Source of the DNA: Acutalibacteraceae bacterium
GTDB lineage: Bacteria; Bacillota; Clostridia; Oscillospirales; Acutalibacteraceae
DNA length: 64,000 nucleotides
Assembly: GCA_045543035.1 (NCBI GenBank)
Contig: JAZQMA010000055.1
Span: 3,190-67,189, forward strand
Reading direction: 5' to 3'
Shown here: positions 1-64,000 of the stretch, one piece after another
How the letters are laid out: every line of letters begins with the position of its first letter
Numbering within the stretch: the first letter of the stretch is position 1
The notes under the pieces: model-generated
Databases searched by the model: none
Told to the model about the DNA's origin: nothing
Seen by the model: only the letters and a program-made list of their open reading frames with translations
Made by a program: the position numbers and the translations under genes

Positions 1-1030
1 CGGTAACGGAACCGCAAGTAAGGAAAGCGAAATTTTTATTGCAGATACAATAAAAAAATCACCCCGCCCCGTTTCCTATATGGTGGTTAACGAAGCAGGC
101 GCATCTGTTTATTCCGCATCAAAATTAGGTGCAGAGGAATTCCCTGATTTTGACGTTTCAGTCCGTTCTGCAGTTTCAATTGCAAGACGTTTGCAGGACC
201 CTCTTTCAGAGCTTGTTAAGATTGAACCTAAGAGTATCGGGGTTGGTCAGTATCAGCACGATGTTCCCCCTGCAAGACTTGAAGAATCCCTCTCAGGCGT
301 TGTTGAAGACTGCGTAAACGCCGTTGGTGTTGACCTTAACACCGCTTCCGTTTCACTTCTCAAATACATTTCAGGTGTTACAAGCGCAACTGCTAAAAAT
401 ATTGTTGCTTACAGAGAAGAAAACGGTGGTTTTAATGCCCGAACAGACCTTAAGAAAGTTAAGGGTCTCGGACCAAAAGCATTCCAGCAGTGCGCAGGCT
501 TCCTGCGTATTCCCGGTGGTAAAACTCCCCTTGATAACACAGGCGTTCACCCTGAAAGCTATGATGCAGCTAAAAAGCTTCTTGACCTTTTCGGCTATTC
601 ACAAAAGGACGTTGCAGACAAAGGCGCATCAGGTATCAGCGGTAAGGTTCAGGAATACGGTCTTCTGAAAGCCTCCGAAGAATGTGGCGTTGGTACTCCC
701 ACTCTTGTTGATATTATGGGCGAGCTTGAAAAACCCGGTCGCGATATTCGTGATGAACTCCCGAAACCAATGCTACGCACAGATATTATGGATATGAATG
801 ACCTTCGCGAAGGTATGGAATTAACCGGTACTGTAAGAAATGTTATTGACTTCGGCGTATTTGTTGATATTGGCGTTCATCAGGACGGCCTTGTTCACAT
901 TTCTCAGATTTGCGATAAATTCATCAAACACCCCTCCGAAGTTCTCAAGGTTGGCGAGGTAGTAAAAGTAAAAGTCCTCTCCGTTGAACCTCAGAAGAAA
1001 AGAATTTCTCTCACAATGAAAGGAATATAA
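1..1030 (+). CDS. tex: Tex-like transcription accessory protein, C-terminal part (5' end outside window)
   Basis: The frame is open from the window edge (frame 2 reads GNGTASKESE...). It has a helix-hairpin-helix region and a C-terminal S1 domain (GMELTGTVRNVIDFGVFVDIGVHQDGLVHISQ) typical of Tex. Confidence 0.85.
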   Translation, partial: GNGTASKESEIFIADTIKKSPRPVSYMVVNEAGASVYSASKLGAEEFPDFDVSVRSAVSIARRLQDPLSELVKIEPKSIGVGQYQHDVPPARLEESLSGVVEDCVNAVGVDLNTASVSLLKYISGVTSATAKNIVAYREENGGFNARTDLKKVKGLGPKAFQQCAGFLRIPGGKTPLDNTGVHPESYDAAKKLLDLFGYSQKDVADKGASGISGKVQEYGLLKASEECGVGTPTLVDIMGELEKPGRDIRDELPKPMLRTDIMDMNDLREGMELTGTVRNVIDFGVFVDIGVHQDGLVHISQICDKFIKHPSEVLKVGEVVKVKVLSVEPQKKRISLTMKGI

Positions 1031-1032
1031 AA

Positions 1033-1068
1033 AACAGGAACGAGTATTCTTGCTCGTTCCTGTTTTTT
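1033..1068. terminator. Rho-independent terminator, bidirectional shape
   Basis: Perfect 12-bp stem AACAGGAACGAG/CTCGTTCCTGTT, preceded by an A-run and followed by a T-run directly after the tex stop. Confidence 0.8.
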
Positions 1069-1074
1069 AGCTAT

Positions 1075-1212
1075 CAGTCGCCAGTCTCCAGCCCCCAGTT
1101 TCATATCAGATTATTTATTGTTCTATTTTTAATTTCAAATTAAGGTAAAAGTAAATTTACAATAACAAAGTTATTCCCACAATTCTGGCAGCTGGTAGCT
1201 GGCAACTGGCAT
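1075..1212. repeat. Heptamer-armed intergenic element (CAGNNNC x4 opposed by CTGGNAN x4)
   Basis: cagtcgc cagtctc cagcccc cagtttc at 1075-1102. Inverted ctggcag ctggtag ctggcaa ctggcat at 1185-1212. They bracket an AT-rich ~80-bp core. Confidence 0.6.
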
Positions 1213-1243
1213 CTAAAAAGGACTGCCTACGCAGTCCTTTTTC

Positions 1244-2122
1244 TTACATTCCAAGCATTGAAGCCAGCATGCCTTTTTTCTTTTCTTTTTTAGGTTTATA
1301 GAGAGGTGGATTTTCCAATCTCATTCTAGCACTTTTGCTCTTCTGAAGATATTTGATAATCTCACAAACAGGTTCACTCATTGTGTCGCTGAAATGCTCT
1401 TTAGCAACATCAACAAGCTCGGGATTTGCAGCAAGGGAGCAACCGAGAATTGTAACTGCAACTATGCTCTGAGTATCGTTTGTTCCGTCCTCATAAATAT
1501 CGTTAAGAAGCTTGAAAAGCTTTTTCATTTTTGCAGGGTCATTTTCGCGGATTGTTTCAACAACAACTGCATTACCGTGCTTTGTAAAGAAATCCTCAGC
1601 CAAAAACTCGCCATAATCTTCAAGATTCTTTTTATATTCTTCTCTGAGTTCGGGGTAAACAGTTGTAAATCTGCTTCCGAGTGTATTAGCATCGTAAGCA
1701 AGAGCACCGCTTTTTGCCTGGCTTCTTGAAACAGGAGTTGGAGCTTTTTTACCGCTATGAGCAGGTTTATGAGAGAAAAGCTTTTCAAATGTTTCGTTAT
1801 ATTCCTGGCAGATATATTTAATATCTTTTTCGTTGAATGTTTCAAGATCAAGAAGGCTCAATGATGCGCGGGGCATATCATCATCGGGAGTATCATCCTG
1901 TGTTTCCTTTGCGCAGTAAAGAGCTAATTTGCCGTTATCATATTCAATGCGAATTCTTCCTCTTTCACTGCGATACATAATAACGGATTTTCCGTTCACT
2001 TCTTCAACGGGAAGATTGGGAGGGAAAATACCATCGGGGTATTCAGGACGGAAACCATATTCAGTTGTTTTATCGCCTATACCTTTTATAATAAGTTCAA
2101 GGGCATTGTTAAGTTCAAGCAT
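1244..2122 (-). CDS. Conserved hypothetical protein
   Basis: A 292-aa ORF with a hairpin terminator at 1219-1243 just downstream on the minus strand. No motif recognised. Confidence 0.6.
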   Translation of the reverse strand: MLELNNALELIIKGIGDKTTEYGFRPEYPDGIFPPNLPVEEVNGKSVIMYRSERGRIRIEYDNGKLALYCAKETQDDTPDDDMPRASLSLLDLETFNEKDIKYICQEYNETFEKLFSHKPAHSGKKAPTPVSRSQAKSGALAYDANTLGSRFTTVYPELREEYKKNLEDYGEFLAEDFFTKHGNAVVVETIRENDPAKMKKLFKLLNDIYEDGTNDTQSIVAVTILGCSLAANPELVDVAKEHFSDTMSEPVCEIIKYLQKSKSARMRLENPPLYKPKKEKKKGMLASMLGM

Positions 2123-2196
2123 TTATAATACCTCACATTTATAATATACCTATATAATATAGCACATTGTTTCGGGTTTGTCACTACCTATTTTAA

Positions 2197-2447
2197 AAAT
2201 GCAGAATGCAGAATGCAAAATGCAAAATTAAGGGTGCTGCGCACAGCAATTATAAAAAAGTTAAAGAATTTAAGACATTCATTGTCCCGAATCATTTTTC
2301 TGTTATTGTGTTTAGTTGATTTAAAAGTAAGAAAGCTATTGTTTGAATAATTAATATAATGTTTGGAAGCGAAGCTTCCCCGATAATTCTGCATTCTGCA
2401 TTCTGCATTTTGCATTTTGCATTTTGCATTTTGCATTCCTCACTCCT
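2197..2447. repeat. Heptamer-armed intergenic element (AATGCAR arms in inverted orientation)
   Basis: AATGCAG/AATGCAA repeats at 2197-2228. Their reverse complement (ATTCTGC x3, ATTTTGC x4-5) lies at 2386-2447. The core ends with GGAAGCGAAGCTTCCCCGA, as in the 4745-4795 copy. Confidence 0.75.
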
Positions 2448-2455
2448 AACTAAAA

Positions 2456-2482
2456 AACCACCTCAATCGAGGTGGTTTTTTC
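2456..2482. terminator. Bidirectional rho-independent terminator
   Basis: AAAAAACCACCTC-AATC-GAGGTGGTTTTTT hairpin downstream of the minus-strand gene ending at 2501. Confidence 0.75.
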
Positions 2483-2500
2483 TATCTATTGTTCTTGCGA

Positions 2501-3571
2501 TTAAACTGTTTCTTTTTTCTTTCTTGTGAGAACGAACGCTGCAGAAGCTGCTACGCAGATTGTTGCTGCGAGAGCGATACCTACATCGCCTGTTTCTTCG
2601 GAACCCTGTGAAGAACCTTCAGCAGTTGTTTCGAGATTGGGAGCTGTTGTTGCAGGAGCTGTTGTTGCGGGAGCTTTTGTTTCATCATCGCCACCGAAGA
2701 GACCCATAAGGAAATCGATGATTTTATTAAGAAGCTCTTCAAAGAAGCTGAAGTCAATTCCAAGACTATCAAGAACATTCTTGAAGAGGTCTGAAATATC
2801 AACGTTACCGTCAACGAGCTGTTCGATAATATCTGTGATTTCTGCGTTACCGAGCATATTAGCGATAGCATCTGCAAAGTCTGCGAATGTTACGCCGTTG
2901 CCGTTAAGCAAATCTCTGATAAGGTCGAGAAGAACGTTAATATCAGAAGCGGAAGTATCGCCATCTGCAACGTCATCGCTTGAGGGCTCTGTTGTTTCGG
3001 GAATAACATCCTCGGGGAAGAGGAAGTTAACAACTTTATTTTCTACAAGAAGAGTTGATGTAACATCGTTTGCATCGTCGCCATCGTCGGTGCGGAACTC
3101 TTCAACATAAACATTGTAAGATGTTTCTGTTTTTGTTGTATCAATAACGCTGAATGTTATGTAGAAAATATCTCTTGCGCCATTCTTTGAAACACCGCTG
3201 TTTGAAATCCAACCGAAAGAATATTCGTTATCAGTACCGGTTTTGTAACCGTTAACAGCAATACCGTTAAAGAAAGCGTTGAAATTATCGTCTGCATCAT
3301 AAGAACCTGCAAGGTTTGCATCCTTAACAGCGAGAACTGCAGGGTCGAATGAAATGTAGAGGTTAACACCGGTGAGCTTTTTAACAGCAGGAACTGTAAC
3401 CGCAACGGTGAAAGTAGTTTTAGTAACAACATCTGTTCCTGAGTTGTTATTGTTGTATTTGCCCTCCATAACGCGAGTTGCGATACCGGGGTCAACAACT
3501 GCCGAACTCATCGGTGCGATACTGATACAGATGAGCAACGCAGAAAGAAAAATCGCAAGAACTTTTTTCAT
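2501..3571 (-). CDS. Cohesin-like domain surface protein with C-terminal membrane anchor
   Basis: Has a signal peptide and a beta-rich module (VNLYISFDPAVLAV...GWISNSG...FYITFSV) resembling cohesin domains. A Thr/Pro linker (APATTAPATTAP) and a C-terminal TM helix followed by RKKKE complete it. Confidence 0.5.
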   Translation of the reverse strand: MKKVLAIFLSALLICISIAPMSSAVVDPGIATRVMEGKYNNNNSGTDVVTKTTFTVAVTVPAVKKLTGVNLYISFDPAVLAVKDANLAGSYDADDNFNAFFNGIAVNGYKTGTDNEYSFGWISNSGVSKNGARDIFYITFSVIDTTKTETSYNVYVEEFRTDDGDDANDVTSTLLVENKVVNFLFPEDVIPETTEPSSDDVADGDTSASDINVLLDLIRDLLNGNGVTFADFADAIANMLGNAEITDIIEQLVDGNVDISDLFKNVLDSLGIDFSFFEELLNKIIDFLMGLFGGDDETKAPATTAPATTAPNLETTAEGSSQGSEETGDVGIALAATICVAASAAFVLTRKKKETV

Positions 3572-3820
3572 TAATATCTTCCTTTACTTGAAATTGAGGA
3601 AAAATCCTCTGCCACACAAGTGCGCATAGATATAGCATCACTTATAGCCTGCATTGATTATATTACAAATGGCACACAAAGTCAATAGATATTTTCCATT
3701 TATATAAGAAAAAATGCAAGTACTTTTTGCAACCCAAGCACCCGAAAACCCTTGTCCCATCAAGGATTTCCAACCATTCCGTCATTTTATACAAAATAAT
3801 GGGGTGTTTTTGTACAGTAT

Positions 3821-4346
3821 AAAATGCGGAGTGCGGAATGCGGAATGCGGAATTAGCTTCGCACACAACAATAAATCCTCCGCCCTTTTATATTTTTTTC
3901 AGATAATTCTTTTATCAATTGAGGGATATGGAGTGCGGAATTAGCTTCGCACACAACCACAAATCCTCCGCCCTTTTATATTTTTTTCAAATAATTCTTT
4001 TATCAATTGAGGGATATGGAATGCGGAATTAGCTTCGCACACAACCACAAATCCTCCGCCCTTTTATATTTTTTTCAGATAATTCTTTTATCAATTGAGG
4101 GATATGGAATGCGGAATTAGCTTCGCACACAACCACAAATCCTCCTCCCTTATTATATTTTTTCAGATAATTCTTTTATCAATTGAGGGATATGGAATGC
4201 GGAGTGCGGAATTAGCTTCGCACACAACCACAAATCCTCCGCCCTTTTATATTTTTTTCAGATAATTCTTTTATCAATTGAGGGATATGGAATGCGGAGT
4301 GCGGAATTAGCTTCGCACACATCTACAAATCCCCCCACCTTTACAT
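3821..4346. repeat. Tandem array, about 6 copies of an 88-bp unit (one unit is 95 bp)
   Basis: GAGGGATATGG recurs at 3921, 4009, 4097, 4185 and 4280. Every unit contains AATGCGGAATTAGCTTCGCACACAACCACAAATCCTCCGCCCTTTTATATTTTTTTCAGATAATTCTTTTATCAATTGAGGGATATGG. There are no unique spacers. Confidence 0.9.
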
Positions 4347-4347
4347 T

Positions 4348-4704
4348 TTATTTTTTAGATAAATCTTTCTTCGTGGTTTTGGTTATAGCAACTAAAAGAC
4401 TTATAACCTCATCCAAATCTTTATTAAGGCTTTCAAATTCTTGTTCTGTGAGATAATCATTAGCCTTCAAAAGTCTGAGCCAATAATTTGTTTCATTAGC
4501 CTCTTTTAGTGCAATTGTCATTTTCGCATAAAAATCAGATTTAGATTGACCTCTTTCTGCCTCTGAAACATTTGCACCTATGCTTGTCCCCGAACGTAAA
4601 ACCTGTCTTGAAACATCATATTCTTTCTTTTCATTAACCAAATAATCTTTTAATTTAAATATTCTAACCGCAAAATCAAAACTCTTAACTTCGATTACAT
4701 TCAT
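4348..4704 (-). CDS. Four-helix-bundle protein (23S rRNA intervening-sequence protein / Avd-fold family)
   Basis: 118 aa with QVLRSGTSIGANVSEAERGQSKSDFYAKMTIALKEANETNYWLRLL, the hallmark of the PF05635-type family. Confidence 0.85.
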   Translation of the reverse strand: MNVIEVKSFDFAVRIFKLKDYLVNEKKEYDVSRQVLRSGTSIGANVSEAERGQSKSDFYAKMTIALKEANETNYWLRLLKANDYLTEQEFESLNKDLDEVISLLVAITKTTKKDLSKK

Positions 4705-4744
4705 AAAGGAACTTATAACTTCCTTTCACTTTTAACTTTTATAT

Positions 4745-4795
4745 AATGTTCGGAAGCGGAGCTTCCCCGACATTCCGCATTCCGCATTCCGCATT
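4745..4795. repeat. Heptamer repeat arm (ATTCCGC x3-4) with GGAAGCGGAGCTTCCCCGA linker
   Basis: Inverted relative to the AATGCGG heptamers of the 3821-4346 array. It overlaps the stop codon of the 4794..7082 gene. Confidence 0.8.
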
Positions 4796-7082
4796 ATAAC
4801 TCTATATCTTCTATTTTTCCGTTAAACTTCTCAATCGCTCCGAATATTCTCTCTTTTAATTCCGAATTTCGAATTCCGAATTCCGAATTCTCTTTCGCAG
4901 GAAGTAAGAACACACCGATTGAACAGCTCTCTCCTATTTTCTCGGGTATCATTTTAACTGCTCCGCCATTGATTGTTCGCTTTGTGAACTTGCATTTTCT
5001 GTCGCAGTATTCACAAATCCATTCACTATCTTCAAAGGGTAACGGCGGATTTTTAAGAGTAGGCGCTTTAGTTGTCAACGCACCTGTGGGACAAACATTC
5101 ACACAAGCACCGCAGGAAATGCACTTACTATCACCCAAGGGCAAATCAAATGCACTCAAGGGCAATGTTCCGAAGCCTCTGCCGAAAAGACCGAGATTTT
5201 CAGTACCGCTTATTTCCTTACAAGCCCTTACACACTGACCGCAAAGAATACATTTATTGTTATCGCGGACAATAAAAGGATGGCTTTTATCTTTTGCGTA
5301 CTGCCTTGTTTTGCCGAAGATACCCGAAGCGAAAGCATCATAATCTCTTGCATAGGGCAAAAGCTCGCAGGAATAGACCGCAGAGCAACCGCATTCAAGG
5401 CATCTCTCTGCCTCTTTCATAGCCTCTTCTCTTGTAAAAGTGAAAGCCGCCTCGCTGAAATTCTTATTTCTGATATTTGCATCAACAAGCTTTACTTCAG
5501 CTCTGTCAATTTGTGGCATACCCTTTAAAACTTCAGGGTTAAAATTCTTATTCACGGAGTAATCGGGTAATTCGGGCGGAACGCTCACACCCTTGAACCA
5601 GCAGTCAATACTTCTTGCGGCATATTTACCGCCTGCAATTGCTCTGATTGCTATATCAGGACCTTTATTGATAACATCACCTGCGGCAAAAACGCCATCA
5701 ACAGATGTCATAAATGTTGTTTCATCAACGAAAATTGTTGATTTTTTTGTTAATTCAAGGCTATCAATATCACTGCCGACAACCTTCTGTCCGATAGCAG
5801 AAATAACAGAATCACATTCTATAATTTCTGTTGCACCTTCTATTGCAACAGGACTTCTTCTGCCACTTGCATCAGGTTCGCCAAGCTCCATTTTCTGAAC
5901 CTTAAGACCTGTAACCTTACCGTTTTCGCTTATAACCTCAACAGGTGCGCAAAGGAATTTGAACTGTACACCCTCTGCCCTTGCATCACGGATTTCATCA
6001 GGTTCAGCAGGCATTTCATTTTCAGTACGGCGGTAAATAAGATTAACCTCTTCTGCACCAAGTCTTACAGCAGTACGAACTGCATCAATAGCAGTGTTAC
6101 CGCCACCAACAACACAGACCTTTTTACCTAAATCAACCTTTTCACCTTTCGCAACCTTATAAAGCACATCAATGCCACCGAAAACGCCATCTGCATCTTC
6201 ACCGGGACATCTCATAGATGATGCACTCCATGCACCGATTGCAACGAAAACAGCATCAAAATCACCTTTAAGGGACTGAACTGTAAAATCTCTGCCAAGC
6301 CTTTTGTTATAATGGATCTGAACACCCATTTTTTCGATATTTTCAATCTCTTTATCGAGAATATCTTTAGGTAATCTATAAGCAGGAATACCGTAACGAA
6401 GCATTCCGCCACCCTTTTCCTCGCTTTCAAAAATCTCAACCGAATAGCCCTTCATTGCAAGGAAATATGCGCAGGAAAGTCCTGCAGGACCTGCACCGAT
6501 AATTGCAACTGTTTTGCCGTTTTTCTCTTCACAGGGTGGAATATAATCCATAAAGCTATCTGCCGCGAAACGTTTAAGAGCGCAGATAGAAACAGCACCT
6601 TCAAGATGAGCGCGACGGCATTTTTCCTCGCAAGGATGAGGACAAACTCTGCCTATTGAAGCAGGCAACGGGTTATCCTGTTTAATAATTTCAAGTGCTT
6701 TTTTCTCTTCACCGTTGGCAATAAGACCAACATAAGCCTGAATGTCCTGATGAGTAGGGCAAGCCATATAGCAGGGAGCTTTGCAGTCGCCTGCATGGTC
6801 GCTCATAATAACAGAAAGTGTCATTTTTCTGCTTTTTTCAAGCTCAGGAGTGCTTGTTGTAACGCGCATACCCTCGGTAACGGTTGTTGAACAAGCGCGA
6901 AGAGGCTTTCTTATACCCTCAACCTCAACAAGACAAAGTCCGCAACCGCCATAGCTTTCAAGCTCTTTGTTATGGCAAAGGTGGGGAAGATATATTCCGT
7001 TTTCCAAAATATTATCAAGAAGAGTTTTTTCTGTGTCTGCAAGGTATTCTTTGCCGTTGATTATGATTTTAACCGAACTCAT
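4794..7082 (-). CDS. Fusion of NuoG/HydA-N-terminal-like Fe-S domains with a GltD/NfnB-like FAD-NAD(P) oxidoreductase (StnC-like; no H-cluster)
   Basis: N-terminal 2Fe-2S ferredoxin-like fold (IINGKEY...GGCGLCLVEV), GAGPAGLSCAYFLA and VVGGGNTAID dinucleotide motifs, and C-terminal CxxCxxCxxxCP clusters. The hydrogenase L1-L3 motifs are absent. Confidence 0.8.
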   Translation of the reverse strand: MSSVKIIINGKEYLADTEKTLLDNILENGIYLPHLCHNKELESYGGCGLCLVEVEGIRKPLRACSTTVTEGMRVTTSTPELEKSRKMTLSVIMSDHAGDCKAPCYMACPTHQDIQAYVGLIANGEEKKALEIIKQDNPLPASIGRVCPHPCEEKCRRAHLEGAVSICALKRFAADSFMDYIPPCEEKNGKTVAIIGAGPAGLSCAYFLAMKGYSVEIFESEEKGGGMLRYGIPAYRLPKDILDKEIENIEKMGVQIHYNKRLGRDFTVQSLKGDFDAVFVAIGAWSASSMRCPGEDADGVFGGIDVLYKVAKGEKVDLGKKVCVVGGGNTAIDAVRTAVRLGAEEVNLIYRRTENEMPAEPDEIRDARAEGVQFKFLCAPVEVISENGKVTGLKVQKMELGEPDASGRRSPVAIEGATEIIECDSVISAIGQKVVGSDIDSLELTKKSTIFVDETTFMTSVDGVFAAGDVINKGPDIAIRAIAGGKYAARSIDCWFKGVSVPPELPDYSVNKNFNPEVLKGMPQIDRAEVKLVDANIRNKNFSEAAFTFTREEAMKEAERCLECGCSAVYSCELLPYARDYDAFASGIFGKTRQYAKDKSHPFIVRDNNKCILCGQCVRACKEISGTENLGLFGRGFGTLPLSAFDLPLGDSKCISCGACVNVCPTGALTTKAPTLKNPPLPFEDSEWICEYCDRKCKFTKRTINGGAVKMIPEKIGESCSIGVFLLPAKENSEFGIRNSELKERIFGAIEKFNGKIEDIEL

Positions 7083-8836
7083 TCTTCACCCTCCCCTGAA
7101 AGAATTTCTATTGCACCGAATTTGCAATTTTCAATACACTGACCGCAACGAACACAAGCTTCATTATCAATCTTATAAGGCGTTTTAATAACACCGCTTA
7201 TTGCGTTTACGGGGCATTTTTTACTGCAAAGGGAACAACCTTTACATTTTTCTGCAACTATGTTATAGCTTATCAATGCCGAGCATTTTTTTGCAGGGCA
7301 TTTTTTCTCTTTTATATGTGCTTCATATTCCTCGCGGAAATATTTTATGGTAGTTAAAACAGGGTTTGGCGCAGAGTTACCAAGACCGCAGAGCGCACCT
7401 GTTTTAATAGCCTCGCCAAGCTCTACGAGAGTTTCAATATCACTTTCCTGACCCTCGCCTTTTACAATTCTCTGGAGTATTTCGAGCATTCTTGTTGTAC
7501 CGATACGGCAGGGCACACATTTGCCACAGCTTTCTTTACTTGTGAAATCCATAAAGAATTTCGCCATATCAACCATACAGGTTTTCTCGTCCATAACAAT
7601 CATACCGCCCGAGCCCATAATAGCCCCTGTTTTTGCGATATTTTCATAGTCAATGGGAGTGTCAAGAAGTTTTTTCGGAATACAACCACCCGATGGACCG
7701 CCCATCTGAACAGCTTTAATTTCCGCATCGTCTTTAATTCCGCCACAGATACCGAAAACAATTTCATTAATTGTAAGTCCCATAGGAACTTCCACAAGTC
7801 CGCCTCGTTTTACGCGACCTGCAAGAGCAAAAACTTTAGTACCCTTACTGCCCTCTGTTCCCATTTCTGCAAATTTTTCGCCACCGTTTGCGATAATCCA
7901 GCTTACATTTGCAAAGGTTTCAACATTGTTGATATTAGTAGGCTTACCTCGGAAGCCTTTCTGAGCAGGGAATGGTGGTTTTGTTATAGGCATACCTCTG
8001 TTACCACCCAAGGATGCAAGAAGGGCGGTTTCTTCACCGCAAACGAATGCACCTGCACCCATCATAATACGGAAATCAAAGCAGAAGCCACTACCAAAAA
8101 TATTTTCGCCTAAAATACCTTTTTTGCGCATTTCTTCAATAGCAAGCTTAAGCCTTTTAACTGCAAGCGGGTATTCGGCACGAACATAAATAATACCCAT
8201 TTTCGCACCAACTGCAATACCCGAAATCATCATACCCTCAAGAACTCTGTGGGGGTCGCCCTCAAGAACAGCTCTGTCCATAAATGCACCCGGGTCGCCC
8301 TCGTCTGCATTACAGACAATATATTTTTCATCACCTGCAGAGTTTTTCGCAGACTGCCATTTGATATGAGTGGGGAAGCCTGCACCACCTCGACCGCGCA
8401 AGCCTGATTTTTTTATTTCTTCAATTATACCCTCAGAACCCAGCTCCAAAGCCTTTTTAAGAGCCTCATAACCGCCGTTTTCTATGTATGAATCAATGCT
8501 TTCAGGGTCGATTTTACCGCAACCTGAAAGGACAATTCTTTTCTGTCCCTTAAGGAAATTCAATTCTTCCTCTGTAAGTCGGTTTTCCTGCATAAGAGAG
8601 CCATTTTTAGCAGATGTAGCAAGAGCAATCGCGCTCTTTTCATCAAGGCGACCAAACAAAATGCTCTCCCCATCATCAGTTATAACCTCAACAATAGGCT
8701 CTGCAAAGCAAAGTCCGTTGCAACCAACCTTTTCAACTGTGAAATCTGTATTTTCAAAGACACTCTCAAGACCTTTGAGAACATTTTTAGCACCTGAAGC
8801 AATACCACAAGAGCCGTAACCTAAAAGAAATCTCAT
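7079..8836 (-). CDS. NuoF/HydB-like NADH-binding flavoprotein subunit
   Basis: GLRGRGGAGFPT FMN/NADH motif, a SLBB region and C-terminal 2x[4Fe-4S] (CKGCSLCSKKCP, CVRCGQCIENC). A 4-nt overlap with each neighbour suggests translational coupling. Confidence 0.85.
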   Translation of the reverse strand: MRFLLGYGSCGIASGAKNVLKGLESVFENTDFTVEKVGCNGLCFAEPIVEVITDDGESILFGRLDEKSAIALATSAKNGSLMQENRLTEEELNFLKGQKRIVLSGCGKIDPESIDSYIENGGYEALKKALELGSEGIIEEIKKSGLRGRGGAGFPTHIKWQSAKNSAGDEKYIVCNADEGDPGAFMDRAVLEGDPHRVLEGMMISGIAVGAKMGIIYVRAEYPLAVKRLKLAIEEMRKKGILGENIFGSGFCFDFRIMMGAGAFVCGEETALLASLGGNRGMPITKPPFPAQKGFRGKPTNINNVETFANVSWIIANGGEKFAEMGTEGSKGTKVFALAGRVKRGGLVEVPMGLTINEIVFGICGGIKDDAEIKAVQMGGPSGGCIPKKLLDTPIDYENIAKTGAIMGSGGMIVMDEKTCMVDMAKFFMDFTSKESCGKCVPCRIGTTRMLEILQRIVKGEGQESDIETLVELGEAIKTGALCGLGNSAPNPVLTTIKYFREEYEAHIKEKKCPAKKCSALISYNIVAEKCKGCSLCSKKCPVNAISGVIKTPYKIDNEACVRCGQCIENCKFGAIEILSGEGEE

Positions 8837-9348
8837 TTGCCTTCTGCCTCCCTTATAGAATTGATAATATCAGTTACCATATCGGGAGTAAGCTTTCCGT
8901 AAGCGGTATCGTTAATCATCATAGCAGGAGAAATACTGCAACAACCAAGGCAGGCAACCTCTTCCCATGAGAAGAGTCCGTCCTCGGTTACATCCCCTGC
9001 CTCAATGCCTAAAACACGTTTCACCGTGTCACCAACGCGCTCTGCACCGTTAACGTGACAAGCAGTACCCATACAGACCATTATTCTGTATTTACCAACG
9101 GGTTTAAGGCGAAAGCCTGCATAGAATGAGGCAACGCCCATAATTCTTGCAGAGGGTATTCCGCTTTTTTCTGTTATGTATTCAACGCTTTCTCTTGAAA
9201 TATAGCCATCAATCCCCTGAACATCCTGCAAAACTGCAATAAGACTTTCTTCAGGATTTTCATACTTTTCAAGTATCTCGTCAATTTGGCTCTTTTCAAT
9301 AGCCACAAAACCATCTCTTTTCACTGTGTTTGAAATAAAAATAATCAC
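8833..9348 (-). CDS. NuoE/HydC-like thioredoxin-fold [2Fe-2S] subunit
   Basis: CMGTACHVNG ... CLGCCS cysteine pattern. The start codon is uncertain (GTG at 9348 or GTG at 9306). Confidence 0.8.
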   Translation of the reverse strand: MIIFISNTVKRDGFVAIEKSQIDEILEKYENPEESLIAVLQDVQGIDGYISRESVEYITEKSGIPSARIMGVASFYAGFRLKPVGKYRIMVCMGTACHVNGAERVGDTVKRVLGIEAGDVTEDGLFSWEEVACLGCCSISPAMMINDTAYGKLTPDMVTDIINSIREAEGK

Positions 9349-9403
9349 TTTTCATTTTACTATATTAGTTTAAATCTTTCAATAGAAAATTTTATAAAAT
9401 GAA

Positions 9404-9540
9404 AAGTGCAAAACGCGAAACGCAAAGTGTCGGGTCTGCGACGCTATTATAAACGTAGGGAACGGATTTATCCGTTCCGCAAGAATATATGTAACCTGAT
9501 GCGGTACGCATAAATGCGTACCCTACTTTTGCATTTTCCA
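9404..9540. repeat. Composite repeat: heptamers, TCGGGTCTGCGACGC linker and double-hairpin element (9455-9526)
   Basis: gcaaaac gcgaaac gcaaagt, then TCGGGTCTGCGACGC, then GTAGGGAACGGATTTATCCGTTCCGC...GCGGTACGCATAAATGCGTACCCTAC, then ttttgcatttt. Confidence 0.8.
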
Positions 9541-9573
9541 TTATTATGTGTTAATATAGTTTTAGGTGATGAT

Positions 9574-10212
9574 ATGAAGAATTATAACTACTATTTATTC
9601 GATTTTGACGGTACGCTCTGCGACACAACCGAGGGTATTTTCAATTCAATTATTTATTCTCTTGACTGCTACGGAATTAAGGAGACCGATATAGAAAAAC
9701 TTCATTTTTTCGTAGGTCCTCCCCTTTTTGAAAGCTATAAAACAATCTATAACGTTTCCGATGAGGACGCTCAATGGTTAATTGATAAATACAGAGAGCG
9801 TTACAGAGTGAAAGCGGCGGAAGAATCAAAAATATATGAGGGTATCCCTCAGATGCTTGAAAGATTAAAAAAGGACGGCAAAAAAATCGCCGTCGCATCT
9901 TCAAAGCCTATTTATTTTGTTGAAGAAATTTCCAAATATCACGATATTTATAAATACTATGATTTTGTTTCCGCAGAGGATTTCAAAAACAATCATTCAA
10001 GCAAAAAGGATTTAATAAATGCCTGCCTTGATTTCTTTGGCAATCCCGATAAAAGCGAAATCATTATGGTTGGCGACCGTTGCTATGATATTGACGGTGC
10101 AAAGGCAGTGGGTCTTGACAGCGCAGGAGCAGTCTATGGCTTCGGCACTGCAGAGGAATTAACCCAATCGGGCGCGACATATCTCCTCAATTCGCCTGAA
10201 GAATTATATTGA
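9574..10212 (+). CDS. HAD-superfamily phosphatase (phosphoglycolate phosphatase-like)
   Basis: Motif I is LFDFDGTLCDT and the distal motif is VGDRCYDIDGA. I chose the ATG at 9574 rather than the track start at 9514. Confidence 0.75.
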   Translation: MKNYNYYLFDFDGTLCDTTEGIFNSIIYSLDCYGIKETDIEKLHFFVGPPLFESYKTIYNVSDEDAQWLIDKYRERYRVKAAEESKIYEGIPQMLERLKKDGKKIAVASSKPIYFVEEISKYHDIYKYYDFVSAEDFKNNHSSKKDLINACLDFFGNPDKSEIIMVGDRCYDIDGAKAVGLDSAGAVYGFGTAEELTQSGATYLLNSPEELY

Positions 10213-10250
10213 AAATTCGGAATTCGGAATTCGAAATTAGCTTCGCAAGG
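10213..10250. repeat. Heptamer repeat (AATTCGG x3) with TAGCTTCGCAAGG linker
   Basis: aattcgg aattcgg aattcga aattagcttcgcaagg immediately after the HAD stop. A perfect 20-bp palindrome ACCTCTCTTCGAAGAGAGGT lies at 10285-10304. Confidence 0.75.
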
Positions 10251-10352
10251 AGTAAAGACAGAAAAATAAAGTTGATGTATGGGTACCTCTCTTCGAAGAG
10301 AGGTTAGGACACGCCTTTACTTTTTTCGTTAAATATACTTGCGAGCTACTTT

Positions 10353-11453
10353 TCAGAAACAAGTTCCGCAGGTTGTGTAGCCTTGTGAATATAAATCATC
10401 AATTGAACCGCTGTAGTTCTGTTTGTTACTTTCGTTCATTCGGTTTATATGATGACAATGGGTTTTATGGATTTTCTTTGTATTTGTGTTTAAAACATAT
10501 TGTCCCGTAATAACATTTTGTTGCTTTGTGGTTTCAACCTGTTTTTTTGTTGTTTCAACAGGTGCAACAACTTTTTTTGTTGTTTCCTTGTTACTTTCAC
10601 TCGCCCGGCTTCTGCCCGTTGTATAATCAATTTTAACTCCGGGCTGAACATTATAGCAGAAAACATTAAAGCAGATGCCCTCACCATCATCCTCAACAGA
10701 ATAGGCTTCCATCTGAACACCCTTTGCAACAAGGTCGTTGCCATCATAAACAGGAGTAATTCTGTATGCAACGTGATTATCAGTTTCGCGGATATAGTCG
10801 GCAACCATATTCTCAAAGGGCAACATACCCTCGGTGTTCATATATCTTGTTCCGGTAATAAGGTTTCTCTTGTTCGCATTTTCTGCAGATAACTGCCATC
10901 CGATTAAATGGCAACGGTTGTAAAGATATTTGCCTGAAACACTGTCATATTGCGCCTGAACCCAACCGCTTGGCTTTACTGCACTGATACTGCCTCTTTC
11001 CTCTTCAGGTTTCGGCATAATCTCTCTTCCGCAGGATGCAACCGCACCACCGCAACGACCGAATTTATCAAGAGAAGCATAGGTTTCATAACCCTTTGTT
11101 GTCAGCTCATATTTATTGAAAGAGGGAATATTATCATTGATAACAACATAAGGTCTGCCCGAATATTCAGGAATTTCTGATAATACTGCCTTACTGTTAT
11201 CATCCCCAACGCTATCGGGTTTGCTTACCTTTTGAGTTTCTTTTTCGGTTTTTTCTTCTGCTTTTTCAGTTTCCGAGCTGTCGGTTATAGCTTCGGTTTC
11301 ATTTTCTGTTATCTGACTTTCAATTGTTGTTTCAATAATTTCCGTTGTAGTTTCGTCAGATTGTTCAGAACCGCAACCTGCAAAAGAAGAAAGCAAAACC
11401 GCAACCAAACAAAGAATTGATAAAAGTGATTTTAATTTTTGATTAAATTTCAT
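10353..11453 (-). CDS. Secreted lipoprotein, DNA/RNA non-specific endonuclease (EndA/NucA-like)
   Basis: Lipobox LSSFAGCGS and an acidic linker. The nuclease core is YNRCHLIGWQLSAENANKRNLITGTRYMN...YRITPVY. The C-terminus is Cys/His-rich. Confidence 0.75.
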   Translation of the reverse strand: MKFNQKLKSLLSILCLVAVLLSSFAGCGSEQSDETTTEIIETTIESQITENETEAITDSSETEKAEEKTEKETQKVSKPDSVGDDNSKAVLSEIPEYSGRPYVVINDNIPSFNKYELTTKGYETYASLDKFGRCGGAVASCGREIMPKPEEERGSISAVKPSGWVQAQYDSVSGKYLYNRCHLIGWQLSAENANKRNLITGTRYMNTEGMLPFENMVADYIRETDNHVAYRITPVYDGNDLVAKGVQMEAYSVEDDGEGICFNVFCYNVQPGVKIDYTTGRSRASESNKETTKKVVAPVETTKKQVETTKQQNVITGQYVLNTNTKKIHKTHCHHINRMNESNKQNYSGSIDDLYSQGYTTCGTCF

Positions 11454-11457
11454 TTTA

Positions 11458-11859
11458 TCACCTTGAATAAATTTCTAATGTAATTTTATCGTGGGAGTTC
11501 CCTTGGAATTCCTCTTTTTTTATTCTCTTAAAGCCCTCTGCCTTGAGGTCAACATTAAAGAACAAATCTCCCGGGTACTTTCTGTTCCAGTTAAAAACAT
11601 AAAAGCTCTCAACGTTTTCAGCGGTAATCTCTTTATCTTCAACAAAGCAGAAATCACCCTGCTCCGCATTGTTCAGAAAATCATCGTCAATAATAATATT
11701 TTCAGCATTTTCAAATTGTTTGGCAGAATATGAGTTCATCAAAAGCCTCCCTGCACTTGAAATTTCAAAAATTTTTTCTCTCAGAACTCTGTCCTGGCTC
11801 TGCCTCTTGCCACAAAAGCTCATACCATTATTTTTATCAACGCAAACAATTATGTTCAT
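11458..11859 (-). CDS. Conserved hypothetical protein (133 aa)
   Basis: Start chosen at MNIIVCVDKNNG, which has an AAAGGAGTGG Shine-Dalgarno. The upstream part of the track ORF reads through repeat DNA. Confidence 0.55.
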   Translation of the reverse strand: MNIIVCVDKNNGMSFCGKRQSQDRVLREKIFEISSAGRLLMNSYSAKQFENAENIIIDDDFLNNAEQGDFCFVEDKEITAENVESFYVFNWNRKYPGDLFFNVDLKAEGFKRIKKEEFQGNSHDKITLEIYSR

Positions 11860-11878
11860 TAAACCACTCCTTTTGAAG

Positions 11879-12057
11879 CTACCAGTCGCCAGCAAATAGC
11901 AAATAGCCAATAGTAAAATATCGCGAAGCCTATCCCTCTTTTTTGCTTGCAAAAAGGAGGGGGGACCGTGTCAGCGGTGGTGGGTAGGACCCCTGCCATC
12001 CCATTTGTAAAACTACCGCGAAGCTTAATTCCGCATTCCGCATTCCGCATTCCGCAT
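11879..12057. repeat. Heptamer-armed element (CCAG/CAAATAG heptamers on the left, ATTCCGC x4 on the right)
   Basis: accag tcgccag caaatag caaatag ccaatag on the left. The core has GCGAAGCC and GCGAAGCTTAATT linkers and a CCCTCTTTTTTGC/GCAAAAAGGAGGG hairpin. The right arm overlaps the hydF 3' end. Confidence 0.7.
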
Positions 12058-13230
12058 TACTTGAACGCTTCGTTCAAGTATCCCACTCATCTTCGCAATC
12101 GCAACACCATAGTTCACCATAGGAACACCCTGCTCATTTGCAAGGTTCATTCTATGCTTCATTTCTTTTTCATTAAGGGTGCAACCGCCACAATGAACAA
12201 TAAGAGAAAACTCTCTTAAATCCTGCGGAAACTCTCCACCAGATGTAAAGCTGAATTGGGGTTCAGCATTAGTGAATTTTCTAATCATATTAGGAATTTT
12301 GACTGTTCCTATATCGTTGCATTGTCTGTGATGGGTACAACCCTCGCTGATGAGAATTCTGTCACCATCTTTGATTTCAGCAAGCTTTTCTGCACCGTTT
12401 ATAAGGGTTGAAAGCTCGCCCTTATATCTTGCCATAAGAATTGAAAAAGAGGTAAGCAGAATATCATCGGGCACAATTTCAGAAACCTTGCCGAAAATCT
12501 GAGAATCGGTTATAACCAACTTTGGTTTCTTCGCAAGGGCATTTAAAGCATCGGTAAGTTCCGTGTCCTGACAAGCAACAACAGTACAGTTTCCGTCCAA
12601 TAAATCGCGGATTGTCATTTGTTGGGGCAGAATAAGTCTGCCCTTGGGTGCAGCCTCGTCAATGGGAATAACAAGAACAACAATGTCGCCTTTTTCCACT
12701 AAATCAGAAACCACATATTTTTTCTTTTCGGCAGTTTTTGAAAGACTGCCGATTTTCTCTTTCAGTTCAAAAATATTGATATTGTCAACTGCACTAACAT
12801 AAATTTCATTATCTTTTAATTCTGACTTTTCCCCGAGCAATTCGCATTTATTGAAAGCGATAATATATGGAATGTTTCTCTTTTTAAAAGCCTCAATTAA
12901 TTCTTCATCACCCTTTGAAGTACCTTTGAGGGCATCAACAACAAGTATTGCCACATCAGTTTTCGCGAGAATTTCGTTAGTCTTTTCAACTCGCTTTTCA
13001 CCAAGGTAGCCTTCATCATCAAAGCCGGGAGTGTCAATTATAACAACAGGGCCTAAAGGCAGTAATTCCATAGCCTTTTTTACAGGGTCGGTGGTTGTTC
13101 CCTTTACATTGGAAACAACCGAAAGGCTCTGCCCCGTAACCGCATTCACAAGGCTTGATTTACCTGCATTTCTCATACCGAAAAAGCCGATATGCACTCT
13201 TTCGGCAGAAACAGTTTCATTCAAACTCAT
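12025..13230 (-). CDS. hydF: [FeFe]-hydrogenase maturation GTPase HydF
   Basis: GMRNAGKSSLVNA P-loop, DTPG, and the C-terminal CTHHRQC...HCGGC cluster motif. The last ~10 codons (MRNAECGMRN) are encoded by the heptamer repeat. Confidence 0.9.
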   Translation of the reverse strand: MSLNETVSAERVHIGFFGMRNAGKSSLVNAVTGQSLSVVSNVKGTTTDPVKKAMELLPLGPVVIIDTPGFDDEGYLGEKRVEKTNEILAKTDVAILVVDALKGTSKGDEELIEAFKKRNIPYIIAFNKCELLGEKSELKDNEIYVSAVDNINIFELKEKIGSLSKTAEKKKYVVSDLVEKGDIVVLVIPIDEAAPKGRLILPQQMTIRDLLDGNCTVVACQDTELTDALNALAKKPKLVITDSQIFGKVSEIVPDDILLTSFSILMARYKGELSTLINGAEKLAEIKDGDRILISEGCTHHRQCNDIGTVKIPNMIRKFTNAEPQFSFTSGGEFPQDLREFSLIVHCGGCTLNEKEMKHRMNLANEQGVPMVNYGVAIAKMSGILERSVQVMRNAECGMRN

Positions 13231-13248
13231 AGATTTTCACCTGCTAAA

Positions 13249-14697
13249 TTAAAATCTGAAATCTCGTCTGTTGGAATTTTTAATGTCACAAATATTGCTC
13301 TGGGCAATTTCTCTTACCTTATCTTTAGGAATTTTTTTCAATTCCTCTTCAATAAGCTTGTAACCGATTTCCTTTGTTTCGGGTGAAGCATAGTCCTCAA
13401 GATATTCTGTAAGTGTCATAAGAGCATTTGGATGGCAGCAGTTAAGAATCTGACCTGATTTGCAAAGGCTCATAAAGCGGTCGCCTGTTCTGCCCTCTCT
13501 GTAGCAAGCAGTGCAGAATGAGGGAATATGACCGTTTTCCATAAGCCAACGAACAACCTCATCAAGAGTTCTCTGGTCGGAAACATCAAATTGCTCGGAA
13601 TCGTGGGGGCGTTCTTCTTCAGTATAACCGCCAACAGATGTACGGGAAGCACCGCTGATCTGTGAAATACCGAGATGGAGCGCCTCTCCTCTTACCTTCT
13701 CGCTTTCGCGGGTAGAAATAATCATACCTGTGTAAGGAACTGCAATTCTGATACAAGCAATAATTTTCTTGAACATTTCATCACTGATACCGTTATCAAA
13801 TGCATCGGGGTCGATGTCGTCCGCTCTCTTAAGACGGGGCACACTGATAGTGTGAGGTCCAACACCGTGCACCGCTTCAAGATGCTCCGCGTGCATAAGA
13901 AGACCGATAAATTCATACATATATCTCTCAAGACCGAAAAGAACGCCAAGACCAACATCATCAATGCCGCCCTCCATAGCTCTGTCCATAGCCTCTGTAT
14001 GATAGTCATAATCGTGCTTAGGTCCTGTGGGATGAAGCTCAAGGTAGCTTTCTTTATGATATGTTTCCTGGAAAAGAATGTATGTACCGATACCTGCATC
14101 CTTGAGCTTTCTGTAGTTCTCAACAGTAGTAGCGGCAATATTTACATTAACTCGTCTTATTGCACCGTTTTTGTGGTTAACGCTGTAAATGGTTTTGATA
14201 CATTCAAGAATATATTCAATAGGATTGTTTTTGGGGTCTTCACCTGCTTCTATAGCAAGGCGCTTGTGACCCATATCCTGCAAAGCAATAACCTCTGCTT
14301 TAACCTCTTCCTGAGTTAATTTCTTACGTGCGATATGCTTGTTTTTCAGGTGATAAGGACAATATACGCAACCGTTCACGCAGTAGTTTGAAAGGTACAA
14401 AGGCGCAAACATAACAATTCTGTTGCCGTAAAAATCCTGCTTGATCTGATTTGCAAGAGCAAACATTTCCTCAACCTTTTCGGGAATATCGCAAGCAAGA
14501 AGCACTGCCGCATCTCTGTGAGAAAGACCTGTGCAATGAAGTCCGTTCCCCTCTTTTTGGGGTCTTGCCTTTTCAAGAATACTGTCAATAAGCTCGATAT
14601 TATTCTTGTTTTCCTCTGCATATTTTATTGTTTCAAGAATTTCACCATCGTGAATAAATTCTTCTGCTTTAAGTGATTTTGGATTGTAAATTGACAT
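13249..14697 (-). CDS. hydG: [FeFe]-hydrogenase maturation radical SAM enzyme HydG
   Basis: CVNGCVYCPY radical SAM motif, ThiH-like length (482 aa) and C-terminal CTACYREGRTGDRF motif. Confidence 0.9.
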   Translation of the reverse strand: MSIYNPKSLKAEEFIHDGEILETIKYAEENKNNIELIDSILEKARPQKEGNGLHCTGLSHRDAAVLLACDIPEKVEEMFALANQIKQDFYGNRIVMFAPLYLSNYCVNGCVYCPYHLKNKHIARKKLTQEEVKAEVIALQDMGHKRLAIEAGEDPKNNPIEYILECIKTIYSVNHKNGAIRRVNVNIAATTVENYRKLKDAGIGTYILFQETYHKESYLELHPTGPKHDYDYHTEAMDRAMEGGIDDVGLGVLFGLERYMYEFIGLLMHAEHLEAVHGVGPHTISVPRLKRADDIDPDAFDNGISDEMFKKIIACIRIAVPYTGMIISTRESEKVRGEALHLGISQISGASRTSVGGYTEEERPHDSEQFDVSDQRTLDEVVRWLMENGHIPSFCTACYREGRTGDRFMSLCKSGQILNCCHPNALMTLTEYLEDYASPETKEIGYKLIEEELKKIPKDKVREIAQSNICDIKNSNRRDFRF

Positions 14698-14727
14698 AAT
14701 AAAAATTCCTTTCTGAAACCTTATACT

Positions 14728-14797
14728 GTAGGGAACGGATTTATCCGTTCCGCAAACTCATCAAAAACTTGGCGGTACGCATAAATGCGTACCCTAC
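14728..14797. repeat. Double-hairpin element, copy 2
   Basis: GTAGGGAACGGATTTATCCGTTCCGC-20 nt-GGCGGTACGCATAAATGCGTACCCTAC, between hydG and hydE. Confidence 0.85.
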
Positions 14798-14817
14798 GTT
14801 GCTCAAACCAACTAATT

Positions 14818-15867
14818 TTATATTCCTGCAACATCTCCACGTGCAACAACAATTTCATACCCAATACTTCCCATTTTCTTTTTTAGTTCTGCTATATGAA
14901 AAGCATTTTCCACACCAGTATTGAGTTTGTTGTTATATAATTCATATTTTTTCCTTGCGCTTTCAGGCGACAAATTCGGCATAACAACATTCGCACCCGA
15001 GAGAATTCCTTTTTCTCTTCCGTCATTTTTTACTGTGCCAAGTGCCGTTGTGGCAGGCAACAGAATATTGGGGTGGATTAATCTTATAATTGAAAGCAGG
15101 TAGCAGGTCAAATCTGCAGACCCTGCGCTTTCATTTCTGAAAACTGTATCTTTATGGGGAATAAAAGGTCCTATTCCGCACATATCAGGCTTGAATTCTT
15201 CAATAAATTTCAAATCCTTTGCAATATGCTTTATAGTTTGGTATGGTGCACCTACCATAAAACCGCAACCCACCTGATAGCCGATTTCTTTAAGATTTTT
15301 AAGGCATTCCATTCGATTTTCAAAGGACATTTCTTGGGGATGCAATTTTTCATAAAGCTCTTTATCAGCGGTTTCGTGGCGGAGAAGGTATCTGTCCGCA
15401 CCTGCATCAAATAGCCTTTGATAACTCTCTTTGCTTCGCTCACCTAATGAAAGAGTAACCGCGCAATCAGGGAATTTCTCTTTGATTTTTTCTATTAAAT
15501 CGCAAAGTATATCATCGGTATAAAATCCATCCTCGCCACCTTGCATAACAAAGGTACGAAAACCTAAATCATACCCATCTATGCAACACTCTATAATTTC
15601 CTCAGGAGTTAAACGGTATCTCTGACAATTCTCGTTACCGCCTCTGATGCCGCAATACAAACAGTTGTTTTTACAGATATTGCTGATTTCAATAAGTCCG
15701 CGGACAAAAACCTGATTACCGTAAACAGATTTACGGACTTTGACCGCATTTTCTCTCAAATATTGCGCAATTTCAGGTGAATATCCCTCAACCAGCTTCT
15801 CATACTCGGCAAGCGTAAGAGAATGAGCTTCAACAAGCTTCTGCGCAATATTATATATTCTATTCAT
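14818..15867 (-). CDS. hydE: [FeFe]-hydrogenase maturation radical SAM enzyme HydE
   Basis: CKNNCLYCGIR motif, BioB-like TIM barrel, 349 aa, in a hydE-hydG-hydF gene context. Confidence 0.9.
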   Translation of the reverse strand: MNRIYNIAQKLVEAHSLTLAEYEKLVEGYSPEIAQYLRENAVKVRKSVYGNQVFVRGLIEISNICKNNCLYCGIRGGNENCQRYRLTPEEIIECCIDGYDLGFRTFVMQGGEDGFYTDDILCDLIEKIKEKFPDCAVTLSLGERSKESYQRLFDAGADRYLLRHETADKELYEKLHPQEMSFENRMECLKNLKEIGYQVGCGFMVGAPYQTIKHIAKDLKFIEEFKPDMCGIGPFIPHKDTVFRNESAGSADLTCYLLSIIRLIHPNILLPATTALGTVKNDGREKGILSGANVVMPNLSPESARKKYELYNNKLNTGVENAFHIAELKKKMGSIGYEIVVARGDVAGI

Positions 15868-16135
15868 CGCTTTTCACATTTGATAGCACGGTTTTCGCGC
15901 TTATTCCTTTAAGATTACCGATTTTACCGCTTAAAGCGGAAATCACATCCTGAGGCGCATCAATTGCAACACTTATAAGATTTATTTCCCTTTGCCGATA
16001 GGGAATACCCATTCTTCCGATAATATATTCACCGTAGTTATGCAAAATTGTGTTAAGCTCTGAAACACTCTCGCCATTTTCAACAATAATGCTTATAACA
16101 CCAACTCTTGAAGCCACGCCATTCACCTTCTTCAT
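15860..16135 (-). CDS. TM1266-family iron-only hydrogenase system regulator (ACT-like)
   Basis: 91 aa, RVGVISIIVEN...IIGRMGIPY...ISVAIDAP. It overlaps the hydE start by 8 nt. Confidence 0.8.
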   Translation of the reverse strand: MKKVNGVASRVGVISIIVENGESVSELNTILHNYGEYIIGRMGIPYRQREINLISVAIDAPQDVISALSGKIGNLKGISAKTVLSNVKSDE

Positions 16136-16175
16136 AAAATAAAAATACCATACCCGGATATAATAAGGGTACGGT

Positions 16176-16365
16176 AAAATGCAAAATGCAAAATGCAGAA
16201 TGCAAAATTTCGGGTCTGCGACGCAATTAAAAATTTATTCTTTATTATTTTTTCTTTCTTCTTTATTCTTTTGCAATTTTTAAAGAACAGATAATAAATA
16301 ATAAAGAAGAACTAATAAATGCTTACGAAGCTTCATTCCGCATTCCGCATTCCGCATTCCGAATT
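16176..16365. repeat. Heptamer-armed element (AATGCAA/AATGCAG on the left, ATTCCGC on the right)
   Basis: The left arm at 16176-16209 is followed by TCGGGTCTGCGACGC. The right arm at 16334-16365 is preceded by GAAGCTTC. Confidence 0.75.
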
Positions 16366-16502
16366 AATTTCTTCCGTCCCTTATTTTCAGGAGAACAACG
16401 CCCCTTCACGTCAGGTACATATTGTGGATTTATTATACAATATATTTTAAAAATAATCAATGAATATAAAGTAAATTTCAGACAAAAATAAAAACAATAA
16501 AT

Positions 16503-16574
16503 GTAGGGTACGCATTTATGCGTACCGCATCAAGTTACAACATACCTGCGGAACGGATAAATCCGTTCCCTACA
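16503..16574. repeat. Double-hairpin element, copy 3 (inverted orientation)
   Basis: GTAGGGTACGCATTTATGCGTACCGC-20 nt-GCGGAACGGATAAATCCGTTCCCTAC. Confidence 0.85.
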
Positions 16575-16597
16575 TTGCAAATAACAAGGAGCATTTT

Positions 16598-17032
16598 ATG
16601 GATTCAAAAAATTACCAACAACTCGTCCACAATACCACCCCCAAATCCCCTCTTTTAAAGGACTGCATTTTATCCTTTATTTTTGGCGGTTCAATCTGTT
16701 GCTTTGGTCAACTTTTAAAAATGCTTTACACCAATGCAGGTTTAACCGAGGACGAGGTGAAATTAGCCGTGCCCGTAACACTTATAGTTATCACAGCAAT
16801 CCTCACAGCTACCGGTACTTTCGCAAAAATCGCAAAACATGCAGGTGCAGGCACCGCTGTTCCCATTACAGGCTTTGCAAACTCCGTTGTTTCCCCTGCA
16901 GTTGAATTCAGCGCAGAAGGTAAAATTCTCGGTACAGGTGCAAAAATGTTCAACCTTGCAGGTCCTGTTATTGTCTATGGTTGCTCTGCTGCCAGCCTTT
17001 ACGGGCTTATTTATTATCTGTTTTTAAAATAA
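16598..17032 (+). CDS. spoVAC: Stage V sporulation protein AC
   Basis: 144-aa polytopic protein with GAGTAVPITGFANSVVSPAVEF and KMFNLAGPVIVYG, typical of SpoVAC. Confidence 0.85.
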   Translation: MDSKNYQQLVHNTTPKSPLLKDCILSFIFGGSICCFGQLLKMLYTNAGLTEDEVKLAVPVTLIVITAILTATGTFAKIAKHAGAGTAVPITGFANSVVSPAVEFSAEGKILGTGAKMFNLAGPVIVYGCSAASLYGLIYYLFLK

Positions 17033-17100
17033 TATTATTGATTTAATTATCTGTATGTGATATTATCACTACAGATAATTAAATTTTTAACAAAGAGGTA

Positions 17101-18123
17101 ATGACTATGAGCAGAAATGCAATCTATGGCGCAGGTTCACTAGGTACTGTTCTTGGCGCATACATCACCAAAAACGGCGGTCAGGTTGACCTTATTAACA
17201 GAAATAAAGCTCACGTTGAAATTCTCAACACAAAGGGTGCAAAAATCATCGGCACTGTTGATATGACAGTTCCTGTTAAGGCTATCACCCCTGCTGAAAT
17301 GGAAGGCAAATATGATGTTATTGTTCTTCTCACAAAGCAGTTACATAACAAAGAAGTTGTTACAATGCTCAAGGATTTCCTCAGCGAAAGCGGTGTTATC
17401 GTAACCCTTCAGAATGGTATTCCCGAGCCGGGTATTGCAGAAATCGTTGGCGCAAATCATACAATGGGTTGCGCAGTCGAATGGGGCGCAGCACTTATTG
17501 AGCCCGGTGTTTGCGAGCTTACAAGTGCTCCCGACAGTCTTTCTTTCCATATGGGCAAATTAGACGGCATCACAGAGAACCAGGTTAAAATGGTTAAAGA
17601 TTTGCTTGAGCTTATGTGCCCCGTTCACGAGGAAGAAAATCTTATGGGCGCTCGTTGGTCAAAGCTTCTTATTAATGCAACCTTCTCAGGTCTTGGTACA
17701 GTTGTTGGTGGTGTTTTCGGTGATGTTTCCGAAGATAAGGAGGCTCAGAAGGTTGCCATCCGTTGCATGAAGGAATGTATTGATGTTGGCCACGCAACAG
17801 GAACAGAATTCGCTCCTGTTCAGGGCAAAAACATTGTTGGTCTTTTCTATTATAAAGGCGCTCTCAAGCGCGCTCTCGGCTGCATGCTTCTTCCCATCGC
17901 TATGAAAAAGCACCGCCTTATTGAACCCTCAATGCTTCAGGACCTTAAGAAAGGTAAGCCCTGCGAGGTTGATGCAATCAATGGTGTTGTTTGCGAGTTC
18001 GGAAGAAAACACAACATCCCAACTCCCATTAACGACAAAATCGTTGAAATCATAAAGAAAATTCAGAACGGCGAATTAAAAGCCGAAAAAGCAAACATCA
18101 GACTTTTTGATGATATTCTTTAA
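17101..18123 (+). CDS. 2-dehydropantoate 2-reductase family (PanE/ApbA) oxidoreductase
   Basis: GAGSLG Rossmann motif, LQNG, WSKLLINA and SMLQDLKKGKPCEVDAINGVV signatures. Confidence 0.75.
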   Translation: MTMSRNAIYGAGSLGTVLGAYITKNGGQVDLINRNKAHVEILNTKGAKIIGTVDMTVPVKAITPAEMEGKYDVIVLLTKQLHNKEVVTMLKDFLSESGVIVTLQNGIPEPGIAEIVGANHTMGCAVEWGAALIEPGVCELTSAPDSLSFHMGKLDGITENQVKMVKDLLELMCPVHEEENLMGARWSKLLINATFSGLGTVVGGVFGDVSEDKEAQKVAIRCMKECIDVGHATGTEFAPVQGKNIVGLFYYKGALKRALGCMLLPIAMKKHRLIEPSMLQDLKKGKPCEVDAINGVVCEFGRKHNIPTPINDKIVEIIKKIQNGELKAEKANIRLFDDIL

Positions 18124-18136
18124 TATTTAAAGCTCT

Positions 18137-18184
18137 GCACCTCATTAAAATGCTTCGGCATTTTAATGAGGTGCGTATTTTTTT
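18137..18184 (+). terminator. Rho-independent terminator
   Basis: GCACCTCATTAAAATGC-TTCG-GCATTTTAATGAGGTGC followed by a T-run. Confidence 0.85.
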
Positions 18185-18229
18185 ACCATTCTTGCAAACA
18201 ATATAATAAAACTTTTAAGGAACGATTTT

Positions 18230-18973
18230 ATGCCACAGAGAATGGGAAAATATACAATCGAATTAGAGAACACTCCGTCAATTATAGGCTATGCAGCAGT
18301 GGTTGGAGAAAAAGAGGCGCAGGGACCTCTCGGTCAATGCTTTGATAAAACCTGTAAGGATGCCTTTTTCGGAGAAAAAACCTTTGAAAAAGCAGAAACG
18401 AAAATGCAGAAAATGACAATCGAAACCGCAGTCAAGAAATCAGGTCTTTCCAAAAATGATATTCAGATTGCCTTTGCTGGTGACCTTTTAAACCAATGCA
18501 TCGGTTCATCTTTTGATATGAGGGATTTAGGCTTTTGCTTTGCAGGGCTTTACGGTGCTTGCTCAACTATGGCTCTGTCCCTAGCCCTTGCAGGAATTTT
18601 TGTTGATTGCGGTGCAGCAAAAACTGCCCTTGCCGCCGCATCATCCCATTTCTGCTCAGCAGAAAGGCAATACCGCTTTCCCCTTGAATATGGCGGTCAG
18701 CGTAGCCCCGCAAGTCAATGGACAGTTACAGGCGCAGGTGCAGCAGTAGTTGCCGAAAAGAAAGAAAACGCGCCCACTATTGAGAAGGTTATAATCGGCT
18801 CCGTCAGGGATTTGGGTATAACCGATGTTAATAATATGGGAGCTGCTATGGCTCCTGTTAGTGTTAAACTAAGACCATACAAAACAAAAAGGTATGGTCT
18901 TTCTACACAAACAATTTTAAGAAAGGATAACACACTAAACAACAATGAATGTAACGTTTGCACAATCGCATAA
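18230..18973 (+). pseudogene. spoVAD: spoVAD, 5' part only; homology ends near 18857
   Basis: Residues 1-209 match the SpoVAD thiolase-like fold (FAGDLLNQ, LYGACST, ERQYRFPLEYGGQ, DLGITDVNNMGAAMAP). The tail VSVKLRPYKTKRY... is unrelated and AT-rich, and about 130 expected C-terminal residues are missing. Confidence 0.8.
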
Positions 18974-19071
18974 ATGTTACATTCATTGTTGTTAATATTA
19001 GCTCACAATTATATCAACTAAAAATTTATCAATAATATTAATGAAATACATCGTTTAAGTATACTTGTTAT

Positions 19072-21537
19072 TTAAATACTGTTATTTTCAATATTATTTT
19101 TGGCTTTTTCAAGCACCTGAATTCGATTAAGATGTATAGTTTCCCAAAAATTCTCATCAAAAATTTTATTATTAACAGCTACATTTTCAAAACATTGTCG
19201 TATTTTTAGATATAAATTCTTTGCTTCTCCATAATTACTATTCTGCAATGAATTCAAGCAATCAATTAAATATTCTATTATTTCTCCCAATGTATCACAT
19301 GAATACCAGTATGGATTTACGCGTGGCTGTTGCCTTGCTTCATAAACCTGTTTCATTTCAATAAAAAAATCATAAAACTTATTGGTTTTTTCACTGATCA
19401 TACTTCCTTCATGGTCCGCAAAAGCACCGGAAACTTGTTCGAAAGCCGACATTACAATTAAGATTCGTTGGGCTAGAAAATTCGACTTAGGATCTTTTTT
19501 CATATCTAAAAGATCAAAATATTTAAATTCACTTTCAAATACAGATATATATTCCTTGATGGATAGACTTAGAGTAAACACCATCACCATATCTGCATAA
19601 CACTCAGAAAAGAAAAAAGCAATATCATTAATAATATTTGTTAAAGTTGTTTCACTATTATTCCCGGTAATAAGTTTTGTTTTCTGAAAATTAATAGTTT
19701 CAAAGAGTTGGTGTTTTTGTAAACTTGTTAGTTCTTTGTGTTCTTTTAGATAAGCAGCTATAATTTTACCTAGTATTGAAGGGTCTTCTAACACGGTTTC
19801 TAACGATGCTTTTACATCGACTTTAAGATATCTCAAATATCTAGAGTCGATATCATTAATCCCAAGACCAAAGTATATATGACTGGAAAACTTATCATAT
19901 ACAGTATACTCAGGAATATACAAGTTAATTGCTGTTTCAATAGCCACACAATTAATAAAATATTTTATTCTTTCTTCTCTGCACCTATGCTTATCAGTTA
20001 ACAAATGTGCTACCTCATGAAGAATTGATGTCATTATTAAAAATGGATCACTTATTGAGGTGTAAGGCAACTCAATATATAGAATACTATCACATGGTGG
20101 ATTATCATCAGGAATTATAGGCATTGTTTTTATTCGACGACACAACTTTGGAGTTGTTAAACAAGCAAATCCATCTGTTTCCTCAGGCCGATTCGGAGAA
20201 TATTCTATGTTTTGTAAATATGTAGAGACCAAATTTGAATATGCATTATAATACTCTATCATTCGAACACTAAAGTTATACGTTTTAGGAAGATAGCCTA
20301 TTTTTTCCGTAAAAAATGGTTCTGATTCAACTATTTGTTCATTTAGTTCCTTACATGCTCGCAAATATTGTAAAATTGATTTTTTGAATGCAAATAAATC
20401 TTGATTGTGTTGCTTGCTAATATGCAACCACTTACTTAACACAGAAATACTATCAATCAATAAATAACAAATATCGTCTTGTATATCACTATAGCTCATA
20501 TTTACCATTGCGTTTACCAATTCTAACAACGGCTTTTTCCATCCATAATCATAATCCTGTATATCGTTTGCAAGTCCATCAATAATTTCATTGCATACGT
20601 TAGACAGTTCCTTAGACTTTGGCATTGTTTTATTAGTAACAATATACTCTTCTGCGATTATTATCACAAAATTTTCAAATGTTAAATATATATCATCACT
20701 TGGATTATAATATTTTTTTAAAAACTGCAATAAATTTTTTGTAGTAACATTTTTAAGACTAATTAAGAAATGCCTATTGCTAGAATTGTAAAACATTTTT
20801 GCGGTTGGAAAAATGTTTTGCAAAGTTTTATAAACCTTTTTGTTATAAAGTTTTTTTGTTGGTATGCCCATTATATTTACTGTGGAAATTAACTCTCCAT
20901 TTGATGATACTTCGAGTAAACTTTCATTCTCAATATATTCTTTAGAATTATATATTGTCAATATATGGTTAACCCAACTCGCATTTTGCAAATAATTACT
21001 TAAAAATGTTAGTGTTTTTATTTCAGATGTTTTTACTAATAAAACAAAATCACATAGATCTACTGAATAATAAATTAGATATTTAATGCTAAGTAATTTT
21101 TGTTTTCTTAAGATTTCTCTAATTTTTTTGTTAATGGAACCCACGGTATGAAATTTTATCTCTGTATTTGTAAAAAGCAAAAAAACGCCCAAAAAAAGAG
21201 AATCATCGTTCCAAAAATTCTTTAATAAAATATCATCTTTGGTTGTTTTGTTCTCTCTAACAATATACATTGAATTATAAGAAAAATCACCATTTAATGT
21301 TTCTGATAATTTTTTGCTGTCTATTTCTATTATGGAAGGAACGGAAAATCCATCAGTACTCCTAACTTTATATGGCAAAGTGAAATCATAATGCTCAAAA
21401 GAAATATACGGCAGCAAGGGGTCGTCCGAAACATGTTTTATGTCATCTATAACACTTAATGGTTTTTTTACATTCTGGGTTGTTTTGCAAAACAAAATAT
21501 TTCTAATATCAAACATCGTTACTATCATCCTCTTCAC
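19072..21537 (-). CDS. Large hypothetical protein with HExxH metallopeptidase-like motif
   Basis: 821 aa. It has SILHEVAHLL, and further downstream FFSECYADMV (IrrE/SprT-like spacing). No P-loop was seen. Its start overlaps the upstream gene by 29 nt. Confidence 0.7.
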   Translation of the reverse strand: MKRMIVTMFDIRNILFCKTTQNVKKPLSVIDDIKHVSDDPLLPYISFEHYDFTLPYKVRSTDGFSVPSIIEIDSKKLSETLNGDFSYNSMYIVRENKTTKDDILLKNFWNDDSLFLGVFLLFTNTEIKFHTVGSINKKIREILRKQKLLSIKYLIYYSVDLCDFVLLVKTSEIKTLTFLSNYLQNASWVNHILTIYNSKEYIENESLLEVSSNGELISTVNIMGIPTKKLYNKKVYKTLQNIFPTAKMFYNSSNRHFLISLKNVTTKNLLQFLKKYYNPSDDIYLTFENFVIIIAEEYIVTNKTMPKSKELSNVCNEIIDGLANDIQDYDYGWKKPLLELVNAMVNMSYSDIQDDICYLLIDSISVLSKWLHISKQHNQDLFAFKKSILQYLRACKELNEQIVESEPFFTEKIGYLPKTYNFSVRMIEYYNAYSNLVSTYLQNIEYSPNRPEETDGFACLTTPKLCRRIKTMPIIPDDNPPCDSILYIELPYTSISDPFLIMTSILHEVAHLLTDKHRCREERIKYFINCVAIETAINLYIPEYTVYDKFSSHIYFGLGINDIDSRYLRYLKVDVKASLETVLEDPSILGKIIAAYLKEHKELTSLQKHQLFETINFQKTKLITGNNSETTLTNIINDIAFFFSECYADMVMVFTLSLSIKEYISVFESEFKYFDLLDMKKDPKSNFLAQRILIVMSAFEQVSGAFADHEGSMISEKTNKFYDFFIEMKQVYEARQQPRVNPYWYSCDTLGEIIEYLIDCLNSLQNSNYGEAKNLYLKIRQCFENVAVNNKIFDENFWETIHLNRIQVLEKAKNNIENNSI

Positions 21538-22918
21538 TTATACAATAGTATTTTAATGTATCATTAATAATTGTATTATCAAAAACTTTAAAGTTATAGT
21601 TTATTATATTATTGCAATAGGTTTCCAAAACTAAGTACACTTCTTCCTCCACCTCATACAGTTTAATCATAGTCTTCTTTATTTCATCTGTAAAGTCCTT
21701 GATTGTTGATTCGTTTTCAGATTTATATTCTGATACAAAAGATAGCAATAATATTGAAATATAGCTAATCTCGTATTCTTTTTCTTTTTCTTCTTCTTTA
21801 GTGAAAGGTCTACTACTCCGACAAACACATATATGCTTTATTTTTATTGCAAAAGCATAAAACAAAGACATGATCTCTTTGGTATAACTTGATGTAGATT
21901 CCGAATTTGAAGAAGAATACTGTATTTTTTCTATTACTGATTTTGCTGTCCAACAGTCCGTTCTTTGTGATAAAAAAACTACTAAGGCAACTAAAATATT
22001 CTTCTTCAAAGTGTCTTTGTCTTTTAAATTTTCGGTGCTCTCTTGTTTTTCTGTTTCAACAAACAACTCCTCAATTAAGTTTACCACACTTTGAACAAAA
22101 AAACCTCTATTTTTTTCTATATATTCTTTATTCGTATTAAACGAGTTGTTAAATACTTCTAACAAAAAATGAATAGGATTGAAATCCGAATTATTATTAA
22201 AAGCAATTACTGTTTTTATTACCGAATAACTTAATGGGGTCCAGTTGTCGCTTTCGCCTGACGACAAACTATTAAACAAATAATAACCTAAGTTATATAT
22301 AATGGTATAATGTAGTTCTTTTTGTAAAACGGTTTTTGGGTAACCACTCTTTCTATGACTTAATTTTATATCGATGTATTGTTTTACTTGTTTTTTTACA
22401 TTTGCAATGTTCGAAAAGAAACAAAACAGTATATAAGTATGTAACAAGATGCCAGATAATAATATCACTATTTGACAAATTGCTAAAAACAATTTATTAG
22501 CACTTTGTGCATAAACCAAAACAAAACAAGATATTAAACATAAAACAAATAACATTTTGTGTTTTCTTCCAAATTTTGCTTCTATTATGTATTCAGTTAA
22601 AATATTAAACGATCTTTTTCCAAAAAACAAAGAAAAACTTGATAAAATGATATTCATGTACGAAATCGCCGATAGTTTTTCTAGAAACTTGGTAGCTTCA
22701 AACCCATGAGCATCTAAATTTGTTAGTATTTCGCCATATAATGCACTTGCTTTTTCAATCACATTAACATTCAAATCAAATAAGTCATATACTAGATACA
22801 TCAAACTAATAATGAAGAAAGTAATAGCAGGGATAATTATAATGCGTCTAAGATGATATTTAACTAGTTCCATAACATTAAATAATACTTTTTTTATTTT
22901 TTTCAACATACATCCCAT
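21509..22918 (-). CDS. Hypothetical membrane protein (about 4 N-terminal TM helices plus a cytoplasmic domain)
   Basis: 469 aa with hydrophobic segments in the first ~170 residues. It overlaps, and is probably co-translated with, the 821-aa gene. Confidence 0.65.
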   Translation of the reverse strand: MGCMLKKIKKVLFNVMELVKYHLRRIIIIPAITFFIISLMYLVYDLFDLNVNVIEKASALYGEILTNLDAHGFEATKFLEKLSAISYMNIILSSFSLFFGKRSFNILTEYIIEAKFGRKHKMLFVLCLISCFVLVYAQSANKLFLAICQIVILLSGILLHTYILFCFFSNIANVKKQVKQYIDIKLSHRKSGYPKTVLQKELHYTIIYNLGYYLFNSLSSGESDNWTPLSYSVIKTVIAFNNNSDFNPIHFLLEVFNNSFNTNKEYIEKNRGFFVQSVVNLIEELFVETEKQESTENLKDKDTLKKNILVALVVFLSQRTDCWTAKSVIEKIQYSSSNSESTSSYTKEIMSLFYAFAIKIKHICVCRSSRPFTKEEEKEKEYEISYISILLLSFVSEYKSENESTIKDFTDEIKKTMIKLYEVEEEVYLVLETYCNNIINYNFKVFDNTIINDTLKYYCISEEDDSNDV

Positions 22919-23636
22919 CCTAAAACAAAACGGATTTCCAACAATCTTTATTTGCTGAAAATCCGAATATGATAAAATATACTAAACTCTATTTTGTCTT
23001 TTATACTCTTGATAAGACAAAGCTCTATGATTCCTAGGACCAATATTTTGCGGAACAATTGCTTTTTCATTATCCTTTATTGCATCAGAATCGTGAACAC
23101 AGGAGCTTGGAATAGAAAGATCTGAACAAAAATTTGCACTACAATTTTTCCTGTTTCTGCTTGCTAAATAACGATTGTTAGCATTAGACAATCTACTCAT
23201 CAACCCACCTCATGTCAAGACATAATAACACCTTGTATATTATATTCAGTTTCCGCAAAAATGTCAAGAGAAAAAACAAAATTAACAAAATATTCATATT
23301 CTTCGTTTTTTCATCTTTTTTAGAAATTGTGTCAAATCTAGTGTTTTCAGCAATAATACTATTTTCAACACAACATTTATTATTAAAAATTTTGTAATTA
23401 ACAATAGTTTTACTATTATTTAATTCTTTGAACACTTATAAAATTGTTAATTCACACCTATTTTTATTTCAACTTTAGCTTTATTAGTGGATTACATACA
23501 ACTTCTTATGCTTTAGATGTGATATAGGATTTCTAAATAATATTTATTGCTTCATATTTTAAATTATCCTTATTATATGCATATTAAGAAACTAACATAA
23601 ATAAAAACTCTATTTTATTAAAAAGTTTTAATGTAT

Positions 23637-23932
23637 CTCCATATATATATGACTAAAAATTCAAAATACTTCACAAAAATTTTCAAAAATATTTAAAATC
23701 GTGAAAATCGACAAAAAACGACACCGCTTTTCGTGCAACTACAACAACACGGTGTTATATATATATCCTTATGAAAGGAGTTGGGGATAAATATGAATCT
23801 CCCGTAAAACCAAACAATAATAAATAGAGGTTGATTTTAATGAATACAAGTAAAAAGCAATCGGCATGTCCCATCATGACGAAAGAGAACTAAACGCTAT
23901 TAAAGGAGTTACCAAATACATTAGTAAAAAGG
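23637..23932. repeat. Degenerate copy of the ICE left-end control region (direct repeat of 30909-31216)
   Basis: CTCCATATATATATGAC...CGTGAAAATC...GAAAGGAGTTGG.GATAAATATGAAT...TTGATTTTAATGAATACA... aligns along its length with the copy at 30909. A ~10-nt deletion frameshifts the first ORF (MNTSKKQSACPIMTKEN*). Confidence 0.85.
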
Positions 23933-24046
23933 TTTATCAAAAATGCAATAATTAATTGTGAAGTTAAATTTTTTAAACACATCTGCTAACTCGGGAGAGC
24001 GAATTAACATATAAACACCCCCAAGCTACAAAACACAATAATATAC

Positions 24047-24120
24047 GGGGCATTAGCTCAGATGGGATGAGCGCTTGACTGGCAGTCAAGAGGTCAGGAG
24101 TTCGATCCCCCTATGCTCCA
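24047..24120 (+). tRNA. tRNA-Ala (anticodon GGC)
   Basis: Hand-folded cloverleaf. The acceptor stem GGGGCAT/ATGCTCC carries the G3:U70 Ala identity pair, the anticodon loop is CTGGCAG and the T-loop is TTCGATC. There is one A-C mismatch in the T stem, and CCA is not fully encoded. Confidence 0.8.
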
Positions 24121-24128
24121 CCGAGGTC

Positions 24129-24175
24129 AAAATATCCGAATTTTGTCATCAGTGGTGACATATTCGGATATTTAA
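24129..24175 (+). terminator. Long hairpin after the tRNA
   Basis: AAATATCCGAAT...TGTCA-TCAGTGG-TGACA...ATTCGGATATTT inverted repeat. Confidence 0.6.
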
Positions 24176-24550
24176 ATTTTATCAGTTGCTTCACTAATTA
24201 GGCTAGTTGTCATCTATACTAATTACTGTAATATTAAAAACACAAAAAAATTGAAACATACAAAATGGTGGAAATTCAGGTTATTACCAAACCCAAGCAT
24301 CTTAGGAATGGTTCGGTTTTTAAAAATACAATAGGTTGTATATACTCCTATTAATTTATTTGAAAGTACTGTAGGCTATAAGATGTTTTTTATGTTGAAA
24401 CGGAGAATATTAAAATTCAGTTACAGGATGTGTCAATTTTAATTAAATGGTTATTATAAATTAATTAAGCATGTTTTTTTTACAAAGTTTGACATTAAAT
24501 ATTTTTTATGGTACATTGTATTAGGCATATATACGTGGGAGAGAAATTTT

Positions 24551-25555
24551 ATGAATAAAGAATCCAGGATAGACAAAATAATGAATACAACATTTTTTAA
24601 AATATTTTGCATTTTAGATAGTTTAATTGGCATTATTTCCGCTTTTTTTACTGAAAACAGTCTAGTGGGGAAAGTTGTGTTTTCCCTTGCAGTGTTCATA
24701 ATGTTTGTTGTTGGGTGTTTTTTAGCATTTCGCTATAAAAAATTTATAGATGTTGATAAAAAAAATATAGAGTTATCTACGGAAATAAGTAGTAAAAATG
24801 CAAAAATAGATTTGTTAGAACAAAATATACACAATGGTGTAAAATACACAAACAATGAGGTTGTTGTCACTTTAGATAAAAGCAAAAAGTTATATCGCTT
24901 TGAATTTATAAAAGAATTCGAGATAATTTCCGAAAATGCACCTAAATGGTATTCTGCACAGTTTTATGCAAATAAAATATTGAAAGATAAAAAAGAGTCG
25001 AAAAAATACTATAGGGATAATGTTATTAAATGGGATGACTTAAAAGTACGAGCTACTGTTTCATATTTATACCCCGGTTCTCCGAAGTTTACTGATCCGA
25101 CAAATTTGGTAATTGATAATATTACTGATGAAAATAATTACATTCCCTTTAATATTCAATACATAACTTTTCGTAACAAAAGAAATTTAGATATAAAGAA
25201 AGGTACTAAAGTAAAATTAAAGTACTGTTATAACGTTCCTGTGCATCTATGGGGTAGTTACTTGAATAGAACTATTAGTTATTTCGGGGAACCTACTATT
25301 GTAAAATTAAAGTACGACCTGGATACAGAGCTTGATATTAAAGTTTCCTCGTTAAGTGGTGTCGGTGGAGAGCCTCTTGTTACTGAAGATTACAGCACAA
25401 ATGTTGATGAAGAAAACCAATATGTAGTTTACACTATAACATTAAAATCACAGCCTTTTGCCAAATATAGAATATGGTGGGATTCTGAAAAATATTTTGA
25501 GAATGACAAAACAACGGAAGATACCGCTGATCATTCGCAACTAACAACTTATTAG
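24551..25555 (+). CDS. Hypothetical 2-TM protein with coiled-coil and beta-rich C-terminal domain
   Basis: 334 aa with two hydrophobic helices in residues ~15-60. The stop lies 14 nt before the start of the radical SAM gene. Confidence 0.65.
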   Translation: MNKESRIDKIMNTTFFKIFCILDSLIGIISAFFTENSLVGKVVFSLAVFIMFVVGCFLAFRYKKFIDVDKKNIELSTEISSKNAKIDLLEQNIHNGVKYTNNEVVVTLDKSKKLYRFEFIKEFEIISENAPKWYSAQFYANKILKDKKESKKYYRDNVIKWDDLKVRATVSYLYPGSPKFTDPTNLVIDNITDENNYIPFNIQYITFRNKRNLDIKKGTKVKLKYCYNVPVHLWGSYLNRTISYFGEPTIVKLKYDLDTELDIKVSSLSGVGGEPLVTEDYSTNVDEENQYVVYTITLKSQPFAKYRIWWDSEKYFENDKTTEDTADHSQLTTY

Positions 25556-25569
25556 GAGAATTTCACGAA

Positions 25570-26388
25570 ATGAAATATAGTGAAAACAGCAGGGCTTTCG
25601 CCTCTTTTTCAGGAAAATGTCCATATGAATGTTCGCACTGTTATACGTTTTCTAAAGAATTTGTTAGCAAAGGTAAAGCCGATGTTAATAGTATCATTAA
25701 CGAACTCAATTCTAAAAAGAATTTTAACATTGTTTACATTTCTGGTTACAAAGAGAATTTTGTCGATCCCGCAAAAGGAATGTCTTTATTGGAATCTGTT
25801 TATGACAATTTCTGTTGTGATATACTAATTACCACTAGAGCTGTATTTGATGTAAATAATACAAATAGGTTATTTGCGTTAAACGCTCGAATGCAAAGTA
25901 ATGGTAATCACTTGTATTTTTGTGTCTCAATACCAGCATATGAATCATATCGGCTGTTGGAACCCAACCCAATAATCCCTTCCCCTTCCCAACGATTACA
26001 ATTTTTAAAAAATATATATTTGGGTGGAATCAATGCAATACTTACTATTAGGCCTTTGTGCCCAAATACTTTTGTACCAATTTCAGAAAGTATTAGACTA
26101 ATAAATGAGATTGATGGATATTGTTCAGCCGTTATCTCAAGTGGTATTGTTGTTGATAATTTTATATTGACCAAATTAAATGAGTTTCCTGATGTCTTTG
26201 ATTATGAAGAAAAGAAACTGATGAATTGCTTAGAAAATGATATTAATGTAAAATATGTTAATGTCAAAAAAGAGTTAGAACAAGTTGAGAACACTTGTAA
26301 AAAATCTGGCATTCCGTTCTTTCAAAATAGTTTACCAGCAATTAATTACATATTTAGTCTAAAGCACATCGAAAATAAGGATACCTAG
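25570..26388 (+). CDS. Radical SAM protein, SplB/COG1533 (DNA-photolyase-like) type
   Basis: CPYECSHCY is a CX3CX2C motif near the N-terminus. ITTRA and SIPAYESYRLLEPNPIIPSPSQRLQFLKN...ILTIRPLCPN resemble the spore-photoproduct-lyase-like family pattern. Confidence 0.7.
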   Translation: MKYSENSRAFASFSGKCPYECSHCYTFSKEFVSKGKADVNSIINELNSKKNFNIVYISGYKENFVDPAKGMSLLESVYDNFCCDILITTRAVFDVNNTNRLFALNARMQSNGNHLYFCVSIPAYESYRLLEPNPIIPSPSQRLQFLKNIYLGGINAILTIRPLCPNTFVPISESIRLINEIDGYCSAVISSGIVVDNFILTKLNEFPDVFDYEEKKLMNCLENDINVKYVNVKKELEQVENTCKKSGIPFFQNSLPAINYIFSLKHIENKDT

Positions 26389-26892
26389 AAAGGCGATTTA
26401 GTTTTTCTAGGTATTCTTATTTTCAAGCAGCAGATAAGCACTCCAGTTTCACCTCACAGGAAAAGGAATAATTTGAAAATGATGCAGCAAAGAAAAAACA
26501 CTACAAAATAAGATTATACAAATACAAAAAAGCAGCTTTGTAATTGCATTACCAGAACACAAGAATGATATAAATTTCTCTATGCCATTGTCATAAAAGC
26601 CTTACTTCGACTTGTTTTGCATGGCGTTATTGTTACAATACAGCGGGATTGTGTCGATAAGAGATGAGTTGATATCGGCATAATGTTGGAAAAGGAACCA
26701 AAAAACATGAAAGATTGTGTAAAAATGAAGAAAAAAACGCCTAAATTGTTGAAAATTGGAAATTCGTGTGTTATTATACTCTTGAAAGAAAGTACAGAAA
26801 AACTACAGAAAATAAGACAAGTTATTATGGATGAAAGTGCTTTGGATAAAAAAGGTGTGGACAAGCCCACAGGGGCAAAAGGGGAAATAAAA

Positions 26893-27492
26893 ATGGCAAA
26901 TATAACAGAAAAATCCCAACAAAATAATTTGTATTTGTTTACTAATCTTGATGGAAAAACATCAGATGACTTAGTTACAAAATTCGAATTAGATAAAATG
27001 ATCCCAGTTAAATTGGATAAAGTATTTGACTATTGCAGCATTGAGGTTTTACCTACCGATTTTAAAACTTATGAAGAGATTCCTGAAATATCTGAAATCG
27101 TTGATAAAAAAGGACTTATTTTGGGTGCTGTTGCAATAAAAAATAAGCAAATTAACATTTTATATAAAAAAGATGACACTCCACATCGTCAAAAATTTAC
27201 TGTTGCTCACGAACTTGCTCATTGTTGTTTGAATGCTGAGAAAATTGCAGTCGATGGACACGTAGCGTTTAGATTAGATGTGGATATTAAAAATGCTGCA
27301 GAAGACGAATATGAAGCTAATGTTTTTGCTGGCGAACTTCTTATACCTAAAAAAACACTTGATTCGCTATATAAAGTTATAAAAAAGCCAAAACTTGAAA
27401 TACTTTCTAAAATATTTGATGTTTCTGAAAATGTAATGAGAGCAAGATTAAAATATTTAAAATTGCCTTTTGAAGACTCAGTAAATGTTTAA
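26893..27492 (+). CDS. ImmA/IrrE-family (COG2856) metallopeptidase
   Basis: FTVAHELAHCCL ... EYEANVFAGELLIP. Start taken at MANITEK, which has a Shine-Dalgarno. The in-frame upstream extension to 26683 contains an AbrB-like KIGNSCVIILLKE segment, so the true start is uncertain. Confidence 0.7.
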   Translation: MANITEKSQQNNLYLFTNLDGKTSDDLVTKFELDKMIPVKLDKVFDYCSIEVLPTDFKTYEEIPEISEIVDKKGLILGAVAIKNKQINILYKKDDTPHRQKFTVAHELAHCCLNAEKIAVDGHVAFRLDVDIKNAAEDEYEANVFAGELLIPKKTLDSLYKVIKKPKLEILSKIFDVSENVMRARLKYLKLPFEDSVNV

Positions 27493-27506
27493 TTTTTAAT
27501 GCGGAA

Positions 27507-28076
27507 GTGATTCAAGTGCCCAATATTAATGATTGGTTTTCTTCACTAGATATTGAAAATGGCGAAGAGCCCGAATCAGTAGATAATGCCCCAGAAGGAA
27601 GTAATTATACATATAAAGATACAGATATTGTTGATTTTTATAAAAAAGTAAATGATGAAAATAAAACGCCAGAAGAAAATATTCGAGACGGACATATAAG
27701 TAATTTGTTAGAATCCTATGTCAATGCATACAAATCCAAGATAACAACTCAAAAGTGTTTTAGATGTATTCTGTTTCTCATATCTATGTTAATCATAGTC
27801 GCATTTGCTTCTGTTTTTGTTAGTTTACTTGTAAACTTTGACTTTTCATCAGATTTAGATACAAGTGAAAGCCTTATTGGCTTAATATCTGTGTGTGTTA
27901 CATTTCTCACTTCAGTTATAGGAATATTAAAAATTATAGTAAAATACTGTTTCCCTGAAAATGATGAAAAATACATAACAGAAATAGTAAAGGCTGTGCA
28001 ACAAAATGACCTTGAAAACAAAAAGGAAAATTTAAAACATAAGTTAGCAATGAAAAATGATACCAAAAAACTGTAA
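27507..28076 (+). CDS. Hypothetical 2-TM protein
   Basis: 189 aa with a GTG start 14 nt after the ImmA stop. It has an acidic N-terminus, two hydrophobic helices, and a terminator hairpin at 28091-28124. Confidence 0.55.
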   Translation: MIQVPNINDWFSSLDIENGEEPESVDNAPEGSNYTYKDTDIVDFYKKVNDENKTPEENIRDGHISNLLESYVNAYKSKITTQKCFRCILFLISMLIIVAFASVFVSLLVNFDFSSDLDTSESLIGLISVCVTFLTSVIGILKIIVKYCFPENDEKYITEIVKAVQQNDLENKKENLKHKLAMKNDTKKL

Positions 28077-28090
28077 TTATAATTTCAAAA

Positions 28091-28124
28091 ACTCCCTTAC
28101 ACAACTATTGTGTAAGGGAGTTTT
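28091..28124 (+). terminator. Rho-independent terminator
   Basis: ACTCCCTTACACA-ACTATT-GTGTAAGGGAGT followed by TTTT. Confidence 0.75.
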
Positions 28125-28482
28125 GTTAAAATTATAATTACGAAAAAACGATAAAATAAAAAAACATTATTCATATTCGTTGAAGGATTTGGATACCATC
28201 AGCATCTGATATAAAGCTAGTAAGAAGGATAACCACCTGTTTTTTCTAGTGCCGAAATTTTATCTTTGTGTGATGATAATATGATCTAAATATTGCACTT
28301 TGTGCCCCAATATATGGAATATAGCTCATTATAAATTCGTCCACAAGATGCAATACTCTTTTGATTAAACTTTGGGTGTTGTATTTTCACATTACTGTAT
28401 ACAAAAACTATAATTTAATGTAATTTCAATGCACTATACGTATCAAATATAAATTATGTTTTGAATTTTTAGTTCAACCTTT

Positions 28483-29571
28483 TTAGTCTTCGATTTTTGA
28501 AAATTCTACATCTTCAACTAAATCATCCGCTGAAAAGTCTGTTCCATTTTTATTTTGTTTTTTGTAAAGATATTGAATATAATAATTACATAATTCTATT
28601 CCATATCGATATATATAATGCTTAAAAACATTATCATCGATGCTATCAAGCATCTTCTTTTCAGCGTTTTTTGATAGTTCTTCAAAATCAAGTTTATCTT
28701 TTTTTGCTTTATCTGCAAGTTTATCTATATCTATGATCTGTTTCTTTTTAGTTGAAATAACAAGTACAGCACGAATAAAGATCTCATTTTGTGTGTAGTA
28801 CTTTAACATAAAACATGCAATTGAACCTTTTAATTTATCATTTGCATCATATTCATCAAGTGTATCTTTTTCATAAAAATGTTCCTCAAAGGCTTTTTGT
28901 TTGCTATTATATAATATGCTCGATTTCTTTTTTTTCAAAAAGTTTTGTAAAGTATCTTCACAAAAATCCGATGTGGTTAATCCTGAAAAACTTTCGGCAT
29001 TCTCCCAATGATGCTCATCTTCTTTTGGAAAATTATATAAGAGTTGTACTTGAAAATCGTCTTTTTCATGAATATGCTTTTTTTCACTGGTCAAAAAAGC
29101 TAAATTTTCTACGAACTGATCAGATATATGTTTTAATTGTGTGCATGGTTGTGTGTAAACATGATCAGCAAGAAGATTACCAGCATAAATATTTGAAATT
29201 TGTTTTAATTGGTTTTCTATCTTATATCTACATATTGTGCTAGTGCTGTTTAAAACGGTGTGAAACAAATCTCGTTGTGCTGTGGTTAATTCTAAAATGC
29301 TTTTGGTATCATCCGTTATTTCGCCATATTTTTCGATTATCGCCAAACAACAATTAATTGTAAAAATGCCAACAGTAGCAATTATTCCCCATGTTGTTAA
29401 TGAAACATCTGATGTTTTAGTATCAACTTCTATTAAATAAAGTTTTTCTCCAAAATATGTTACTATTAAGGAAAACCAAATTCCAGATAGTTTACCAAAA
29501 AGCATGGATACAAGCCAGTGCTTCGAAGTGAAATTTTTAATTTCAGGTATAAATTTTTTAATCGACTTCAT
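28483..29571 (-). CDS. Hypothetical membrane protein (2-3 N-terminal TM helices plus a cytoplasmic domain)
   Basis: 362-aa AT-rich ORF with no recognised motif. Confidence 0.6.
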   Translation of the reverse strand: MKSIKKFIPEIKNFTSKHWLVSMLFGKLSGIWFSLIVTYFGEKLYLIEVDTKTSDVSLTTWGIIATVGIFTINCCLAIIEKYGEITDDTKSILELTTAQRDLFHTVLNSTSTICRYKIENQLKQISNIYAGNLLADHVYTQPCTQLKHISDQFVENLAFLTSEKKHIHEKDDFQVQLLYNFPKEDEHHWENAESFSGLTTSDFCEDTLQNFLKKKKSSILYNSKQKAFEEHFYEKDTLDEYDANDKLKGSIACFMLKYYTQNEIFIRAVLVISTKKKQIIDIDKLADKAKKDKLDFEELSKNAEKKMLDSIDDNVFKHYIYRYGIELCNYYIQYLYKKQNKNGTDFSADDLVEDVEFSKIED

Positions 29572-29755
29572 ATTGTATCTGTACCCTTCTTTTTTTATTG
29601 TTACTCATTCTTTTCCTTTTCTTCCCGTGGCTTTCAATTCCAACGGTCATCAAAATGGATTTCTCTCGTAACTTGATTTTGCCTATATTGTTCAGTTCTT
29701 CTGATATAGCAAATCTATAAATACCAGATGAAATAGTTTCTTGTTTTTGTTTCAT
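29558..29755 (-). CDS. Small basic hypothetical protein
   Basis: 65 aa, ending 14 nt inside the downstream 362-aa gene (coupled arrangement). Lys/Arg-rich tail. Confidence 0.35.
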   Translation of the reverse strand: MKQKQETISSGIYRFAISEELNNIGKIKLREKSILMTVGIESHGKKRKRMSNNKKRRVQIQYEVD

Positions 29756-29894
29756 CCAAACACTCCTATATTATGTTTTCAAAATTATCAGATTGATCAT
29801 GATCTTTAAAGTAAAAAACAATAAATTGTTTTCGTATTCTTTTAAGAAAAGAATTATTATAAAATTAAATGCATAAGAATTTATAATTTGTAAT

Positions 29895-30506
29895 TCATTT
29901 AAAAATGAATGAATTTTCTAAATTCATCGAAATAAAAGGTAAATTAAGTGCATCAAGCTGTTGCATAAAATTGCTGTTATTAAATATTATTGAAATTGTT
30001 TTGTAGTCATTATTGAAAAAAGATTGTTTTAAAGTTTCTTCTTTACACCCTGAACTTAATAGCATTTTCATAAACCAAAAGTTGGATTGAAAACCTACTT
30101 CGTCTGTGTGATTTGTTATTTTATAAGTGAGCCATTCGTTCAAAGTTGCATTTAAACCAAAATAATCATGTCCGTTTTCTTTAAATGCTATACCAATTAC
30201 CCAACAGAACTTAAACTTGTTAATATGTTTAAAATTCCTACTCAATCTATTTATAAATTCTCGTACAACAATATGTTCATTAAATAACGATTCTTTTATA
30301 AAAATATATCCGTTTTTGGTTAAACATTTACTTCGAGTAACATTCAAATCTTTATGTTTGCCTATACATTTTCCATCGGGAATAATGAATACTTTTTTTG
30401 TCATGTTTGGTACTTTACTAAAGTTTTTAACATAAGGCTCATATTGTTCTTTAATTTTTTCGTAATATTTATCATTGATTCTTTTTAATTCTTTTGAATA
30501 ATCCAT
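29895..30506 (-). CDS. Hypothetical protein
   Basis: 203-aa ORF in AT-rich DNA with no recognised motif. Confidence 0.5.
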   Translation of the reverse strand: MDYSKELKRINDKYYEKIKEQYEPYVKNFSKVPNMTKKVFIIPDGKCIGKHKDLNVTRSKCLTKNGYIFIKESLFNEHIVVREFINRLSRNFKHINKFKFCWVIGIAFKENGHDYFGLNATLNEWLTYKITNHTDEVGFQSNFWFMKMLLSSGCKEETLKQSFFNNDYKTISIIFNNSNFMQQLDALNLPFISMNLENSFIFK

Positions 30507-30673
30507 AAAATGCTCCTATAATAATTTGGGGTAATTATTTAAAAAATCGCAGTAACACCATACAAAATATATCAAATATTTTTTTAATACATTTTGAAAC
30601 ATGAATTTTTTTGACTGGGAATTATGCAATTTTTTATAATTTGGTGTTAGTGTATACAGTTTGCCTAAAGTAT

Positions 30674-30898
30674 TTAACTTGCCTTATCATCCTCTCTATA
30701 ACTGTCAATCCTCTTAATCCACTCCTCTTTTTCTTCAGGAGTTAATTCCCCTAGTGGTTTACGCAATATCTTTGCTACCTTAGATGCATAAAACAGCAAT
30801 TCTATATTCTCTTTATGTAAAGGGTTTTCGTTCATCCGCATTACAGTTGCTTTTTTCAAAACAAAAGCAGCAAATGAAAAGATAAATCTTTTTAACAT
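30674..30898 (-). CDS. Small hypothetical protein divergent from the ICE left-end genes
   Basis: The ORF ends ...LTPEEKEEWIKRIDSYREDDKAS. The start is ambiguous (30898 or 30841). Confidence 0.4.
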   Translation of the reverse strand: MLKRFIFSFAAFVLKKATVMRMNENPLHKENIELLFYASKVAKILRKPLGELTPEEKEEWIKRIDSYREDDKAS

Positions 30899-30908
30899 CT
30901 TAAATGCA

Positions 30909-31216
30909 CCTCCATATATATATGACAAAAATCGACAAATACTTCACAAAAATTTTTATAAATATTTAAAATCGTGAAAATCAACAAAAAACAACACCGT
31001 GTTTCGTGCAACTACGACAACACGGTGTTGTTTTATATATCCCCATATGAAAGGAGTTGGTGATAAATATGAATCACCCGTAAAACCAAACAAAAAATAG
31101 GAGTTGATTTTAATGAATACAGGTAAAAAGCATCCGAGATTAATCGGTATGTCCCATCATGACGAAAGAGAACTGAACTCTATTGAAGAAGTTGCAAAAT
31201 ATATATGTGAAAAAGG
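30909..31216. repeat. ICE left-end control region (intact copy of the 23637-23932 repeat)
   Basis: Contains the 10-bp inverted repeat CAACACCGTG...CACGGTGTTG, a 4-codon mini-ORF (ATGAATCACCCGTAA) behind GAAAGGAG, and the start of the first ICE gene. Confidence 0.85.
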
Positions 31217-31415
31217 TGTGTCAGGTGATGTAACAATTACATACGAAGACGGAACTCCGTTCTTAAACACCTTCGGAATATATATTGATAGAATTTCTGA
31301 TATGGAGTATCGTTCAGAATTGTTAAAAGTCCTTATTCCCATGCAGAAAGCATTGGACGGCACAGAAGATTTTGGTGATCCCGATGACTCTGAAGATATG
31401 GGAATCGAAATGTAA
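31113..31415 (+). CDS. Small acidic hypothetical protein
   Basis: 100 aa, with TAGGAG 9 nt upstream of the ATG. Acidic C-terminus DGTEDFGDPDDSEDMGIEM. Confidence 0.6.
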   Translation: MNTGKKHPRLIGMSHHDERELNSIEEVAKYICEKGVSGDVTITYEDGTPFLNTFGIYIDRISDMEYRSELLKVLIPMQKALDGTEDFGDPDDSEDMGIEM

Positions 31416-31430
31416 AAGAGGTGAAATTTT

Positions 31431-31721
31431 ATGAGCTCATTTGAGAATATGTCACGATATGCAGAACGAATGCAGAAGCAGTATCCCGAAGGTACTCGCC
31501 TTTTGTTGAACAGCATGAATGATCCTTACGCTCCTGTTCCACCCGGTACAAGAGGTACAGTTGACTTTGTAGATGATGCTGGTCAAATTCATATGAAATG
31601 GGATAACGGTAGAACACTTGCAATCGTTCCCAGTGAAGACGATTTCAGAAAGCTTACCGATGAAGAATTGGCTGAAGAATCTGAAACCGAAGAAACAGAA
31701 AATATTGAACAAACAATGTAA
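31431..31721 (+). CDS. DUF4314-like protein
   Basis: YPEGTRLLLNSMNDPYAPVPPGTRGTVDFVDDAGQIHMKWDNGRTLAIV is the pattern recalled for DUF4314 in Firmicutes mobile elements. Confidence 0.65.
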   Translation: MSSFENMSRYAERMQKQYPEGTRLLLNSMNDPYAPVPPGTRGTVDFVDDAGQIHMKWDNGRTLAIVPSEDDFRKLTDEELAEESETEETENIEQTM

Positions 31722-31767
31722 AAATGAGGTGTATAAAAACTAAATAAATAGGATGGTCGGATGCTAT

Positions 31768-32877
31768 ATGGCAATCCGATTTTTTGATATGTTTGCAGGT
31801 ATCGGTGGGTTTCGTTCAGGGTTAACTGCCATAGGTGGCTTTGAGTGTGTCGGTCATTGTGAAATTGATAAATATGCTAATGCTGCCTACTGTGCGATGT
31901 ACGAAACCGGAGGTGAGCAATATTATGAAGATGCACGGCAAATTAACCCCGAAGCCTTACCCGATTTCGACCTGCTCTGTGCAGGATTTCCTTGCCAAGC
32001 TTTCAGCGTTGCCGGAAAACGAATGGGATTCAGTGATACAAGAGGAACTCTCTTCTTTGATGTTGCCCGAATCCTTGAAGTTAAAAGACCTGCATTTGTA
32101 TTCTTGGAAAACGTTCAAGGCTTGTTATCGCATGACTCAGGCGAAACACTTAAAACCATCTACTCCGTGCTTGTTGAAATGGGGTATAATCTCGAATGGT
32201 GTGTGCTTAACAGCAAATATTTCGGAGTCCCCCAACAAAGAAGGCGGTTGTATATTATCGGATATCTTGATGGACGATGTACCGGACAAATATTTCCTGT
32301 CGAATGCTGCAATGGAGAAAATCTCAAGGAAGTCATTCCCGGCAGCCAAGGACAAAGAGTCTACGACATAACAGGTGTTTCGTGTACATTGTGTGCAGGT
32401 GGAGGTGGTATGGGTGGTAAAACAGGATTGTATTTCATTGATATGAATAGTGAACCTGTAATAACTCCCCAAGCACGATGCATAACTGCACGACAAGATT
32501 CAGGTGTAAGCAATCGCAGAGGAGAACATTCAGGTGTACTGATAGAAGATGCTCCGAGAGCAGTATTGACACCCGATAGAGAAAAGGTTCGTCAGCAAGG
32601 CAGACGGATGAAAGAACCCGATGAGGAAATGTTCACAATAACTGCTCAAGACAGACATGGCGTTTATCATAAGGGGAGAATCCGTAAGCTTATGCCCATT
32701 GAGTGTTGGCGTTTGCAAGGGTTTGAAGACAAACAATTTAATAAGGTTGTCGCATCCGGTATTAAGGATGGACAGTTATATAAGATGGCTGGTAACTCTG
32801 TGAGTGTACCGGTCATTTCTGCTATTGGCAGAAAAATAAGAGAAGTTAATGAAAAATATCAAATTGTAAAGGAGTGA
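31768..32877 (+). CDS. DNA (cytosine-5)-methyltransferase, no adjacent endonuclease
   Basis: Motif I is FDMFAGIGGF, motif IV GFPCQAFS, motif VI ENVQGL, motif VIII QQRRR and motif X GNSVSVPV. Confidence 0.9.
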   Translation: MAIRFFDMFAGIGGFRSGLTAIGGFECVGHCEIDKYANAAYCAMYETGGEQYYEDARQINPEALPDFDLLCAGFPCQAFSVAGKRMGFSDTRGTLFFDVARILEVKRPAFVFLENVQGLLSHDSGETLKTIYSVLVEMGYNLEWCVLNSKYFGVPQQRRRLYIIGYLDGRCTGQIFPVECCNGENLKEVIPGSQGQRVYDITGVSCTLCAGGGGMGGKTGLYFIDMNSEPVITPQARCITARQDSGVSNRRGEHSGVLIEDAPRAVLTPDREKVRQQGRRMKEPDEEMFTITAQDRHGVYHKGRIRKLMPIECWRLQGFEDKQFNKVVASGIKDGQLYKMAGNSVSVPVISAIGRKIREVNEKYQIVKE

Positions 32878-32881
32878 TAGT

Positions 32882-33952
32882 ATGCCGAACCATGTTACTA
32901 ATCGTATCAAGTTTTCGGGTGATCCCGAAAGAATCAGAGCGATTATGGAAGGTATAAAACACGATGAAATGGGTCTTGGTTCTGTTGATTTCAACAAGAT
33001 AATTCCTATGCCTGAATCATTGAATATTACAGCAGGTTCTGTTACAGATAAAGGTCTTAAAGCATATAAAGACTTTGTATCTGTTCTTTTATTTGATGGT
33101 GCAAACAAAGGGATTGACCTTCTGAATATTCCCGAAGAAAAAGAAGCTATCTTCTTAAAACAGAGAACAGATATTGATGATGACGAATGGGCAGCAGGTC
33201 GTCAGGCTTTCCGTAACATTCAGCAGTATGGGTTTCCTACATGGTATGAATGGAGTATCAATAATTGGGGTACAAAATGGAATGCCTACGACTGTATTGA
33301 AATTGAAGGTACAACAGAAGAACAGTATGAACTCTGTTTTAATACTGCCTGGTCTGCTCCACATCCTATTCTGTCAAAACTTGCGCAGATGTATCCCGAT
33401 GTTGAAATAGAACATGAATGGGCTGATGAAGACTTCGGTCACAATCTTGGCAGGATTAGGTATAAGGGCGATATAGTTCTTGAAGAATATATACCTGAAA
33501 CCATAAAAGAAGCATTCGAACATGCTTTGAAAGTTCACGGATATGAAGATATGGAAACTGTTGGTCTAACATTGAATTCAACTGAAACCGACTATATTCC
33601 TATTTGGCATGAAGAATTATCTGCTGTTCAGTTTCAAGATAAGGTATTTTTGTTCTCTGAAAGCAGAAAGACTGCAGCTGATGTTCCTAAAGGCTTCTAC
33701 TGTTATGAATGCAGAACAAGTGATGACCAAAGCTTCTTGGCAACTCTTGAACCGAATGTAAAAGTAAACTACGGTGGTACTCTCATTACGGATGAACCGA
33801 TTGAATTCGGAGAAAAAGGCTATATAGACCTTAAAGAAGAACCAATTTCATTCCCCGATATTGACGAGGTATCTTTTGAAAGGTTTATGAACGATAAGGC
33901 AGGAATTGAACAGGAAATGGTAGGTGCAGAAAGTTGTCAGTTAAGACAGTAA
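32882..33952 (+). CDS. DUF1281 (Api92-like ferredoxin-like domain) protein with C-terminal extension
   Basis: The MPNHVTNRIKF start and NTAWSAPHPILSKLAQMYPDVEIEHEWADEDFGHNLG are typical of DUF1281. Confidence 0.6.
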   Translation: MPNHVTNRIKFSGDPERIRAIMEGIKHDEMGLGSVDFNKIIPMPESLNITAGSVTDKGLKAYKDFVSVLLFDGANKGIDLLNIPEEKEAIFLKQRTDIDDDEWAAGRQAFRNIQQYGFPTWYEWSINNWGTKWNAYDCIEIEGTTEEQYELCFNTAWSAPHPILSKLAQMYPDVEIEHEWADEDFGHNLGRIRYKGDIVLEEYIPETIKEAFEHALKVHGYEDMETVGLTLNSTETDYIPIWHEELSAVQFQDKVFLFSESRKTAADVPKGFYCYECRTSDDQSFLATLEPNVKVNYGGTLITDEPIEFGEKGYIDLKEEPISFPDIDEVSFERFMNDKAGIEQEMVGAESCQLRQ

Positions 33953-34527
33953 ACACGGAAGAACTTCGTAGTATGTCCAGTACCGAAGGTCTTGTGTTAC
34001 AGGGCTGTGGTGGTGAACTGAAAGAATGGATTGACGGCATCAACGGATTGTTTAAGAGGAGTGGAATTCTCCTTGAAGATAGCGAATTCAAAGAAGATGA
34101 CTGTTATACATTTAAAAACGGTGATCTCACTTGTTTGTTGTTTCCCTTTAGTGATGATATAAGCATCGATTTAGGGAAAATGGCAATGTGGCGTTTGCAG
34201 ACACATCAAGACCTCGGTGGTACTTGGTTTTCTGACTATGTAGATAATCGTCTCGGTGGTTTCATTAAAGAAAATGATTCACCCGAAGAAAAAGCAAAAC
34301 CCGATTGTGCTTTGATTGGTGAGGATGGTAATATTTTTAATCTTATGGGTATTGCATCAAGAACCTTAAAAGAAAACGGTATGGCTAATGAAGCCAAAGA
34401 AATGTGTGAGCGTGTAAGGTCATCAGGCAGTTATTACGAAGCTCTCGGTGTTATCGGTGAATATGTCAATATCACCTCCTCCGAAGACATGACCGAAGAT
34501 GAAAGCGAGGGAATTGCATTACAATGA
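33934..34527 (+). CDS. Hypothetical acidic protein
   Basis: 197-aa ORF with TTG at 33934 or ATG at 33973 as start. No motif recognised. Confidence 0.5.
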   Translation: MSVKTVNTEELRSMSSTEGLVLQGCGGELKEWIDGINGLFKRSGILLEDSEFKEDDCYTFKNGDLTCLLFPFSDDISIDLGKMAMWRLQTHQDLGGTWFSDYVDNRLGGFIKENDSPEEKAKPDCALIGEDGNIFNLMGIASRTLKENGMANEAKEMCERVRSSGSYYEALGVIGEYVNITSSEDMTEDESEGIALQ

Positions 34528-34667
34528 GTGAAATCCTTGCATTTATCATAGGTGCTATGTTAAGCAGTATAGTAACTACCACAGCGATGTGTTGCGTTTT
34601 TATAAACAAAAAGAATTACTATGAAGAAAAAATCATAGAACTTCAAAAATCAAATAAGCAAGAGTAA
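34524..34667 (+). CDS. Small membrane protein (47 aa, below the ORF-track cutoff)
   Basis: ATG overlaps the previous stop (ATGA). MSEILAFIIGAMLSSIVTTTAMCCVFINKK... is followed by a terminator. Confidence 0.45.
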   Translation: MSEILAFIIGAMLSSIVTTTAMCCVFINKKNYYEEKIIELQKSNKQE

Positions 34668-34707
34668 GACGGTATTTATCACAAAATGATGAATACCGTC
34701 TTTTTTT
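34666..34707 (+). terminator. Rho-independent terminator
   Basis: AAGACGGTATT...AATACCGTCTT followed by TTTTTT. Confidence 0.8.
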
Positions 34708-34730
34708 ATGCCCAAAAGTGAGGTGATTCA

Positions 34731-35711
34731 ATGAAAACCCCTGTATCAAGGGTTGGTAACAAAAGTTCAATACTCAACATTCTCTATGCTGTATTTCCTT
34801 TACAGTACGGCAGATTTGTTGATGTGTTCGGTGGTTCCGGTAGCGTCCTTCTGGGAAAAGAGCAGGTTGACTCCTTCGAGGTTTACAATGACTATGACAG
34901 GAATTTGGTAAACCTTTTCCATTGCATGAAGGAACGAACTATGGCAACAATTCGTGAAATCGGCTTTTGCAATCTTAACTCACGTGAGGATTTTAACTCT
35001 GTTAAAAAGTTCTTTGAGTTTGAAGAATTTAAAGATGATTTTTACAGAGAAGAATTACTGTTGACAGAACTGATGTTTCCACCACCCGAAGCAAATGAAC
35101 TTAATGAAATAAGAACTCGTATTACTAAAGACTATGATGTCCGTAGAGCAGCAATGTTTCTCAAACTCTTACGATACAGTTATTCAAGCGGCTGTAAGTC
35201 TTTTGCATCACAGCCATTTGATATACGAAAGTTGTTTGAGCTTATAAAACAACTTGAAAACAGAATGGCAAATGTAGTGGTTGAAAACCAGGACTTTGAA
35301 ACGCTTATAAAACACTACGACAGACAGGATACTTTTTTCTATGCTGATCCCCCATATTTTTCTACTGAAGATATGTATGCTGTAGGCTTTAACTGGAATG
35401 ATCACGTGCGCTTAAAGGATACACTTTCCAAAATACAAGGTAAGTTCTTGCTTTCATATAACGATTGTCCTGAGATAAGGGAACTGTACAAAGGCTTTTC
35501 TATGCTTGATTTTTCTCGTACTCATTCTATGGCACAAAGGTACGAAGCCGGAAAAGAATTCAAAGAGTTGCTTATATCAAACTATGACTTATACGAAAGA
35601 GAACGAAGCAAACCACAACAGTTAACCTTATTCAGTTGTTATGGTGATGATAAATATGATTATGAAAAAGTGTTAAAGGAGTGTATCGTCCAATGCAGAA
35701 TTCAGAATTAA
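34731..35711 (+). CDS. D12-class N6-adenine DNA methyltransferase (Dam-like), no adjacent endonuclease
   Basis: FVDVFGGSGSV AdoMet motif and the catalytic FYADPPYF (DPPY) motif. Confidence 0.85.
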   Translation: MKTPVSRVGNKSSILNILYAVFPLQYGRFVDVFGGSGSVLLGKEQVDSFEVYNDYDRNLVNLFHCMKERTMATIREIGFCNLNSREDFNSVKKFFEFEEFKDDFYREELLLTELMFPPPEANELNEIRTRITKDYDVRRAAMFLKLLRYSYSSGCKSFASQPFDIRKLFELIKQLENRMANVVVENQDFETLIKHYDRQDTFFYADPPYFSTEDMYAVGFNWNDHVRLKDTLSKIQGKFLLSYNDCPEIRELYKGFSMLDFSRTHSMAQRYEAGKEFKELLISNYDLYERERSKPQQLTLFSCYGDDKYDYEKVLKECIVQCRIQN

Positions 35712-35853
35712 ATCAAGACAGTATATTTCTTTCTATACCTCTTGAAGATTTTGAGAGTTTAAACATTTCGGTAGAAAGAGTGTGTTCTACCCATTCAGGC
35801 GTGGGAACATTACATATTAAAATAACAAACAACGAAAGCGAGGTTGAAAATTG

Positions 35854-36159
35854 ATGGCAAAAATATATCGTGTGCTCGGTAAAAAAGGAAGGATTACAAT
35901 TCCTTTTGAATTGAGGCAATCTGTCGGATTTAAATATAACGATATTTTATCATTTACCGAATCCGATGATGGAAGTTCAATAATTGTTAAAAGAGAAAAA
36001 GTATGTGATAACTGTAAGTTAACTGATTCATCACAAATTGATGAAATGACTTTATATGATTTTTTGAATCAACTTCCCGTCGAGCAGCAAAAAGCTGCAC
36101 TTGTTCATCTTTCGGTTAAATGGGCAATGGAACAGGCAGGTGTTTCTCTTGAAAATTAA
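35854..36159 (+). CDS. AbrB/MazE/SpoVT-family DNA-binding protein
   Basis: KKGRITIPFELRQSVGFKYNDILSF swapped-hairpin motif. Confidence 0.7.
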   Translation: MAKIYRVLGKKGRITIPFELRQSVGFKYNDILSFTESDDGSSIIVKREKVCDNCKLTDSSQIDEMTLYDFLNQLPVEQQKAALVHLSVKWAMEQAGVSLEN

Positions 36160-36283
36160 GATATTCCAAATCAACAATGAACGAGATGCACTCGATGTTA
36201 AGTTTATGAACCTTGACAGAACTGCACGAATTCAGAAAACAGACAAAATAAAGCCTAAAATAATATTCGTCAAAACACATTGA
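36152..36283 (+). pseudogene. Truncated duplicate of the YodL-like gene 5' end
   Basis: KIKIFQINNERDALDVKFMNLDRTARIQKTDKI matches the N-terminus of the 37042 gene and then terminates. Confidence 0.7.
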
Positions 36284-36331
36284 CAAAAGCATTAAAGATG
36301 CTTGAACAAAAATACACAAAAGGTGGTAGCA

Positions 36332-37042
36332 ATGGATAAATATGTTCCTCTGTATCTCTTTTCTTTAAAAGAAGCCAAAGAATATGAAGAAGTCGACAAA
36401 TGGAGAAAGAGTCATAGTGCCAACTGTGATTGTGCAAGAACCATTGAACGCGCAATACGAGATAACTATAAAAACAACATTCTTGGAAAATGCATCAATG
36501 ACATTATTGCCACATATGGTCTTGATCGAGTTAATTGGGTTCTTGCGAATACAGTGCAAGAAAATAAGAATGATGGTCGCTTTTCTGAAGAAAACAAAAA
36601 ATGGGCGAAAAACATTTGGATTCCCAAAGAAGAACATCGTTGGCAGTTTGTAGTTGAATCACATCCCGGTCTGGTAGATTTGCTTATTAATCAAGCAAGA
36701 GAGTATTACAAAAATTTAGGTATCTTTGATTCAAGCCATTGTACTGATGAAGGCGATTACACGGACAAAGTATTGGTGATTAAGCCAAGTACACTTAAAG
36801 ATGAATACAAAACAGCAGATTTTCAGTTGTTTTTTGCGACAAGTGGTTTCGGATGTGATCCTAATGCAATAGGTTCACAGGTTAACGGTTATTTTCTGAA
36901 GGATGATGAATTTACTCATTTTAGAAGACAAAATTTCTTTGGTGTTTTGGATGAAAAATATCTTCCCGAATGGGCAAAGGAAAAACTTTCCGAATACAGG
37001 TTACAAGAAAACAATGATGTAGGAATGGGAGGTTTGCAGTAA
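36332..37042 (+). CDS. DUF3849-like protein
   Basis: MDKYVPLYLFSLKEAKEYEEVDKWRKSHSANCDCARTIERAI is the pattern recalled for DUF3849. AAAAGGTGG Shine-Dalgarno. Confidence 0.6.
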   Translation: MDKYVPLYLFSLKEAKEYEEVDKWRKSHSANCDCARTIERAIRDNYKNNILGKCINDIIATYGLDRVNWVLANTVQENKNDGRFSEENKKWAKNIWIPKEEHRWQFVVESHPGLVDLLINQAREYYKNLGIFDSSHCTDEGDYTDKVLVIKPSTLKDEYKTADFQLFFATSGFGCDPNAIGSQVNGYFLKDDEFTHFRRQNFFGVLDEKYLPEWAKEKLSEYRLQENNDVGMGGLQ

Positions 37043-37725
37043 TGAAAATAAAAATATTCCAAATCAATAATGAACGAGATGCAAATGATGTTAAGTTTAT
37101 GAACTTTGACAGAACTGCACGAATTCAAAAAACAGAAAAAATAGATCCACAAATATATGATGAGGTTTTCAATGGTGATATTGAAGCGAAAACACTTGAA
37201 GATGTTTTCACTCGTTTTAACACAGAATCTCATCCACTTCACAGAGGGCACTCTCTTTCCGTTTCGGACATCGTCCAGACAGATGAGGGTGCCTTTTTTT
37301 GTGACTCTGTAGGTTTCCAAAAGGTTGATTTTGATGCAACCCTTACACAGAAACCTGACAACTTAATGACTATCGTCTATGTTGAGCCAAACCGTCCTCC
37401 GTTTGTTTCTGAGGTGGCACACACCCTTGAAGCAGAGCAGAGGGCTGTAGGTGGATACATAGAACCGATATACATGGAAGATGACAATGTCTGTCTTATA
37501 GGCAACGAAGAATCAAAACTTATGGGTATGGCAGGTAACCGTAGACTTGGTGAAAGTACCATCATTGCCGGACCATTCTTTGTTGTTGGTTTGACAGAAG
37601 ATGACTTCCGTTCACTTACAGACGAGGAGGTGATGACATATATGGAAAGGTTCAAAGAACCCGAACAGATTTCTCAGGCAGAAGTCGAATCGGATATGGG
37701 ATTCACAATTATAAGTTTCAATTAA
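37042..37725 (+). CDS. YodL-like domain protein
   Basis: MKIKIFQINNERDANDVKFMNFD...HSLSVSDIV pattern, common in Firmicutes conjugative elements. Confidence 0.65.
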   Translation: MKIKIFQINNERDANDVKFMNFDRTARIQKTEKIDPQIYDEVFNGDIEAKTLEDVFTRFNTESHPLHRGHSLSVSDIVQTDEGAFFCDSVGFQKVDFDATLTQKPDNLMTIVYVEPNRPPFVSEVAHTLEAEQRAVGGYIEPIYMEDDNVCLIGNEESKLMGMAGNRRLGESTIIAGPFFVVGLTEDDFRSLTDEEVMTYMERFKEPEQISQAEVESDMGFTIISFN

Positions 37726-37747
37726 TCGAAAGGTAGGTAAAAAAATT

Positions 37748-38104
37748 ATGGCACAGAAAAAACAGCCACTTGTAAATGCGAAAATTGATCTCATGGTAAA
37801 TCAGGAAGATAGCAAAATCAAAGCATATGCCAGTGCAAATATTGCAGGTGCATTTGCTATTCACGGTCTTAAAGTAATTGACTCATCAAAAGGTCTCTTT
37901 GTTCAGATGCCTCAGAGCGTTTATACCAAAGACGGTGAAAAGAAATATAGCGATATCTTCCATGCTATTACGGCAGATGCAAGAAACGAAATTAATGCAG
38001 CCGTTCTTAAATCATACGAAGAAAGACTTCACATGGATGAAGCAGAAGCAATGAGTGAGCAGCCTGACGATGATGTCGAGGCTGCTTTTTCACAGTCAAT
38101 GTAA
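37748..38104 (+). CDS. SpoVG-family protein
   Basis: AYASANIAGAFAIHGLKVIDSSKGLFVQMPQ...DIFHAITADARNEINAAVL. Confidence 0.75.
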   Translation: MAQKKQPLVNAKIDLMVNQEDSKIKAYASANIAGAFAIHGLKVIDSSKGLFVQMPQSVYTKDGEKKYSDIFHAITADARNEINAAVLKSYEERLHMDEAEAMSEQPDDDVEAAFSQSM

Positions 38105-38130
38105 TTAAAAGAAAGTTGAGGTAAAAATTT

Positions 38131-38352
38131 ATGTTTAAAAAAATCAAAGATAAGGTTATGTCCTTAAAAGCAAAAGCTGTTGAAGTTATCGAAACAAAAA
38201 CAGCAGAAACCTATGTTGATACAGGTGTCAAGGTTCTCATCGCAGTCGTAATCGGTGCTCTCCTTCTCACTCTTCTCTATGCCCTTTTTGAAGACACCAT
38301 CATGCCTTCTGTTGTGACAAAGGTACAGGAACTCTTCAATTATGGTGGATAA
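38131..38352 (+). CDS. Flp-like small pilin candidate, paralog 1
   Basis: 73 aa with a charged leader, then AETYVDTGVKVLIAVVIGALLLTLL hydrophobic helix. It lies directly upstream of a prepilin peptidase and Tad genes. Confidence 0.6.
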   Translation: MFKKIKDKVMSLKAKAVEVIETKTAETYVDTGVKVLIAVVIGALLLTLLYALFEDTIMPSVVTKVQELFNYGG

Positions 38353-38364
38353 TGAGGTGAGTTT

Positions 38365-38607
38365 ATGTTAAAACAGATTTTTTATAAATTACGTGAATTT
38401 ATAAAAAAGATACTAAACAGAATTTTAAACAAAATAAGGAATAAGTTTATAAACAAAAGTGCCGAAACTTATGTGAATTCAGGAGTTAAAATCCTCATCG
38501 CTGTAGTTATCGGCGCTTTGCTTTTAGGTCTTCTTTCTCCGCTTTTGGAAAATGAAATTATGCTTCCTGTTAAAGAAGGTTTTGAAGAAGCCTTCGATCA
38601 TTATTAA
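38365..38607 (+). CDS. Flp-like small pilin candidate, paralog 2 (divergent)
   Basis: 80 aa with the shared core AETYVNSGVKILIAVVIGALLLGLL. Confidence 0.55.
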   Translation: MLKQIFYKLREFIKKILNRILNKIRNKFINKSAETYVNSGVKILIAVVIGALLLGLLSPLLENEIMLPVKEGFEEAFDHY

Positions 38608-38628
38608 GAAAGTTTGAGGTAATTAAAT

Positions 38629-38850
38629 ATGTTTAAAAAAATCAAAGATAAAGTTATGTCCATCAAAGCAAAGGCTGTTGAGGTTATCGAAACAAAAACA
38701 GCTGAAACCTATGTTGATACAGGTGTTAAGGTTCTCATCGCAGTCGTAGTCGGTGCGCTCCTTCTCACTCTCCTTTATGCCCTTTTTGAAGACACCATCA
38801 TGCCTTCTGTTGTAACAAAGGTACAGGGTCTCTTTAATTATGCCGGTTAA
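38629..38850 (+). CDS. Flp-like small pilin candidate, paralog 3
   Basis: 73 aa, differing from paralog 1 at 4 residues. Confidence 0.6.
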   Translation: MFKKIKDKVMSIKAKAVEVIETKTAETYVDTGVKVLIAVVVGALLLTLLYALFEDTIMPSVVTKVQGLFNYAG

Positions 38851-38909
38851 CTAATACTTGCTCGGTGGGAGTATTAAAACTCCCACCAATCTTTTGAAAG
38901 GAGAATTTT

Positions 38910-39539
38910 ATGAATTTAATTGTTGGTCCGATTATGCCGAAAGTTATTGATGTAACAGTTGAAACACTTTGCAAGTTATTTGGTATATCGGTTATTCTTG
39001 GCGCAGTTGTATTGGCAACTGTATTGATTGCGAAATATGCCCTTAAAAGATGGGGTGGCGAGAAGGTAAAAACTATAGCAGGTTTTGTAGGCATCGGTCT
39101 CGGAGTAACAGTAGCTTTGCTGTGTTTTTTCGGATGTACCACTATGACGGTGCGTGGCATTTTGTTCAGCTTAATTCTCCTTTTAGCATCTTTTAGTGAT
39201 ATTAAATCAAGAGAATGCGATGACTGGCTCCATGTAATGATTGTTATAGTGGCATTCGTAGGCTTTGAATTATCCAGTATACCAAGCATGTTGCTATCTG
39301 CTTTCGTTATTTCCTTGCTGATGATATTAAGCATCTTCATAGGAAAAGGAAGAATCGGTGGTGCAGATATAAAGTTCTGTATCGCAAGTTCATTGGTGCT
39401 TGGTTTAAAGAACAGCGTTATAGGACTTACCTTGGGATTGGTGCTCGCAATTCTTATGAACATTAAAAGAAACAAAAAAGAGGGTTTCCCTCTCGTTCCA
39501 TATCTTGCCACAGGATTTATGGTGGCATATTTCATTTAA
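38910..39539 (+). CDS. A24-family prepilin peptidase (TadV/CpaA-like)
   Basis: Polytopic protein. The first Asp region is SFSDIKSREC and the second is GRIGGADIKF (GxGDxK-like). Confidence 0.7.
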   Translation: MNLIVGPIMPKVIDVTVETLCKLFGISVILGAVVLATVLIAKYALKRWGGEKVKTIAGFVGIGLGVTVALLCFFGCTTMTVRGILFSLILLLASFSDIKSRECDDWLHVMIVIVAFVGFELSSIPSMLLSAFVISLLMILSIFIGKGRIGGADIKFCIASSLVLGLKNSVIGLTLGLVLAILMNIKRNKKEGFPLVPYLATGFMVAYFI

Positions 39540-39557
39540 CAGGAGGTTATGTAAAAA

Positions 39558-40304
39558 ATGAAAAACAGAACAATTATAGGTATCATCTGCATGGCGCTTG
39601 CTGTTGTAATGACCTTCGTAGTTGCTCCTATTGTTACGAATATTACAAGCGACACAACAAAGATAGTACGACTTACACAGGATGTGAAACAGGGCTCACC
39701 CATTACAGAAGATGTAGTAGAGGTGGTTAAGGTTGATAAAGATTCAATCCCTTCAGGTGCTATTGAAGATAAAGCTGATGTCGTAGGTAAATATGCTGCT
39801 TCCAATCTGTATAACGGTGACTTCTTCACAAAGGATAAGCTCACCAAAGATGGTAATACTGCTGAAGATGTATTCGCAACACTTGACGGTAAACATGTAG
39901 CAATCAGCGTAACAGTAGACAGTCTTGCGGCAGGTGTATCAGGTAAGCTCCAGAACGGAGATATCGTAACATTCCTTATTGTCAACAACGACACTAACAA
40001 AGCAGTAACTCCTCCCGAACTTAAATATATGAAGGTTATAACCACAACTACATCGGGTGGTATTGATAAAGATGCAGTAATTAAGAATGAAGACGGAAGT
40101 TATGAACTCCCAAGTACAATTACTGTTCTTGCAAATACACAACAGGCAAAGTTACTTGCAGAATATGAAGGTAATGCAGAAATTCATGCGGCACTTGTAT
40201 ACAGAGGTGATAAATCAACTGCCGATAAGTTCTTATCCACACAGAATAGCTACTTTAAGAATAAAACAGAAACAACAACCGAAGGTGGTGCTGTGAATGA
40301 GTAA
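39558..40304 (+). CDS. CpaB/RcpC-like Flp pilus assembly protein (SAF domain)
   Basis: N-terminal TM helix, then VRLTQDVKQGSPITEDVVEVVKV SAF-like segment, in a Tad gene context. Confidence 0.65.
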   Translation: MKNRTIIGIICMALAVVMTFVVAPIVTNITSDTTKIVRLTQDVKQGSPITEDVVEVVKVDKDSIPSGAIEDKADVVGKYAASNLYNGDFFTKDKLTKDGNTAEDVFATLDGKHVAISVTVDSLAAGVSGKLQNGDIVTFLIVNNDTNKAVTPPELKYMKVITTTTSGGIDKDAVIKNEDGSYELPSTITVLANTQQAKLLAEYEGNAEIHAALVYRGDKSTADKFLSTQNSYFKNKTETTTEGGAVNE

Positions 40305-41019
40305 GTTTATTGCAGTTTGTGGCTCACCTGATAGTGGTAAAAGTTCTATTGCCATTAAGGTTGCACAGACCTTATATAACAAAGGAAAGAAAAGAGTCCT
40401 TTACTTTTCACCCGATTTGATGGTGCCTTGTATGGGTTACATCTTCCCTCATTGTAAGGGAAGTGATTTGTATTCAATCGGTAAGGTTCTTGATAAAACG
40501 GATGTGTATCGTGAAGATGTCCTTCGTAGCATTGTAACAACAAAGAATATGCCGAATTTCGGTTATTTAGGCTACAAAGCAAACGAAAACAAATACACAT
40601 ATGCAAGACCGACAGAAGACAAAATCAGTCAGTTGTTTATGAATATGAGAGAACTTGCTGACTACATAGTTATTGACTGTGTAAGCGACAGAAGTGACCT
40701 TATCTCTTCTCTTGCTAAAGCAGAAGCTGATGTTATTGTTCAGGTTGTAACTCCGACACTTAAATGCATGTCATACTATGCAGCTAACGGTGACCAGTTT
40801 ATTGCATTTGCAGACAAAGTGGTAAAGGTAATCAACATAAAAGATAATGATATCTATCTCCCTGTCGGTGAGGTCAAGGAACACTTTAAGGATGTTGTAA
40901 TCAAAATTCCTTACAGTCACTCCCTTAAACAGCAGTCTATCACAGGAACTTTATCAGAACATATCACCGATAAAGTCTTCTGCGATAGCATTTCGAGGTT
41001 AGCAAAGGTGGTGAGCTGA
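40297..41019 (+). CDS. ParA/MinD-like ATPase (TadZ/CpaE-like)
   Basis: AVCGSPDSGKSSIAIKVA deviant Walker A. It sits immediately before the CpaF gene. Confidence 0.55.
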   Translation: MSKFIAVCGSPDSGKSSIAIKVAQTLYNKGKKRVLYFSPDLMVPCMGYIFPHCKGSDLYSIGKVLDKTDVYREDVLRSIVTTKNMPNFGYLGYKANENKYTYARPTEDKISQLFMNMRELADYIVIDCVSDRSDLISSLAKAEADVIVQVVTPTLKCMSYYAANGDQFIAFADKVVKVINIKDNDIYLPVGEVKEHFKDVVIKIPYSHSLKQQSITGTLSEHITDKVFCDSISRLAKVVS

Positions 41020-42332
41020 TGAGCCAAATAATTGGTTTTTTCCCACTTCTTAATAGTGTACAGAAATATATCTCTGAAAACTATGCAGCTTCACTATCAG
41101 ACAAAGATAAATATGGTCAGTTGAGAACCTACATTGATAAATACTTGTATGACCACGATTATATGGTCGAAGGAATGAGCTTCAAACAACTGTCAGACAA
41201 GCTCTATTGTGAAATGGCTGAATACTCCATCTTAACAAAGTATTTAGGACGTGAGGATATTGAAGAAATTAATATCAACGGTTGGGATGATATTGCCATA
41301 ACATATACCGATGGTCACATTGAAAAGACTACGGAACACTTTTATTCACCACAACACGCTATTGATATTATCAAAAGACTTCTTCACCATTCGGGTATGA
41401 TTATTGATAATGCAACTCCTATGGCTCAAGGTCATTTGCCCGGTAACACACGAATCACAGCTCTTAAAGAACCTATTGTTGATGATGACATAGGTATCTG
41501 TGCATCAATCCGACTTTTGCACCCTTCAAGAGTTACAAAGGATGAAATCGTTAAAGGTAATAATGCAACACAGAAGATGATTGACTTCTTGTGCATGTGT
41601 CTCCGCTATGGTGTTTCTTTCGTTGTAGCGGGTGCAACCAGTTCAGGTAAAACAACACTCCTTAATGCATTGCTTTCAACAATTCCCGATAACAAGCGAA
41701 TATTCAGTATTGAATCAGGTTCTCGTGAATTATCTCTTGTTCGCAAAAATGATGATGTTACAACCAACAATGTAGTACATACATTATCAAGACCTTCTGA
41801 TAACGAAGCTTACGATATAACACAGGAAGATTTGGTTGTAGCATCCTTGCGATTCAACCCCGATATTGTAGTTGTCGGAGAAATGCGAGATACTGAAGCT
41901 TATTCTGCTGTTGAAGCATCCCTTACAGGTCATACTGTTGTATCAACTATCCATGCCTCTGCTGCCGATGCAGCTCATATGCGTTTAGCACTCCTTTGTC
42001 AAAAGCGTTTCCCTATAAACTTTAAGACATCGCTGATGCAGGCTGGTCAGGCATTTCCTCTCGTTGTTTACGCTCATAAGTTGGAAGACAATTCCCGAAA
42101 GATTATGGATATATCTGAATGTGTAATCACTCCTTCAGGCGAAAGAGAGTATCGCACATTATTCAGATACAATATTACAAGCAACACTATGCAGGGTGAT
42201 AACTACATAATCGAAGGTCATTTTGAACAACCCGAAATAATGAGTGATAATCTTAAACACAAGTTGATGCAGTTCGGTGTACCTCAAAGCGAGTTGAAAA
42301 AGTTCTTGCAGAAGGGAGCTGATTATGTATGA
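41019..42332 (+). CDS. cpaF: CpaF/TadA-type secretion ATPase (VirB11/PilT superfamily)
   Basis: Walker A GATSSGKTTLLNAL, Asp box/Walker B VVVGEMRD and His box GHTVVSTIHA. Confidence 0.85.
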   Translation: MSQIIGFFPLLNSVQKYISENYAASLSDKDKYGQLRTYIDKYLYDHDYMVEGMSFKQLSDKLYCEMAEYSILTKYLGREDIEEININGWDDIAITYTDGHIEKTTEHFYSPQHAIDIIKRLLHHSGMIIDNATPMAQGHLPGNTRITALKEPIVDDDIGICASIRLLHPSRVTKDEIVKGNNATQKMIDFLCMCLRYGVSFVVAGATSSGKTTLLNALLSTIPDNKRIFSIESGSRELSLVRKNDDVTTNNVVHTLSRPSDNEAYDITQEDLVVASLRFNPDIVVVGEMRDTEAYSAVEASLTGHTVVSTIHASAADAAHMRLALLCQKRFPINFKTSLMQAGQAFPLVVYAHKLEDNSRKIMDISECVITPSGEREYRTLFRYNITSNTMQGDNYIIEGHFEQPEIMSDNLKHKLMQFGVPQSELKKFLQKGADYV

Positions 42333-43255
42333 TTGTTTTTTCAATCATATCATGCATATGCGTTATAGTGGCAATTGCCTGTTTCCTTGACCTTACACCC
42401 GAAAGAGTAACGAATGATTTAATTCACATCATTACTCCTCACGATACCCTTCGTGAGAAAGCAAGGGCTATAAGAGGAAACAAAAAAAGACATGGTGTAT
42501 ATACCAAGCTTATGGAAATGAAAACTGCATTGGCAGTAACAGGTAAATCCAAAAACTTCGTAATCGTTTGTTTTTCTTCCGTTATCTTGTTTGCTGTTGG
42601 TGCATTCGTTGCTGTCCTTATTGATAACCTTTTCTTGCTCCCGGCTCTCTCAATATCACTTGCTTTAGTACCTTTTGTGTACACTGCAAATACTCTTGCG
42701 ATATATGAAAAAACAACAAAGGAAGAATTGGAAACAACTCTTTCAATTATCACAACATCATATATCCGTAATGATGATATTGTTTCGTCAGTAAGAGAGA
42801 ATATCCAGTATATAAAGCCACCTATAAAAGATGTTTTTATAGCATTTGAAACAGAAGCAACTCTCGTTTCATCGAATATAAAACATGCTTTATATAACTT
42901 GAAGGATAAAATTGATGATGAGATTTTCCGTGAGTGGTGCGACACCTTGATTCAATGTCAAGATGACCGAACATTAAAAGACACCTTGCTCCCCATTGTT
43001 GCAAAGCTTACTGATGTTCGTATAGTAAACAGCGAACTTAAAACGATGCTTTCTGCTGCAAAGAATGAGTATTGGGTAATGGTGTTATTGGTTGTCGGCA
43101 ACATACCCTTGTTATATATGCTTAACAAAGACTGGTTTAACACTCTGATGTATGAAACATCAGGAAAAGCCGTGTTAGGTATATGTGGCGTGGTAATTTT
43201 AATAACAGCTTTGTTCATGATGAAATTTACAAAGCCAATAGAATACAAACGATGA
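42329..43255 (+). CDS. TadB-like (T2SS-F family) membrane protein
   Basis: 308-aa polytopic protein overlapping cpaF by 4 nt, in the position of tadB. Confidence 0.6.
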   Translation: MIVFSIISCICVIVAIACFLDLTPERVTNDLIHIITPHDTLREKARAIRGNKKRHGVYTKLMEMKTALAVTGKSKNFVIVCFSSVILFAVGAFVAVLIDNLFLLPALSISLALVPFVYTANTLAIYEKTTKEELETTLSIITTSYIRNDDIVSSVRENIQYIKPPIKDVFIAFETEATLVSSNIKHALYNLKDKIDDEIFREWCDTLIQCQDDRTLKDTLLPIVAKLTDVRIVNSELKTMLSAAKNEYWVMVLLVVGNIPLLYMLNKDWFNTLMYETSGKAVLGICGVVILITALFMMKFTKPIEYKR

Positions 43256-43268
43256 GGAGGTTGAATAT

Positions 43269-44138
43269 ATGATACAAGCAATTGTCGGAATCCTTTGTGG
43301 ATTAGGTCTCTTTTATATCCTTGTTGATTTGTATGCAATCCCTTATTACAAAACATCAAAGGCTGTTGAATCAATCTCGAAACAACAGAAAGAAAAAACA
43401 TCGGGTCTTGATGTGTGGCTGAAAGGTGTGGCAGGTTTCTTTGCAAAGCACATGCGACTTAATGAGTTCAAAAAAGCTCAACTCCAGAACGACTTGAACA
43501 CGGCACAGATGAATATCTCTCCCGAAATGTTCAAAGCAAATGCGATTGTAAAATCTCTCATCATAGCTACATTTGCAATACCCGTGTTATTTATACTCCC
43601 ATTATTAAGTCCCATAATCCTTGTGTTAGCCATAGCGTTATATAACAATGAGGTGCGTTCAGTTTCAAAAAGAATAAAGGCAAAAAGAAGAAAAATTGAA
43701 TACGAGCTTCCAAGACTTGTCTTTACAATTGAGAAAACCTTGAAGCATAACCGAGATGTGTTATATATGCTTGATAGCTACATGGAAAGTGCCGGACCCG
43801 AAATAAAGCACGAATTAGAAATAACCGTAGCTGATATGAGGTCAGGTAACTATGAAGCGGCGATTACAAGGCTTGAATCCCGTGTAGGCTCATCAATGAT
43901 GAGTGACGTGTGCCGAGGTCTTATAGGCATACTTCGTGGTGACGATACAGAAATGTATTGGGCATCCTTATCAATCAAGTTCAATGACATTCAAAGACAA
44001 CAGTTAAGACTTGAAGCACAGAAAGTACCGAGAAAGGTAAAGAGATTGTCAATGTGCCTTCTCTTATGCTTTATGCTGATCTATGTTGTGGTAATCTTCT
44101 CGCAGATTATGTCATCTGTGGGCGTTCTCTTCACATAA
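43269..44138 (+). CDS. TadC-like (T2SS-F family) membrane protein
   Basis: 289-aa polytopic protein in the position of tadC. Confidence 0.6.
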   Translation: MIQAIVGILCGLGLFYILVDLYAIPYYKTSKAVESISKQQKEKTSGLDVWLKGVAGFFAKHMRLNEFKKAQLQNDLNTAQMNISPEMFKANAIVKSLIIATFAIPVLFILPLLSPIILVLAIALYNNEVRSVSKRIKAKRRKIEYELPRLVFTIEKTLKHNRDVLYMLDSYMESAGPEIKHELEITVADMRSGNYEAAITRLESRVGSSMMSDVCRGLIGILRGDDTEMYWASLSIKFNDIQRQQLRLEAQKVPRKVKRLSMCLLLCFMLIYVVVIFSQIMSSVGVLFT

Positions 44139-44150
44139 GGGGGTGTCGGT

Positions 44151-44555
44151 GTGTTTAAGTTAAATAAACGTGGCGAAGGCTACATCGACATCTGTGTCGG
44201 TGTAGTTGTTTTTGTAATGGTATTGGTGCTTTCGCTCAATCTGTTCAGCTTCATCACCTTAAAGGTAGAAATGGATCAGATAGCCGAGGAGCTTATAAAA
44301 TCGGCAACCTACACAGGAGAATTCGGTGACGAGTTTTGGGAAAGAGATTCGGATTTACTTGGTGAATATTATGACTATGATATCGAATACGGTGCTGATG
44401 AATGGTTCAACACATCACTTGAACGAGTGCAGCTCGGTGACAAAATGTGGATAACCATTTCAAAGGATACCTATGTACAGGGCTTGGGAGTTTTCAAAAT
44501 CCCGGTTACCGTAACAGTTACAAGGTCAGGTCTTTCCGAAAAGTATTGGAAGTAG
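44151..44555 (+). CDS. TadE/pseudopilin-like protein (DUF4320-like)
   Basis: N-terminus NKRGEGYIDICVGVVVFVMVLVLSL resembles a minor-pilin N-terminus. GTG start. Confidence 0.5.
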   Translation: MFKLNKRGEGYIDICVGVVVFVMVLVLSLNLFSFITLKVEMDQIAEELIKSATYTGEFGDEFWERDSDLLGEYYDYDIEYGADEWFNTSLERVQLGDKMWITISKDTYVQGLGVFKIPVTVTVTRSGLSEKYWK

Positions 44556-44563
44556 GTGGAATA

Positions 44564-45034
44564 ATGAAGAACAAACGTGGCGATGGATACATCGGAACAT
44601 GTGTTATGATTTTAATCCTATGTATGATACTTTCAATTTTTATTGAATTCGTTGCAACAGTAAATGTGATACGCATATCAGAAAGAAATGCCCGAATTGT
44701 ATTGGACAGTTTCGTAATGGAAAACTCAATTGAAATATATGATTCAATAAAAACAGGAACAGATTTTACAGAGGTTGTTGATGTTGAACAATATATTTCT
44801 AAATATTCTGAATATAATTCGCTGGACTTTAATGAAAATATGTTGTATTGTTGTGGTGACGATGGCGAAGAACTGTATCGGCAGACAATACCGACAGTTC
44901 AACTCATAGAGGAAAACAGACTTAAAATAATTGCTGAATATACGATAACAGTTCCTCTGTACTTCGCAGGTCAACAAGTAACTGAAGTGACTGTACCAAT
45001 AACAGTAACTTCAAAATTCAATCCGAAATTTTAA
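44564..45034 (+). CDS. TadE/pseudopilin-like protein, second copy
   Basis: N-terminus MKNKRGDGYIGTCVMILILCMILSIF parallels the previous gene. ATG at 44564 with a GGTGGA Shine-Dalgarno. Confidence 0.5.
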   Translation: MKNKRGDGYIGTCVMILILCMILSIFIEFVATVNVIRISERNARIVLDSFVMENSIEIYDSIKTGTDFTEVVDVEQYISKYSEYNSLDFNENMLYCCGDDGEELYRQTIPTVQLIEENRLKIIAEYTITVPLYFAGQQVTEVTVPITVTSKFNPKF

Positions 45035-45050
45035 TCAGGAGGCTGATAAT

Positions 45051-45725
45051 ATGAAAAACAAAAAGGTACTTATCGGTACAATCGTAGGCATCGTAGTGGT
45101 AGCTGTAATAATTGTGGCTGTAATCGGTCTCGGCAAAGACGAGAACAATACAGAACCTACAACAGAAATTACAACCGAAGAAGCATTAATCGAAATCCCT
45201 ACTGACATAGAGGATGACACAACAGAGCCTGAAACCTTGGTGGAAGATGACGATATGCTGAAAATCGAAGATGTCGATACAGTAACCGAAAAGCCAAACA
45301 CAAATGAAAATACGGTTAAGGTGGAAAAACCCGTAGAAGAAAATGAAAACAGAAACGATAATGCACAAGGTATTGTAATCAATGGTGATGCTGATACAAG
45401 CATCTACTCATGTGGCAAGAGTGGTCACCATTGCGAAAGCAAAGAAACCCATGACTTTATCGTAAGTCTCGAAAACAAAGGCTGTCACCACTGTGGTTCA
45501 CACTCATGCAAGAGCTTCTATACCACAGATGAATGGGGAAATGCATGTTACGATGAAACAAAATGTCCACAGTACGATGTGAAAAAAGATGCCTTGAAAT
45601 ACTGCCAAGATTGTGGTAAACCTACAGGGCGAGGTTACAATGGAACATGTACAAAATTCGTAGAAGATACAGTATGTCCCGACTGCAACGAACCAGTAAA
45701 AGCAAGGACTTGCCACTCACATTAA
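45051..45725 (+). CDS. Membrane-anchored protein with acidic linker and Cys/His-rich C-terminal domain
   Basis: A TM helix, a long E/D/T-rich linker, then about 16 Cys including CHHCGSHSC, CQDCGKP and CPDCNEP. Confidence 0.6.
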   Translation: MKNKKVLIGTIVGIVVVAVIIVAVIGLGKDENNTEPTTEITTEEALIEIPTDIEDDTTEPETLVEDDDMLKIEDVDTVTEKPNTNENTVKVEKPVEENENRNDNAQGIVINGDADTSIYSCGKSGHHCESKETHDFIVSLENKGCHHCGSHSCKSFYTTDEWGNACYDETKCPQYDVKKDALKYCQDCGKPTGRGYNGTCTKFVEDTVCPDCNEPVKARTCHSH

Positions 45726-45741
45726 AAAATAAACAAACATA

Positions 45742-45768
45742 AAGACCTGCTTCGGCAGGTCTTTTTTT
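45742..45768 (+). terminator. Rho-independent terminator
   Basis: AAGACCTGC-TTCG-GCAGGTCTT followed by TTTTTT. Confidence 0.85.
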
Positions 45769-45780
45769 ATTGACAGAAAG

Positions 45781-48700
45781 GTGTTGATTAATATAAAACG
45801 AGTAATTTCAATAATACTTGCCATAATCACAGTTATAAGTGTACTACCCACATCGGCATTTGCTCTCTCATGGGATGGTAGTTCTGTCACGGGTAGTAGT
45901 GCTACAGGTAGTGCGAGTGACCCTGGTTATGCCATAAGAACAGATAGCGATAACTGTATTGGTTATCGTTTCAGTTGTGTTAAATCAGATGGCTCAATGA
46001 AAGTATCAAAGGTAATTGATGTTTACAGAGATACAGGATATGGCGATCTCGGTTATTCAGACGGATATAAATTTACTACCAAGTATAGTAAGAAACAGTT
46101 AATATCAAGAAAGAACAACAGTTTCTCAACATCAGATAATACAACTAACTGTTATAAAGAAGAGTATATCCCATTTACGACTGCTTTACCTGCTCCATCA
46201 GGAATGGGTACATGGCAGACCTATAACGGTAATATCAATCAGATACTTTCTCGTTTAGGCGTTGGTAGTGTAAGCAACTTGAACTATGGTGATAAGGTTA
46301 TCGTTGAACCTATATACGACCTTTGCTTAAGATCAACCTACCATTCAGTTACCGTAACAGAATATGCAATTTACGGTAGATATTTACTTGGTGGTACAAG
46401 TACGGGTGGTTCTTCTTCAACCTCAAATACATGGGGATATATTTCAAGATTTACCAACAAAGAATTTCCCAATGAATTGTATACACCAAACGGACAAGGT
46501 CTGTGGACTGCTGCATCAAAGCTTACATCAAAAGAAACATTTAACAACTTAATTGATAAGGGTTATGGTGCAGGTATTGCATATACCGAAACAACCAACA
46601 AAACTTACAAAATCAAGTTTAATGGTAATGGTTCGACAAGTGGTTCGATGAGCGACCTTTCAATGGTTTATGGTACTGCAAAAAAACTTACCGCAAATGC
46701 ATTTAAGAAAACAGGTCATGAATTTGTTAACTGGAACAGAAAGTCTGACGGTTCGGGAACATCATATTCCAACAGACAGTCAGTTAACAACTTGACTTCA
46801 ACTCATGGTGCAACAGTAAATCTCTATGCACAGTGGAATCCGTATGTTCTTAAAGTATATTACGATGCCAATGGTGGTAGAATTGCATCATCAGACACAT
46901 ACAAGCTGAATTCTGAAGGTCGTGTGTATAAGAAAGCTGATAATGAGCAGTATTATCAGACATGGACATATAACAGTAAAAAGACCGATGGATTGGTAAA
47001 TGTCGGTACATTCGGAATTGCAAGAACAGGATATATCTTTAATGGTTGGTGGTGTACAACTGCCGATGGTGTTGGTCAGATTATTAACCAAAACAATGGT
47101 GATATAAAACCGACAGATATCAATCCCGACATTGCAAACGGAGACTGTTCAAGAAGAATGTATGCTCAATGGAATCCTATAAGGTATACTATTGCATTTA
47201 ACGGTAACGGTCATACAGGTGGTTCTACTACTGCTATGATATGTACTTACGATGTTGCAAGTAATCTTACTGCAAATGGATTCACAAAAATGGGCTATCA
47301 CTTTTTAGGATGGAATACAAAAGCTGACGGATCAGGCACAACCTATACAAACAGACAGTCAGTATTGAATCTCTCATCTACTCACGGTTCGACTATTACT
47401 CTTTATGCACAGTGGGAAACCAATGCATATTCCATAGGCTTTGATGGTAACGGACATACAGGTGGTAGCACATCAGGTATGACAATGAAGTTCGATGAGA
47501 GCAAGGCTCTTACTGCAAACGGATATACAAGAACAGGTTACACATTTAAGAACTGGAATACAAAAGCAAACGGAACAGGTACATCATATTCAAACAGACA
47601 AACTGTAAGAAACCTCACATCTACCAATGGTGGAACAGTTACTCTTTATGCACAGTGGAATCCTATAACTTACAAAATTGTATTTAACGGAAACGGTCAC
47701 ACAGGTGGTTCAACTGCTGAAATGGCAATGACATATGATGTTGCAGCTAACCTAACAGAAAATGGCTTCAGAAAAACCGGTTATGTATTCACTGGTTGGA
47801 ACACAGAACCCGATGGTTCAGGAACAAGATATACCAATCGCCAGTCAGTTATTAATCTGTCTTCAACAGAAGGTGCTGTAATTAATCTCTATGCACAATG
47901 GCGTCCGATAACATATACAATCAGATTTAACGGTAACGGTGCTACAAGAGGTACAATGGCAGCTATGGAAATGTTATATAACCAGGCCAAGAATCTTACT
48001 CCAAATGGTTTCACTCGACCAAGTTACAACTTCCTCGGATGGAACACAAGAGCTGATGGCTCAGGTACATCATATACTGATAAGCAGTCAGTAAGAAACC
48101 TTACAACAGAAGACGGTGCAACAGTTTATCTCTATGCACAGTGGGAATATGACCCTGAGCTCAATGTAAGATTGGTTCGAGTGTATGAGGGCGATAAGAA
48201 CAATACAGATTTCTATTACGGTTATTCAGAGGGTGAAACCTTCAATGATTACACATATAGAAATGGTTATCCATCAATGAAGGATATTGTGTGGTTCAAT
48301 GTAAAGTTCCCTTATGAAGCAGAAGAAATACGGGTAAAACAGTATGTAAGAACAGGTAGTTCAGCTTGGCAGACACGAATAGTTACATTAAGCAAAAACG
48401 ATGAGGGTACTTGCCTTTTCCCTGTACAGTTTACAGGTGCATATAAAACAATTAATGCAAGTACAGATAGCTTTGTAATTGAAGCTAAAATGGACTGGGT
48501 AGATGCAAATGGTACAGTAAGAAAAGCAGGTGCAATCCGTAGATTCTATGTTCCTGTTGAACCTACTGTCCACAGACATCGTGTAACTGCTTATGGCTAT
48601 GATGGTTCTGTTGTGGCTACTGCAGGTGATACTACAAGTGGTAAAATCTATGCAGGTCAGCGTGTTAAATTCTCCTACCACTACAAAATGGATAACACAT

Positions 48701-50238
48701 GGACTGCTCTTGAAAACTTGAAAGGTATAATGAAATATTGGAATGGCTCTTCTTGGTTGAAAGCCTCTTCAAGTGGTTATGATTTATCACAGCGTGTTCA
48801 TATGAACAAGAATAATCCTGTAACTGCAAATAGTACTCTTGATAAATACACTATCCCTCTTACTACAAAATTACGGGCGCAGTTAGAATCTGCATGGGCA
48901 AAGGATACAGAGCATACAACAGAAACAACTAACATTGATATTCCTGTTATAAAAGCTGACGTTGCATTGGCAGAAATCATCCTTATAGATGCAGATACAA
49001 ATGCAGTCCTCGATCCAAACAACCTTGAAGTATCACAGAAAGTTACAGTACAGTATGTGTACAAAAACAACACGGATACCAAGATTTTTGTTGAAGGCTT
49101 TAAGGATGACAAGTCACAAATCCCCGGTGTATTCGCTATACCTGCTAAATCACAGGCAAGAGTAAATGCATATACTTTCAAAGTTGCAAATACCCGTAGT
49201 TTTAATATTTGGGGTGGCGTATATCTCGAAGGTATGGGCATAGGAAACACAAAATATGAATCTAGCGGTAATAACAATGAAAAAACTTTAGTATGTAAGG
49301 TTAATCATCCGTTATCATTAATTCCTATTGCTCCCAATGCACCATACAGGGAAGGTACAGATATAATCACAAGTTATTGGCTCAACAACAGATGTGATAT
49401 CAACTATACACCCAATAGCAATATCACTCTTGAATTTAATATATATAATGGTCAGACTCTTGTTGATTCTATCAGTATATATGAGGCAATAGTACCTGCT
49501 GAAAACAAAAACTTAATATACTTCAAGTGGACAGTTCCCGAAGGTCTTAATGGTGCGAATATCTCAATTCATGCCGAAGTGGTTGAAGATGGTTTGTCAT
49601 ATAACAAGAAGATAACATCATACGAAACCACACCTTACAACATATCTGCTACACCCGATACTGACTTTGAAAAGAAAGCTCCTCGTGGTTTTTCTATCCC
49701 TTCTAAGTTAGAAACAAAGACAGGTGCGGCATCATGGTGGGAATGGAAATATGAGAACGGCACATATACAAAAGTTGACTATGCTATCGGTATTTCAAAT
49801 AACAGAGCTAACTTGACTCCTACTGCTGATTCAACAGCAGAGAAAAACGGTAGTATATGGACAATGAAATCAGGTTATGGTCTTACAATGGCTCTCAACA
49901 ATAATATGAGTGCTGTTACAGGCTACACTAAACCCGATGATACTGCATATACAACTGCACAGTATTGCAAGGCTCTCTTACCCGAATACAAGTATTCAAC
50001 AACTGAAAATGAATATAGAACACTCGGTAAAGATGGCTTGAAATGGGTATTCAGAACCAATGGCTCATATGGTAATGTTCACTTTACACCTATATGGTAT
50101 CCCGATGGCAAATACACTATCGGTATAGTTCAGAGTGATTGCTGGACACCTGCAGGTATGATTACAAGAAATGCAAACACCAACTCAATTGAGATATCTG
50201 AATCTGCATATGATGATTGGTATGTAGGTCGCAGATAA
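45781..50238 (+). CDS. Large secreted repeat adhesin (Listeria-Bacteroides/InlB B-repeat type)
   Basis: Signal peptide, then about 7 repeats of Y.I.FNGNG.TGGS...Y......L..NGF...GY.F.GWNT..DGSGT.Y.NRQSV.NL....G..V.LYAQW, then a ~700-aa C-terminal region. No LPXTG seen. Confidence 0.8.
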   Translation: MLINIKRVISIILAIITVISVLPTSAFALSWDGSSVTGSSATGSASDPGYAIRTDSDNCIGYRFSCVKSDGSMKVSKVIDVYRDTGYGDLGYSDGYKFTTKYSKKQLISRKNNSFSTSDNTTNCYKEEYIPFTTALPAPSGMGTWQTYNGNINQILSRLGVGSVSNLNYGDKVIVEPIYDLCLRSTYHSVTVTEYAIYGRYLLGGTSTGGSSSTSNTWGYISRFTNKEFPNELYTPNGQGLWTAASKLTSKETFNNLIDKGYGAGIAYTETTNKTYKIKFNGNGSTSGSMSDLSMVYGTAKKLTANAFKKTGHEFVNWNRKSDGSGTSYSNRQSVNNLTSTHGATVNLYAQWNPYVLKVYYDANGGRIASSDTYKLNSEGRVYKKADNEQYYQTWTYNSKKTDGLVNVGTFGIARTGYIFNGWWCTTADGVGQIINQNNGDIKPTDINPDIANGDCSRRMYAQWNPIRYTIAFNGNGHTGGSTTAMICTYDVASNLTANGFTKMGYHFLGWNTKADGSGTTYTNRQSVLNLSSTHGSTITLYAQWETNAYSIGFDGNGHTGGSTSGMTMKFDESKALTANGYTRTGYTFKNWNTKANGTGTSYSNRQTVRNLTSTNGGTVTLYAQWNPITYKIVFNGNGHTGGSTAEMAMTYDVAANLTENGFRKTGYVFTGWNTEPDGSGTRYTNRQSVINLSSTEGAVINLYAQWRPITYTIRFNGNGATRGTMAAMEMLYNQAKNLTPNGFTRPSYNFLGWNTRADGSGTSYTDKQSVRNLTTEDGATVYLYAQWEYDPELNVRLVRVYEGDKNNTDFYYGYSEGETFNDYTYRNGYPSMKDIVWFNVKFPYEAEEIRVKQYVRTGSSAWQTRIVTLSKNDEGTCLFPVQFTGAYKTINASTDSFVIEAKMDWVDANGTVRKAGAIRRFYVPVEPTVHRHRVTAYGYDGSVVATAGDTTSGKIYAGQRVKFSYHYKMDNTWTALENLKGIMKYWNGSSWLKASSSGYDLSQRVHMNKNNPVTANSTLDKYTIPLTTKLRAQLESAWAKDTEHTTETTNIDIPVIKADVALAEIILIDADTNAVLDPNNLEVSQKVTVQYVYKNNTDTKIFVEGFKDDKSQIPGVFAIPAKSQARVNAYTFKVANTRSFNIWGGVYLEGMGIGNTKYESSGNNNEKTLVCKVNHPLSLIPIAPNAPYREGTDIITSYWLNNRCDINYTPNSNITLEFNIYNGQTLVDSISIYEAIVPAENKNLIYFKWTVPEGLNGANISIHAEVVEDGLSYNKKITSYETTPYNISATPDTDFEKKAPRGFSIPSKLETKTGAASWWEWKYENGTYTKVDYAIGISNNRANLTPTADSTAEKNGSIWTMKSGYGLTMALNNNMSAVTGYTKPDDTAYTTAQYCKALLPEYKYSTTENEYRTLGKDGLKWVFRTNGSYGNVHFTPIWYPDGKYTIGIVQSDCWTPAGMITRNANTNSIEISESAYDDWYVGRR

Positions 50239-50249
50239 GAGGTGGAACA

Positions 50250-50597
50250 ATGCTTAAAAAGGTTTATATCTGTTCTCCTCTTGGTGGTAACATTGCTGTA
50301 AACCTTGAAAAAGCAAAACTGTACGCTAAATATGCACTTAAGTGTGGTACTGCTCCGGTAGTGCCACACTTTTATGCACTCTGTCTTAATGATGACGATC
50401 CAAGAGAACGAGAACTTGGTGTTACGGCAGGGTTAAGCCTTTTATGGTTTTGCGATGAATTATGGGTTTTCGGTGATGAAATCACAAGAGGTATGCAATC
50501 AGAAATTCGCTTCTGCGAAAATCTGAAAATACCCATAAAGTATATCAAAGAAAACAAAATATTTAATAAGTTAGGAGATGTTAATGATGAAAAATAA
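50250..50597 (+). CDS. DUF4406 / nucleoside 2-deoxyribosyltransferase-like small protein
   Basis: VYICSPLGG ... CDELWVFGDEITRGMQSEIRFCENLKIPI follows the pattern of NDT-like Rossmannoid proteins. AGAGGTGG Shine-Dalgarno. Confidence 0.5.
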   Translation: MLKKVYICSPLGGNIAVNLEKAKLYAKYALKCGTAPVVPHFYALCLNDDDPRERELGVTAGLSLLWFCDELWVFGDEITRGMQSEIRFCENLKIPIKYIKENKIFNKLGDVNDEK

Positions 50598-50922
50598 CAT
50601 TAAAAAAATTCTTCTTTGCATTGCAGTAGTAACTGTCATTCTCTCTGTTTTTTCAGTCACAGCCTTTGCGGCTGGTGATGTTGCAGGTGCAATTGAAGGA
50701 ACATGGGATGCAGCTCAGGGTCAGATTAAAGATGTTGTAAACAATGTTGTGTTTCCCGCTGTCGATTTAATCCTTGCTGTCCTTTTCTTTGTTAAGCTTG
50801 GTACAGCTTACTTCGATTACAGAAAACACGGTCAGTTTGAGTTTACTGCTCCAGCAATTCTTTTCGCATGTTTGCTCTTTACACTTACAGCTCCTCTTTA
50901 CATCTGGACAATTCTTTCATAA
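50584..50922 (+). CDS. TrbC/VirB2-like membrane protein (T4SS pilin-like)
   Basis: Signal peptide ending TAFAAG, then two hydrophobic helices, about 110 aa, sitting before the other T4SS genes. Confidence 0.55.
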   Translation: MMKNNIKKILLCIAVVTVILSVFSVTAFAAGDVAGAIEGTWDAAQGQIKDVVNNVVFPAVDLILAVLFFVKLGTAYFDYRKHGQFEFTAPAILFACLLFTLTAPLYIWTILS

Positions 50923-50932
50923 GGAGTAAACT

Positions 50933-51340
50933 ATGGATTTTTTTGAAAAAGAAATGCGAACCTTATTTGGCGATAACACAGTTATGTCAGACCTCAAGTT
51001 TACAGGCAAAACTATGCTCGGAAGACTTGACGAAAACAAGCTGTGTAAACTCCAGTTTGCAACAACAGGAACAGCAGGCAAATATACTGCAATTCAGTCA
51101 ACCATAATCAATTCTGATGATGGTGTAATTGATAAACAGCTTTTCAAATTTTCTGATATAATCGGTTATTTCTGTAGTTCACTTTCAGATAAAATTGAAC
51201 CCTATATGTGGGATTATAATAAACCGGAGTGGTACACAAAAGTATCTCAGTCAGATAAAGCTAAAATTGCAGATACTGTCCTTGAATATGTTGAGATGTT
51301 TCAGGACCAAAGCTATGCAATGGGCATGCAATTTAAATAA
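50933..51340 (+). CDS. Hypothetical protein
   Basis: 135-aa ORF co-oriented in the transfer operon. Confidence 0.5.
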   Translation: MDFFEKEMRTLFGDNTVMSDLKFTGKTMLGRLDENKLCKLQFATTGTAGKYTAIQSTIINSDDGVIDKQLFKFSDIIGYFCSSLSDKIEPYMWDYNKPEWYTKVSQSDKAKIADTVLEYVEMFQDQSYAMGMQFK

Positions 51341-51427
51341 GACTACAAGTTTTGAATTTCCATTTTATTGTACTGACTGTGGTTTTTTAGTACTATTTTT
51401 CCATAACTAAAATTTGTGGAGTTTGTT

Positions 51428-51931
51428 ATGGGAAATACATGTTGTTTTACAGGTCACAGACCACAGAATTTACCATTTGGTTTTAATGAGGAAGAAGATG
51501 CATGCAAAAAATTAAAAGCATTACTGCTTAATTCAATTGTTTTGCTTATCACTAAATACAATGTTGACAATTTTATTTCAGGAATGGCATTAGGTGTAGA
51601 CATGTATGCTGCTGAAATTGTATTGGAATTGAAGAAAACTTATCCACACATTAAATTAGAAGCAGCTATTCCTTTTGAAGAACAATCCGTAAAGTGGTCA
51701 GAACCTTTTAGAGATAGATATTATGATATTTTAGCAAAATGTGATAAAGAATCTATGTTACAGTACCACTACACTTCAGATTGTATGCAAAAAAGGAATA
51801 AATATATGGTTGACAATTCCGATTATATAATTGCAGTTTGGGATGGAAAACCAAGTGGAACAGGAAACACAGTAAAATATGCAAAACAGAAAAACAAAAA
51901 AATCTTAATAATAAATCCATCGGATTTATGA
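51428..51931 (+). CDS. SLOG-family DUF1273 (YpsA-like) protein
   Basis: CCFTGHRP start, ISGMALGVDMYAAE, and NKYMVDNSDYIIAVWDGKPSGTGNTV. Confidence 0.7.
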   Translation: MGNTCCFTGHRPQNLPFGFNEEEDACKKLKALLLNSIVLLITKYNVDNFISGMALGVDMYAAEIVLELKKTYPHIKLEAAIPFEEQSVKWSEPFRDRYYDILAKCDKESMLQYHYTSDCMQKRNKYMVDNSDYIIAVWDGKPSGTGNTVKYAKQKNKKILIINPSDL

Positions 51932-51968
51932 GAGCAAGACGAGGTTTTCTCGTCTTGCTCTTTTTTTG
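51931..51968 (+). terminator. Rho-independent terminator
   Basis: AGAGCAAGACGAG-GTTTT-CTCGTCTTGCTCT followed by TTTTTT. Confidence 0.85.
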
Positions 51969-51975
51969 ACAGGAG

Positions 51976-52920
51976 GTGCAGCCTTTGTTTGATTGGGTGA
52001 CGGACATAGTCGAAGCTATAGGTGGTACTGTTTCCGAAACAGTTGCATCAATGGGTGAAGCTATTGCAGAATCAATATTCGGAGCATTTCTCCAATGGAT
52101 ATATGAAATAGTATTCGGTGCAATAGCAGACTTTTTCACATACATCACTTCAATGGGTGCTGAATTATTTGATTTGGATTGGGTGAAAGCCGTAATCCTT
52201 CTTTTTACAACCTTCGGATGGGCATTGTTTGTTGCCGGAGTTGTAGTAGCCGTGTTCGATACGGCAATTGAATATCAAAATGGTAGGGCCAACATCAAAA
52301 GCACAGCAATAAACATCTTAAAGGGTTTCTTTGCTTGTTCTTTAATTGGTGTTGTCCCAGTTGAGTTATATAAATTATGTATCACTTTACAAAACACTTT
52401 TGCACACGATTTAGCTTCGCTCGCAGGTGCAAATGCGGCTCGTGATATTGGGCAGTTATGTTCAGATGTAATGAAAATATACTTTGATATGAAGACAGGT
52501 TCATTACATGTAAGTTTGTTTAGCTTACTTGCTCTTATTGCCTTTGCATACTGCGTTGTTAAAGTGTTCTTCCAAAACATTAAACGAGGTGGAATATTGC
52601 TCATTCAGATGACTGTCGGTGCTTTATATATGTTCTCTGTGCCAAGAGGATATACCGATGGCTTTAATCAATGGATGAAACAGATTGCTGCATTATGTTT
52701 AACTGCATTTATGCAGACAACTTTGCTGTATCTTGGTTTAATGACATTCAAAACAAGTATGTTATTAGGTCTCGGTATTATGTTAGCAGCTAATGAAGTT
52801 CCACGAATTGCACAACAGTTCGGTCTCGATAGTTCAGTAAGAGTTAATATGATGAGTGTGTTCCATGCATCAACTACTGCTGTAAATTTGGGTCGAACAA
52901 TTGTAAAAGCGTTTAAATAA
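51976..52920 (+). CDS. VirB6/TrbL-like polytopic conjugal transfer protein
   Basis: 314 aa with 6 or more TM helices, positioned before PrgI and VirB4. The start is GTG 51976 or TTG 51985. Confidence 0.65.
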   Translation: MQPLFDWVTDIVEAIGGTVSETVASMGEAIAESIFGAFLQWIYEIVFGAIADFFTYITSMGAELFDLDWVKAVILLFTTFGWALFVAGVVVAVFDTAIEYQNGRANIKSTAINILKGFFACSLIGVVPVELYKLCITLQNTFAHDLASLAGANAARDIGQLCSDVMKIYFDMKTGSLHVSLFSLLALIAFAYCVVKVFFQNIKRGGILLIQMTVGALYMFSVPRGYTDGFNQWMKQIAALCLTAFMQTTLLYLGLMTFKTSMLLGLGIMLAANEVPRIAQQFGLDSSVRVNMMSVFHASTTAVNLGRTIVKAFK

Positions 52921-52934
52921 TTTGGAGGTGTAAA

Positions 52935-53195
52935 ATGAAAACATATATTTATCCACAGAACTTGAAAGCTACGGCGAATATATGGCTTTGGGGATTGAAA
53001 GAATTCTGCATTTTAGGAATTGCTGGTCTCATATCTATAGTTTTCTTGGTACGATTTACATTCGTAATTCCATTTGCCTTAACATTATGCTATGGCTTTC
53101 TTACAATAAGAATTGACGATATAACAATTCTTGATTTTATAAAATACGCAGGTAGATACCTTTTATCTACCCAGCAATACTTTGAATGGAGGTAA
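52935..53195 (+). CDS. PrgI-family (VirB3-like) protein
   Basis: 86 aa, NIWLWGLKEFCILGIAGLISIVFLV, with two TM helices, immediately before VirB4. Confidence 0.65.
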   Translation: MKTYIYPQNLKATANIWLWGLKEFCILGIAGLISIVFLVRFTFVIPFALTLCYGFLTIRIDDITILDFIKYAGRYLLSTQQYFEWR

Positions 53196-53201
53196 CAGCC
53201 G

Positions 53202-53819
53202 ATGAAATTAAAAAGAAAAGATGTATCGGTTCAGGAACTTTTGGGAATAAAGAGTTTTACAAAGTATGGGCTTTCCACTAAAAATGGAGAGCTTTTATTT
53301 TTTAACATTACTCCCACAAATATATCAGTTCTTTCAAAAGCAAGTATTGAAACAAAGATATATCACTTAATGATGGTTTTATCGTCAGTTCCCGATATTG
53401 AAATTGTGTGTGCCGATGCAAGTGAATGCTTTGATGAGAACAAAAGATATCTGCAAGAAAGAAAACTTGCAGAGGAATCAAACAAGGTCAGAAGAATTAT
53501 TGAAAAGGACATCGTGTTCCTTGATAAAATCCAAACTGAAATGGCAACTGCCCGTCAGTTCATGTTAATCGGCAGATGTAAAAGTGCAAAACCCGAACAG
53601 GTGTTTACTGTGCTTAATAATATAGAAAAAGTAATTTCTGAACAGGGATTCGAGGTTCAGAGAATGGGCAAGGATGATATAAAAAGATTTATTGCCCTTT
53701 ACTTTGATTCATCATTTAACGGTGAAAGACTTCCCGATGTTGATGGTCAGCAACATTTCGATTTAAGTGATGGTTTTTCAGGTTTTGACAGAGAGGAGTT
53801 TTTTAATGAAAAGAAATAA
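53202..53819 (+). CDS. VirB4 N-terminal domain encoded as a separate ORF
   Basis: ELLGIKSFTKYGLSTKNGELLFFNITPTNISVLS resembles the N-terminal region of Firmicutes VirB4 ATPases. It ends 14 nt inside the next ORF. Confidence 0.6.
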   Translation: MKLKRKDVSVQELLGIKSFTKYGLSTKNGELLFFNITPTNISVLSKASIETKIYHLMMVLSSVPDIEIVCADASECFDENKRYLQERKLAEESNKVRRIIEKDIVFLDKIQTEMATARQFMLIGRCKSAKPEQVFTVLNNIEKVISEQGFEVQRMGKDDIKRFIALYFDSSFNGERLPDVDGQQHFDLSDGFSGFDREEFFNEKK

Positions 53820-55641
53820 GAAAGAAGAAATATTAACAGAGGAACAGAAAGAAGAAATTCGCACCAAGGATTTCTTTGACTGTGTCTGCCCAAGTACAAT
53901 AAAGTTTCTTTCCGACCACTATATTGTTGGTGACAGTTTCCGTTGTGTATGGGCGATAAGAGAATATCCTCCAACAACAGAAGAACAGGCTATTCTCGCT
54001 CAGCTTGCAGACAGAAATGGTGTAACCCTTCGCATATATCATCGTTTGGTTGATCATACAGAACAGCGTAAAATCATTCAGAATGCAACAAGAAGAAACA
54101 CTCTCAAAAGCACAGGTAATGATGTTAATGATACTGTTGAAGCTGAAGGTAACTTACAGGATGTGGTTGACCTTCTCGCAAATATGAGAAAAAACAAGGA
54201 AGTCCTCCTTCATTGTGCCGTGTATATTGAACTTAAAGCAAAAAGCTATGAAGCACTCAAAGAACTTCAGAGTGACATATCAATGGAACTTACCCGTTCA
54301 AAAATTATCGTTGACCGTCTTACATTAAGGCAGAAAGAAGGTTTCTTGTCGGTAATGCCTATGGGTTCAAATATATTCGGTACACAGTTTGAAAGAGTAT
54401 TACCGGTATCAAGTGTAGCCAATCTCTATCCTTTCAACTTCTCAGGTAAAACCGATCCTCACGGAATATATATCGGACGAGATAAATATGGTACAAATAT
54501 CCTTGTTGATTTCGACCACAGAGCGGAAGACAAAACCAATGCCAATTCTCTTATTCTCGGTAACTCAGGTCAGGGTAAAAGTTTCCTTATGAAACTTATG
54601 CTTACCAATATTCGTGAATCAGGAAAAAGAATTGTATGTCTTGACCCCGAATCTGAATATGAGGAATTGACCGAAAAACTTGGTGGTTGCTATATTGACC
54701 TTATGTCCGGTGAATACATCATAAACATACTTGAACCGAAGGAATGGTCTGATAACGAAAACGATTATAGCAAGGAAGATCCCGAAGCGTTCAGACGAGT
54801 AACCAGACTCAGTCAACACATTGCTTTCTTGAAAGACTTTTTCAGAAGCTATAAGGATTTCACAGATGCACAGATTGATACTCTTGAAATTCTCCTCGGA
54901 AAACTTTACGGTAACTTTGGCATTACCGATACAACTGATTTCTCAAGACTCAAGGCAACCGACTACCCCATTATGACTGACTTGTATAATCTCTGTGATG
55001 CTGAATTCAAGGCATATAACAAAGGAGAAAAAAATCTTTATACAGAAGAAATACTTCAGGAAATCTGTCTTGGTATCAACTCAATGTGCGTAGGCGCAGA
55101 ATCAAAATATTTTAACGGTTACACCAACATTACTGATGATGCTTTCCTGTGCTTCGGTGTTAAAGGGTTGCTTGATACCAATAAGCGATTGAAGGATGCT
55201 ATGTTGTTTAACATCCTCTCATACATGAGCAATCAGCTTTTAGGTGTAGGTAATACAGTTGCATCAATTGATGAGCTTTACCTTTTCTTGACCAATATGA
55301 CTGCTATTGAATATATCCGAAATGCAATGAAACGAGTTCGTAAAAAGGACTCTGCAATTATCATTGCGAGTCAGAATATTGAGGATTTCTTAATTCCTAC
55401 AATCCGTGAATTCACAAAACCGATGTTCAGTATTCCTACACATCAGTTCTTATTTAATCCCGGTAGTATCAATCCCAAAGAATATATGGAAGCTCTACAG
55501 ATAGAGCCAAGCGAATTTGAATTAATTAAGTATCCTGAACGTGGTACTTGCTTGTACAGATGCGGCAACGAGAGATATCTTCTCCAAGTTATCGCCCCCG
55601 AATACAAGACAAAACTATTTGGTAAATCAGGTGGTAGATAA
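53806..55641 (+). CDS. virB4: VirB4-type conjugal transfer ATPase (C-terminal 611 aa)
   Basis: Walker A LGNSGQGKSFLMK, Walker B VCLDPESEY region, and a DELYLF-type motif. Confidence 0.85.
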   Translation: MKRNKKEEILTEEQKEEIRTKDFFDCVCPSTIKFLSDHYIVGDSFRCVWAIREYPPTTEEQAILAQLADRNGVTLRIYHRLVDHTEQRKIIQNATRRNTLKSTGNDVNDTVEAEGNLQDVVDLLANMRKNKEVLLHCAVYIELKAKSYEALKELQSDISMELTRSKIIVDRLTLRQKEGFLSVMPMGSNIFGTQFERVLPVSSVANLYPFNFSGKTDPHGIYIGRDKYGTNILVDFDHRAEDKTNANSLILGNSGQGKSFLMKLMLTNIRESGKRIVCLDPESEYEELTEKLGGCYIDLMSGEYIINILEPKEWSDNENDYSKEDPEAFRRVTRLSQHIAFLKDFFRSYKDFTDAQIDTLEILLGKLYGNFGITDTTDFSRLKATDYPIMTDLYNLCDAEFKAYNKGEKNLYTEEILQEICLGINSMCVGAESKYFNGYTNITDDAFLCFGVKGLLDTNKRLKDAMLFNILSYMSNQLLGVGNTVASIDELYLFLTNMTAIEYIRNAMKRVRKKDSAIIIASQNIEDFLIPTIREFTKPMFSIPTHQFLFNPGSINPKEYMEALQIEPSEFELIKYPERGTCLYRCGNERYLLQVIAPEYKTKLFGKSGGR

Positions 55642-56687
55642 TGAGTGCTACCGTTGCCGCCGCATTAAAAAAGATAGCAGTCTCTATACTTACGAATCCG
55701 AAAATTCTAAAAAAAGTATTGTGCATTGTTCTCGTCCTTGTCGTAGCACTTGCCACTCCCCTACTTGCTGTTTATGCTGCTCTTACTGGCAAAGTAGAAG
55801 TTGATATTGATGGAATTGCAGAGAACTATGTGGAGAACTTAAATGATGCACAGGTCCATGAATTACAAAAAATGAATGATACAATGTTAGCTGTTGAATC
55901 TGCGTTAAACGAAGCAGAACTCGGTGGACATTATCGAGAAGCTCAAGTGCTATATGCACTTGGGCTTTTTGATTTTTCAGACAATGAAAACTTTGCAAGT
56001 GACCTGGCAAGTTGCTTTAAAGATGACTTATCTGATGCAGAATTGGTTGAGCTTGTTAATACAAAATTCGGTAGTCAAATAGATGCCGAAGAATACTCCA
56101 CCGTAGTTAAAGATATTCACAGTACCTATATTGACTCATCAGGATTTACTAATAACGGATACAAAAATAACATTGACCTTTGCATATGGGCTGAAGAAGC
56201 AGTTGCAAATGGTTGGGGTTATGTATACGGAACATACGGAACTGTTCTCACACAAAAAATTCTCGACATAAAGGCCAAACAATATCCCGTTGAGGTTGGT
56301 GGGAAATATGACTTCATCAAAACTAATTGGCTTGGTGGTAGAACAGCCGACTGTGTAGGTCTCATAAAAGGATACAGTTGGCTTGATGAAGCAACAGGTC
56401 AAATCAATTACGGAACAAATGGTATGCCCGACATTGGTGCTGACGGAATGTACTCTGCAGCTACAGAGAAAGGCACAATAGATACCATTCCCGAAATACC
56501 CGGAGTAGCAGTTTGGCACAACGGTCACATTGGGATATATATCGGTGATGGTTATGTAATCCAAGCAGCTAACACAAAAAAAGGTGTTATAAAAACACCT
56601 TTGTCGTATAACAGTTGGACTCATTGGTTGAAGATTCCATATATCACATATATCGAAGAAGAAACAACCAGTGAGCCGACAACATAA
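55641..56687 (+). CDS. Membrane-anchored NlpC/P60 (C40) cell-wall hydrolase of the T4SS
   Basis: N-terminal TM helix. The catalytic region is GGRTADCVGLIKGY ... WHNGHIGIYIGDGYVIQA. Confidence 0.8.
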   Translation: MSATVAAALKKIAVSILTNPKILKKVLCIVLVLVVALATPLLAVYAALTGKVEVDIDGIAENYVENLNDAQVHELQKMNDTMLAVESALNEAELGGHYREAQVLYALGLFDFSDNENFASDLASCFKDDLSDAELVELVNTKFGSQIDAEEYSTVVKDIHSTYIDSSGFTNNGYKNNIDLCIWAEEAVANGWGYVYGTYGTVLTQKILDIKAKQYPVEVGGKYDFIKTNWLGGRTADCVGLIKGYSWLDEATGQINYGTNGMPDIGADGMYSAATEKGTIDTIPEIPGVAVWHNGHIGIYIGDGYVIQAANTKKGVIKTPLSYNSWTHWLKIPYITYIEEETTSEPTT

Positions 56688-56711
56688 ATTTTATAGAAAG
56701 AAGTTGATAAT

Positions 56712-57269
56712 ATGAGTACACGAAGTTTAATTGCAATGCAAATCGGTGCTGATAAATACCGAACGATTTATTGCCATAGTGATGGCTATCTCTCACATAA
56801 CGGTGCCTTGCTTATAGACCACTACGATACACCAGAAAAAGTAAAAGAACTTATTGATATAGGTGGTATTTCATGCCTTGCTCCGAATCTTAATCCCGAT
56901 CCTTCGAAACCTCATGGCTTTGAGTATACAACAAGGCAAGACGGTGTGGTTGTTGCATACGGCAGAGATCGTGGCGAAAAAGGTATGGAAGCTAAAGAGT
57001 ATACGTTCAATGAGCTTGACGATCCCAACTCATGGGCAGATTACATCTATGTTTATACCGAAGAAAATCGTTGGAAATTCTTCAGGCACGGTTATTCACA
57101 GGAAGGTTTAAAAGAAATTGAACCTGTTCTTAAATTCCAATATGAGCAGTTTGGTGTTGAAAGACCCGAAGGTTATTATGGCTTCATTACCCAAGAAATA
57201 ATAGATGAGCTTGATAAGGACGGGCGAATTACTTATCTTGACTCGTCACCTAACATGGAGGTGAAATAA
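56712..57269 (+). CDS. Hypothetical protein
   Basis: 185-aa ORF, MSTRSLIAMQIGADKYRTIYCHSDGY.... Family not recognised. Confidence 0.5.
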   Translation: MSTRSLIAMQIGADKYRTIYCHSDGYLSHNGALLIDHYDTPEKVKELIDIGGISCLAPNLNPDPSKPHGFEYTTRQDGVVVAYGRDRGEKGMEAKEYTFNELDDPNSWADYIYVYTEENRWKFFRHGYSQEGLKEIEPVLKFQYEQFGVERPEGYYGFITQEIIDELDKDGRITYLDSSPNMEVK

Positions 57270-57270
57270 T

Positions 57271-58338
57271 ATGTTTTTTCAAACTTCATTTGATAGAAAT
57301 GAGCAACAGGCCACAACTCAGTATTGTTCTATCGTGAAAGTTGTTGAGTTATCTGAAAATGATTTTAATCTTTTGAAAAACAATACTATGAAGAATTTTG
57401 ACTTCATTGCTGAATATGCAAATCTTATGCACAAGGACGAAACAGGGACGAACAGATGTGTCCTCTATCTTCGTGAGAATTATGATGAAGGTATTATTGT
57501 AAATTCAGAAGGAACTGAGTTTGCTAAAAGCTTTGCTTATCTTCCGCAAGCAAGAACTTTATACCTTGCTGATGAGTCTTTTACTTTGCAACAGTTCATG
57601 AAGTCGATGTTACATATCAGAAATGATATCGTTGATAAAGCGGTAAAAGATCAGGATGATGGTGTATTTAAAATTGATTTGAATGAGATACATAAGTTCT
57701 ATAAACCCGAAATCTTTTCTCCTACACTTCTTTATGAAATGCTTCGTGACAGGATTGAGTTTGATACAGTAGAATTTGATGACGAAGAATTCGGTATGCG
57801 ACTTTCTTCTGAATATGCTATGTTTGAAGATGAATCTGTATACAGGGAATTGGAAAAAGAGGAAATCGACATAATGGTTGCAAAGCATATACTATGGCTT
57901 TATGACGAACCCGGTGGAATACAGGCAAACTTTTCAGGTTGTCTTGTTTCTAACTACGACTTTTCTGATAGGTCGTTAAACAGTTCTATTTTGAACAACG
58001 CAAAGTTCGTCAATTGCAATTTCACTAATGCTGAGTTGTGCTTCTCAATTGCTGACCACACTAAATTCGTCGATTGTAGTATGATTCGAATTACCGGTGA
58101 GGAAATGTCTTGCAGAAGTACAAAGTTTAAAGGTTGCAATCTCTTTATGGCAATGCTTACACATTCGAATTTTTCTGATGCTTTGTTTTCAAGAACTTCA
58201 GTTAGCAATGCTAATTTCACTAATTGTTGCATTGATAATACCGAGTGGATACATACCGATGAAAATGAGGCTAACCTGCGTAACATTAGTATGGATGAAC
58301 AGGCTTGGTCAGATGAAGATATGAATATGACAATGTGA
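57271..58338 (+). CDS. Protein with C-terminal pentapeptide repeats
   Basis: Residues ~210-330 contain many consecutive A(D/N)(L/F)xx-type units: NFSGCLVSNYDFSDRSLNSSILNNAKFVNCNFTNAELCFSIADHTKFVDCS.... Confidence 0.7.
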   Translation: MFFQTSFDRNEQQATTQYCSIVKVVELSENDFNLLKNNTMKNFDFIAEYANLMHKDETGTNRCVLYLRENYDEGIIVNSEGTEFAKSFAYLPQARTLYLADESFTLQQFMKSMLHIRNDIVDKAVKDQDDGVFKIDLNEIHKFYKPEIFSPTLLYEMLRDRIEFDTVEFDDEEFGMRLSSEYAMFEDESVYRELEKEEIDIMVAKHILWLYDEPGGIQANFSGCLVSNYDFSDRSLNSSILNNAKFVNCNFTNAELCFSIADHTKFVDCSMIRITGEEMSCRSTKFKGCNLFMAMLTHSNFSDALFSRTSVSNANFTNCCIDNTEWIHTDENEANLRNISMDEQAWSDEDMNMTM

Positions 58339-58348
58339 GGTGTTGCAC

Positions 58349-58555
58349 ATGAAAAAGGTTTCAATAAGCATTGAATATGATGAAACTAAAATGAAGGCTT
58401 TAAAGTACTTCCTCGAACAAAAAGGTAATAAAAGGGTTTCAGAAAAATTGGTTGAAACATTAGATTCATTATATAAAAAGAATGTACCGTTAAATGTCAG
58501 AGATTACATTGAATCAAGTTCAGATAATTCTAATTCAAACACGGGTAATAAATGA
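58349..58555 (+). CDS. DUF6103-like small protein
   Basis: MKKVSISIEYDETKMKALKYFLEQKG...LDSLYKKNVPLNVRDYIE pattern. Confidence 0.55.
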   Translation: MKKVSISIEYDETKMKALKYFLEQKGNKRVSEKLVETLDSLYKKNVPLNVRDYIESSSDNSNSNTGNK

Positions 58556-58559
58556 CACT

Positions 58560-58900
58560 TAACTGCTGTTTATTGCCGTTTGTTTGCCCTAAATTGACGA
58601 GTTGTACGAAAAATGGTTAAAGTACCCGAACACACAATAAAAAGCCGATAAAAACGGACGTTCAGGCTCTTGTGTATAACGAATTATTTCGTCCGATTTT
58701 TATTGCAGGAATAAGCACAGGGGTTGCAAAAGCATCCCTGTGCGATTACAGCAGACGGCGATGCCGACTGCATAAAGGGTTTCAAGGCTTTCAAAAAGTG
58801 GACTCCTATATTTTGCGATTTTCCTCCAATTATGAGAATTAGCCGATAAATCCCATTGTTTCAAGGATTTCATAAAGACTCCTATAAATTCTAAGAAGGA
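58560..58900 (+). promoter_or_regulatory. Candidate oriT / relaxosome assembly region
   Basis: A non-coding 340 bp directly upstream of the RHH accessory and relaxase genes. It has inverted repeats at 58648-58660/58690-58703 and at 58715-58743 (GCACAGGG...CCCTGTGC). A ~30-bp direct repeat GTTTCAAGG.TTTCA.AAAG..GACTCCTATA occurs at 58779-58810 and 58859-58887. Confidence 0.45.
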
Positions 58901-58904
58901 AGTG

Positions 58905-59321
58905 ATGCTTGTGGCAGTTGATCCAAACAAAAAGAAATTTCATTTGTGGGCATATCCCGATGTGTTAAACAAGGTAAAAGAAATGTATCAAGATGATGGT
59001 TGCAAAAGCCAATCAGAGTTTATTGAGAAAGCAATAAGATTTTATTGCGGATATCTTTCGACACAAAATACTGATGAATATCTACCTGAATTAATTGATA
59101 ATTCACTCAAAAGCAGAGTGCAAAATTTGGAAGATAAAATGTGTAATCAATTCTTTAAAAATACTGTAGAGTTATCAATGCTACTCCATGTCTTTTCTGC
59201 TTTGAACAACATATCAGAAGCTCAATTAGATGACCTTCGTGCTACTTGTGTCAAAGAGGTTCGCTCTCTAAATGGTTCAATTTCTTTTAAAAATGCATTA
59301 AGATATCAAAGACATCGGTAA
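58905..59321 (+). CDS. Ribbon-helix-helix relaxosome accessory protein candidate
   Basis: KKKFHLWAYPDVLNKVKEMYQDDGCKSQSEFIEKAIRFY is RHH-like. It lies immediately upstream of the relaxase. Confidence 0.5.
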   Translation: MLVAVDPNKKKFHLWAYPDVLNKVKEMYQDDGCKSQSEFIEKAIRFYCGYLSTQNTDEYLPELIDNSLKSRVQNLEDKMCNQFFKNTVELSMLLHVFSALNNISEAQLDDLRATCVKEVRSLNGSISFKNALRYQRHR

Positions 59322-59326
59322 ATTAT

Positions 59327-60703
59327 ATGGCAAGATTTGTCTTGAAATGGAGATATTTTAAATCATCTCCTAAAAGAAATTCTCAATATCTAAAGTACAT
59401 TGCAACTCGAGATGGAGTAGAAAAGTGTGATGAAAGTTGGAGATATCAGCCTGCAACAATTGAACAGAAAAGAATCATTGATAGTTTAATAAAGGACTTT
59501 CCAGATTCAATACACACACCAATGTATGAGGATTATTTATCAAACAAAACGAAAGAATTAGCTAGTGGATTCATTGATGATACGCTGGAAGAATACTTTG
59601 ATTTAATAGATAAAAAAGAAAACTATATTGGGTATATTGCAAAGCGACCACGAGTTGAAAAGCAAGGAACACATGGTTTATTTTCACTTCATGATGAAGA
59701 AATAAACCTTGAAAGTGTTGCAAAAAATATTGCTAATCACGATGGTTTAGTCTTTACTACAATAATGTCTTTGAAACGAAATGATGCTGAAGCCTTAGAC
59801 TACGCTCGTTCAATAAGATGGAAAGAATTATTAAAAAGAAACACAATTGCTATAGCAAAATCTATGAACATTCCTCCCTCAGATTTAAGATGGTATGCAG
59901 CATTTCATAATGAAACATATCATCCACACATACATTTGGTTGCTTATTCTGTAGGTAGAGAACCATACATAACTGAGAAACGTTTAGATGATCTTAAAAG
60001 AACTTTTGCAAAAGATATTTTTTCTTCTGAGATGCACAATATATATGTTGAACAAACAGACAGACGAAATGAATTGCGAAAAGAAGCTAAAAACAAGATT
60101 GAAGAAGTGGTTTCTTTAATAAATGAAGGTCACTATTCTAATCCCATTGTCGCAGACTTATTAAAACAATTAGCAAGCGAATTAGATAATTATTCAGGAA
60201 GAATGATGTATGGTTATCTTCCTAAAAAAGCGAAAAATCTAATTGATGGCATAGTTGATGAGATGGCATCAGATGAGAAAATAAAAGAACTATATGAGCT
60301 TTGGTATGAAAAAAGGGAAATAATAGTTAAAATCTATCGTGAAGAAATGCCACCTCGTGTACCATTATCTTCGAACAAAGAATTTAAAAGTATTCGAAAT
60401 GCAGTTCTGCAAGAAGCACTTAGACTCAAAGACATATCTGAATATCCTTTTACAGATGAAAATGTAGAGAAGATATATTTACCCGAAAAAGCTAAAGTCC
60501 CAGCTATTCCTGCTTCATTTCAACCATCTAAAAAGTATCATTGGAAAACTGATATAGCACTTTCTTCTGCAAGATTATTTGCAAGGTTAACTCAAGCAAT
60601 ACAAGATAATTTCGAAGAAGATAATCAGACTGATCAGCAAGTTGACAAAAAGGTGCTTAAAAGGATTCAAGAAAAGAAACATGCACAGGGATTAAAAATG
60701 TAA
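59327..60703 (+). CDS. Relaxase (MobL / MOBP-like)
   Basis: YLKYIATRDGVEK N-terminal tyrosine region and HNETYHPHIHLVAYS histidine triad. Confidence 0.75.
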   Translation: MARFVLKWRYFKSSPKRNSQYLKYIATRDGVEKCDESWRYQPATIEQKRIIDSLIKDFPDSIHTPMYEDYLSNKTKELASGFIDDTLEEYFDLIDKKENYIGYIAKRPRVEKQGTHGLFSLHDEEINLESVAKNIANHDGLVFTTIMSLKRNDAEALDYARSIRWKELLKRNTIAIAKSMNIPPSDLRWYAAFHNETYHPHIHLVAYSVGREPYITEKRLDDLKRTFAKDIFSSEMHNIYVEQTDRRNELRKEAKNKIEEVVSLINEGHYSNPIVADLLKQLASELDNYSGRMMYGYLPKKAKNLIDGIVDEMASDEKIKELYELWYEKREIIVKIYREEMPPRVPLSSNKEFKSIRNAVLQEALRLKDISEYPFTDENVEKIYLPEKAKVPAIPASFQPSKKYHWKTDIALSSARLFARLTQAIQDNFEEDNQTDQQVDKKVLKRIQEKKHAQGLKM

Positions 60704-60795
60704 GTTTTATTTTAGTTTGTATATTTGAAATTAGTGTGTGCATAGTATATAATAGTGATAACTAAAAAACATTAAGGTTTATCACTCATACATTA

Positions 60796-60824
60796 TTGAC
60801 ACTATACTACTTTTGTGGTACAAT
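60796..60824 (+). promoter_or_regulatory. Sigma-A-type promoter with extended -10
   Basis: TTGACA (60796-60801), a 17-nt spacer ending TGG, then TACAAT (60819-60824). Confidence 0.6.
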
Positions 60825-60892
60825 AATGATGCAAAAGGGATACGCAGTATCCGAAATGCATTGGCTTGGGTGTAAACTCTGGGGCCATCGCA

Positions 60893-60921
60893 GGCGGGGA
60901 GTATATTCCTCGCCATTTTTT
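60893..60921 (+). terminator. Intrinsic terminator inside the leader of the DUF3800 gene
   Basis: GGCGGGGA-GTATAT-TCCTCGCC (one G-U pair) followed by ATTTTTTATTTAT. It ends 13 nt before the ATG at 60934. Confidence 0.6.
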
Positions 60922-60933
60922 ATTTATAAAAGG

Positions 60934-61626
60934 ATGTTTATCTTGAAGGAACTAAGTATATTTATTGATGAGTCAGGCGATTTTGGAGATGCGGTAAATC
61001 AATCTCCTTTTTATATTGTGACACTTGTCTTTCACAATCAAGCTGACGACATCACTAACAATATAACGCGACTAAAGTCTTGGCTTGCTGAATGTGACAT
61101 ACAGGATGAATACGTACATACGCATCCTATTATCCGGAAAGAATCCCCGTATAACAATTTGAATATTGATGAACGCAGAAGAATTTTAAATAAAATGTTG
61201 CGTTTTACTATCAGTTGTCCGATAAGATACTTCAATATCATTGTTAATAAACGAGAATGCAAAGATCGACATGCTTTATCGGCAAGTATATCTAAGCAAC
61301 TATCGAGATTCATAGAAGATAACCAAGAATACTTCTTTTCGTTTGATAGGATCGTTGTATATTATGACAATGGTCAAAACGAATTGAGTTATATTCTTAA
61401 TGTGATTATGCACGCTAAATTAACAGCTATTGAGTTTAAAAATGCCTCTCCGAAGCAGTATCAGTTGTTGCAATCTGCTGATTTTATTTGTTCAATAGAA
61501 TTGCTCAAACAAAAAAGAGAAAGCAATTTACTCACAAAATCTGAAACTAACTTTTTCTACAAACCGCAAGAATTATATAAAAATTATATTAAGTCTGTAG
61601 AAAAAAAGAAATTCATAAAAAAATAA
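60934..61626 (+). CDS. DUF3800-domain protein
   Basis: LSIFIDESGDFG near the N-terminus. Start chosen at 60934 (AAAAGG Shine-Dalgarno), not the track start at 60796, which coincides with the promoter. Confidence 0.7.
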   Translation: MFILKELSIFIDESGDFGDAVNQSPFYIVTLVFHNQADDITNNITRLKSWLAECDIQDEYVHTHPIIRKESPYNNLNIDERRRILNKMLRFTISCPIRYFNIIVNKRECKDRHALSASISKQLSRFIEDNQEYFFSFDRIVVYYDNGQNELSYILNVIMHAKLTAIEFKNASPKQYQLLQSADFICSIELLKQKRESNLLTKSETNFFYKPQELYKNYIKSVEKKKFIKK

Positions 61627-61639
61627 GTAGTTTTTATTA

Positions 61640-61680
61640 AACAGGTTGATTGAATCTACAATCAACCTGTTATTTTTTTT
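61640..61680 (+). terminator. Rho-independent terminator
   Basis: AACAGGTTGATT-GAATCTAC-AATCAACCTGTT followed by TTTTTTTT. Confidence 0.85.
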
Positions 61681-61696
61681 GAAAGAAGGTTCTACA

Positions 61697-62611
61697 ATGT
61701 CAAATTATATACACTTTTCTCCAGAACAAAAAGACAAAGCATATCATATGGATATTGCAGAACTCTTACGTAAACAAGGTGAGAAGTTAAATCGGTGTGG
61801 GAATGAATATATATGGGAAAGTCCTACTGGAAAGGTATCTATTAGAAACAATGTTTGGTATCACCATTACGAGCAAGAAGGCGGTAATGTGGTTAGTTTT
61901 CTTCAAAAGTTTTTTAATAAAACATACAGTGAAGCAATGAAGTATTTACTTAATGAAAATGGTACTGTTATATCATACTCCTCCCCTACTCAAAAACATA
62001 CAAAAGAATTAATATTGCCTCAAACAAATTCTAATATGAGAAGATTATATGAATATCTTATGAAAGATAGAGGGATTAGTAGAGATATAATCACCGCATT
62101 TGTTCATGCTAAAATGCTTCGAGAATCAGCCGATTATCATAATGTATTGTTTATCGGATATGATTCCGATGGTGTTCCAAGACATATTCACAAACGAGGA
62201 ACAGCTAAAGAAAGTGCCTATAAAAGAAATGTTGCAGGTAGTGATAATAAATTTAGTTTTCATTGGCATGGAACAGAAAAAGAAATTTATTTATTTGAAG
62301 CACCAATAGATATGCTTTCATTTATATCAATGCATCCCATTGAATGGAGAAATAACAGCTATGCGGCGGCATGTTCTATTGCAGATAATGTTTTGTTTCA
62401 ATGTCTTAAAGATAACAAACATATTGAACAAGTTTACATTTGTTTTGATAATGATAATGCAGGTCAAACAGCCGCACAAAGACTTTCCGATAAACTATTT
62501 ATAAAAGGCATTAAATCAGAAATCCTCGTTCCAACATTAAAAGATTGGAATGAGGATTTATTATTTTCTAAACAGGAGGTTGATAAAAAGTGGATGGTCC
62601 AATTATCTTAA
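61697..62611 (+). CDS. DUF3991/Toprim-domain protein (primase-like)
   Basis: N-terminal region NVWYHHYEQEGGNVVSFLQKF and the Toprim segment YLFEAPIDMLSF...VYICFDNDNAGQ. GAAAGAAGG Shine-Dalgarno. Confidence 0.7.
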   Translation: MSNYIHFSPEQKDKAYHMDIAELLRKQGEKLNRCGNEYIWESPTGKVSIRNNVWYHHYEQEGGNVVSFLQKFFNKTYSEAMKYLLNENGTVISYSSPTQKHTKELILPQTNSNMRRLYEYLMKDRGISRDIITAFVHAKMLRESADYHNVLFIGYDSDGVPRHIHKRGTAKESAYKRNVAGSDNKFSFHWHGTEKEIYLFEAPIDMLSFISMHPIEWRNNSYAAACSIADNVLFQCLKDNKHIEQVYICFDNDNAGQTAAQRLSDKLFIKGIKSEILVPTLKDWNEDLLFSKQEVDKKWMVQLS

Positions 62612-64000
62612 TTTTTGTGGGTATCGTAATGTTTGCTTTAATAGGTGGAATTACAATTGTTTCTCATATCTATAATCTTAACAGTATCAAAAGTAAAACT
62701 GTTGGAGATGGTCAGCATGGCACAGCAAGATTTTTATCCAAACTTGAACAAAAGAAAGTGTATAAGCATGTTCCCTTTACTCCGGATTTATGGAGAAAAA
62801 ACAAAAATAAAAATGAATTACCACAAGGGGTTATTGTTGGATGCAGGACAATAGGTGGTCATGATTATGCAATGGTTGATACTTCAGATGTACATACTAT
62901 GATGATAGGCGCAGCCGGATGTGGTAAAACAGCATATTGGTTATATCCAAACCTTGAGTATGCTTGTGCATCAGGAATGTCATTTTTAACTACAGATACA
63001 AAAGGTGATTTGTATAGAAATTATGGTAACATTGCAAAAGAATATTATGGTTACGATGTTGCCATAATAGACCTTCGAAACCCAACAAAGTCGGATGGTA
63101 ACAATTTGCTTCATCTTGTTAATAAATATATGGATTTATATAAGGATGATCCCAATAACTTAACATACAAAGCCAAAGCCGAAAAATATGCTAAGATCAT
63201 CGGTAAGACAATTATATTTAGTGAAGGAGATGCCGCTTCATTTGGTCAAAATGCTTTCTTTTACGATGCAGCAGAAGGCTTGCTTACCTCGTCAATCCTA
63301 TTGGTTGCTGAATTTGCTCCACCCGAACAACGTCATATAGTTTCTGTATATAAGCTTATTCAAGAGTTACTTGCTCCTGCACCTAATATGGGTAAAGGTA
63401 AAACTCAATTTCATAAAATCATGGAGAAGCTTCCACCCGAACATAAAACCAAATGGTTTGCAGGTGCTGCACTTAATACAAGTGACCAGGCCATGCAATC
63501 GGTTATGTCAACAGCAATGTCTCGTCTTAATGCATTTCTCGATTCAGAACTTGAACAAATACTCTGCTTTGATACAGCAATTGATGCAGAAAAGTTTTGT
63601 TCTAAAAAGAGTGCCATCTTTATTGTATTACCCGAAGAAAATCCAACAACATACTTTATGGTATCCCTTCTTTTGCAACAGTTATATCGTGAAATACTTA
63701 TGGTCGCAGATGAACAAGGTGGGGCATTAAAAGACAGAGTTATGTTTTATATGGATGAGTTCGGTACTCTTCCTGCAATCTGTTCTGCAGAAATGATGTA
63801 TTCTGCATCTCGCTCAAGACGTCTGTCATTAGTAAGTATTATTCAGTCATTTCAACAGCTTGAAAAGAACTATGGCAGAGAAGGTGCTGCTATTATTCAA
63901 GACAACTGTCAGATAACTATTGCTGGTGGTTTTGCTCCTACTTCCGAAACAGCAGATATAATATCCAAATCGCTTGGTTCAAGAACTGTAATGTCCGGTT
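62590..64000 (+). CDS. virD4: VirD4/TraG-type type IV coupling protein (3' end outside window)
   Basis: Not in the supplied ORF track because it has no stop in the window. GTG at 62590 follows AGGAGG. It has an N-terminal TM helix (PIILIFVGIVMFALIGGITIV), Walker A MMIGAAGCGKT and Walker B region VMFYMDEFGTL. Confidence 0.85.
   Translation, partial: MDGPIILIFVGIVMFALIGGITIVSHIYNLNSIKSKTVGDGQHGTARFLSKLEQKKVYKHVPFTPDLWRKNKNKNELPQGVIVGCRTIGGHDYAMVDTSDVHTMMIGAAGCGKTAYWLYPNLEYACASGMSFLTTDTKGDLYRNYGNIAKEYYGYDVAIIDLRNPTKSDGNNLLHLVNKYMDLYKDDPNNLTYKAKAEKYAKIIGKTIIFSEGDAASFGQNAFFYDAAEGLLTSSILLVAEFAPPEQRHIVSVYKLIQELLAPAPNMGKGKTQFHKIMEKLPPEHKTKWFAGAALNTSDQAMQSVMSTAMSRLNAFLDSELEQILCFDTAIDAEKFCSKKSAIFIVLPEENPTTYFMVSLLLQQLYREILMVADEQGGALKDRVMFYMDEFGTLPAICSAEMMYSASRSRRLSLVSIIQSFQQLEKNYGREGAAIIQDNCQITIAGGFAPTSETADIISKSLGSRTVMSG

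Follow-up and report, generated by a model that had tools for sequence, protein, structure and literature searches.

A radical SAM enzyme and a membrane protein with exchangeable effector-type domains form a mobile two-gene operon in Acutalibacteraceae: a probable conflict or defence module

Within a 64,000-nt stretch of an Acutalibacteraceae bacterium genome (assembly GCA_045543035.1, contig JAZQMA010000055.1; hereafter the window), two adjacent genes form a self-contained operon carried as cargo by an integrative conjugative element (ICE). The first gene encodes protein A, a membrane protein ending in a β-sandwich (the C-domain) and a short tail, and the second encodes protein B, a member of the radical SAM superfamily. 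Among relatives, the constant unit is the β-sandwich, the fixed tail and the enzyme gene immediately downstream, and the N-terminal portion of A is replaced by other domains, including TIR and metallophosphoesterase. Comparison across relatives argues strongly for a part in conflict or defence, and we consider it probable that the pair is a conflict or defence module working by enzyme-sensor-effector logic.

The two open reading frames, their lengths and the 14-nt gap between them agree with an earlier reading made without database searches (hereafter the sequence-only reading). Upstream of gene A lies a promoter-like site identified by its consensus match alone, at 10/12 positions (Table 1). 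The AGGAGA ribosome binding site of gene B overlaps the TAG stop codon of gene A and lies 11 nt 5' of the ATG of gene B, an arrangement that suggests an operon or translational coupling of B to A. The terminator assigned to the pair is real, and larger than the 26383-26412 first given for it; its fold of -25.9 kcal/mol (z = -8.8) was equalled by 0/200 shuffles, and a generic terminator scan did not call the stem. Rfam searches returned only the tRNA upstream of the pair, with no riboswitch found.

The pair sits within a low-GC island (27-31% GC) at the edge of the ICE, which encodes a MobL relaxase, TraG-like and CpaF-like ATPases and methylases, and its earlier description as mobile-element cargo was thus well founded. 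The cargo segment also holds an ImmA/IrrE peptidase gene with a TM protein and two more orphan genes. The ImmA/IrrE peptidase (26683-27492) was considered as a third component of the system and was rejected because the terminator intervenes and because the gene is missing from all other loci.

Table 1. Features of the A-B locus (positions in the window)
Feature	Position	Strand	Remarks
Gene A	24551-25555	+	334 aa, putative effector/sensor protein
Gene B	25570-26388	+	272 aa, compact radical SAM enzyme, uncharacterised family
Promoter-like TTGACA-17 nt-TG-TACATT (extended -10)	24489-24517	+	34 nt 5' of gene A
Ribosome binding site AGGAGA of gene B	25554-25559	+	read straight from sequence
Intrinsic terminator	26375-26420	+	20-bp stem, 6-nt loop, U-run; overlaps gene B stop codon
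A residues ~13-60	24587-24730	+	2-TM hairpin, putative swappable N-terminal effector module
A residues 61-96	24731-24838	+	helical stalk continuous with TM2, coiled-coil-like, predicted cytoplasmic
A residues 97-315	24839-25495	+	conserved β-sandwich (C-domain)
A residues 316-334	25496-25552	+	conserved C-terminal tail
C17-x3-C21-x2-C24 codons of gene B	25618-25641	+	radical SAM [4Fe-4S] motif
Cargo segment	23599-31213	.	7.3 kb, between direct repeats of ~340 nt
Direct repeats of cargo segment	23599-23930 and 30872-31213		82-89% identical
tRNA-Ala	24047-24122		inside cargo segment

The AlphaFold model of protein A (pLDDT 85.7) bears out the proposed architecture of two TM helices, a coiled-coil-like helix and a β-rich domain, with helices at residues 14-32 and 38-96, the second being TM2 continued into a stalk of ~35 residues, followed by the β-sandwich. 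By the positive-inside rule the hairpin would be oriented N-in/C-in, which would place the C-domain in the cytoplasm. The C-domain has the fold of an M1-aminopeptidase-N-domain-like β-sandwich, which, judging from the model, is not an enzyme fold, and a search of a viral fold library returned only giant-virus M1-peptidase or VIT-like proteins. Many of its residues are invariant and most of these are aromatic or polar (Q137, Y139, N141, W161, Y225, Y227, W234, G235, Y237, N239, R240 and W310). The tail is fixed in its position from the C-terminus in 32/32 family members and 18/18 pairs, with an invariant Asp at -8 and an invariant Thr at -3, the chain stopping two residues past this Thr every time, and it contains no invariant glycine.

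For protein B, membership of the radical SAM superfamily follows from sequence and fold alike. The motif strings listed in the sequence-only reading (CPYECSHCY, ITTRA, RLLEPNPIIPSPSQRLQFL and TIRPLCPN) were all found, and C17, C21 and C24 are invariant in 43/43 aligned homologues and in 34/34 locus-derived enzymes. PF04055 was matched by 34/43 members of the B family (best E 8.7e-9), with the B of this locus falling below threshold. The model (pLDDT 93.3) is a partial (β/α)6 TIM barrel, and every significant Foldseek match in the PDB was a radical SAM enzyme, with NifB, CysS, SuiB and MqnE the best and BioB, MoaA, viperin and LipA also present, at TM scores of about 0.55. On the model, these neighbours appear to be generic radical SAM cores with no specific relative among them. 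Likewise, no specific relative of B was found in Pfam, NCBIfam, PADLOC or the PDB, a profile of the B family found nothing among PDB sequences, and B matched none of the cyclase, CD-NTase or TIR models of Pfam, NCBIfam and PADLOC. Protein A had no significant match in Pfam, NCBIfam or PADLOC. The cysteines C118, C220 and C243 were considered as a universal auxiliary Fe-S site and rejected, as Ala, Gly or Ser takes the place of C118 and C220 in clade II.

In 18/18 loci with enough sequence, the gene for the compact radical SAM enzyme comes next after the C-domain gene, at -4 to +87 nt. These linked loci span Bacillota, Bacteroidia and Acidobacteriota with partner identity down to 33%, and co-conservation of the pair, on which the sequence-only reading had staked its proposal, was therefore found in every complete locus and across three phyla. 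Where adjacency to the radical SAM gene was confirmed, the N-terminus of the A family was a 2-TM hairpin in 10 loci, a TIR domain in 4 (TIR_2, E 4e-12 to 5e-11) and a Metallophos domain in 2 (E 3e-19). In PADLOC-DB v2, no model matched A or B themselves; the only matches were to these swapped domains of the relatives, the TIR to Thoeris ThsB (7e-14) and the Metallophos to the defence candidate PDC-S60 (5e-27). The modules found on further, more distant C-domain proteins are SIR2_2, Mrr_cat, HD-CE, FGE-sulfatase, TIR+STAND, DUF4062 and GT4-conflict.

The enzyme is exchanged as well. Three further C-domain genes precede an enzyme other than the compact radical SAM: in locus L056, the genes 3' of the C-domain encode a SPASM radical SAM enzyme, an FMN reductase and a NUDIX-box protein (motif read by eye), and in loci L055 and L058 a sugar/nucleoside-type kinase of the PfkB family follows. 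The SIR2 variant is followed by a SPASM-type radical SAM gene. A sister clade of the radical SAM enzyme pairs with an unrelated, GAF-like partner family with variable N-termini, one of them Trypsin_2; the C-terminal domain of these partners best matched GAF sensors, although marginally (Nlh1, E 0.006; fRMsr, 0.04). Proteins encoded upstream in the distant clade were tried as divergent C-domains and rejected, since hmmsearch --max gave no match and hhalign a probability of 0.2%.

That the radical SAM gene might occur mostly alone in housekeeping contexts, a prospect raised in the sequence-only reading, proved partly right: at 10/24 species-level loci the enzyme is solo, in metabolic-looking surroundings, but the close relatives looked up were all paired, as was every C-domain gene. 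In a rough NJ tree without support values, solo enzymes branch inside the paired clade; those nested there keep all invariant residues, and no C-domain gene was found within ±8 kb of them. Solo genes adjoin GFO/IDH/MocA or 2-hydroxyacid dehydrogenases, and CYTH-like (marginal or sub-threshold), NDK and dCMP-deaminase-like genes were recurring neighbours.

At least 6 of ~10 distinct contexts of the pair were associated with ICEs, prophages or transposons, and four relatives lie at prophage ends or in a recombinase-flanked element. The pair directly follows holin and endolysin genes in one locus (L043), and stands beside a prophage endolysin gene in another (L041). In two further loci a serine recombinase flanks it on one side, with a tape-measure gene (L009) or an integrase (L004) on the other, and in L044 it adjoins a HEPN-NTase pair. 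Other loci are found among host genes, one of them inside a polysaccharide locus (L001) and one among ordinary host genes (L046). The family is rare, with 107 representatives among 1.84 billion proteins, and its members come from assemblies apparently of anaerobes. Neither A nor B was found by tblastn in 50,697 phage genomes (INPHARED), B was found by tblastn in none of 72,556 plasmids (PLSDB), and no relative of B was found among IMG/VR viral contigs. In the literature searched, the pairing of a radical SAM enzyme with a C-domain effector was not found described.

One enzyme and one effector in a small operon, the effector joining a constant regulatory domain to an exchangeable killing module (TM, TIR, SIR2, nuclease or phosphoesterase), is also the pattern of CBASS, Pycsar, Thoeris and type III CRISPR accessory effectors. 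Such operons are carried on mobile elements or prophages, as is the pair in at least 6 of its ~10 distinct contexts. Replacement of the N-terminus by TIR or phosphoesterase domains is characteristic of bacterial suicide systems directed against viruses, and the pair shares with signal-type abortive infection both the strict co-location of enzyme and effector and the constant candidate sensor domain with swappable effectors. It differs from these systems in that the enzyme is a radical SAM rather than a CD-NTase, cyclase, TIR or Cas10, and in that the place of SAVED, STING, CARF or SLOG is taken, as regulatory domain, by an M1-peptidase-N-domain-like β-sandwich with its fixed tail.

The explanation that we favour is abortive infection with a small-molecule step from B to A, which, taken as a whole, we advance tentatively. 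Protein B would reductively cleave SAM, and the 5'-deoxyadenosyl radical would make or transform a small metabolite, probably nucleotide- or sugar-like, from a substrate that may be supplied by the infecting phage and would thus serve as the trigger. The β-sandwich of A, predicted to be cytoplasmic, and its fixed tail would sense this product, or its loss, and the signal would travel through the helical stalk to the 2-TM hairpins, which would oligomerise and breach the membrane so that the cell dies or arrests before the invader replicates. The suggestion in the sequence-only reading that B makes a signal gating the membrane protein comes close to this scheme.

A small molecule, rather than a protein contact, is supported as the link between B and A because the enzyme can be swapped for a PfkB kinase or for a radical SAM enzyme of the SPASM type, because solo enzymes nested in the paired clade keep their invariant residues and adjoin dehydrogenases, because the sister clade pairs with partners resembling GAF small-molecule sensors, and because the C-domain is not an enzyme fold and is rich in invariant Tyr, Trp, Asn and Arg. 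Against the favoured explanation, the product of the solo enzymes could be an ordinary metabolite. Further points against it are that neither protein turned up in the phage genomes, nor B in the plasmids or viral contigs, that some loci lie among ordinary host genes and that no PADLOC model matches either protein. In a more specific form, which is possible although on balance somewhat unlikely, the radical SAM enzyme would be a signal generator whose ligand is read by a new β-sandwich receptor, and in the sister clade by a GAF-like one, so that interchangeable effectors (a 2-TM pore, TIR or a phosphoesterase) are freed; the availability of a phage-supplied substrate would then possibly be the infection sensor itself. 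The ligand would in that case be the first immune messenger from radical chemistry, and the pathway an anaerobe-restricted branch of immunity that is invisible to aerobic E. coli screens.

If the favoured explanation is true, the pair would bring to enzyme-sensor-effector immunity both a new sensor domain and a new enzyme class, namely radical SAM enzymes that lie outside the viperin lineage. It would also imply that screens run in aerobic E. coli have overlooked oxygen-sensitive immune systems in anaerobes of the gut and the termite gut. This bears on the protection of hosts by the prophages and ICEs of Clostridia and Bacteroidia. For distinguishing a ligand from a modification, the variants in effector (2-TM, TIR, Metallophos, SIR2, Mrr) and in enzyme (compact, SPASM, PfkB) provide natural controls.

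The strongest competing explanation, which we nevertheless judge unlikely, is that B acts on A itself, most plausibly on the tail at Thr -3 or Asp -8, and thereby matures the effector or switches it on or off. The invariance and fixed spacing of the tail (32/32 members, 18/18 pairs) are as expected of a substrate peptide or docking motif, and translational coupling would suggest a stoichiometric A-B complex. SPASM radical SAM enzymes mostly modify peptides or proteins, and both the rigid tail and the SPASM enzyme, found at L056 and downstream of the SIR2 variant, favour this alternative. The same direction is indicated by the FGE-sulfatase domains fused to distant C-domain homologues, FGE being the aerobic counterpart of the radical SAM maturase anSME. 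PFL-AE and NrdG are small radical SAM activases whose target is a conserved motif at the C-terminus of a partner protein, and at about 250 aa they are compact enzymes like B; NrdG2 also topped the NCBIfam list for B, although insignificantly (E 0.0097; 15 bits where the cut-off is 131), and the tail of A differs in having no invariant glycine. A defence precedent is found in HXS, which comprises the radical SAM enzymes HxsB and HxsC that mature HxsA, a periplasmic effector with His-Xaa-Ser repeats, together with HxsD (PMC13128918). As in HXS, a radical SAM is genetically coupled to what may be a defence effector protein (PMC13128918), but in place of two SPASM radical SAMs and HxsD there is here a single 272-aa enzyme without SPASM, no His-Xaa-Ser repeats were found in the sequence of A, and the periplasmic effector is replaced by a predicted cytoplasmic β-sandwich with swappable effectors. 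Several observations weigh against modification of A: no SPASM domain, RRE or other peptide-binding extension was found in B, the GAF-like partners of the sister clade have no conserved tail, and solo enzymes nested in the paired clade keep their invariant residues with no C-domain gene within ±8 kb. Moreover, two C-domain proteins precede a PfkB kinase instead of a radical SAM, and the substrates for which the PfkB family is known are small molecules rather than proteins.

Quite unlikely, in our view, is a guard or addiction arrangement in which the enzyme continuously holds the effector off, whether through removal of an activating metabolite or through continued modification of A, until a collapse of SAM, of reducing power or of host translation sets it free. 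Such a toxin-antitoxin-like pair could be triggered by phage SAM lyases, by host shut-off or when the mobile element is lost, and may serve the maintenance of the ICE or prophage as much as defence. A toxin-like effector preceding the enzyme in a single operon on mobile elements is consistent with this arrangement, as is the fact that no separate infection sensor was found in searches of Pfam, NCBIfam and PADLOC. One locus (L047) cuts both ways: its radical SAM copy, which adjoins an intact A gene near a transposase, carries a frameshift, and this counts in favour of the arrangement, but if the frameshift is real and A is expressed, it suggests that intact A is tolerable without B. There is also no specific tie to SAM depletion, and the same comparative data fit a model with an activating signal equally well.

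A role outside conflict altogether, with A a membrane-anchored scaffold and B a metabolic radical SAM enzyme (for example of envelope or cofactor biosynthesis) hitch-hiking on mobile elements, is very unlikely. The locus within polysaccharide-biosynthesis genes (L001), the dehydrogenases adjoining the solo enzymes and the failure of known defence HMMs to match the pair are in its favour. Against it, the replacement of the TM hairpin by TIR, PDC-S60-like Metallophos, SIR2 and Mrr nuclease domains on the same C-domain makes a biosynthetic scaffold very hard to reconcile with the data, and the pair has been found repeatedly at prophage ends.

Prokaryotic viperins (pVips) act alone, making chain terminators. 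A viperin-like role, in which B would itself make an antiviral nucleotide analogue and A, instead of receiving the product, would regulate the system or serve as an effector in parallel or as back-up, appears highly improbable. Viperin 6q2p is among the fold matches of B (rank 15, E 1e-3, TM 0.55, 11% identity), nucleotide-metabolism genes (NDK, dCMP deaminase, NUDIX, CYTH-like) lie near some loci, and solo enzymes occur; B would also share with pVips a proposed anti-phage role and possibly a nucleotide substrate. However, viperin is no nearer to B than a dozen unrelated radical SAM families, and no sequence-level similarity was detected by profile search of the PDB or by NCBIfam over 43 members. 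Unlike pVips, to which it shows no specific sequence or structural kinship, B is locked to a putative effector protein, and a viperin-like role leaves unexplained why the enzyme is so strictly coupled to a dedicated C-domain whose effectors can be exchanged. The premise of the sequence-only reading that viperin-like enzymes are the only radical SAM enzymes in defence is outdated, as both Ophion and HXS now show (10.1101/2025.09.30.679545; PMC13128918). Ophion, a validated radical SAM defence system other than viperin, consists of three genes in Gammaproteobacteria, encoding the viperin-related radical SAM OpnA, a PHP protein and a PRTase, with a proposed action on nucleotides and without an effector-sensor protein (bioRxiv 10.1101/2025.09.30.679545). 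No PHP or PRTase genes adjoin the A-B pair, the neighbours being the ImmA/IrrE peptidase, TM proteins and orphan genes.

The DNA-lesion lyase of the SplB/COG1533 type, acting on modified or damaged phage DNA, that the sequence-only reading had suggested for B is extremely improbable and largely refuted already at the level of homology: B is similar to SplB and PA0069 in its small size and in having CX3CX2C close to the N-terminus, two distant cluster representatives are labelled 'DNA repair photolyase' by JGI, 2/43 members gave sub-threshold matches to the PA0069 family (E 0.003) and the C118 invariant in clade I could, speculatively, be an H-atom donor, but neither profiles nor fold comparison give evidence of specific kinship, with no SPL chain in the PDB profile search at E<=10 and none in the top 50 Foldseek matches, no DNA-binding extension was found in the model of B, and the sister clade has Ala or Gly at C118.

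Besides BchE, the commonest specific NCBIfam match in the B family was TIGR04470, sub-threshold in 12/43 members (best E 1.4e-5) and with no significant match for the B of this locus. We found no literature on TIGR04470, and its scores are weak. Its name, 'radical SAM mobile pair protein B', denotes the radical SAM gene of a mobile pair, as B is, although that name implies a second radical SAM protein as the partner, and not an effector.

Genes A and B, encoding a membrane protein and a radical SAM enzyme, agree exactly with what a sequence-only reading had given, and they form one operon, since the ribosome-binding site of B (AGGAGA) lies in the 14-nt spacer between them and overlaps the TAG stop of A. 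The terminator noted by that reading is real and stronger than had been stated, given its long hairpin and U-run. When every fetched locus was searched with an HMM of the C-domain of A (residues 88-334), the C-domain gene proved to be followed, at a distance of -4 to +87 nt, by a B-family radical SAM gene in each of the 18 loci of sufficient length; the pair, for which a co-occurrence check had been proposed, is thus co-conserved. The paired loci come from Lachnospiraceae, Oscillospiraceae, other Clostridia, Bacteroidia (Tannerella, Symbiothrix) and an Acidobacteriota MAG, with partner identity down to 33%, and the nearest relative of the window pair is in a Faecalimonas MAG.

Coordinates of features in the window and at related loci (L numbers, fetched loci; P numbers, C-domain proteins)
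Feature	Location	Strand	Details
Gene A	24551-25555	+	334 aa
Gene B	25570-26388	+	272 aa; CPYECSHCY = residues 17-25
Promoter-like site	24489-24517		extended -10 element
Terminator hairpin	26375-26420		20-bp stem, then U-run; -25.9 kcal/mol, z = -8.8
Direct repeats	23599-23930 and 30872-31213		~340 nt, 82-89% identical; bracket 7.3-kb cargo segment with the A-B pair
tRNA-Ala(GGC)	24047-24122	+	lone; inside ICE cargo, ~430 nt upstream of gene A
SpoVAD	18230-18993		truncated at ~residue 213 (Pfam profile positions 1-207 of 329)
HEVAH (HExxH-type) protein and multi-TM protein	19072-22918	-	821 aa, overlapping start of 469-aa protein
ImmA/IrrE M78 metallopeptidase and 189-aa TM protein	26683-28076	+	CapP-like, E 3e-16; also RmrA-like
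Second radical SAM gene	14818-15867	-	PF04055 E 6e-20
Sister system	L028 126-2546; L036 6713-9563
Second Acidobacteriota-sample copy	L047 203-2086		short contig, next to transposase
SIR2 variant operon	L056 544-5447		HAD hydrolase, SIR2-C-domain protein, SPASM-type radical SAM (379 aa), FMN reductase, 242-aa NUDIX-box protein (motif read by eye)
Mrr_cat variant	L058 813-3181		P0162 and its PfkB-family kinase
C-domain fragment and kinase	L055 2-1461

The N-terminal module of the C-domain protein is swappable. With the radical SAM gene adjacent, it was a 2-TM hairpin at 10 loci, TIR_2 at four (E 4e-12 to 5e-11), Metallophos at two (E 3e-19) and unclassified at two where the genes were 5'-truncated; the TIR module matches Thoeris ThsB (7e-14) and the Metallophos module the candidate defence gene PDC-S60 (5e-27). 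The C-domain family is rare, since an exhaustive HMMER search (E<=1e-3) of 1.84 billion representative proteins returned only 107 members, some of which carry SIR2_2, Mrr_cat, HD-CE, FGE-sulfatase, TIR+STAND+FGE, DUF4062 or GT4-conflict modules, a standard conflict-system repertoire of effectors and adaptors. In two distant homologues, P0159 (1248 aa) and P0161, the C-domain is immediately preceded by an FGE-sulfatase domain, which in P0159 itself comes after TIR and STAND NTPase domains. The radical SAM maturase anSME has FGE as its aerobic counterpart, a parallel that may be accidental or may hint at mechanism.

The AlphaFold model of A is confident (pLDDT 85.7) and comprises a helix at residues 14-32, a second at 38-96 in which TM2 extends to form a stalk, a β-sandwich spanning 97-315 and a tail of ~19 residues; by the positive-inside rule the β-sandwich would be cytoplasmic. 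On structure comparison this large β-sandwich resembles the N-terminal domain of M1 aminopeptidases (ERAP1, IRAP, LTA4H), with further likenesses to BDI_1141 and OST ribophorin, and the C-domain is predicted to be a binding scaffold, neither an enzyme nor a known immune sensor domain. The tail keeps a fixed register relative to the C-terminus: all 32 family members have Asp at -8, Thr at -3 and a hydrophobic residue at -4, Thr or Ser stands at -13 in 31/32, and the Asp and Thr are kept in 18/18 confirmed C-domain/radical SAM pairs.

Counted outward from the radical SAM gene across 24 species-level genomic loci, the neighbour was a C-domain partner at 8 and a member of a second, unrelated family at 6 (one merely probable), while 10 genes were solo. 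The solo genes, in metabolic-looking surroundings, partly bear out an objection raised beforehand, that the radical SAM gene might occur mostly alone in housekeeping contexts; yet all close relatives looked up, and all C-domain genes, are paired. No relation was detected between the second family and the C-domain family (hhalign probability 0.2%). Its common C-terminal domain matches GAF best, albeit marginally (Nlh1 E 0.006, fRMsr 0.04), and its N-terminus is variable (TM in L035, Trypsin_2 in L036). This GAF-like protein overlaps the start of the B-family gene in a sister system seen at L028, L036, L031, L034 and L035, and at L028 and L036 a CYTH-like gene (marginal assignment) comes next. 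Some solo loci have GFO/IDH/MocA or 2-hydroxyacid dehydrogenases alongside, and CYTH-like (marginal), NDK and dCMP-deaminase genes recur among them. One solo group, placed inside the C-domain-coupled clade by a rough NJ tree without support values, keeps every invariant residue.

The enzyme downstream of the C-domain can also be exchanged. The SIR2 variant (P0149, L056) has an unrelated SPASM-type radical SAM gene 14 nt downstream, in what looks like a larger variant operon around the same C-domain. A PfkB-family kinase gene takes the place of the radical SAM gene 80 nt downstream of the Mrr_cat variant (L058), and another, 64% identical, lies 80 nt beyond a 5'-truncated C-domain fragment at L055, where there is no radical SAM gene and Ala replaces the Thr that is elsewhere invariant at -3.

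Because a regulatory domain that stays constant is combined with exchangeable killing modules, a dedicated enzyme encoded alongside and, at many loci, a place on a mobile element, as in CBASS, Pycsar and Thoeris, the pair is probably an abortive-infection-type immune module in general design. The enzyme would communicate with the C-domain via a small molecule. Such a link is favoured because PfkB kinases can stand in for the radical SAM enzyme, solo enzymes with intact active sites persist beside sugar/hydroxyacid dehydrogenases, the sensor of the sister clade is GAF-like (itself a marginal assignment) and nucleotide-handling genes recur nearby; the full statement, an abortive-infection module with a small-molecule enzyme-sensor link, is tentative. 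The main rival, direct radical modification of the invariant tail of A by B, draws on the fixed register of that tail, the SPASM enzyme downstream of the C-domain in L056 and the precedent of HXS (PMC13128918), and we regard it as unlikely. A guard or addiction role, or one outside defence, is less likely.

Radical SAM membership of B, whose homologues form 66 clusters, is secure because 34 of 43 aligned family members match PF04055 and all 43 have the three cysteines of the cluster motif. Its AlphaFold model (pLDDT 93.3) has a (β/α)6 core, for which Foldseek returned generic radical SAM cores only (NifB, CysS, SuiB, MqnE, BioB, MoaA, viperin and LipA; TM ~0.55, 10-15% identity). The SplB-like resemblance proposed by the sequence-only reading is not supported, and an SPL-like reading of B is less likely: searching the PDB with the family profile at E<=10 retrieved no SPL, SPL is absent from the top 50 Foldseek matches, and the SPL-related PA0069 was matched by 2/43 members, all NCBIfam matches being sub-threshold (BchE 13/43; TIGR04470, 'radical SAM mobile pair protein B', 12/43). 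C118 and C220 are Cys in the C-domain-coupled clade only and therefore do not represent a universal auxiliary cluster. Viperins differ from the pair in enzyme and architecture, and a viperin-like reading is likewise less likely. The same differences separate the pair from Ophion (bioRxiv 10.1101/2025.09.30.679545) and HXS (PMC13128918), two non-viperin radical SAM defence systems that supersede the earlier statement that only viperin-like ones were known. Neither A nor B of the window matched Pfam, NCBIfam or PADLOC significantly; PADLOC lacks a model for the pair, and a full-text literature search found no description of the pairing. Whereas the enzyme-sensor-effector logic is already known, the enzyme class and sensor domain appear to be new.

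As had been suggested, the window pair is mobile-element cargo, within an island of 27-31% GC that lies at the margin of an ICE; this ICE carries a MobL relaxase, TraG-like and CpaF/VirB11-type ATPases, RcpC, NlpC/P60, methylases, and DUF3849 and LPD28 domains. The flanking direct repeats duplicate a promoter together with the 5' end of a small gene of the ICE; the gene is degraded in the left repeat, and its intact copy is at ~31.1-31.45 kb. Elsewhere the pair lies directly after a holin and endolysin (L043) or adjoins a prophage endolysin (L041/42). At L009-11 it is flanked by a tape-measure gene and a large serine recombinase, and at L004-8 by an integrase and a serine recombinase; L044 has a HEPN-NTase pair nearby, and L001 and L046 place it among host genes. 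At L047 the radical SAM gene is frameshifted and its partner intact. Of about 10 distinct contexts, at least 6 are associated with an ICE, a prophage or a transposon. No relative was found in IMG/VR, neither A nor B in INPHARED phages, and B was not found in PLSDB plasmids.

Beside the window pair, the ImmA/IrrE metallopeptidase gene has its own promoter-like site, is followed after 14 nt by a 189-aa TM protein and was not found beside the pair at other loci. The HEVAH protein and its multi-TM neighbour are a further orphan pair, matching neither Pfam nor PADLOC. A 22-nt inverted repeat lies at the SpoVAD stop codon, just beyond which GC falls from ~40% to 27-31%; the other half of spoVAD is absent from the 64-kb window, and the ICE appears to have inserted into this gene, akin to excisable elements of other sporulation genes. 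Judging by SpoVAD, the source organism is a spore-former. The second radical SAM gene, unrelated to B, is in the host flank outside the low-GC island.

Follow-up and report, generated by a model that had tools for sequence, protein, structure and literature searches.

A divergent Tad-type pilus gene cassette in a clostridial integrative conjugative element, putatively an exchangeable mating-contact module

Sequence comparisons indicate that positions 38131–50238 of the 64,000 nt stretch of DNA analyzed here (the window) encode a complete, very divergent, monoderm Tad-type (type IVc-like) pilus gene set, which is carried by a chromosomally integrated conjugative element (ICE) of a spore-forming gut Clostridium. 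With a probability of roughly one half, we consider this cassette to be an interchangeable cell-contact module for DNA transfer, which would replace a lipoprotein and a sortase-anchored giant adhesin. Reviews from 2025 state that Gram-positive conjugation systems encode no pili, a general description that the original prediction had also mentioned. In agreement with that prediction, our literature search retrieved no functional study of such a Tad cassette in a conjugative element, or of its combination with a monoderm T4SS. The co-occurrence of Tad and T4SS genes had already been noted in passing, with a "tad-like locus" mentioned for putatively conjugative plasmids of C. difficile (PMC6141592).

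All the features described here lie on the + strand of the window. The left junction of the inserted DNA is probably a truncated spoVAD gene (18230..18973), whose Pfam SpoVAD match covers only profile positions 1–207 of 329 and immediately 3′ of which the GC content drops from 0.41 to 0.27. The cassette is located within a co-oriented transfer train, in the order establishment genes, cassette and T4SS, whose genes overlap or are spaced by 8–60 nt; hairpins occur in this train at three places only, 3′ of the pilin genes, after position 45725 and after position 51931. The backbone is interrupted by a variable slot, bordered on the left by a SpoVG-family gene (37748..38104; Pfam SpoVG, E = 2e-22) that sister ICEs conserve at the same upstream position, and on the right by a DUF7768 gene (50250..50597; Pfam), likewise conserved in sister ICEs. 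The original prediction had confined the Tad unit to positions 38131–45034, and every gene that it listed was indeed found there or, for the T4SS, downstream, where it had placed them; nevertheless, the co-inherited unit reaches position 50238 (12 kb), including a Cys-rich membrane protein (45051–45725) and a 1485-aa secreted protein (45781–50238).

The predicted A24 prepilin peptidase, of the TadV/CpaA type (38910..39539; Pfam Peptidase_A24, E = 5e-10), shows no methyltransferase domain, and in an alignment with canonical TadV its catalytic residues D97 and D153 (the latter in GGAD) are invariant, which supports its earlier assignment. The CpaB/RcpC-like protein (39558..40304) scores 74.5 bits with TIGR03177, over the cut-off of 71, and matches Pfam RcpC and SAF, as anticipated. 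It is followed by a P-loop protein (40297..41019) with weak MinD/ParA matches, for which an hhalign comparison with canonical TadZ/CpaE (probability 91.6%, E = 8e-7) bears out the proposed TadZ/ParA-like identity. The secretion ATPase (41019..42332; Pfam T2SSE, E = 1e-31) belongs to the CpaF/TadA clade, as had been proposed: among relatives of solved structure, the highest score is to CpaF (8rkd; 103 bits), followed by an archaeal GspE-type ATPase (81), FlaI (72) and VirB11 (56). The two platform proteins are divergent T2SSF members with no match in Pfam, NCBIfam or PDB sequences. Even so, profile–profile comparisons with hhalign agree with their prediction as TadB-like (42329..43255; probability 97.1%, E = 8e-11 over 232 columns against canonical TadB) and TadC-like (43269..44138; 93.7%, E = 2e-7 against canonical TadC, and 95.3% against TadB); the TadC-like family comprises 949 clusters at 50% identity.

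Upstream of the peptidase gene there are three small pilin candidates, of which candidate 1 (38131..38352, 73 aa; Pfam DUF6133, E = 2e-23) has a basic leader, the sequence A|ETYVD and then a stretch with 20 hydrophobic residues out of 22. Candidate 2 (38365..38607, 80 aa; DUF6133, E = 1e-9) is around 50% identical to candidate 1, while candidate 3 (38629..38850; DUF6133, E = 5e-23) is 95% identical to it and, judging from a 237-nt direct repeat with 91% identity, arose by duplication. They are followed by a hairpin (38864..38887) identified in a terminator-like scan, as a consensus match only, that may be an attenuator. These candidates had been described as Flp-like, but homology to Flp was not found with hhalign (probability 4%). 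Downstream of the platform genes, a minor-pilin candidate (44151..44555; Pfam DUF4320, E = 3e-29) has the N-terminus KRG|EGYID preceding a hydrophobic helix, and this segment aligns with TadE/TadF; its single-sequence AF2 model displays, at low confidence, a long N-terminal helix. A second minor-pilin candidate (44564..45034, 156 aa), most likely starting at the ATG in 44564 and not at the GTG in 44447, begins similarly (KRG|DGYIG plus a hydrophobic helix), so that both proteins contain the pilin-type N-terminus expected from their prediction as TadE/pseudopilin-like. When the 64-kb window is translated in all six frames, the motif [GA][ED][GT]Y[IV][DGN] is present exactly five times, versus 0.03 occurrences expected from composition. 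All five belong to the pilin candidates (three) and minor-pilin candidates (two), with a basic leader before the motif and at least 20 hydrophobic residues out of 22 after it in every case. The five putative substrates share this one processing motif.

The cassette continues with a putative membrane-anchored protein that has a Cys-rich domain as well as an acidic linker (45051..45725); it evolves fast and has homologs, with 36–40% identity, after the cassette in another element family. A hairpin with a T-run, similar to an intrinsic terminator (45741..45764; terminator-like scan), follows this gene and seems to end the pilus operon. The giant protein that had been noticed beside the pilus locus is indeed present (45781..50238): it is a 1485-aa protein that bears a Sec signal peptide and contains five Listeria–Bacteroides repeats (Pfam Flg_new) and 243-nt internal repeats, whose sequence lacks a C-terminal TM segment, a sorting signal and a wall or membrane anchor. 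Its conserved C-terminus is common to cassette-linked giants from other elements; giants following the cassette are anchorless (4/4) and differ in this C-terminus from the giants of sister ICEs.

The T4SS set announced by the original prediction was recovered in its main components. These are VirB6/TrbL (TrbL_5; 51976..52920; Pfam, E = 2e-125), a region encoding in two frames a 205-aa protein and the VirB4 ATPase (53202..55641, with VirB4 in 53806–55641; Pfam TraG P-loop, AAA_10 and DUF87), which are separate ORFs in sister elements as well, a MobL-family relaxase (59327..60703; Pfam MobL, E = 6e-28) and a type IV coupling protein (T4CP; 62590..64000). The T4CP gene is open from the GTG in 62590 and runs past the end of the window; it was identified with two VirD4-like proteins from plasmids as tblastn queries (E = 8e-22 and 1e-24). 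Conversely, the proposed PrgI (52935–53195) is a candidate by size and position only, with no family match, and the match of the putative NlpC/P60 cell-wall hydrolase (55641..56687; Pfam, E = 4e-4) is weak and below the cut-off. The VirB2-like assignment would correspond to the DUF3852 protein (50578..50922; Pfam, E = 8e-49), with a predicted topology of a signal peptide and a two-TM hairpin. A YpsA/SLOG protein (51416–51931), with only a weak DprA-family match, is encoded between DUF3852 and TrbL.

We compared 80 loci from the same T4SS (TrbL_5) family, 55 of which were informative, with at least 8 kb of upstream sequence. The cassette is absent from 45 of these 55, which share the backbone on both sides and contain the T4SS gene set (TrbL, VirB4, hydrolase and DUF3852); the cassette is therefore optional within this family and does not belong to the core of the transfer channel and, as most relatives manage without it, any role in transfer would be conditional. 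In the cassette-less loci, the slot between the SpoVG and DUF7768 genes contains a lipoprotein plus a giant surface protein, or almost nothing (6 loci). The slot giants of sister ICEs (1085–1753 aa) show in all the 14 examined a C-terminal [IK]PQTG[DA] followed by a TM segment and then a KKKDDD tail; they are presumed mating adhesins, and may equally be adhesins to the host or to substrates that are carried as cargo. The remaining 10 loci, which are Tad-positive, belong to a single lineage, with the same element, at 94–96% nucleotide identity, in 10 species-level genomes. Synonymous-only changes exceed amino-acid changes in TadB (274:62), TadC (137:19) and DUF4320 (94:11), comparably to the T4SS core genes TrbL (104:10) and VirB4 (300:41), indicating that the cassette is under purifying selection. 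Together with its distribution in 10 genomes, this excess suggests a cassette that is functional and spreading.

In plasmids from Clostridia, related cassettes are found beside T4SS or DNA-transfer gene sets of at least three unrelated kinds, and run in the same direction as these. The cassette is immediately upstream of VirD4 and of a T4SS of the pLS20 type in Terrisporobacter pTPHSE1, 6–7 kb upstream of this same gene set in two C. difficile plasmids, and upstream of DUF3852-TrbL-VirB4 in an Oscillospiraceae plasmid. Likewise, it is around 4 kb downstream of PrgI-VirB4-NlpC/P60 in the C. difficile toxin plasmid pHSJD-312, while in Thermoanaerobacterium pMU3262 the genes located a few kb upstream of it are FtsK/SpoIIIE and replication-relaxation genes. 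The commonest context of the cassette clade is ParA-ParB-SpoVG-cassette-976-aa protein, followed at a distance by a giant SNF2 protein, with no T4SS gene within the readable 10-kb flanks.

The cassette and its giant protein occupy the slot of the wall-anchored adhesin of sister ICEs, so they are probably a swap-in cell-contact module. This replacement, the linkage to unrelated T4SS sets and the matching synonymous excess are circumstantial evidence in favor of the original idea of a mate-contact apparatus, although the optional nature of the cassette limits it. Upon activation of the transfer genes, the peptidase would cleave the leaders at [G/A]|E-x-Y, and the CpaF-clade motor and the TadB/TadC platform would polymerize a thin filament, possibly a retractile one, that crosses the cell wall. 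This filament, alone or bearing the giant protein, could bind neighboring cells and draw them within reach of the T4SS, with VirB4, VirB6/TrbL, the hydrolase, the T4CP and the relaxase then moving the DNA. Plasmid type IV pili promote mating in R64 and are essential for it in PAPI-1; in Gram-positives, this function is fulfilled by LPxTG adhesins, PrgB among them (PMC12857230). The R64 thin pilus and PrgB would be analogs of the proposed module.

The main rival reading, possible if doubtful, is that the pilus and the giant are host-benefit cargo, acting in colonization or biofilm formation (on mucus, plant fiber, host cells or kin) and raising host fitness instead of transfer. Tad pili are classic organelles for adhesion and colonization, and the Tad pilus encoded by the chromosome of Bifidobacterium breve is cited in PMC10832533 as an essential gut colonization factor; Tad loci are also the type IV filament systems most often plasmid-borne and transferred (PMC6668835), and the C. 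difficile plasmid locus was listed beside putative virulence factors (PMC6141592). This reading agrees with the optional nature of the cassette and with its carriers being gut bacteria. However, the cassette is placed inside the transfer train, with establishment genes before it and the T4SS after it, and not in a cargo region, it recurs beside several unrelated transfer sets, and its divergent clade is on a plasmid or putative mobile element in every context examined; besides, adhesion and mating roles are compatible, since PrgB has both. We find it unlikely that the genes specify a T2SS-like pseudopilus that moves or presents the anchorless giant through the thick wall, with no long adhesive filament. 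Secretion pseudopili do belong to the type IV filament superfamily (PMC6668835), and the giant and the Cys-rich protein are strictly co-inherited with the cassette, while sister ICEs display their giant via a sortase signal instead; nevertheless, the giant bears its own Sec signal and is separated from the pilus operon by the terminator-like hairpin, no giant adjoins some of the plasmid cassettes, and the presence of three major-pilin genes in tandem points to a real filament.

Somewhat less credible still is an always essential DNA conduit, in which the filament machine together with VirB4 and the T4CP would carry DNA across the envelope, as proposed for PAPI-1 (PMC12857230). The cassette adjoins T4CP and VirB4 genes on several plasmids, and its ATPase scores 131 bits, below the cut-off, with the NCBIfam family TIGR03819 ("TadA family conjugal transfer-associated ATPase"), but the window element owns a full monoderm T4SS and the same gene set lacks the cassette in most relatives. 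Certain Tad/Flp systems take up DNA (PMC6370729; PMC8513845), and a pilus for uptake or competence, like the Tad-like competence pili of Micrococcus or the Com pseudopilus, is a very remote prospect here: the cassette lacks a ComEA, ComEC or DprA partner, the DprA-family match of the YpsA/SLOG protein is only weak, the ICE is already equipped with an export apparatus, and competence is usually antagonized by mobile elements (PMC12378983). An equally improbable origin, which the original prediction had considered for the Tad genes, is a nested independent element, or else a remnant in decay, either of which would at present serve no function for the ICE. It would fit a cassette that is missing from most sister ICEs and found in a different element backbone; yet we found at the cassette neither flanking repeats, direct or inverted, nor a recombinase or transposase gene, its ORFs are all intact, tightly coupled and under purifying selection, its GC content equals that of the rest of the ICE, and its edges coincide exactly with gene junctions.

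From 31.1 kb to the end of the window, the + strand carries a single dense train of co-oriented genes, within which the original prediction had placed a Tad-type set at 38131–45034; every Tad-type gene that it named is found there. The interval houses three DUF6133 proteins (73, 80, and 73 aa), an A24 prepilin peptidase (38910–39539), a CpaB/RcpC protein scoring over the TIGR03177 cut-off, a T2SSE ATPase (41019–42332), a P-loop protein with weak MinD/ParA resemblance, a 308-aa and a 289-aa polytopic protein (42329–43255 and 43269–44138), a DUF4320 protein (44151–44555), and a 156-aa protein (44564–45034). The best matches of the ATPase among solved structures were three CpaF PDB entries (102–103 bits, E 2e-28), followed by archaeal GspE-type (81 bits), FlaI (72 bits) and VirB11 (56 bits) proteins; it reached no equivalog cut-off in NCBIfam, and an exact-sequence look-up returned no record. 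The peptidase (209 aa, Pfam Peptidase_A24) is of the TadV/CpaA type, without a methyltransferase domain, and its residues D97 and D153 are invariant across seven sequences, canonical TadV included.

The two polytopic proteins had no Pfam, NCBIfam or PDB sequence match, even at E 10; profile searches against these databases gave nothing, and their identity was settled by hhalign only. For this, profiles of the window proteins aligned with their plasmid homologs were compared with canonical profiles from annotated plasmid tad loci of Rhizobium, Photobacterium, and Marinobacter. Against reference profiles of just three sequences each, the 308-aa protein matched TadB (probability 97.1%, E 8e-11, 232 columns) and the 289-aa protein matched TadC (93.7%, E 2e-7), and the two families showed a weak mutual match (E 2e-4). 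Likewise, the P-loop protein matched a three-sequence profile of canonical TadZ/CpaE with 91.6% probability, its other matches being only weak ones to MinD/ParA. Neither the secretin RcpA/CpaC nor the pilotin TadD was found in the cassette, as expected because the host is monoderm, and both are also missing from other Gram-positive Tad loci. Altogether, these comparisons identify the predicted machine as Tad-like and of the monoderm type.

Each of the three DUF6133 proteins, our pilin candidates, shows a basic leader followed by the motif [G/A]|E-[T/G]-Y-[V/I]-D and a hydrophobic helix, with a predicted mature product of ~47 aa; the standard for Flp prepilins is G|xxxxEY and a mature protein of about 50 aa. 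The candidates have G or A at position −1 and acidic residues at +1 and +5, and occur as tandem copies heading the operon. Size, leader, helix and tandem copies would fit the anticipated Flp-like character, but homology to Flp is not demonstrable in the sequence (hhalign against three Flp sequences, not significant, probability 4%). The DUF4320 and 156-aa proteins, as minor-pilin candidates, contain KRG|[E/D]GYI[D/G] and then a helix, and their N-termini align with those of TadE/TadF; no family-level match was obtained. The shared processing motif occurs exactly five times in the six-frame translation of the window, always in the five pilin and minor-pilin candidates, against 0.03 occurrences expected from composition, figures to be read knowing that the pattern was taken from these same sequences and that two of the pilins are recent duplicates. 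A single-sequence AF2 model of the DUF4320 protein (mean pLDDT 52) was too poor for a fold search. In the databases, the pilin candidates carry the family name DUF6133 and the minor-pilin candidate DUF4320, and the platform proteins belong to no family.

With Tad/Flp systems such as tad of Aggregatibacter, cpa of Caulobacter and the monoderm Tad of Bifidobacterium breve, the cassette shares a CpaF-nearest ATPase, two T2SSF-type platform paralogs, TadZ-like and CpaB-like proteins, and a short two-Asp A24 peptidase; its tiny pilin candidates and its putative TadE/F-like minor pilins are encoded in the same locus as these. It differs from them in that its platform proteins and pilins are too divergent for Pfam, NCBIfam or PDB sequence searches, in having DUF6133 instead of Flp pilins with a predicted cleavage motif [G/A]|E-x-Y-x-D rather than G|xxxxEY, and in lacking TadG as well as secretin and TadD. 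Also unlike them, the locus is embedded in a train of conjugation genes, with the gene for a giant secreted protein coupled to it.

Downstream of the cassette, the train continues with genes for DUF3852, TrbL_5 (VirB6), VirB4, a weak NlpC/P60 match, a MobL relaxase and a DUF3991/Toprim primase, and with a T4CP gene that starts at a GTG at 62590 (+ strand) and runs off the window; the window ends inside the element, whose right end and integrase are outside it. VirB4, T4CP, relaxase, VirB6-like protein and hydrolase (weak match), the complement of a monoderm ICE, occur in one chromosome-integrated locus. From the T4SS set that had been proposed, VirB6, VirB4, relaxase, T4CP and, weakly, NlpC/P60 were recovered, while the designation of a "PrgI" rests on size and position, with no family match. 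In the DUF3852 protein (50578–50922), a signal peptide precedes a pair of TM helices with a short basic loop between them, a predicted topology that is that of VirB2/TrbC pilins. The gene for this protein, just upstream of that for TrbL, is conserved throughout the sister ICEs and also on an Oscillospiraceae plasmid. Gram-positive T4SSs are described as having no VirB2 homologs. The VirB4 region (53202–55641) consists of separate overlapping ORFs of 205 and 611 aa. We considered and rejected a pseudogene, since separate ORFs are also encoded by sister elements in isolate genomes; in one of these (L039, 11551–14927) there are three ORFs (221, 255, and 647 aa), the middle one of which is missing from the window, and the split therefore looks native and not a frameshift artifact.

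Scanning one genome of each species with the window TrbL retrieved 80 loci, against which all the window proteins were compared by tblastn; 55 of them, with at least 8 kb of upstream sequence, were informative. The cassette is carried by 10 of the 55 loci, and the other 45 do not contain any Tad gene. The ten cassette-positive loci (L008–L014, L018, L019, and L066), from ten species-representative genomes (Acutalibacteraceae, Eubacteriales and Clostridia MAGs), at least some of them from ruminant gut samples, have a TrbL at least 94% identical to that of the window and show 94–96% nucleotide identity with it over about 21 kb. This similarity points to a recent inter-species spread of the Tad-bearing ICE, subject to MAG binning errors, which might affect species assignments because most related loci are MAGs.

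The TrbL proteins of the 45 cassette-negative loci are 64–69% identical to that of the window, and the backbone is common on both sides: D12 methylase, AbrB, DUF3849, YodL/DUF3846, and SpoVG (37748–38104 in the window) to the left, and DUF7768 (50250–50597), DUF3852, TrbL, a VirB3-like protein, the 205-aa protein, VirB4, and the hydrolase to the right. SpoVG and DUF7768 bound a defined slot, in which the cassette is an optional module. The window slot spans 12.1 kb and contains, besides the Tad genes, those for a Cys-rich membrane protein (45051–45725) and for an anchorless 1485-aa protein that bears a Sec signal peptide and five Listeria-Bacteroides repeats. In six of the 45 cassette-negative loci (e.g., L038 and L074) the slot is nearly empty (300–376 bp); the one short slot inspected, that of L038, encodes a 101-aa stub with a signal peptide, a C-terminal hydrophobic segment and a charged tail. 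The remaining cassette-negative slots, of 3.8–7.5 kb, contain genes for a lipoprotein and for a protein of 1085–1753 aa. All 14 of these sister giants that were inspected terminate in [I/K]PQTG[D/A], one of them with an IPNTD variant, followed by a hydrophobic segment and a KKKDDD tail, an arrangement recognizable as a predicted sortase sorting signal. The slot is a hotspot for the exchange of surface proteins. The possibility that the Tad genes form a separate nested element, which would have refuted the original prediction, was rejected, as we found no recombinase or transposase genes at 38.1–50.2 kb and no repeats flanking the cassette.

The repeat domains of the 1485-aa protein correspond to five or more tandem 243-nt (81-aa) repeats, 66–82% identical, at 46687–48149; its C-terminus gave a single-sequence AF2 model (pLDDT 36) too poor for a fold search. 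Only three strong hairpins occur on the + strand near the cassette, at 38864 (after the pilin genes), at 45741 (after the Cys-rich gene), and after 51931. Among near-identical copies, synonymous-only changes far exceed amino acid changes in the genes for TadB (274:62), TadC (137:19), and DUF4320 (94:11), and the same excess is seen in the T4SS genes for TrbL (104:10) and VirB4 (300:41); evolution is faster in the 156-aa protein (65:29) and in the Cys-rich protein (62:50).

Relatives of the cassette are abundant: there are at least 120 clusters of ATPase homologs (90% identity clustering), the best 120 being all at least 79% identical to the window ATPase, and the TadC-like family comprises 949 clusters at 50% identity. 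In the contexts read, with flanks of up to 10 kb, and in a metagenome scan with TadC, the dominant arrangement was ParA, ParB, (SpoVG), the cassette, the Cys-rich protein and an anchorless protein of ~976 aa, followed by LPD28 and a giant SNF2 protein; T4SS genes were not reached within the 10-kb flanks of these elements. Their Cys-rich and 976-aa proteins are, respectively, 36–40% and 41–44% identical to those of the window, and the conserved C-terminus of the 976-aa protein is the same as that of the window giant. Because this dominant context carries a related cassette together with related Cys-rich and anchorless proteins, the window lineage looks like a recombinant that received the whole unit in the adhesin slot. 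A scan of metagenomes with P0233, a single distant TadC-like representative whose contig is only 2.9 kb, found nothing; alignments of such distant representatives are too divergent to seed the scan.

Megablast of the cassette against plasmids gave no match. Distant cassettes on complete Clostridia plasmids (ATPase 34–46% identical) keep the same gene order, the DUF4320 partner and a co-directional position beside transfer genes, with ATPase identities of 34–38% for the Clostridioides difficile copies (37% for the toxin plasmid pHSJD-312) and up to 46% for Terrisporobacter pTPHSE1. The cassette is directly upstream of VirD4 and a pLS20_p028-type T4SS in pTPHSE1, 6–7 kb upstream of a VirD4/pLS20_p028-type gene set in C. 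difficile pCd5_2 and LIBA6289, about 4 kb downstream of PrgI-VirB4-NlpC/P60 in pHSJD-312, and a few kb downstream of FtsK/SpoIIIE and replication-relaxation genes in Thermoanaerobacterium pMU3262; in the Oscillospiraceae plasmid it is followed by a 1610-aa protein and DUF3852-TrbL-VirB4. Three carriers are labeled "non-mobilizable" by PLSDB/MOB-suite (loci L004, L005, and L095; NZ_CP154620, NZ_CP037841, and NZ_MG973074). Two of the plasmids so labeled encode a VirD4-like T4CP, a VirB6-like protein and a likely VirB4, pTPHSE1 adding a MobP2 relaxase, and pHSJD-312, also so labeled, encodes PrgI, a likely VirB4, and NlpC/P60. The mobility of these carriers is probably underestimated, and their transfer potential matters because some of them, such as pHSJD-312, are toxin plasmids. 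The "tad-like locus" of the clade C-I toxin plasmids pHSJD-312 and pHMX-152 belongs to the same cassette family, with the same gene order and DUF4320 partner, and we group with it the tad-like loci that Imam et al. (2011) described in gut Clostridia; in contrast to pHSJD-312 and pHMX-152, the window copy belongs to a chromosomal ICE whose T4SS is different.

The best-supported reading of these data is that the cassette would be the cell-contact module of the element. The peptidase would trim the five substrates at a common site, and the CpaF-type motor, acting on the TadB/TadC platform, would build a thin filament through the wall; this filament, possibly with the anchorless giant protein, would bind other cells and so allow the T4SS to engage. 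What the sequences show is the identity of the genes, their modularity, their genetic linkage to transfer genes, the replacement in the slot and the selection acting on them; that a filament forms, that the giant protein associates with it and that it assists conjugation are inferred. The main rival is that both slot contents are adhesins for host or substrate, carried as cargo by the element, a role that is not mutually exclusive with mating contact. An essential DNA conduit is an unlikely reading of the cassette, given that it is missing from most relatives with the same T4SS.

The proposed contact role has precedents in known systems. IncI plasmids R64 and TP114 also encode a type IV filament with genes separate from the T4SS; their thin pilus aids the contact between donor and recipient and is conditionally needed, in liquid or gut mating. 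It is, however, a diderm type IVb pilus with a PilV shufflon tip adhesin, whereas the predicted window system is Tad-like and monoderm and has no shufflon. PAPI-1/ICEclc-type islands likewise have ICE-borne type IV pilus genes linked to VirB4 and T4CP, and there the type IV pilus is essential for transfer; this is unlikely for the window pilus because, unlike in those islands, the element encodes a full monoderm T4SS, and pilus genes are missing from most of its sister ICEs. The LPxTG protein PrgB of pCF10 is comparable in its position just upstream of the T4SS genes, where sister ICEs have their sortase-anchored giant in the same slot; in the window, the anchored adhesin is replaced by a pilus machine and an anchorless giant protein. 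Beyond the enterococcal PrgB paradigm, little is understood of the way in which Gram-positive donors locate recipients and keep hold of them, in particular in a flowing, dilute gut. The cassette would parallel the IncI thin pilus, which is of type IVb, and stand in for the LPxTG type of adhesin used by pCF10-type plasmids (PMC12857230) and by the sister ICEs.

Odd tad-like loci without a recognizable prepilin were noticed in gut Clostridia (Imam et al., 2011), a "tad-like locus" was mentioned on putative conjugative C. difficile toxin plasmids (Ramirez-Vargas et al., 2018; PMC6141592), and, among type IV filament systems, Tad loci are those that plasmids carry most often (Denise et al., 2019; PMC6668835). 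None of these reports ties the tad-like locus to conjugation or analyses its pilins and modular exchange, and reviews from 2025 (including PMC12857230) maintain that the conjugation systems of Gram-positives lack pili and depend on anchored adhesins. In agreement with the original prediction, which knew of no functional description, open-access papers and preprints yielded no functional study of such cassettes, nor any relevant paper under DUF6133/DUF4320-type family names. The cassette would be a widespread and uncharacterized variant of the element-encoded type IV filaments that assist conjugation. More tentatively, with a probability of about 0.4, it could represent a large divergent Tad-type clade, with members in gut-Clostridia ICEs and C. 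difficile toxin plasmids, specialized as a Gram-positive mating pilus, whose retractile filaments, tipped or decorated with the giant adhesin, would capture recipients and replace sortase-anchored aggregation proteins. If so, mating pili would be a widespread alternative to anchored adhesins, and the textbook view of Gram-positive conjugation as "pilus-less" would fail for a sizeable fraction of elements; the cultivable C. difficile and Terrisporobacter carriers make this candidate role open to direct tests on their plasmids. Gram-negatives also have Tad loci on conjugative plasmids, outside the transfer operon, as seen in Photobacterium damselae pPHDD1 (NC_014653, locus L090), an MPF_F conjugative virulence plasmid with a canonical diderm tad locus.

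From 1 to 18 kb, the window has the ordinary chromosomal gene content of an anaerobic spore-former (Tex, hydrogenase subunits, maturase HydF, spoVAD). A truncated spoVAD (18230–18973, Pfam SpoVAD profile positions 1–207 of 329) breaks at ~18.9 kb and, because this truncation coincides with a fall in GC from 0.41 to 0.27, we place there the start of the foreign DNA, which reaches beyond 64 kb; the truncation suggests insertion of the element in this sporulation gene. The foreign DNA has two parts, a low-GC block (19–31 kb) and the element proper (31–64 kb, GC 0.35–0.41). The 12-kb block (19000–31000, GC 0.27–0.31), which may be a separate island or defense cargo, consists nearly entirely of ORFans, such as those of 821 and 469 aa on the − strand, and includes a tRNA-Ala(GGC) (24047–24122) and a CapP/M78-type peptidase (26683–27492), the only item identified there by PADLOC and Pfam. 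Within the transfer genes there are also a YpsA/SLOG protein (51416–51931), with weak ShosA and DprA-family matches, a pentapeptide-repeat protein (57271–58338) and a DUF3800 protein (60796–61626); YpsA and DUF3800 are absent in most sister ICEs. The element proper opens with establishment genes (DUF4314, two orphan methyltransferases, LPD28, AbrB/MazE, DUF3849, YodL/DUF3846, and SpoVG), and the orphan enzymes, a C5-cytosine and a D12 N6-adenine DNA methyltransferase at 31753–32877 and 34731–35711, probably provide anti-restriction functions for the incoming DNA.
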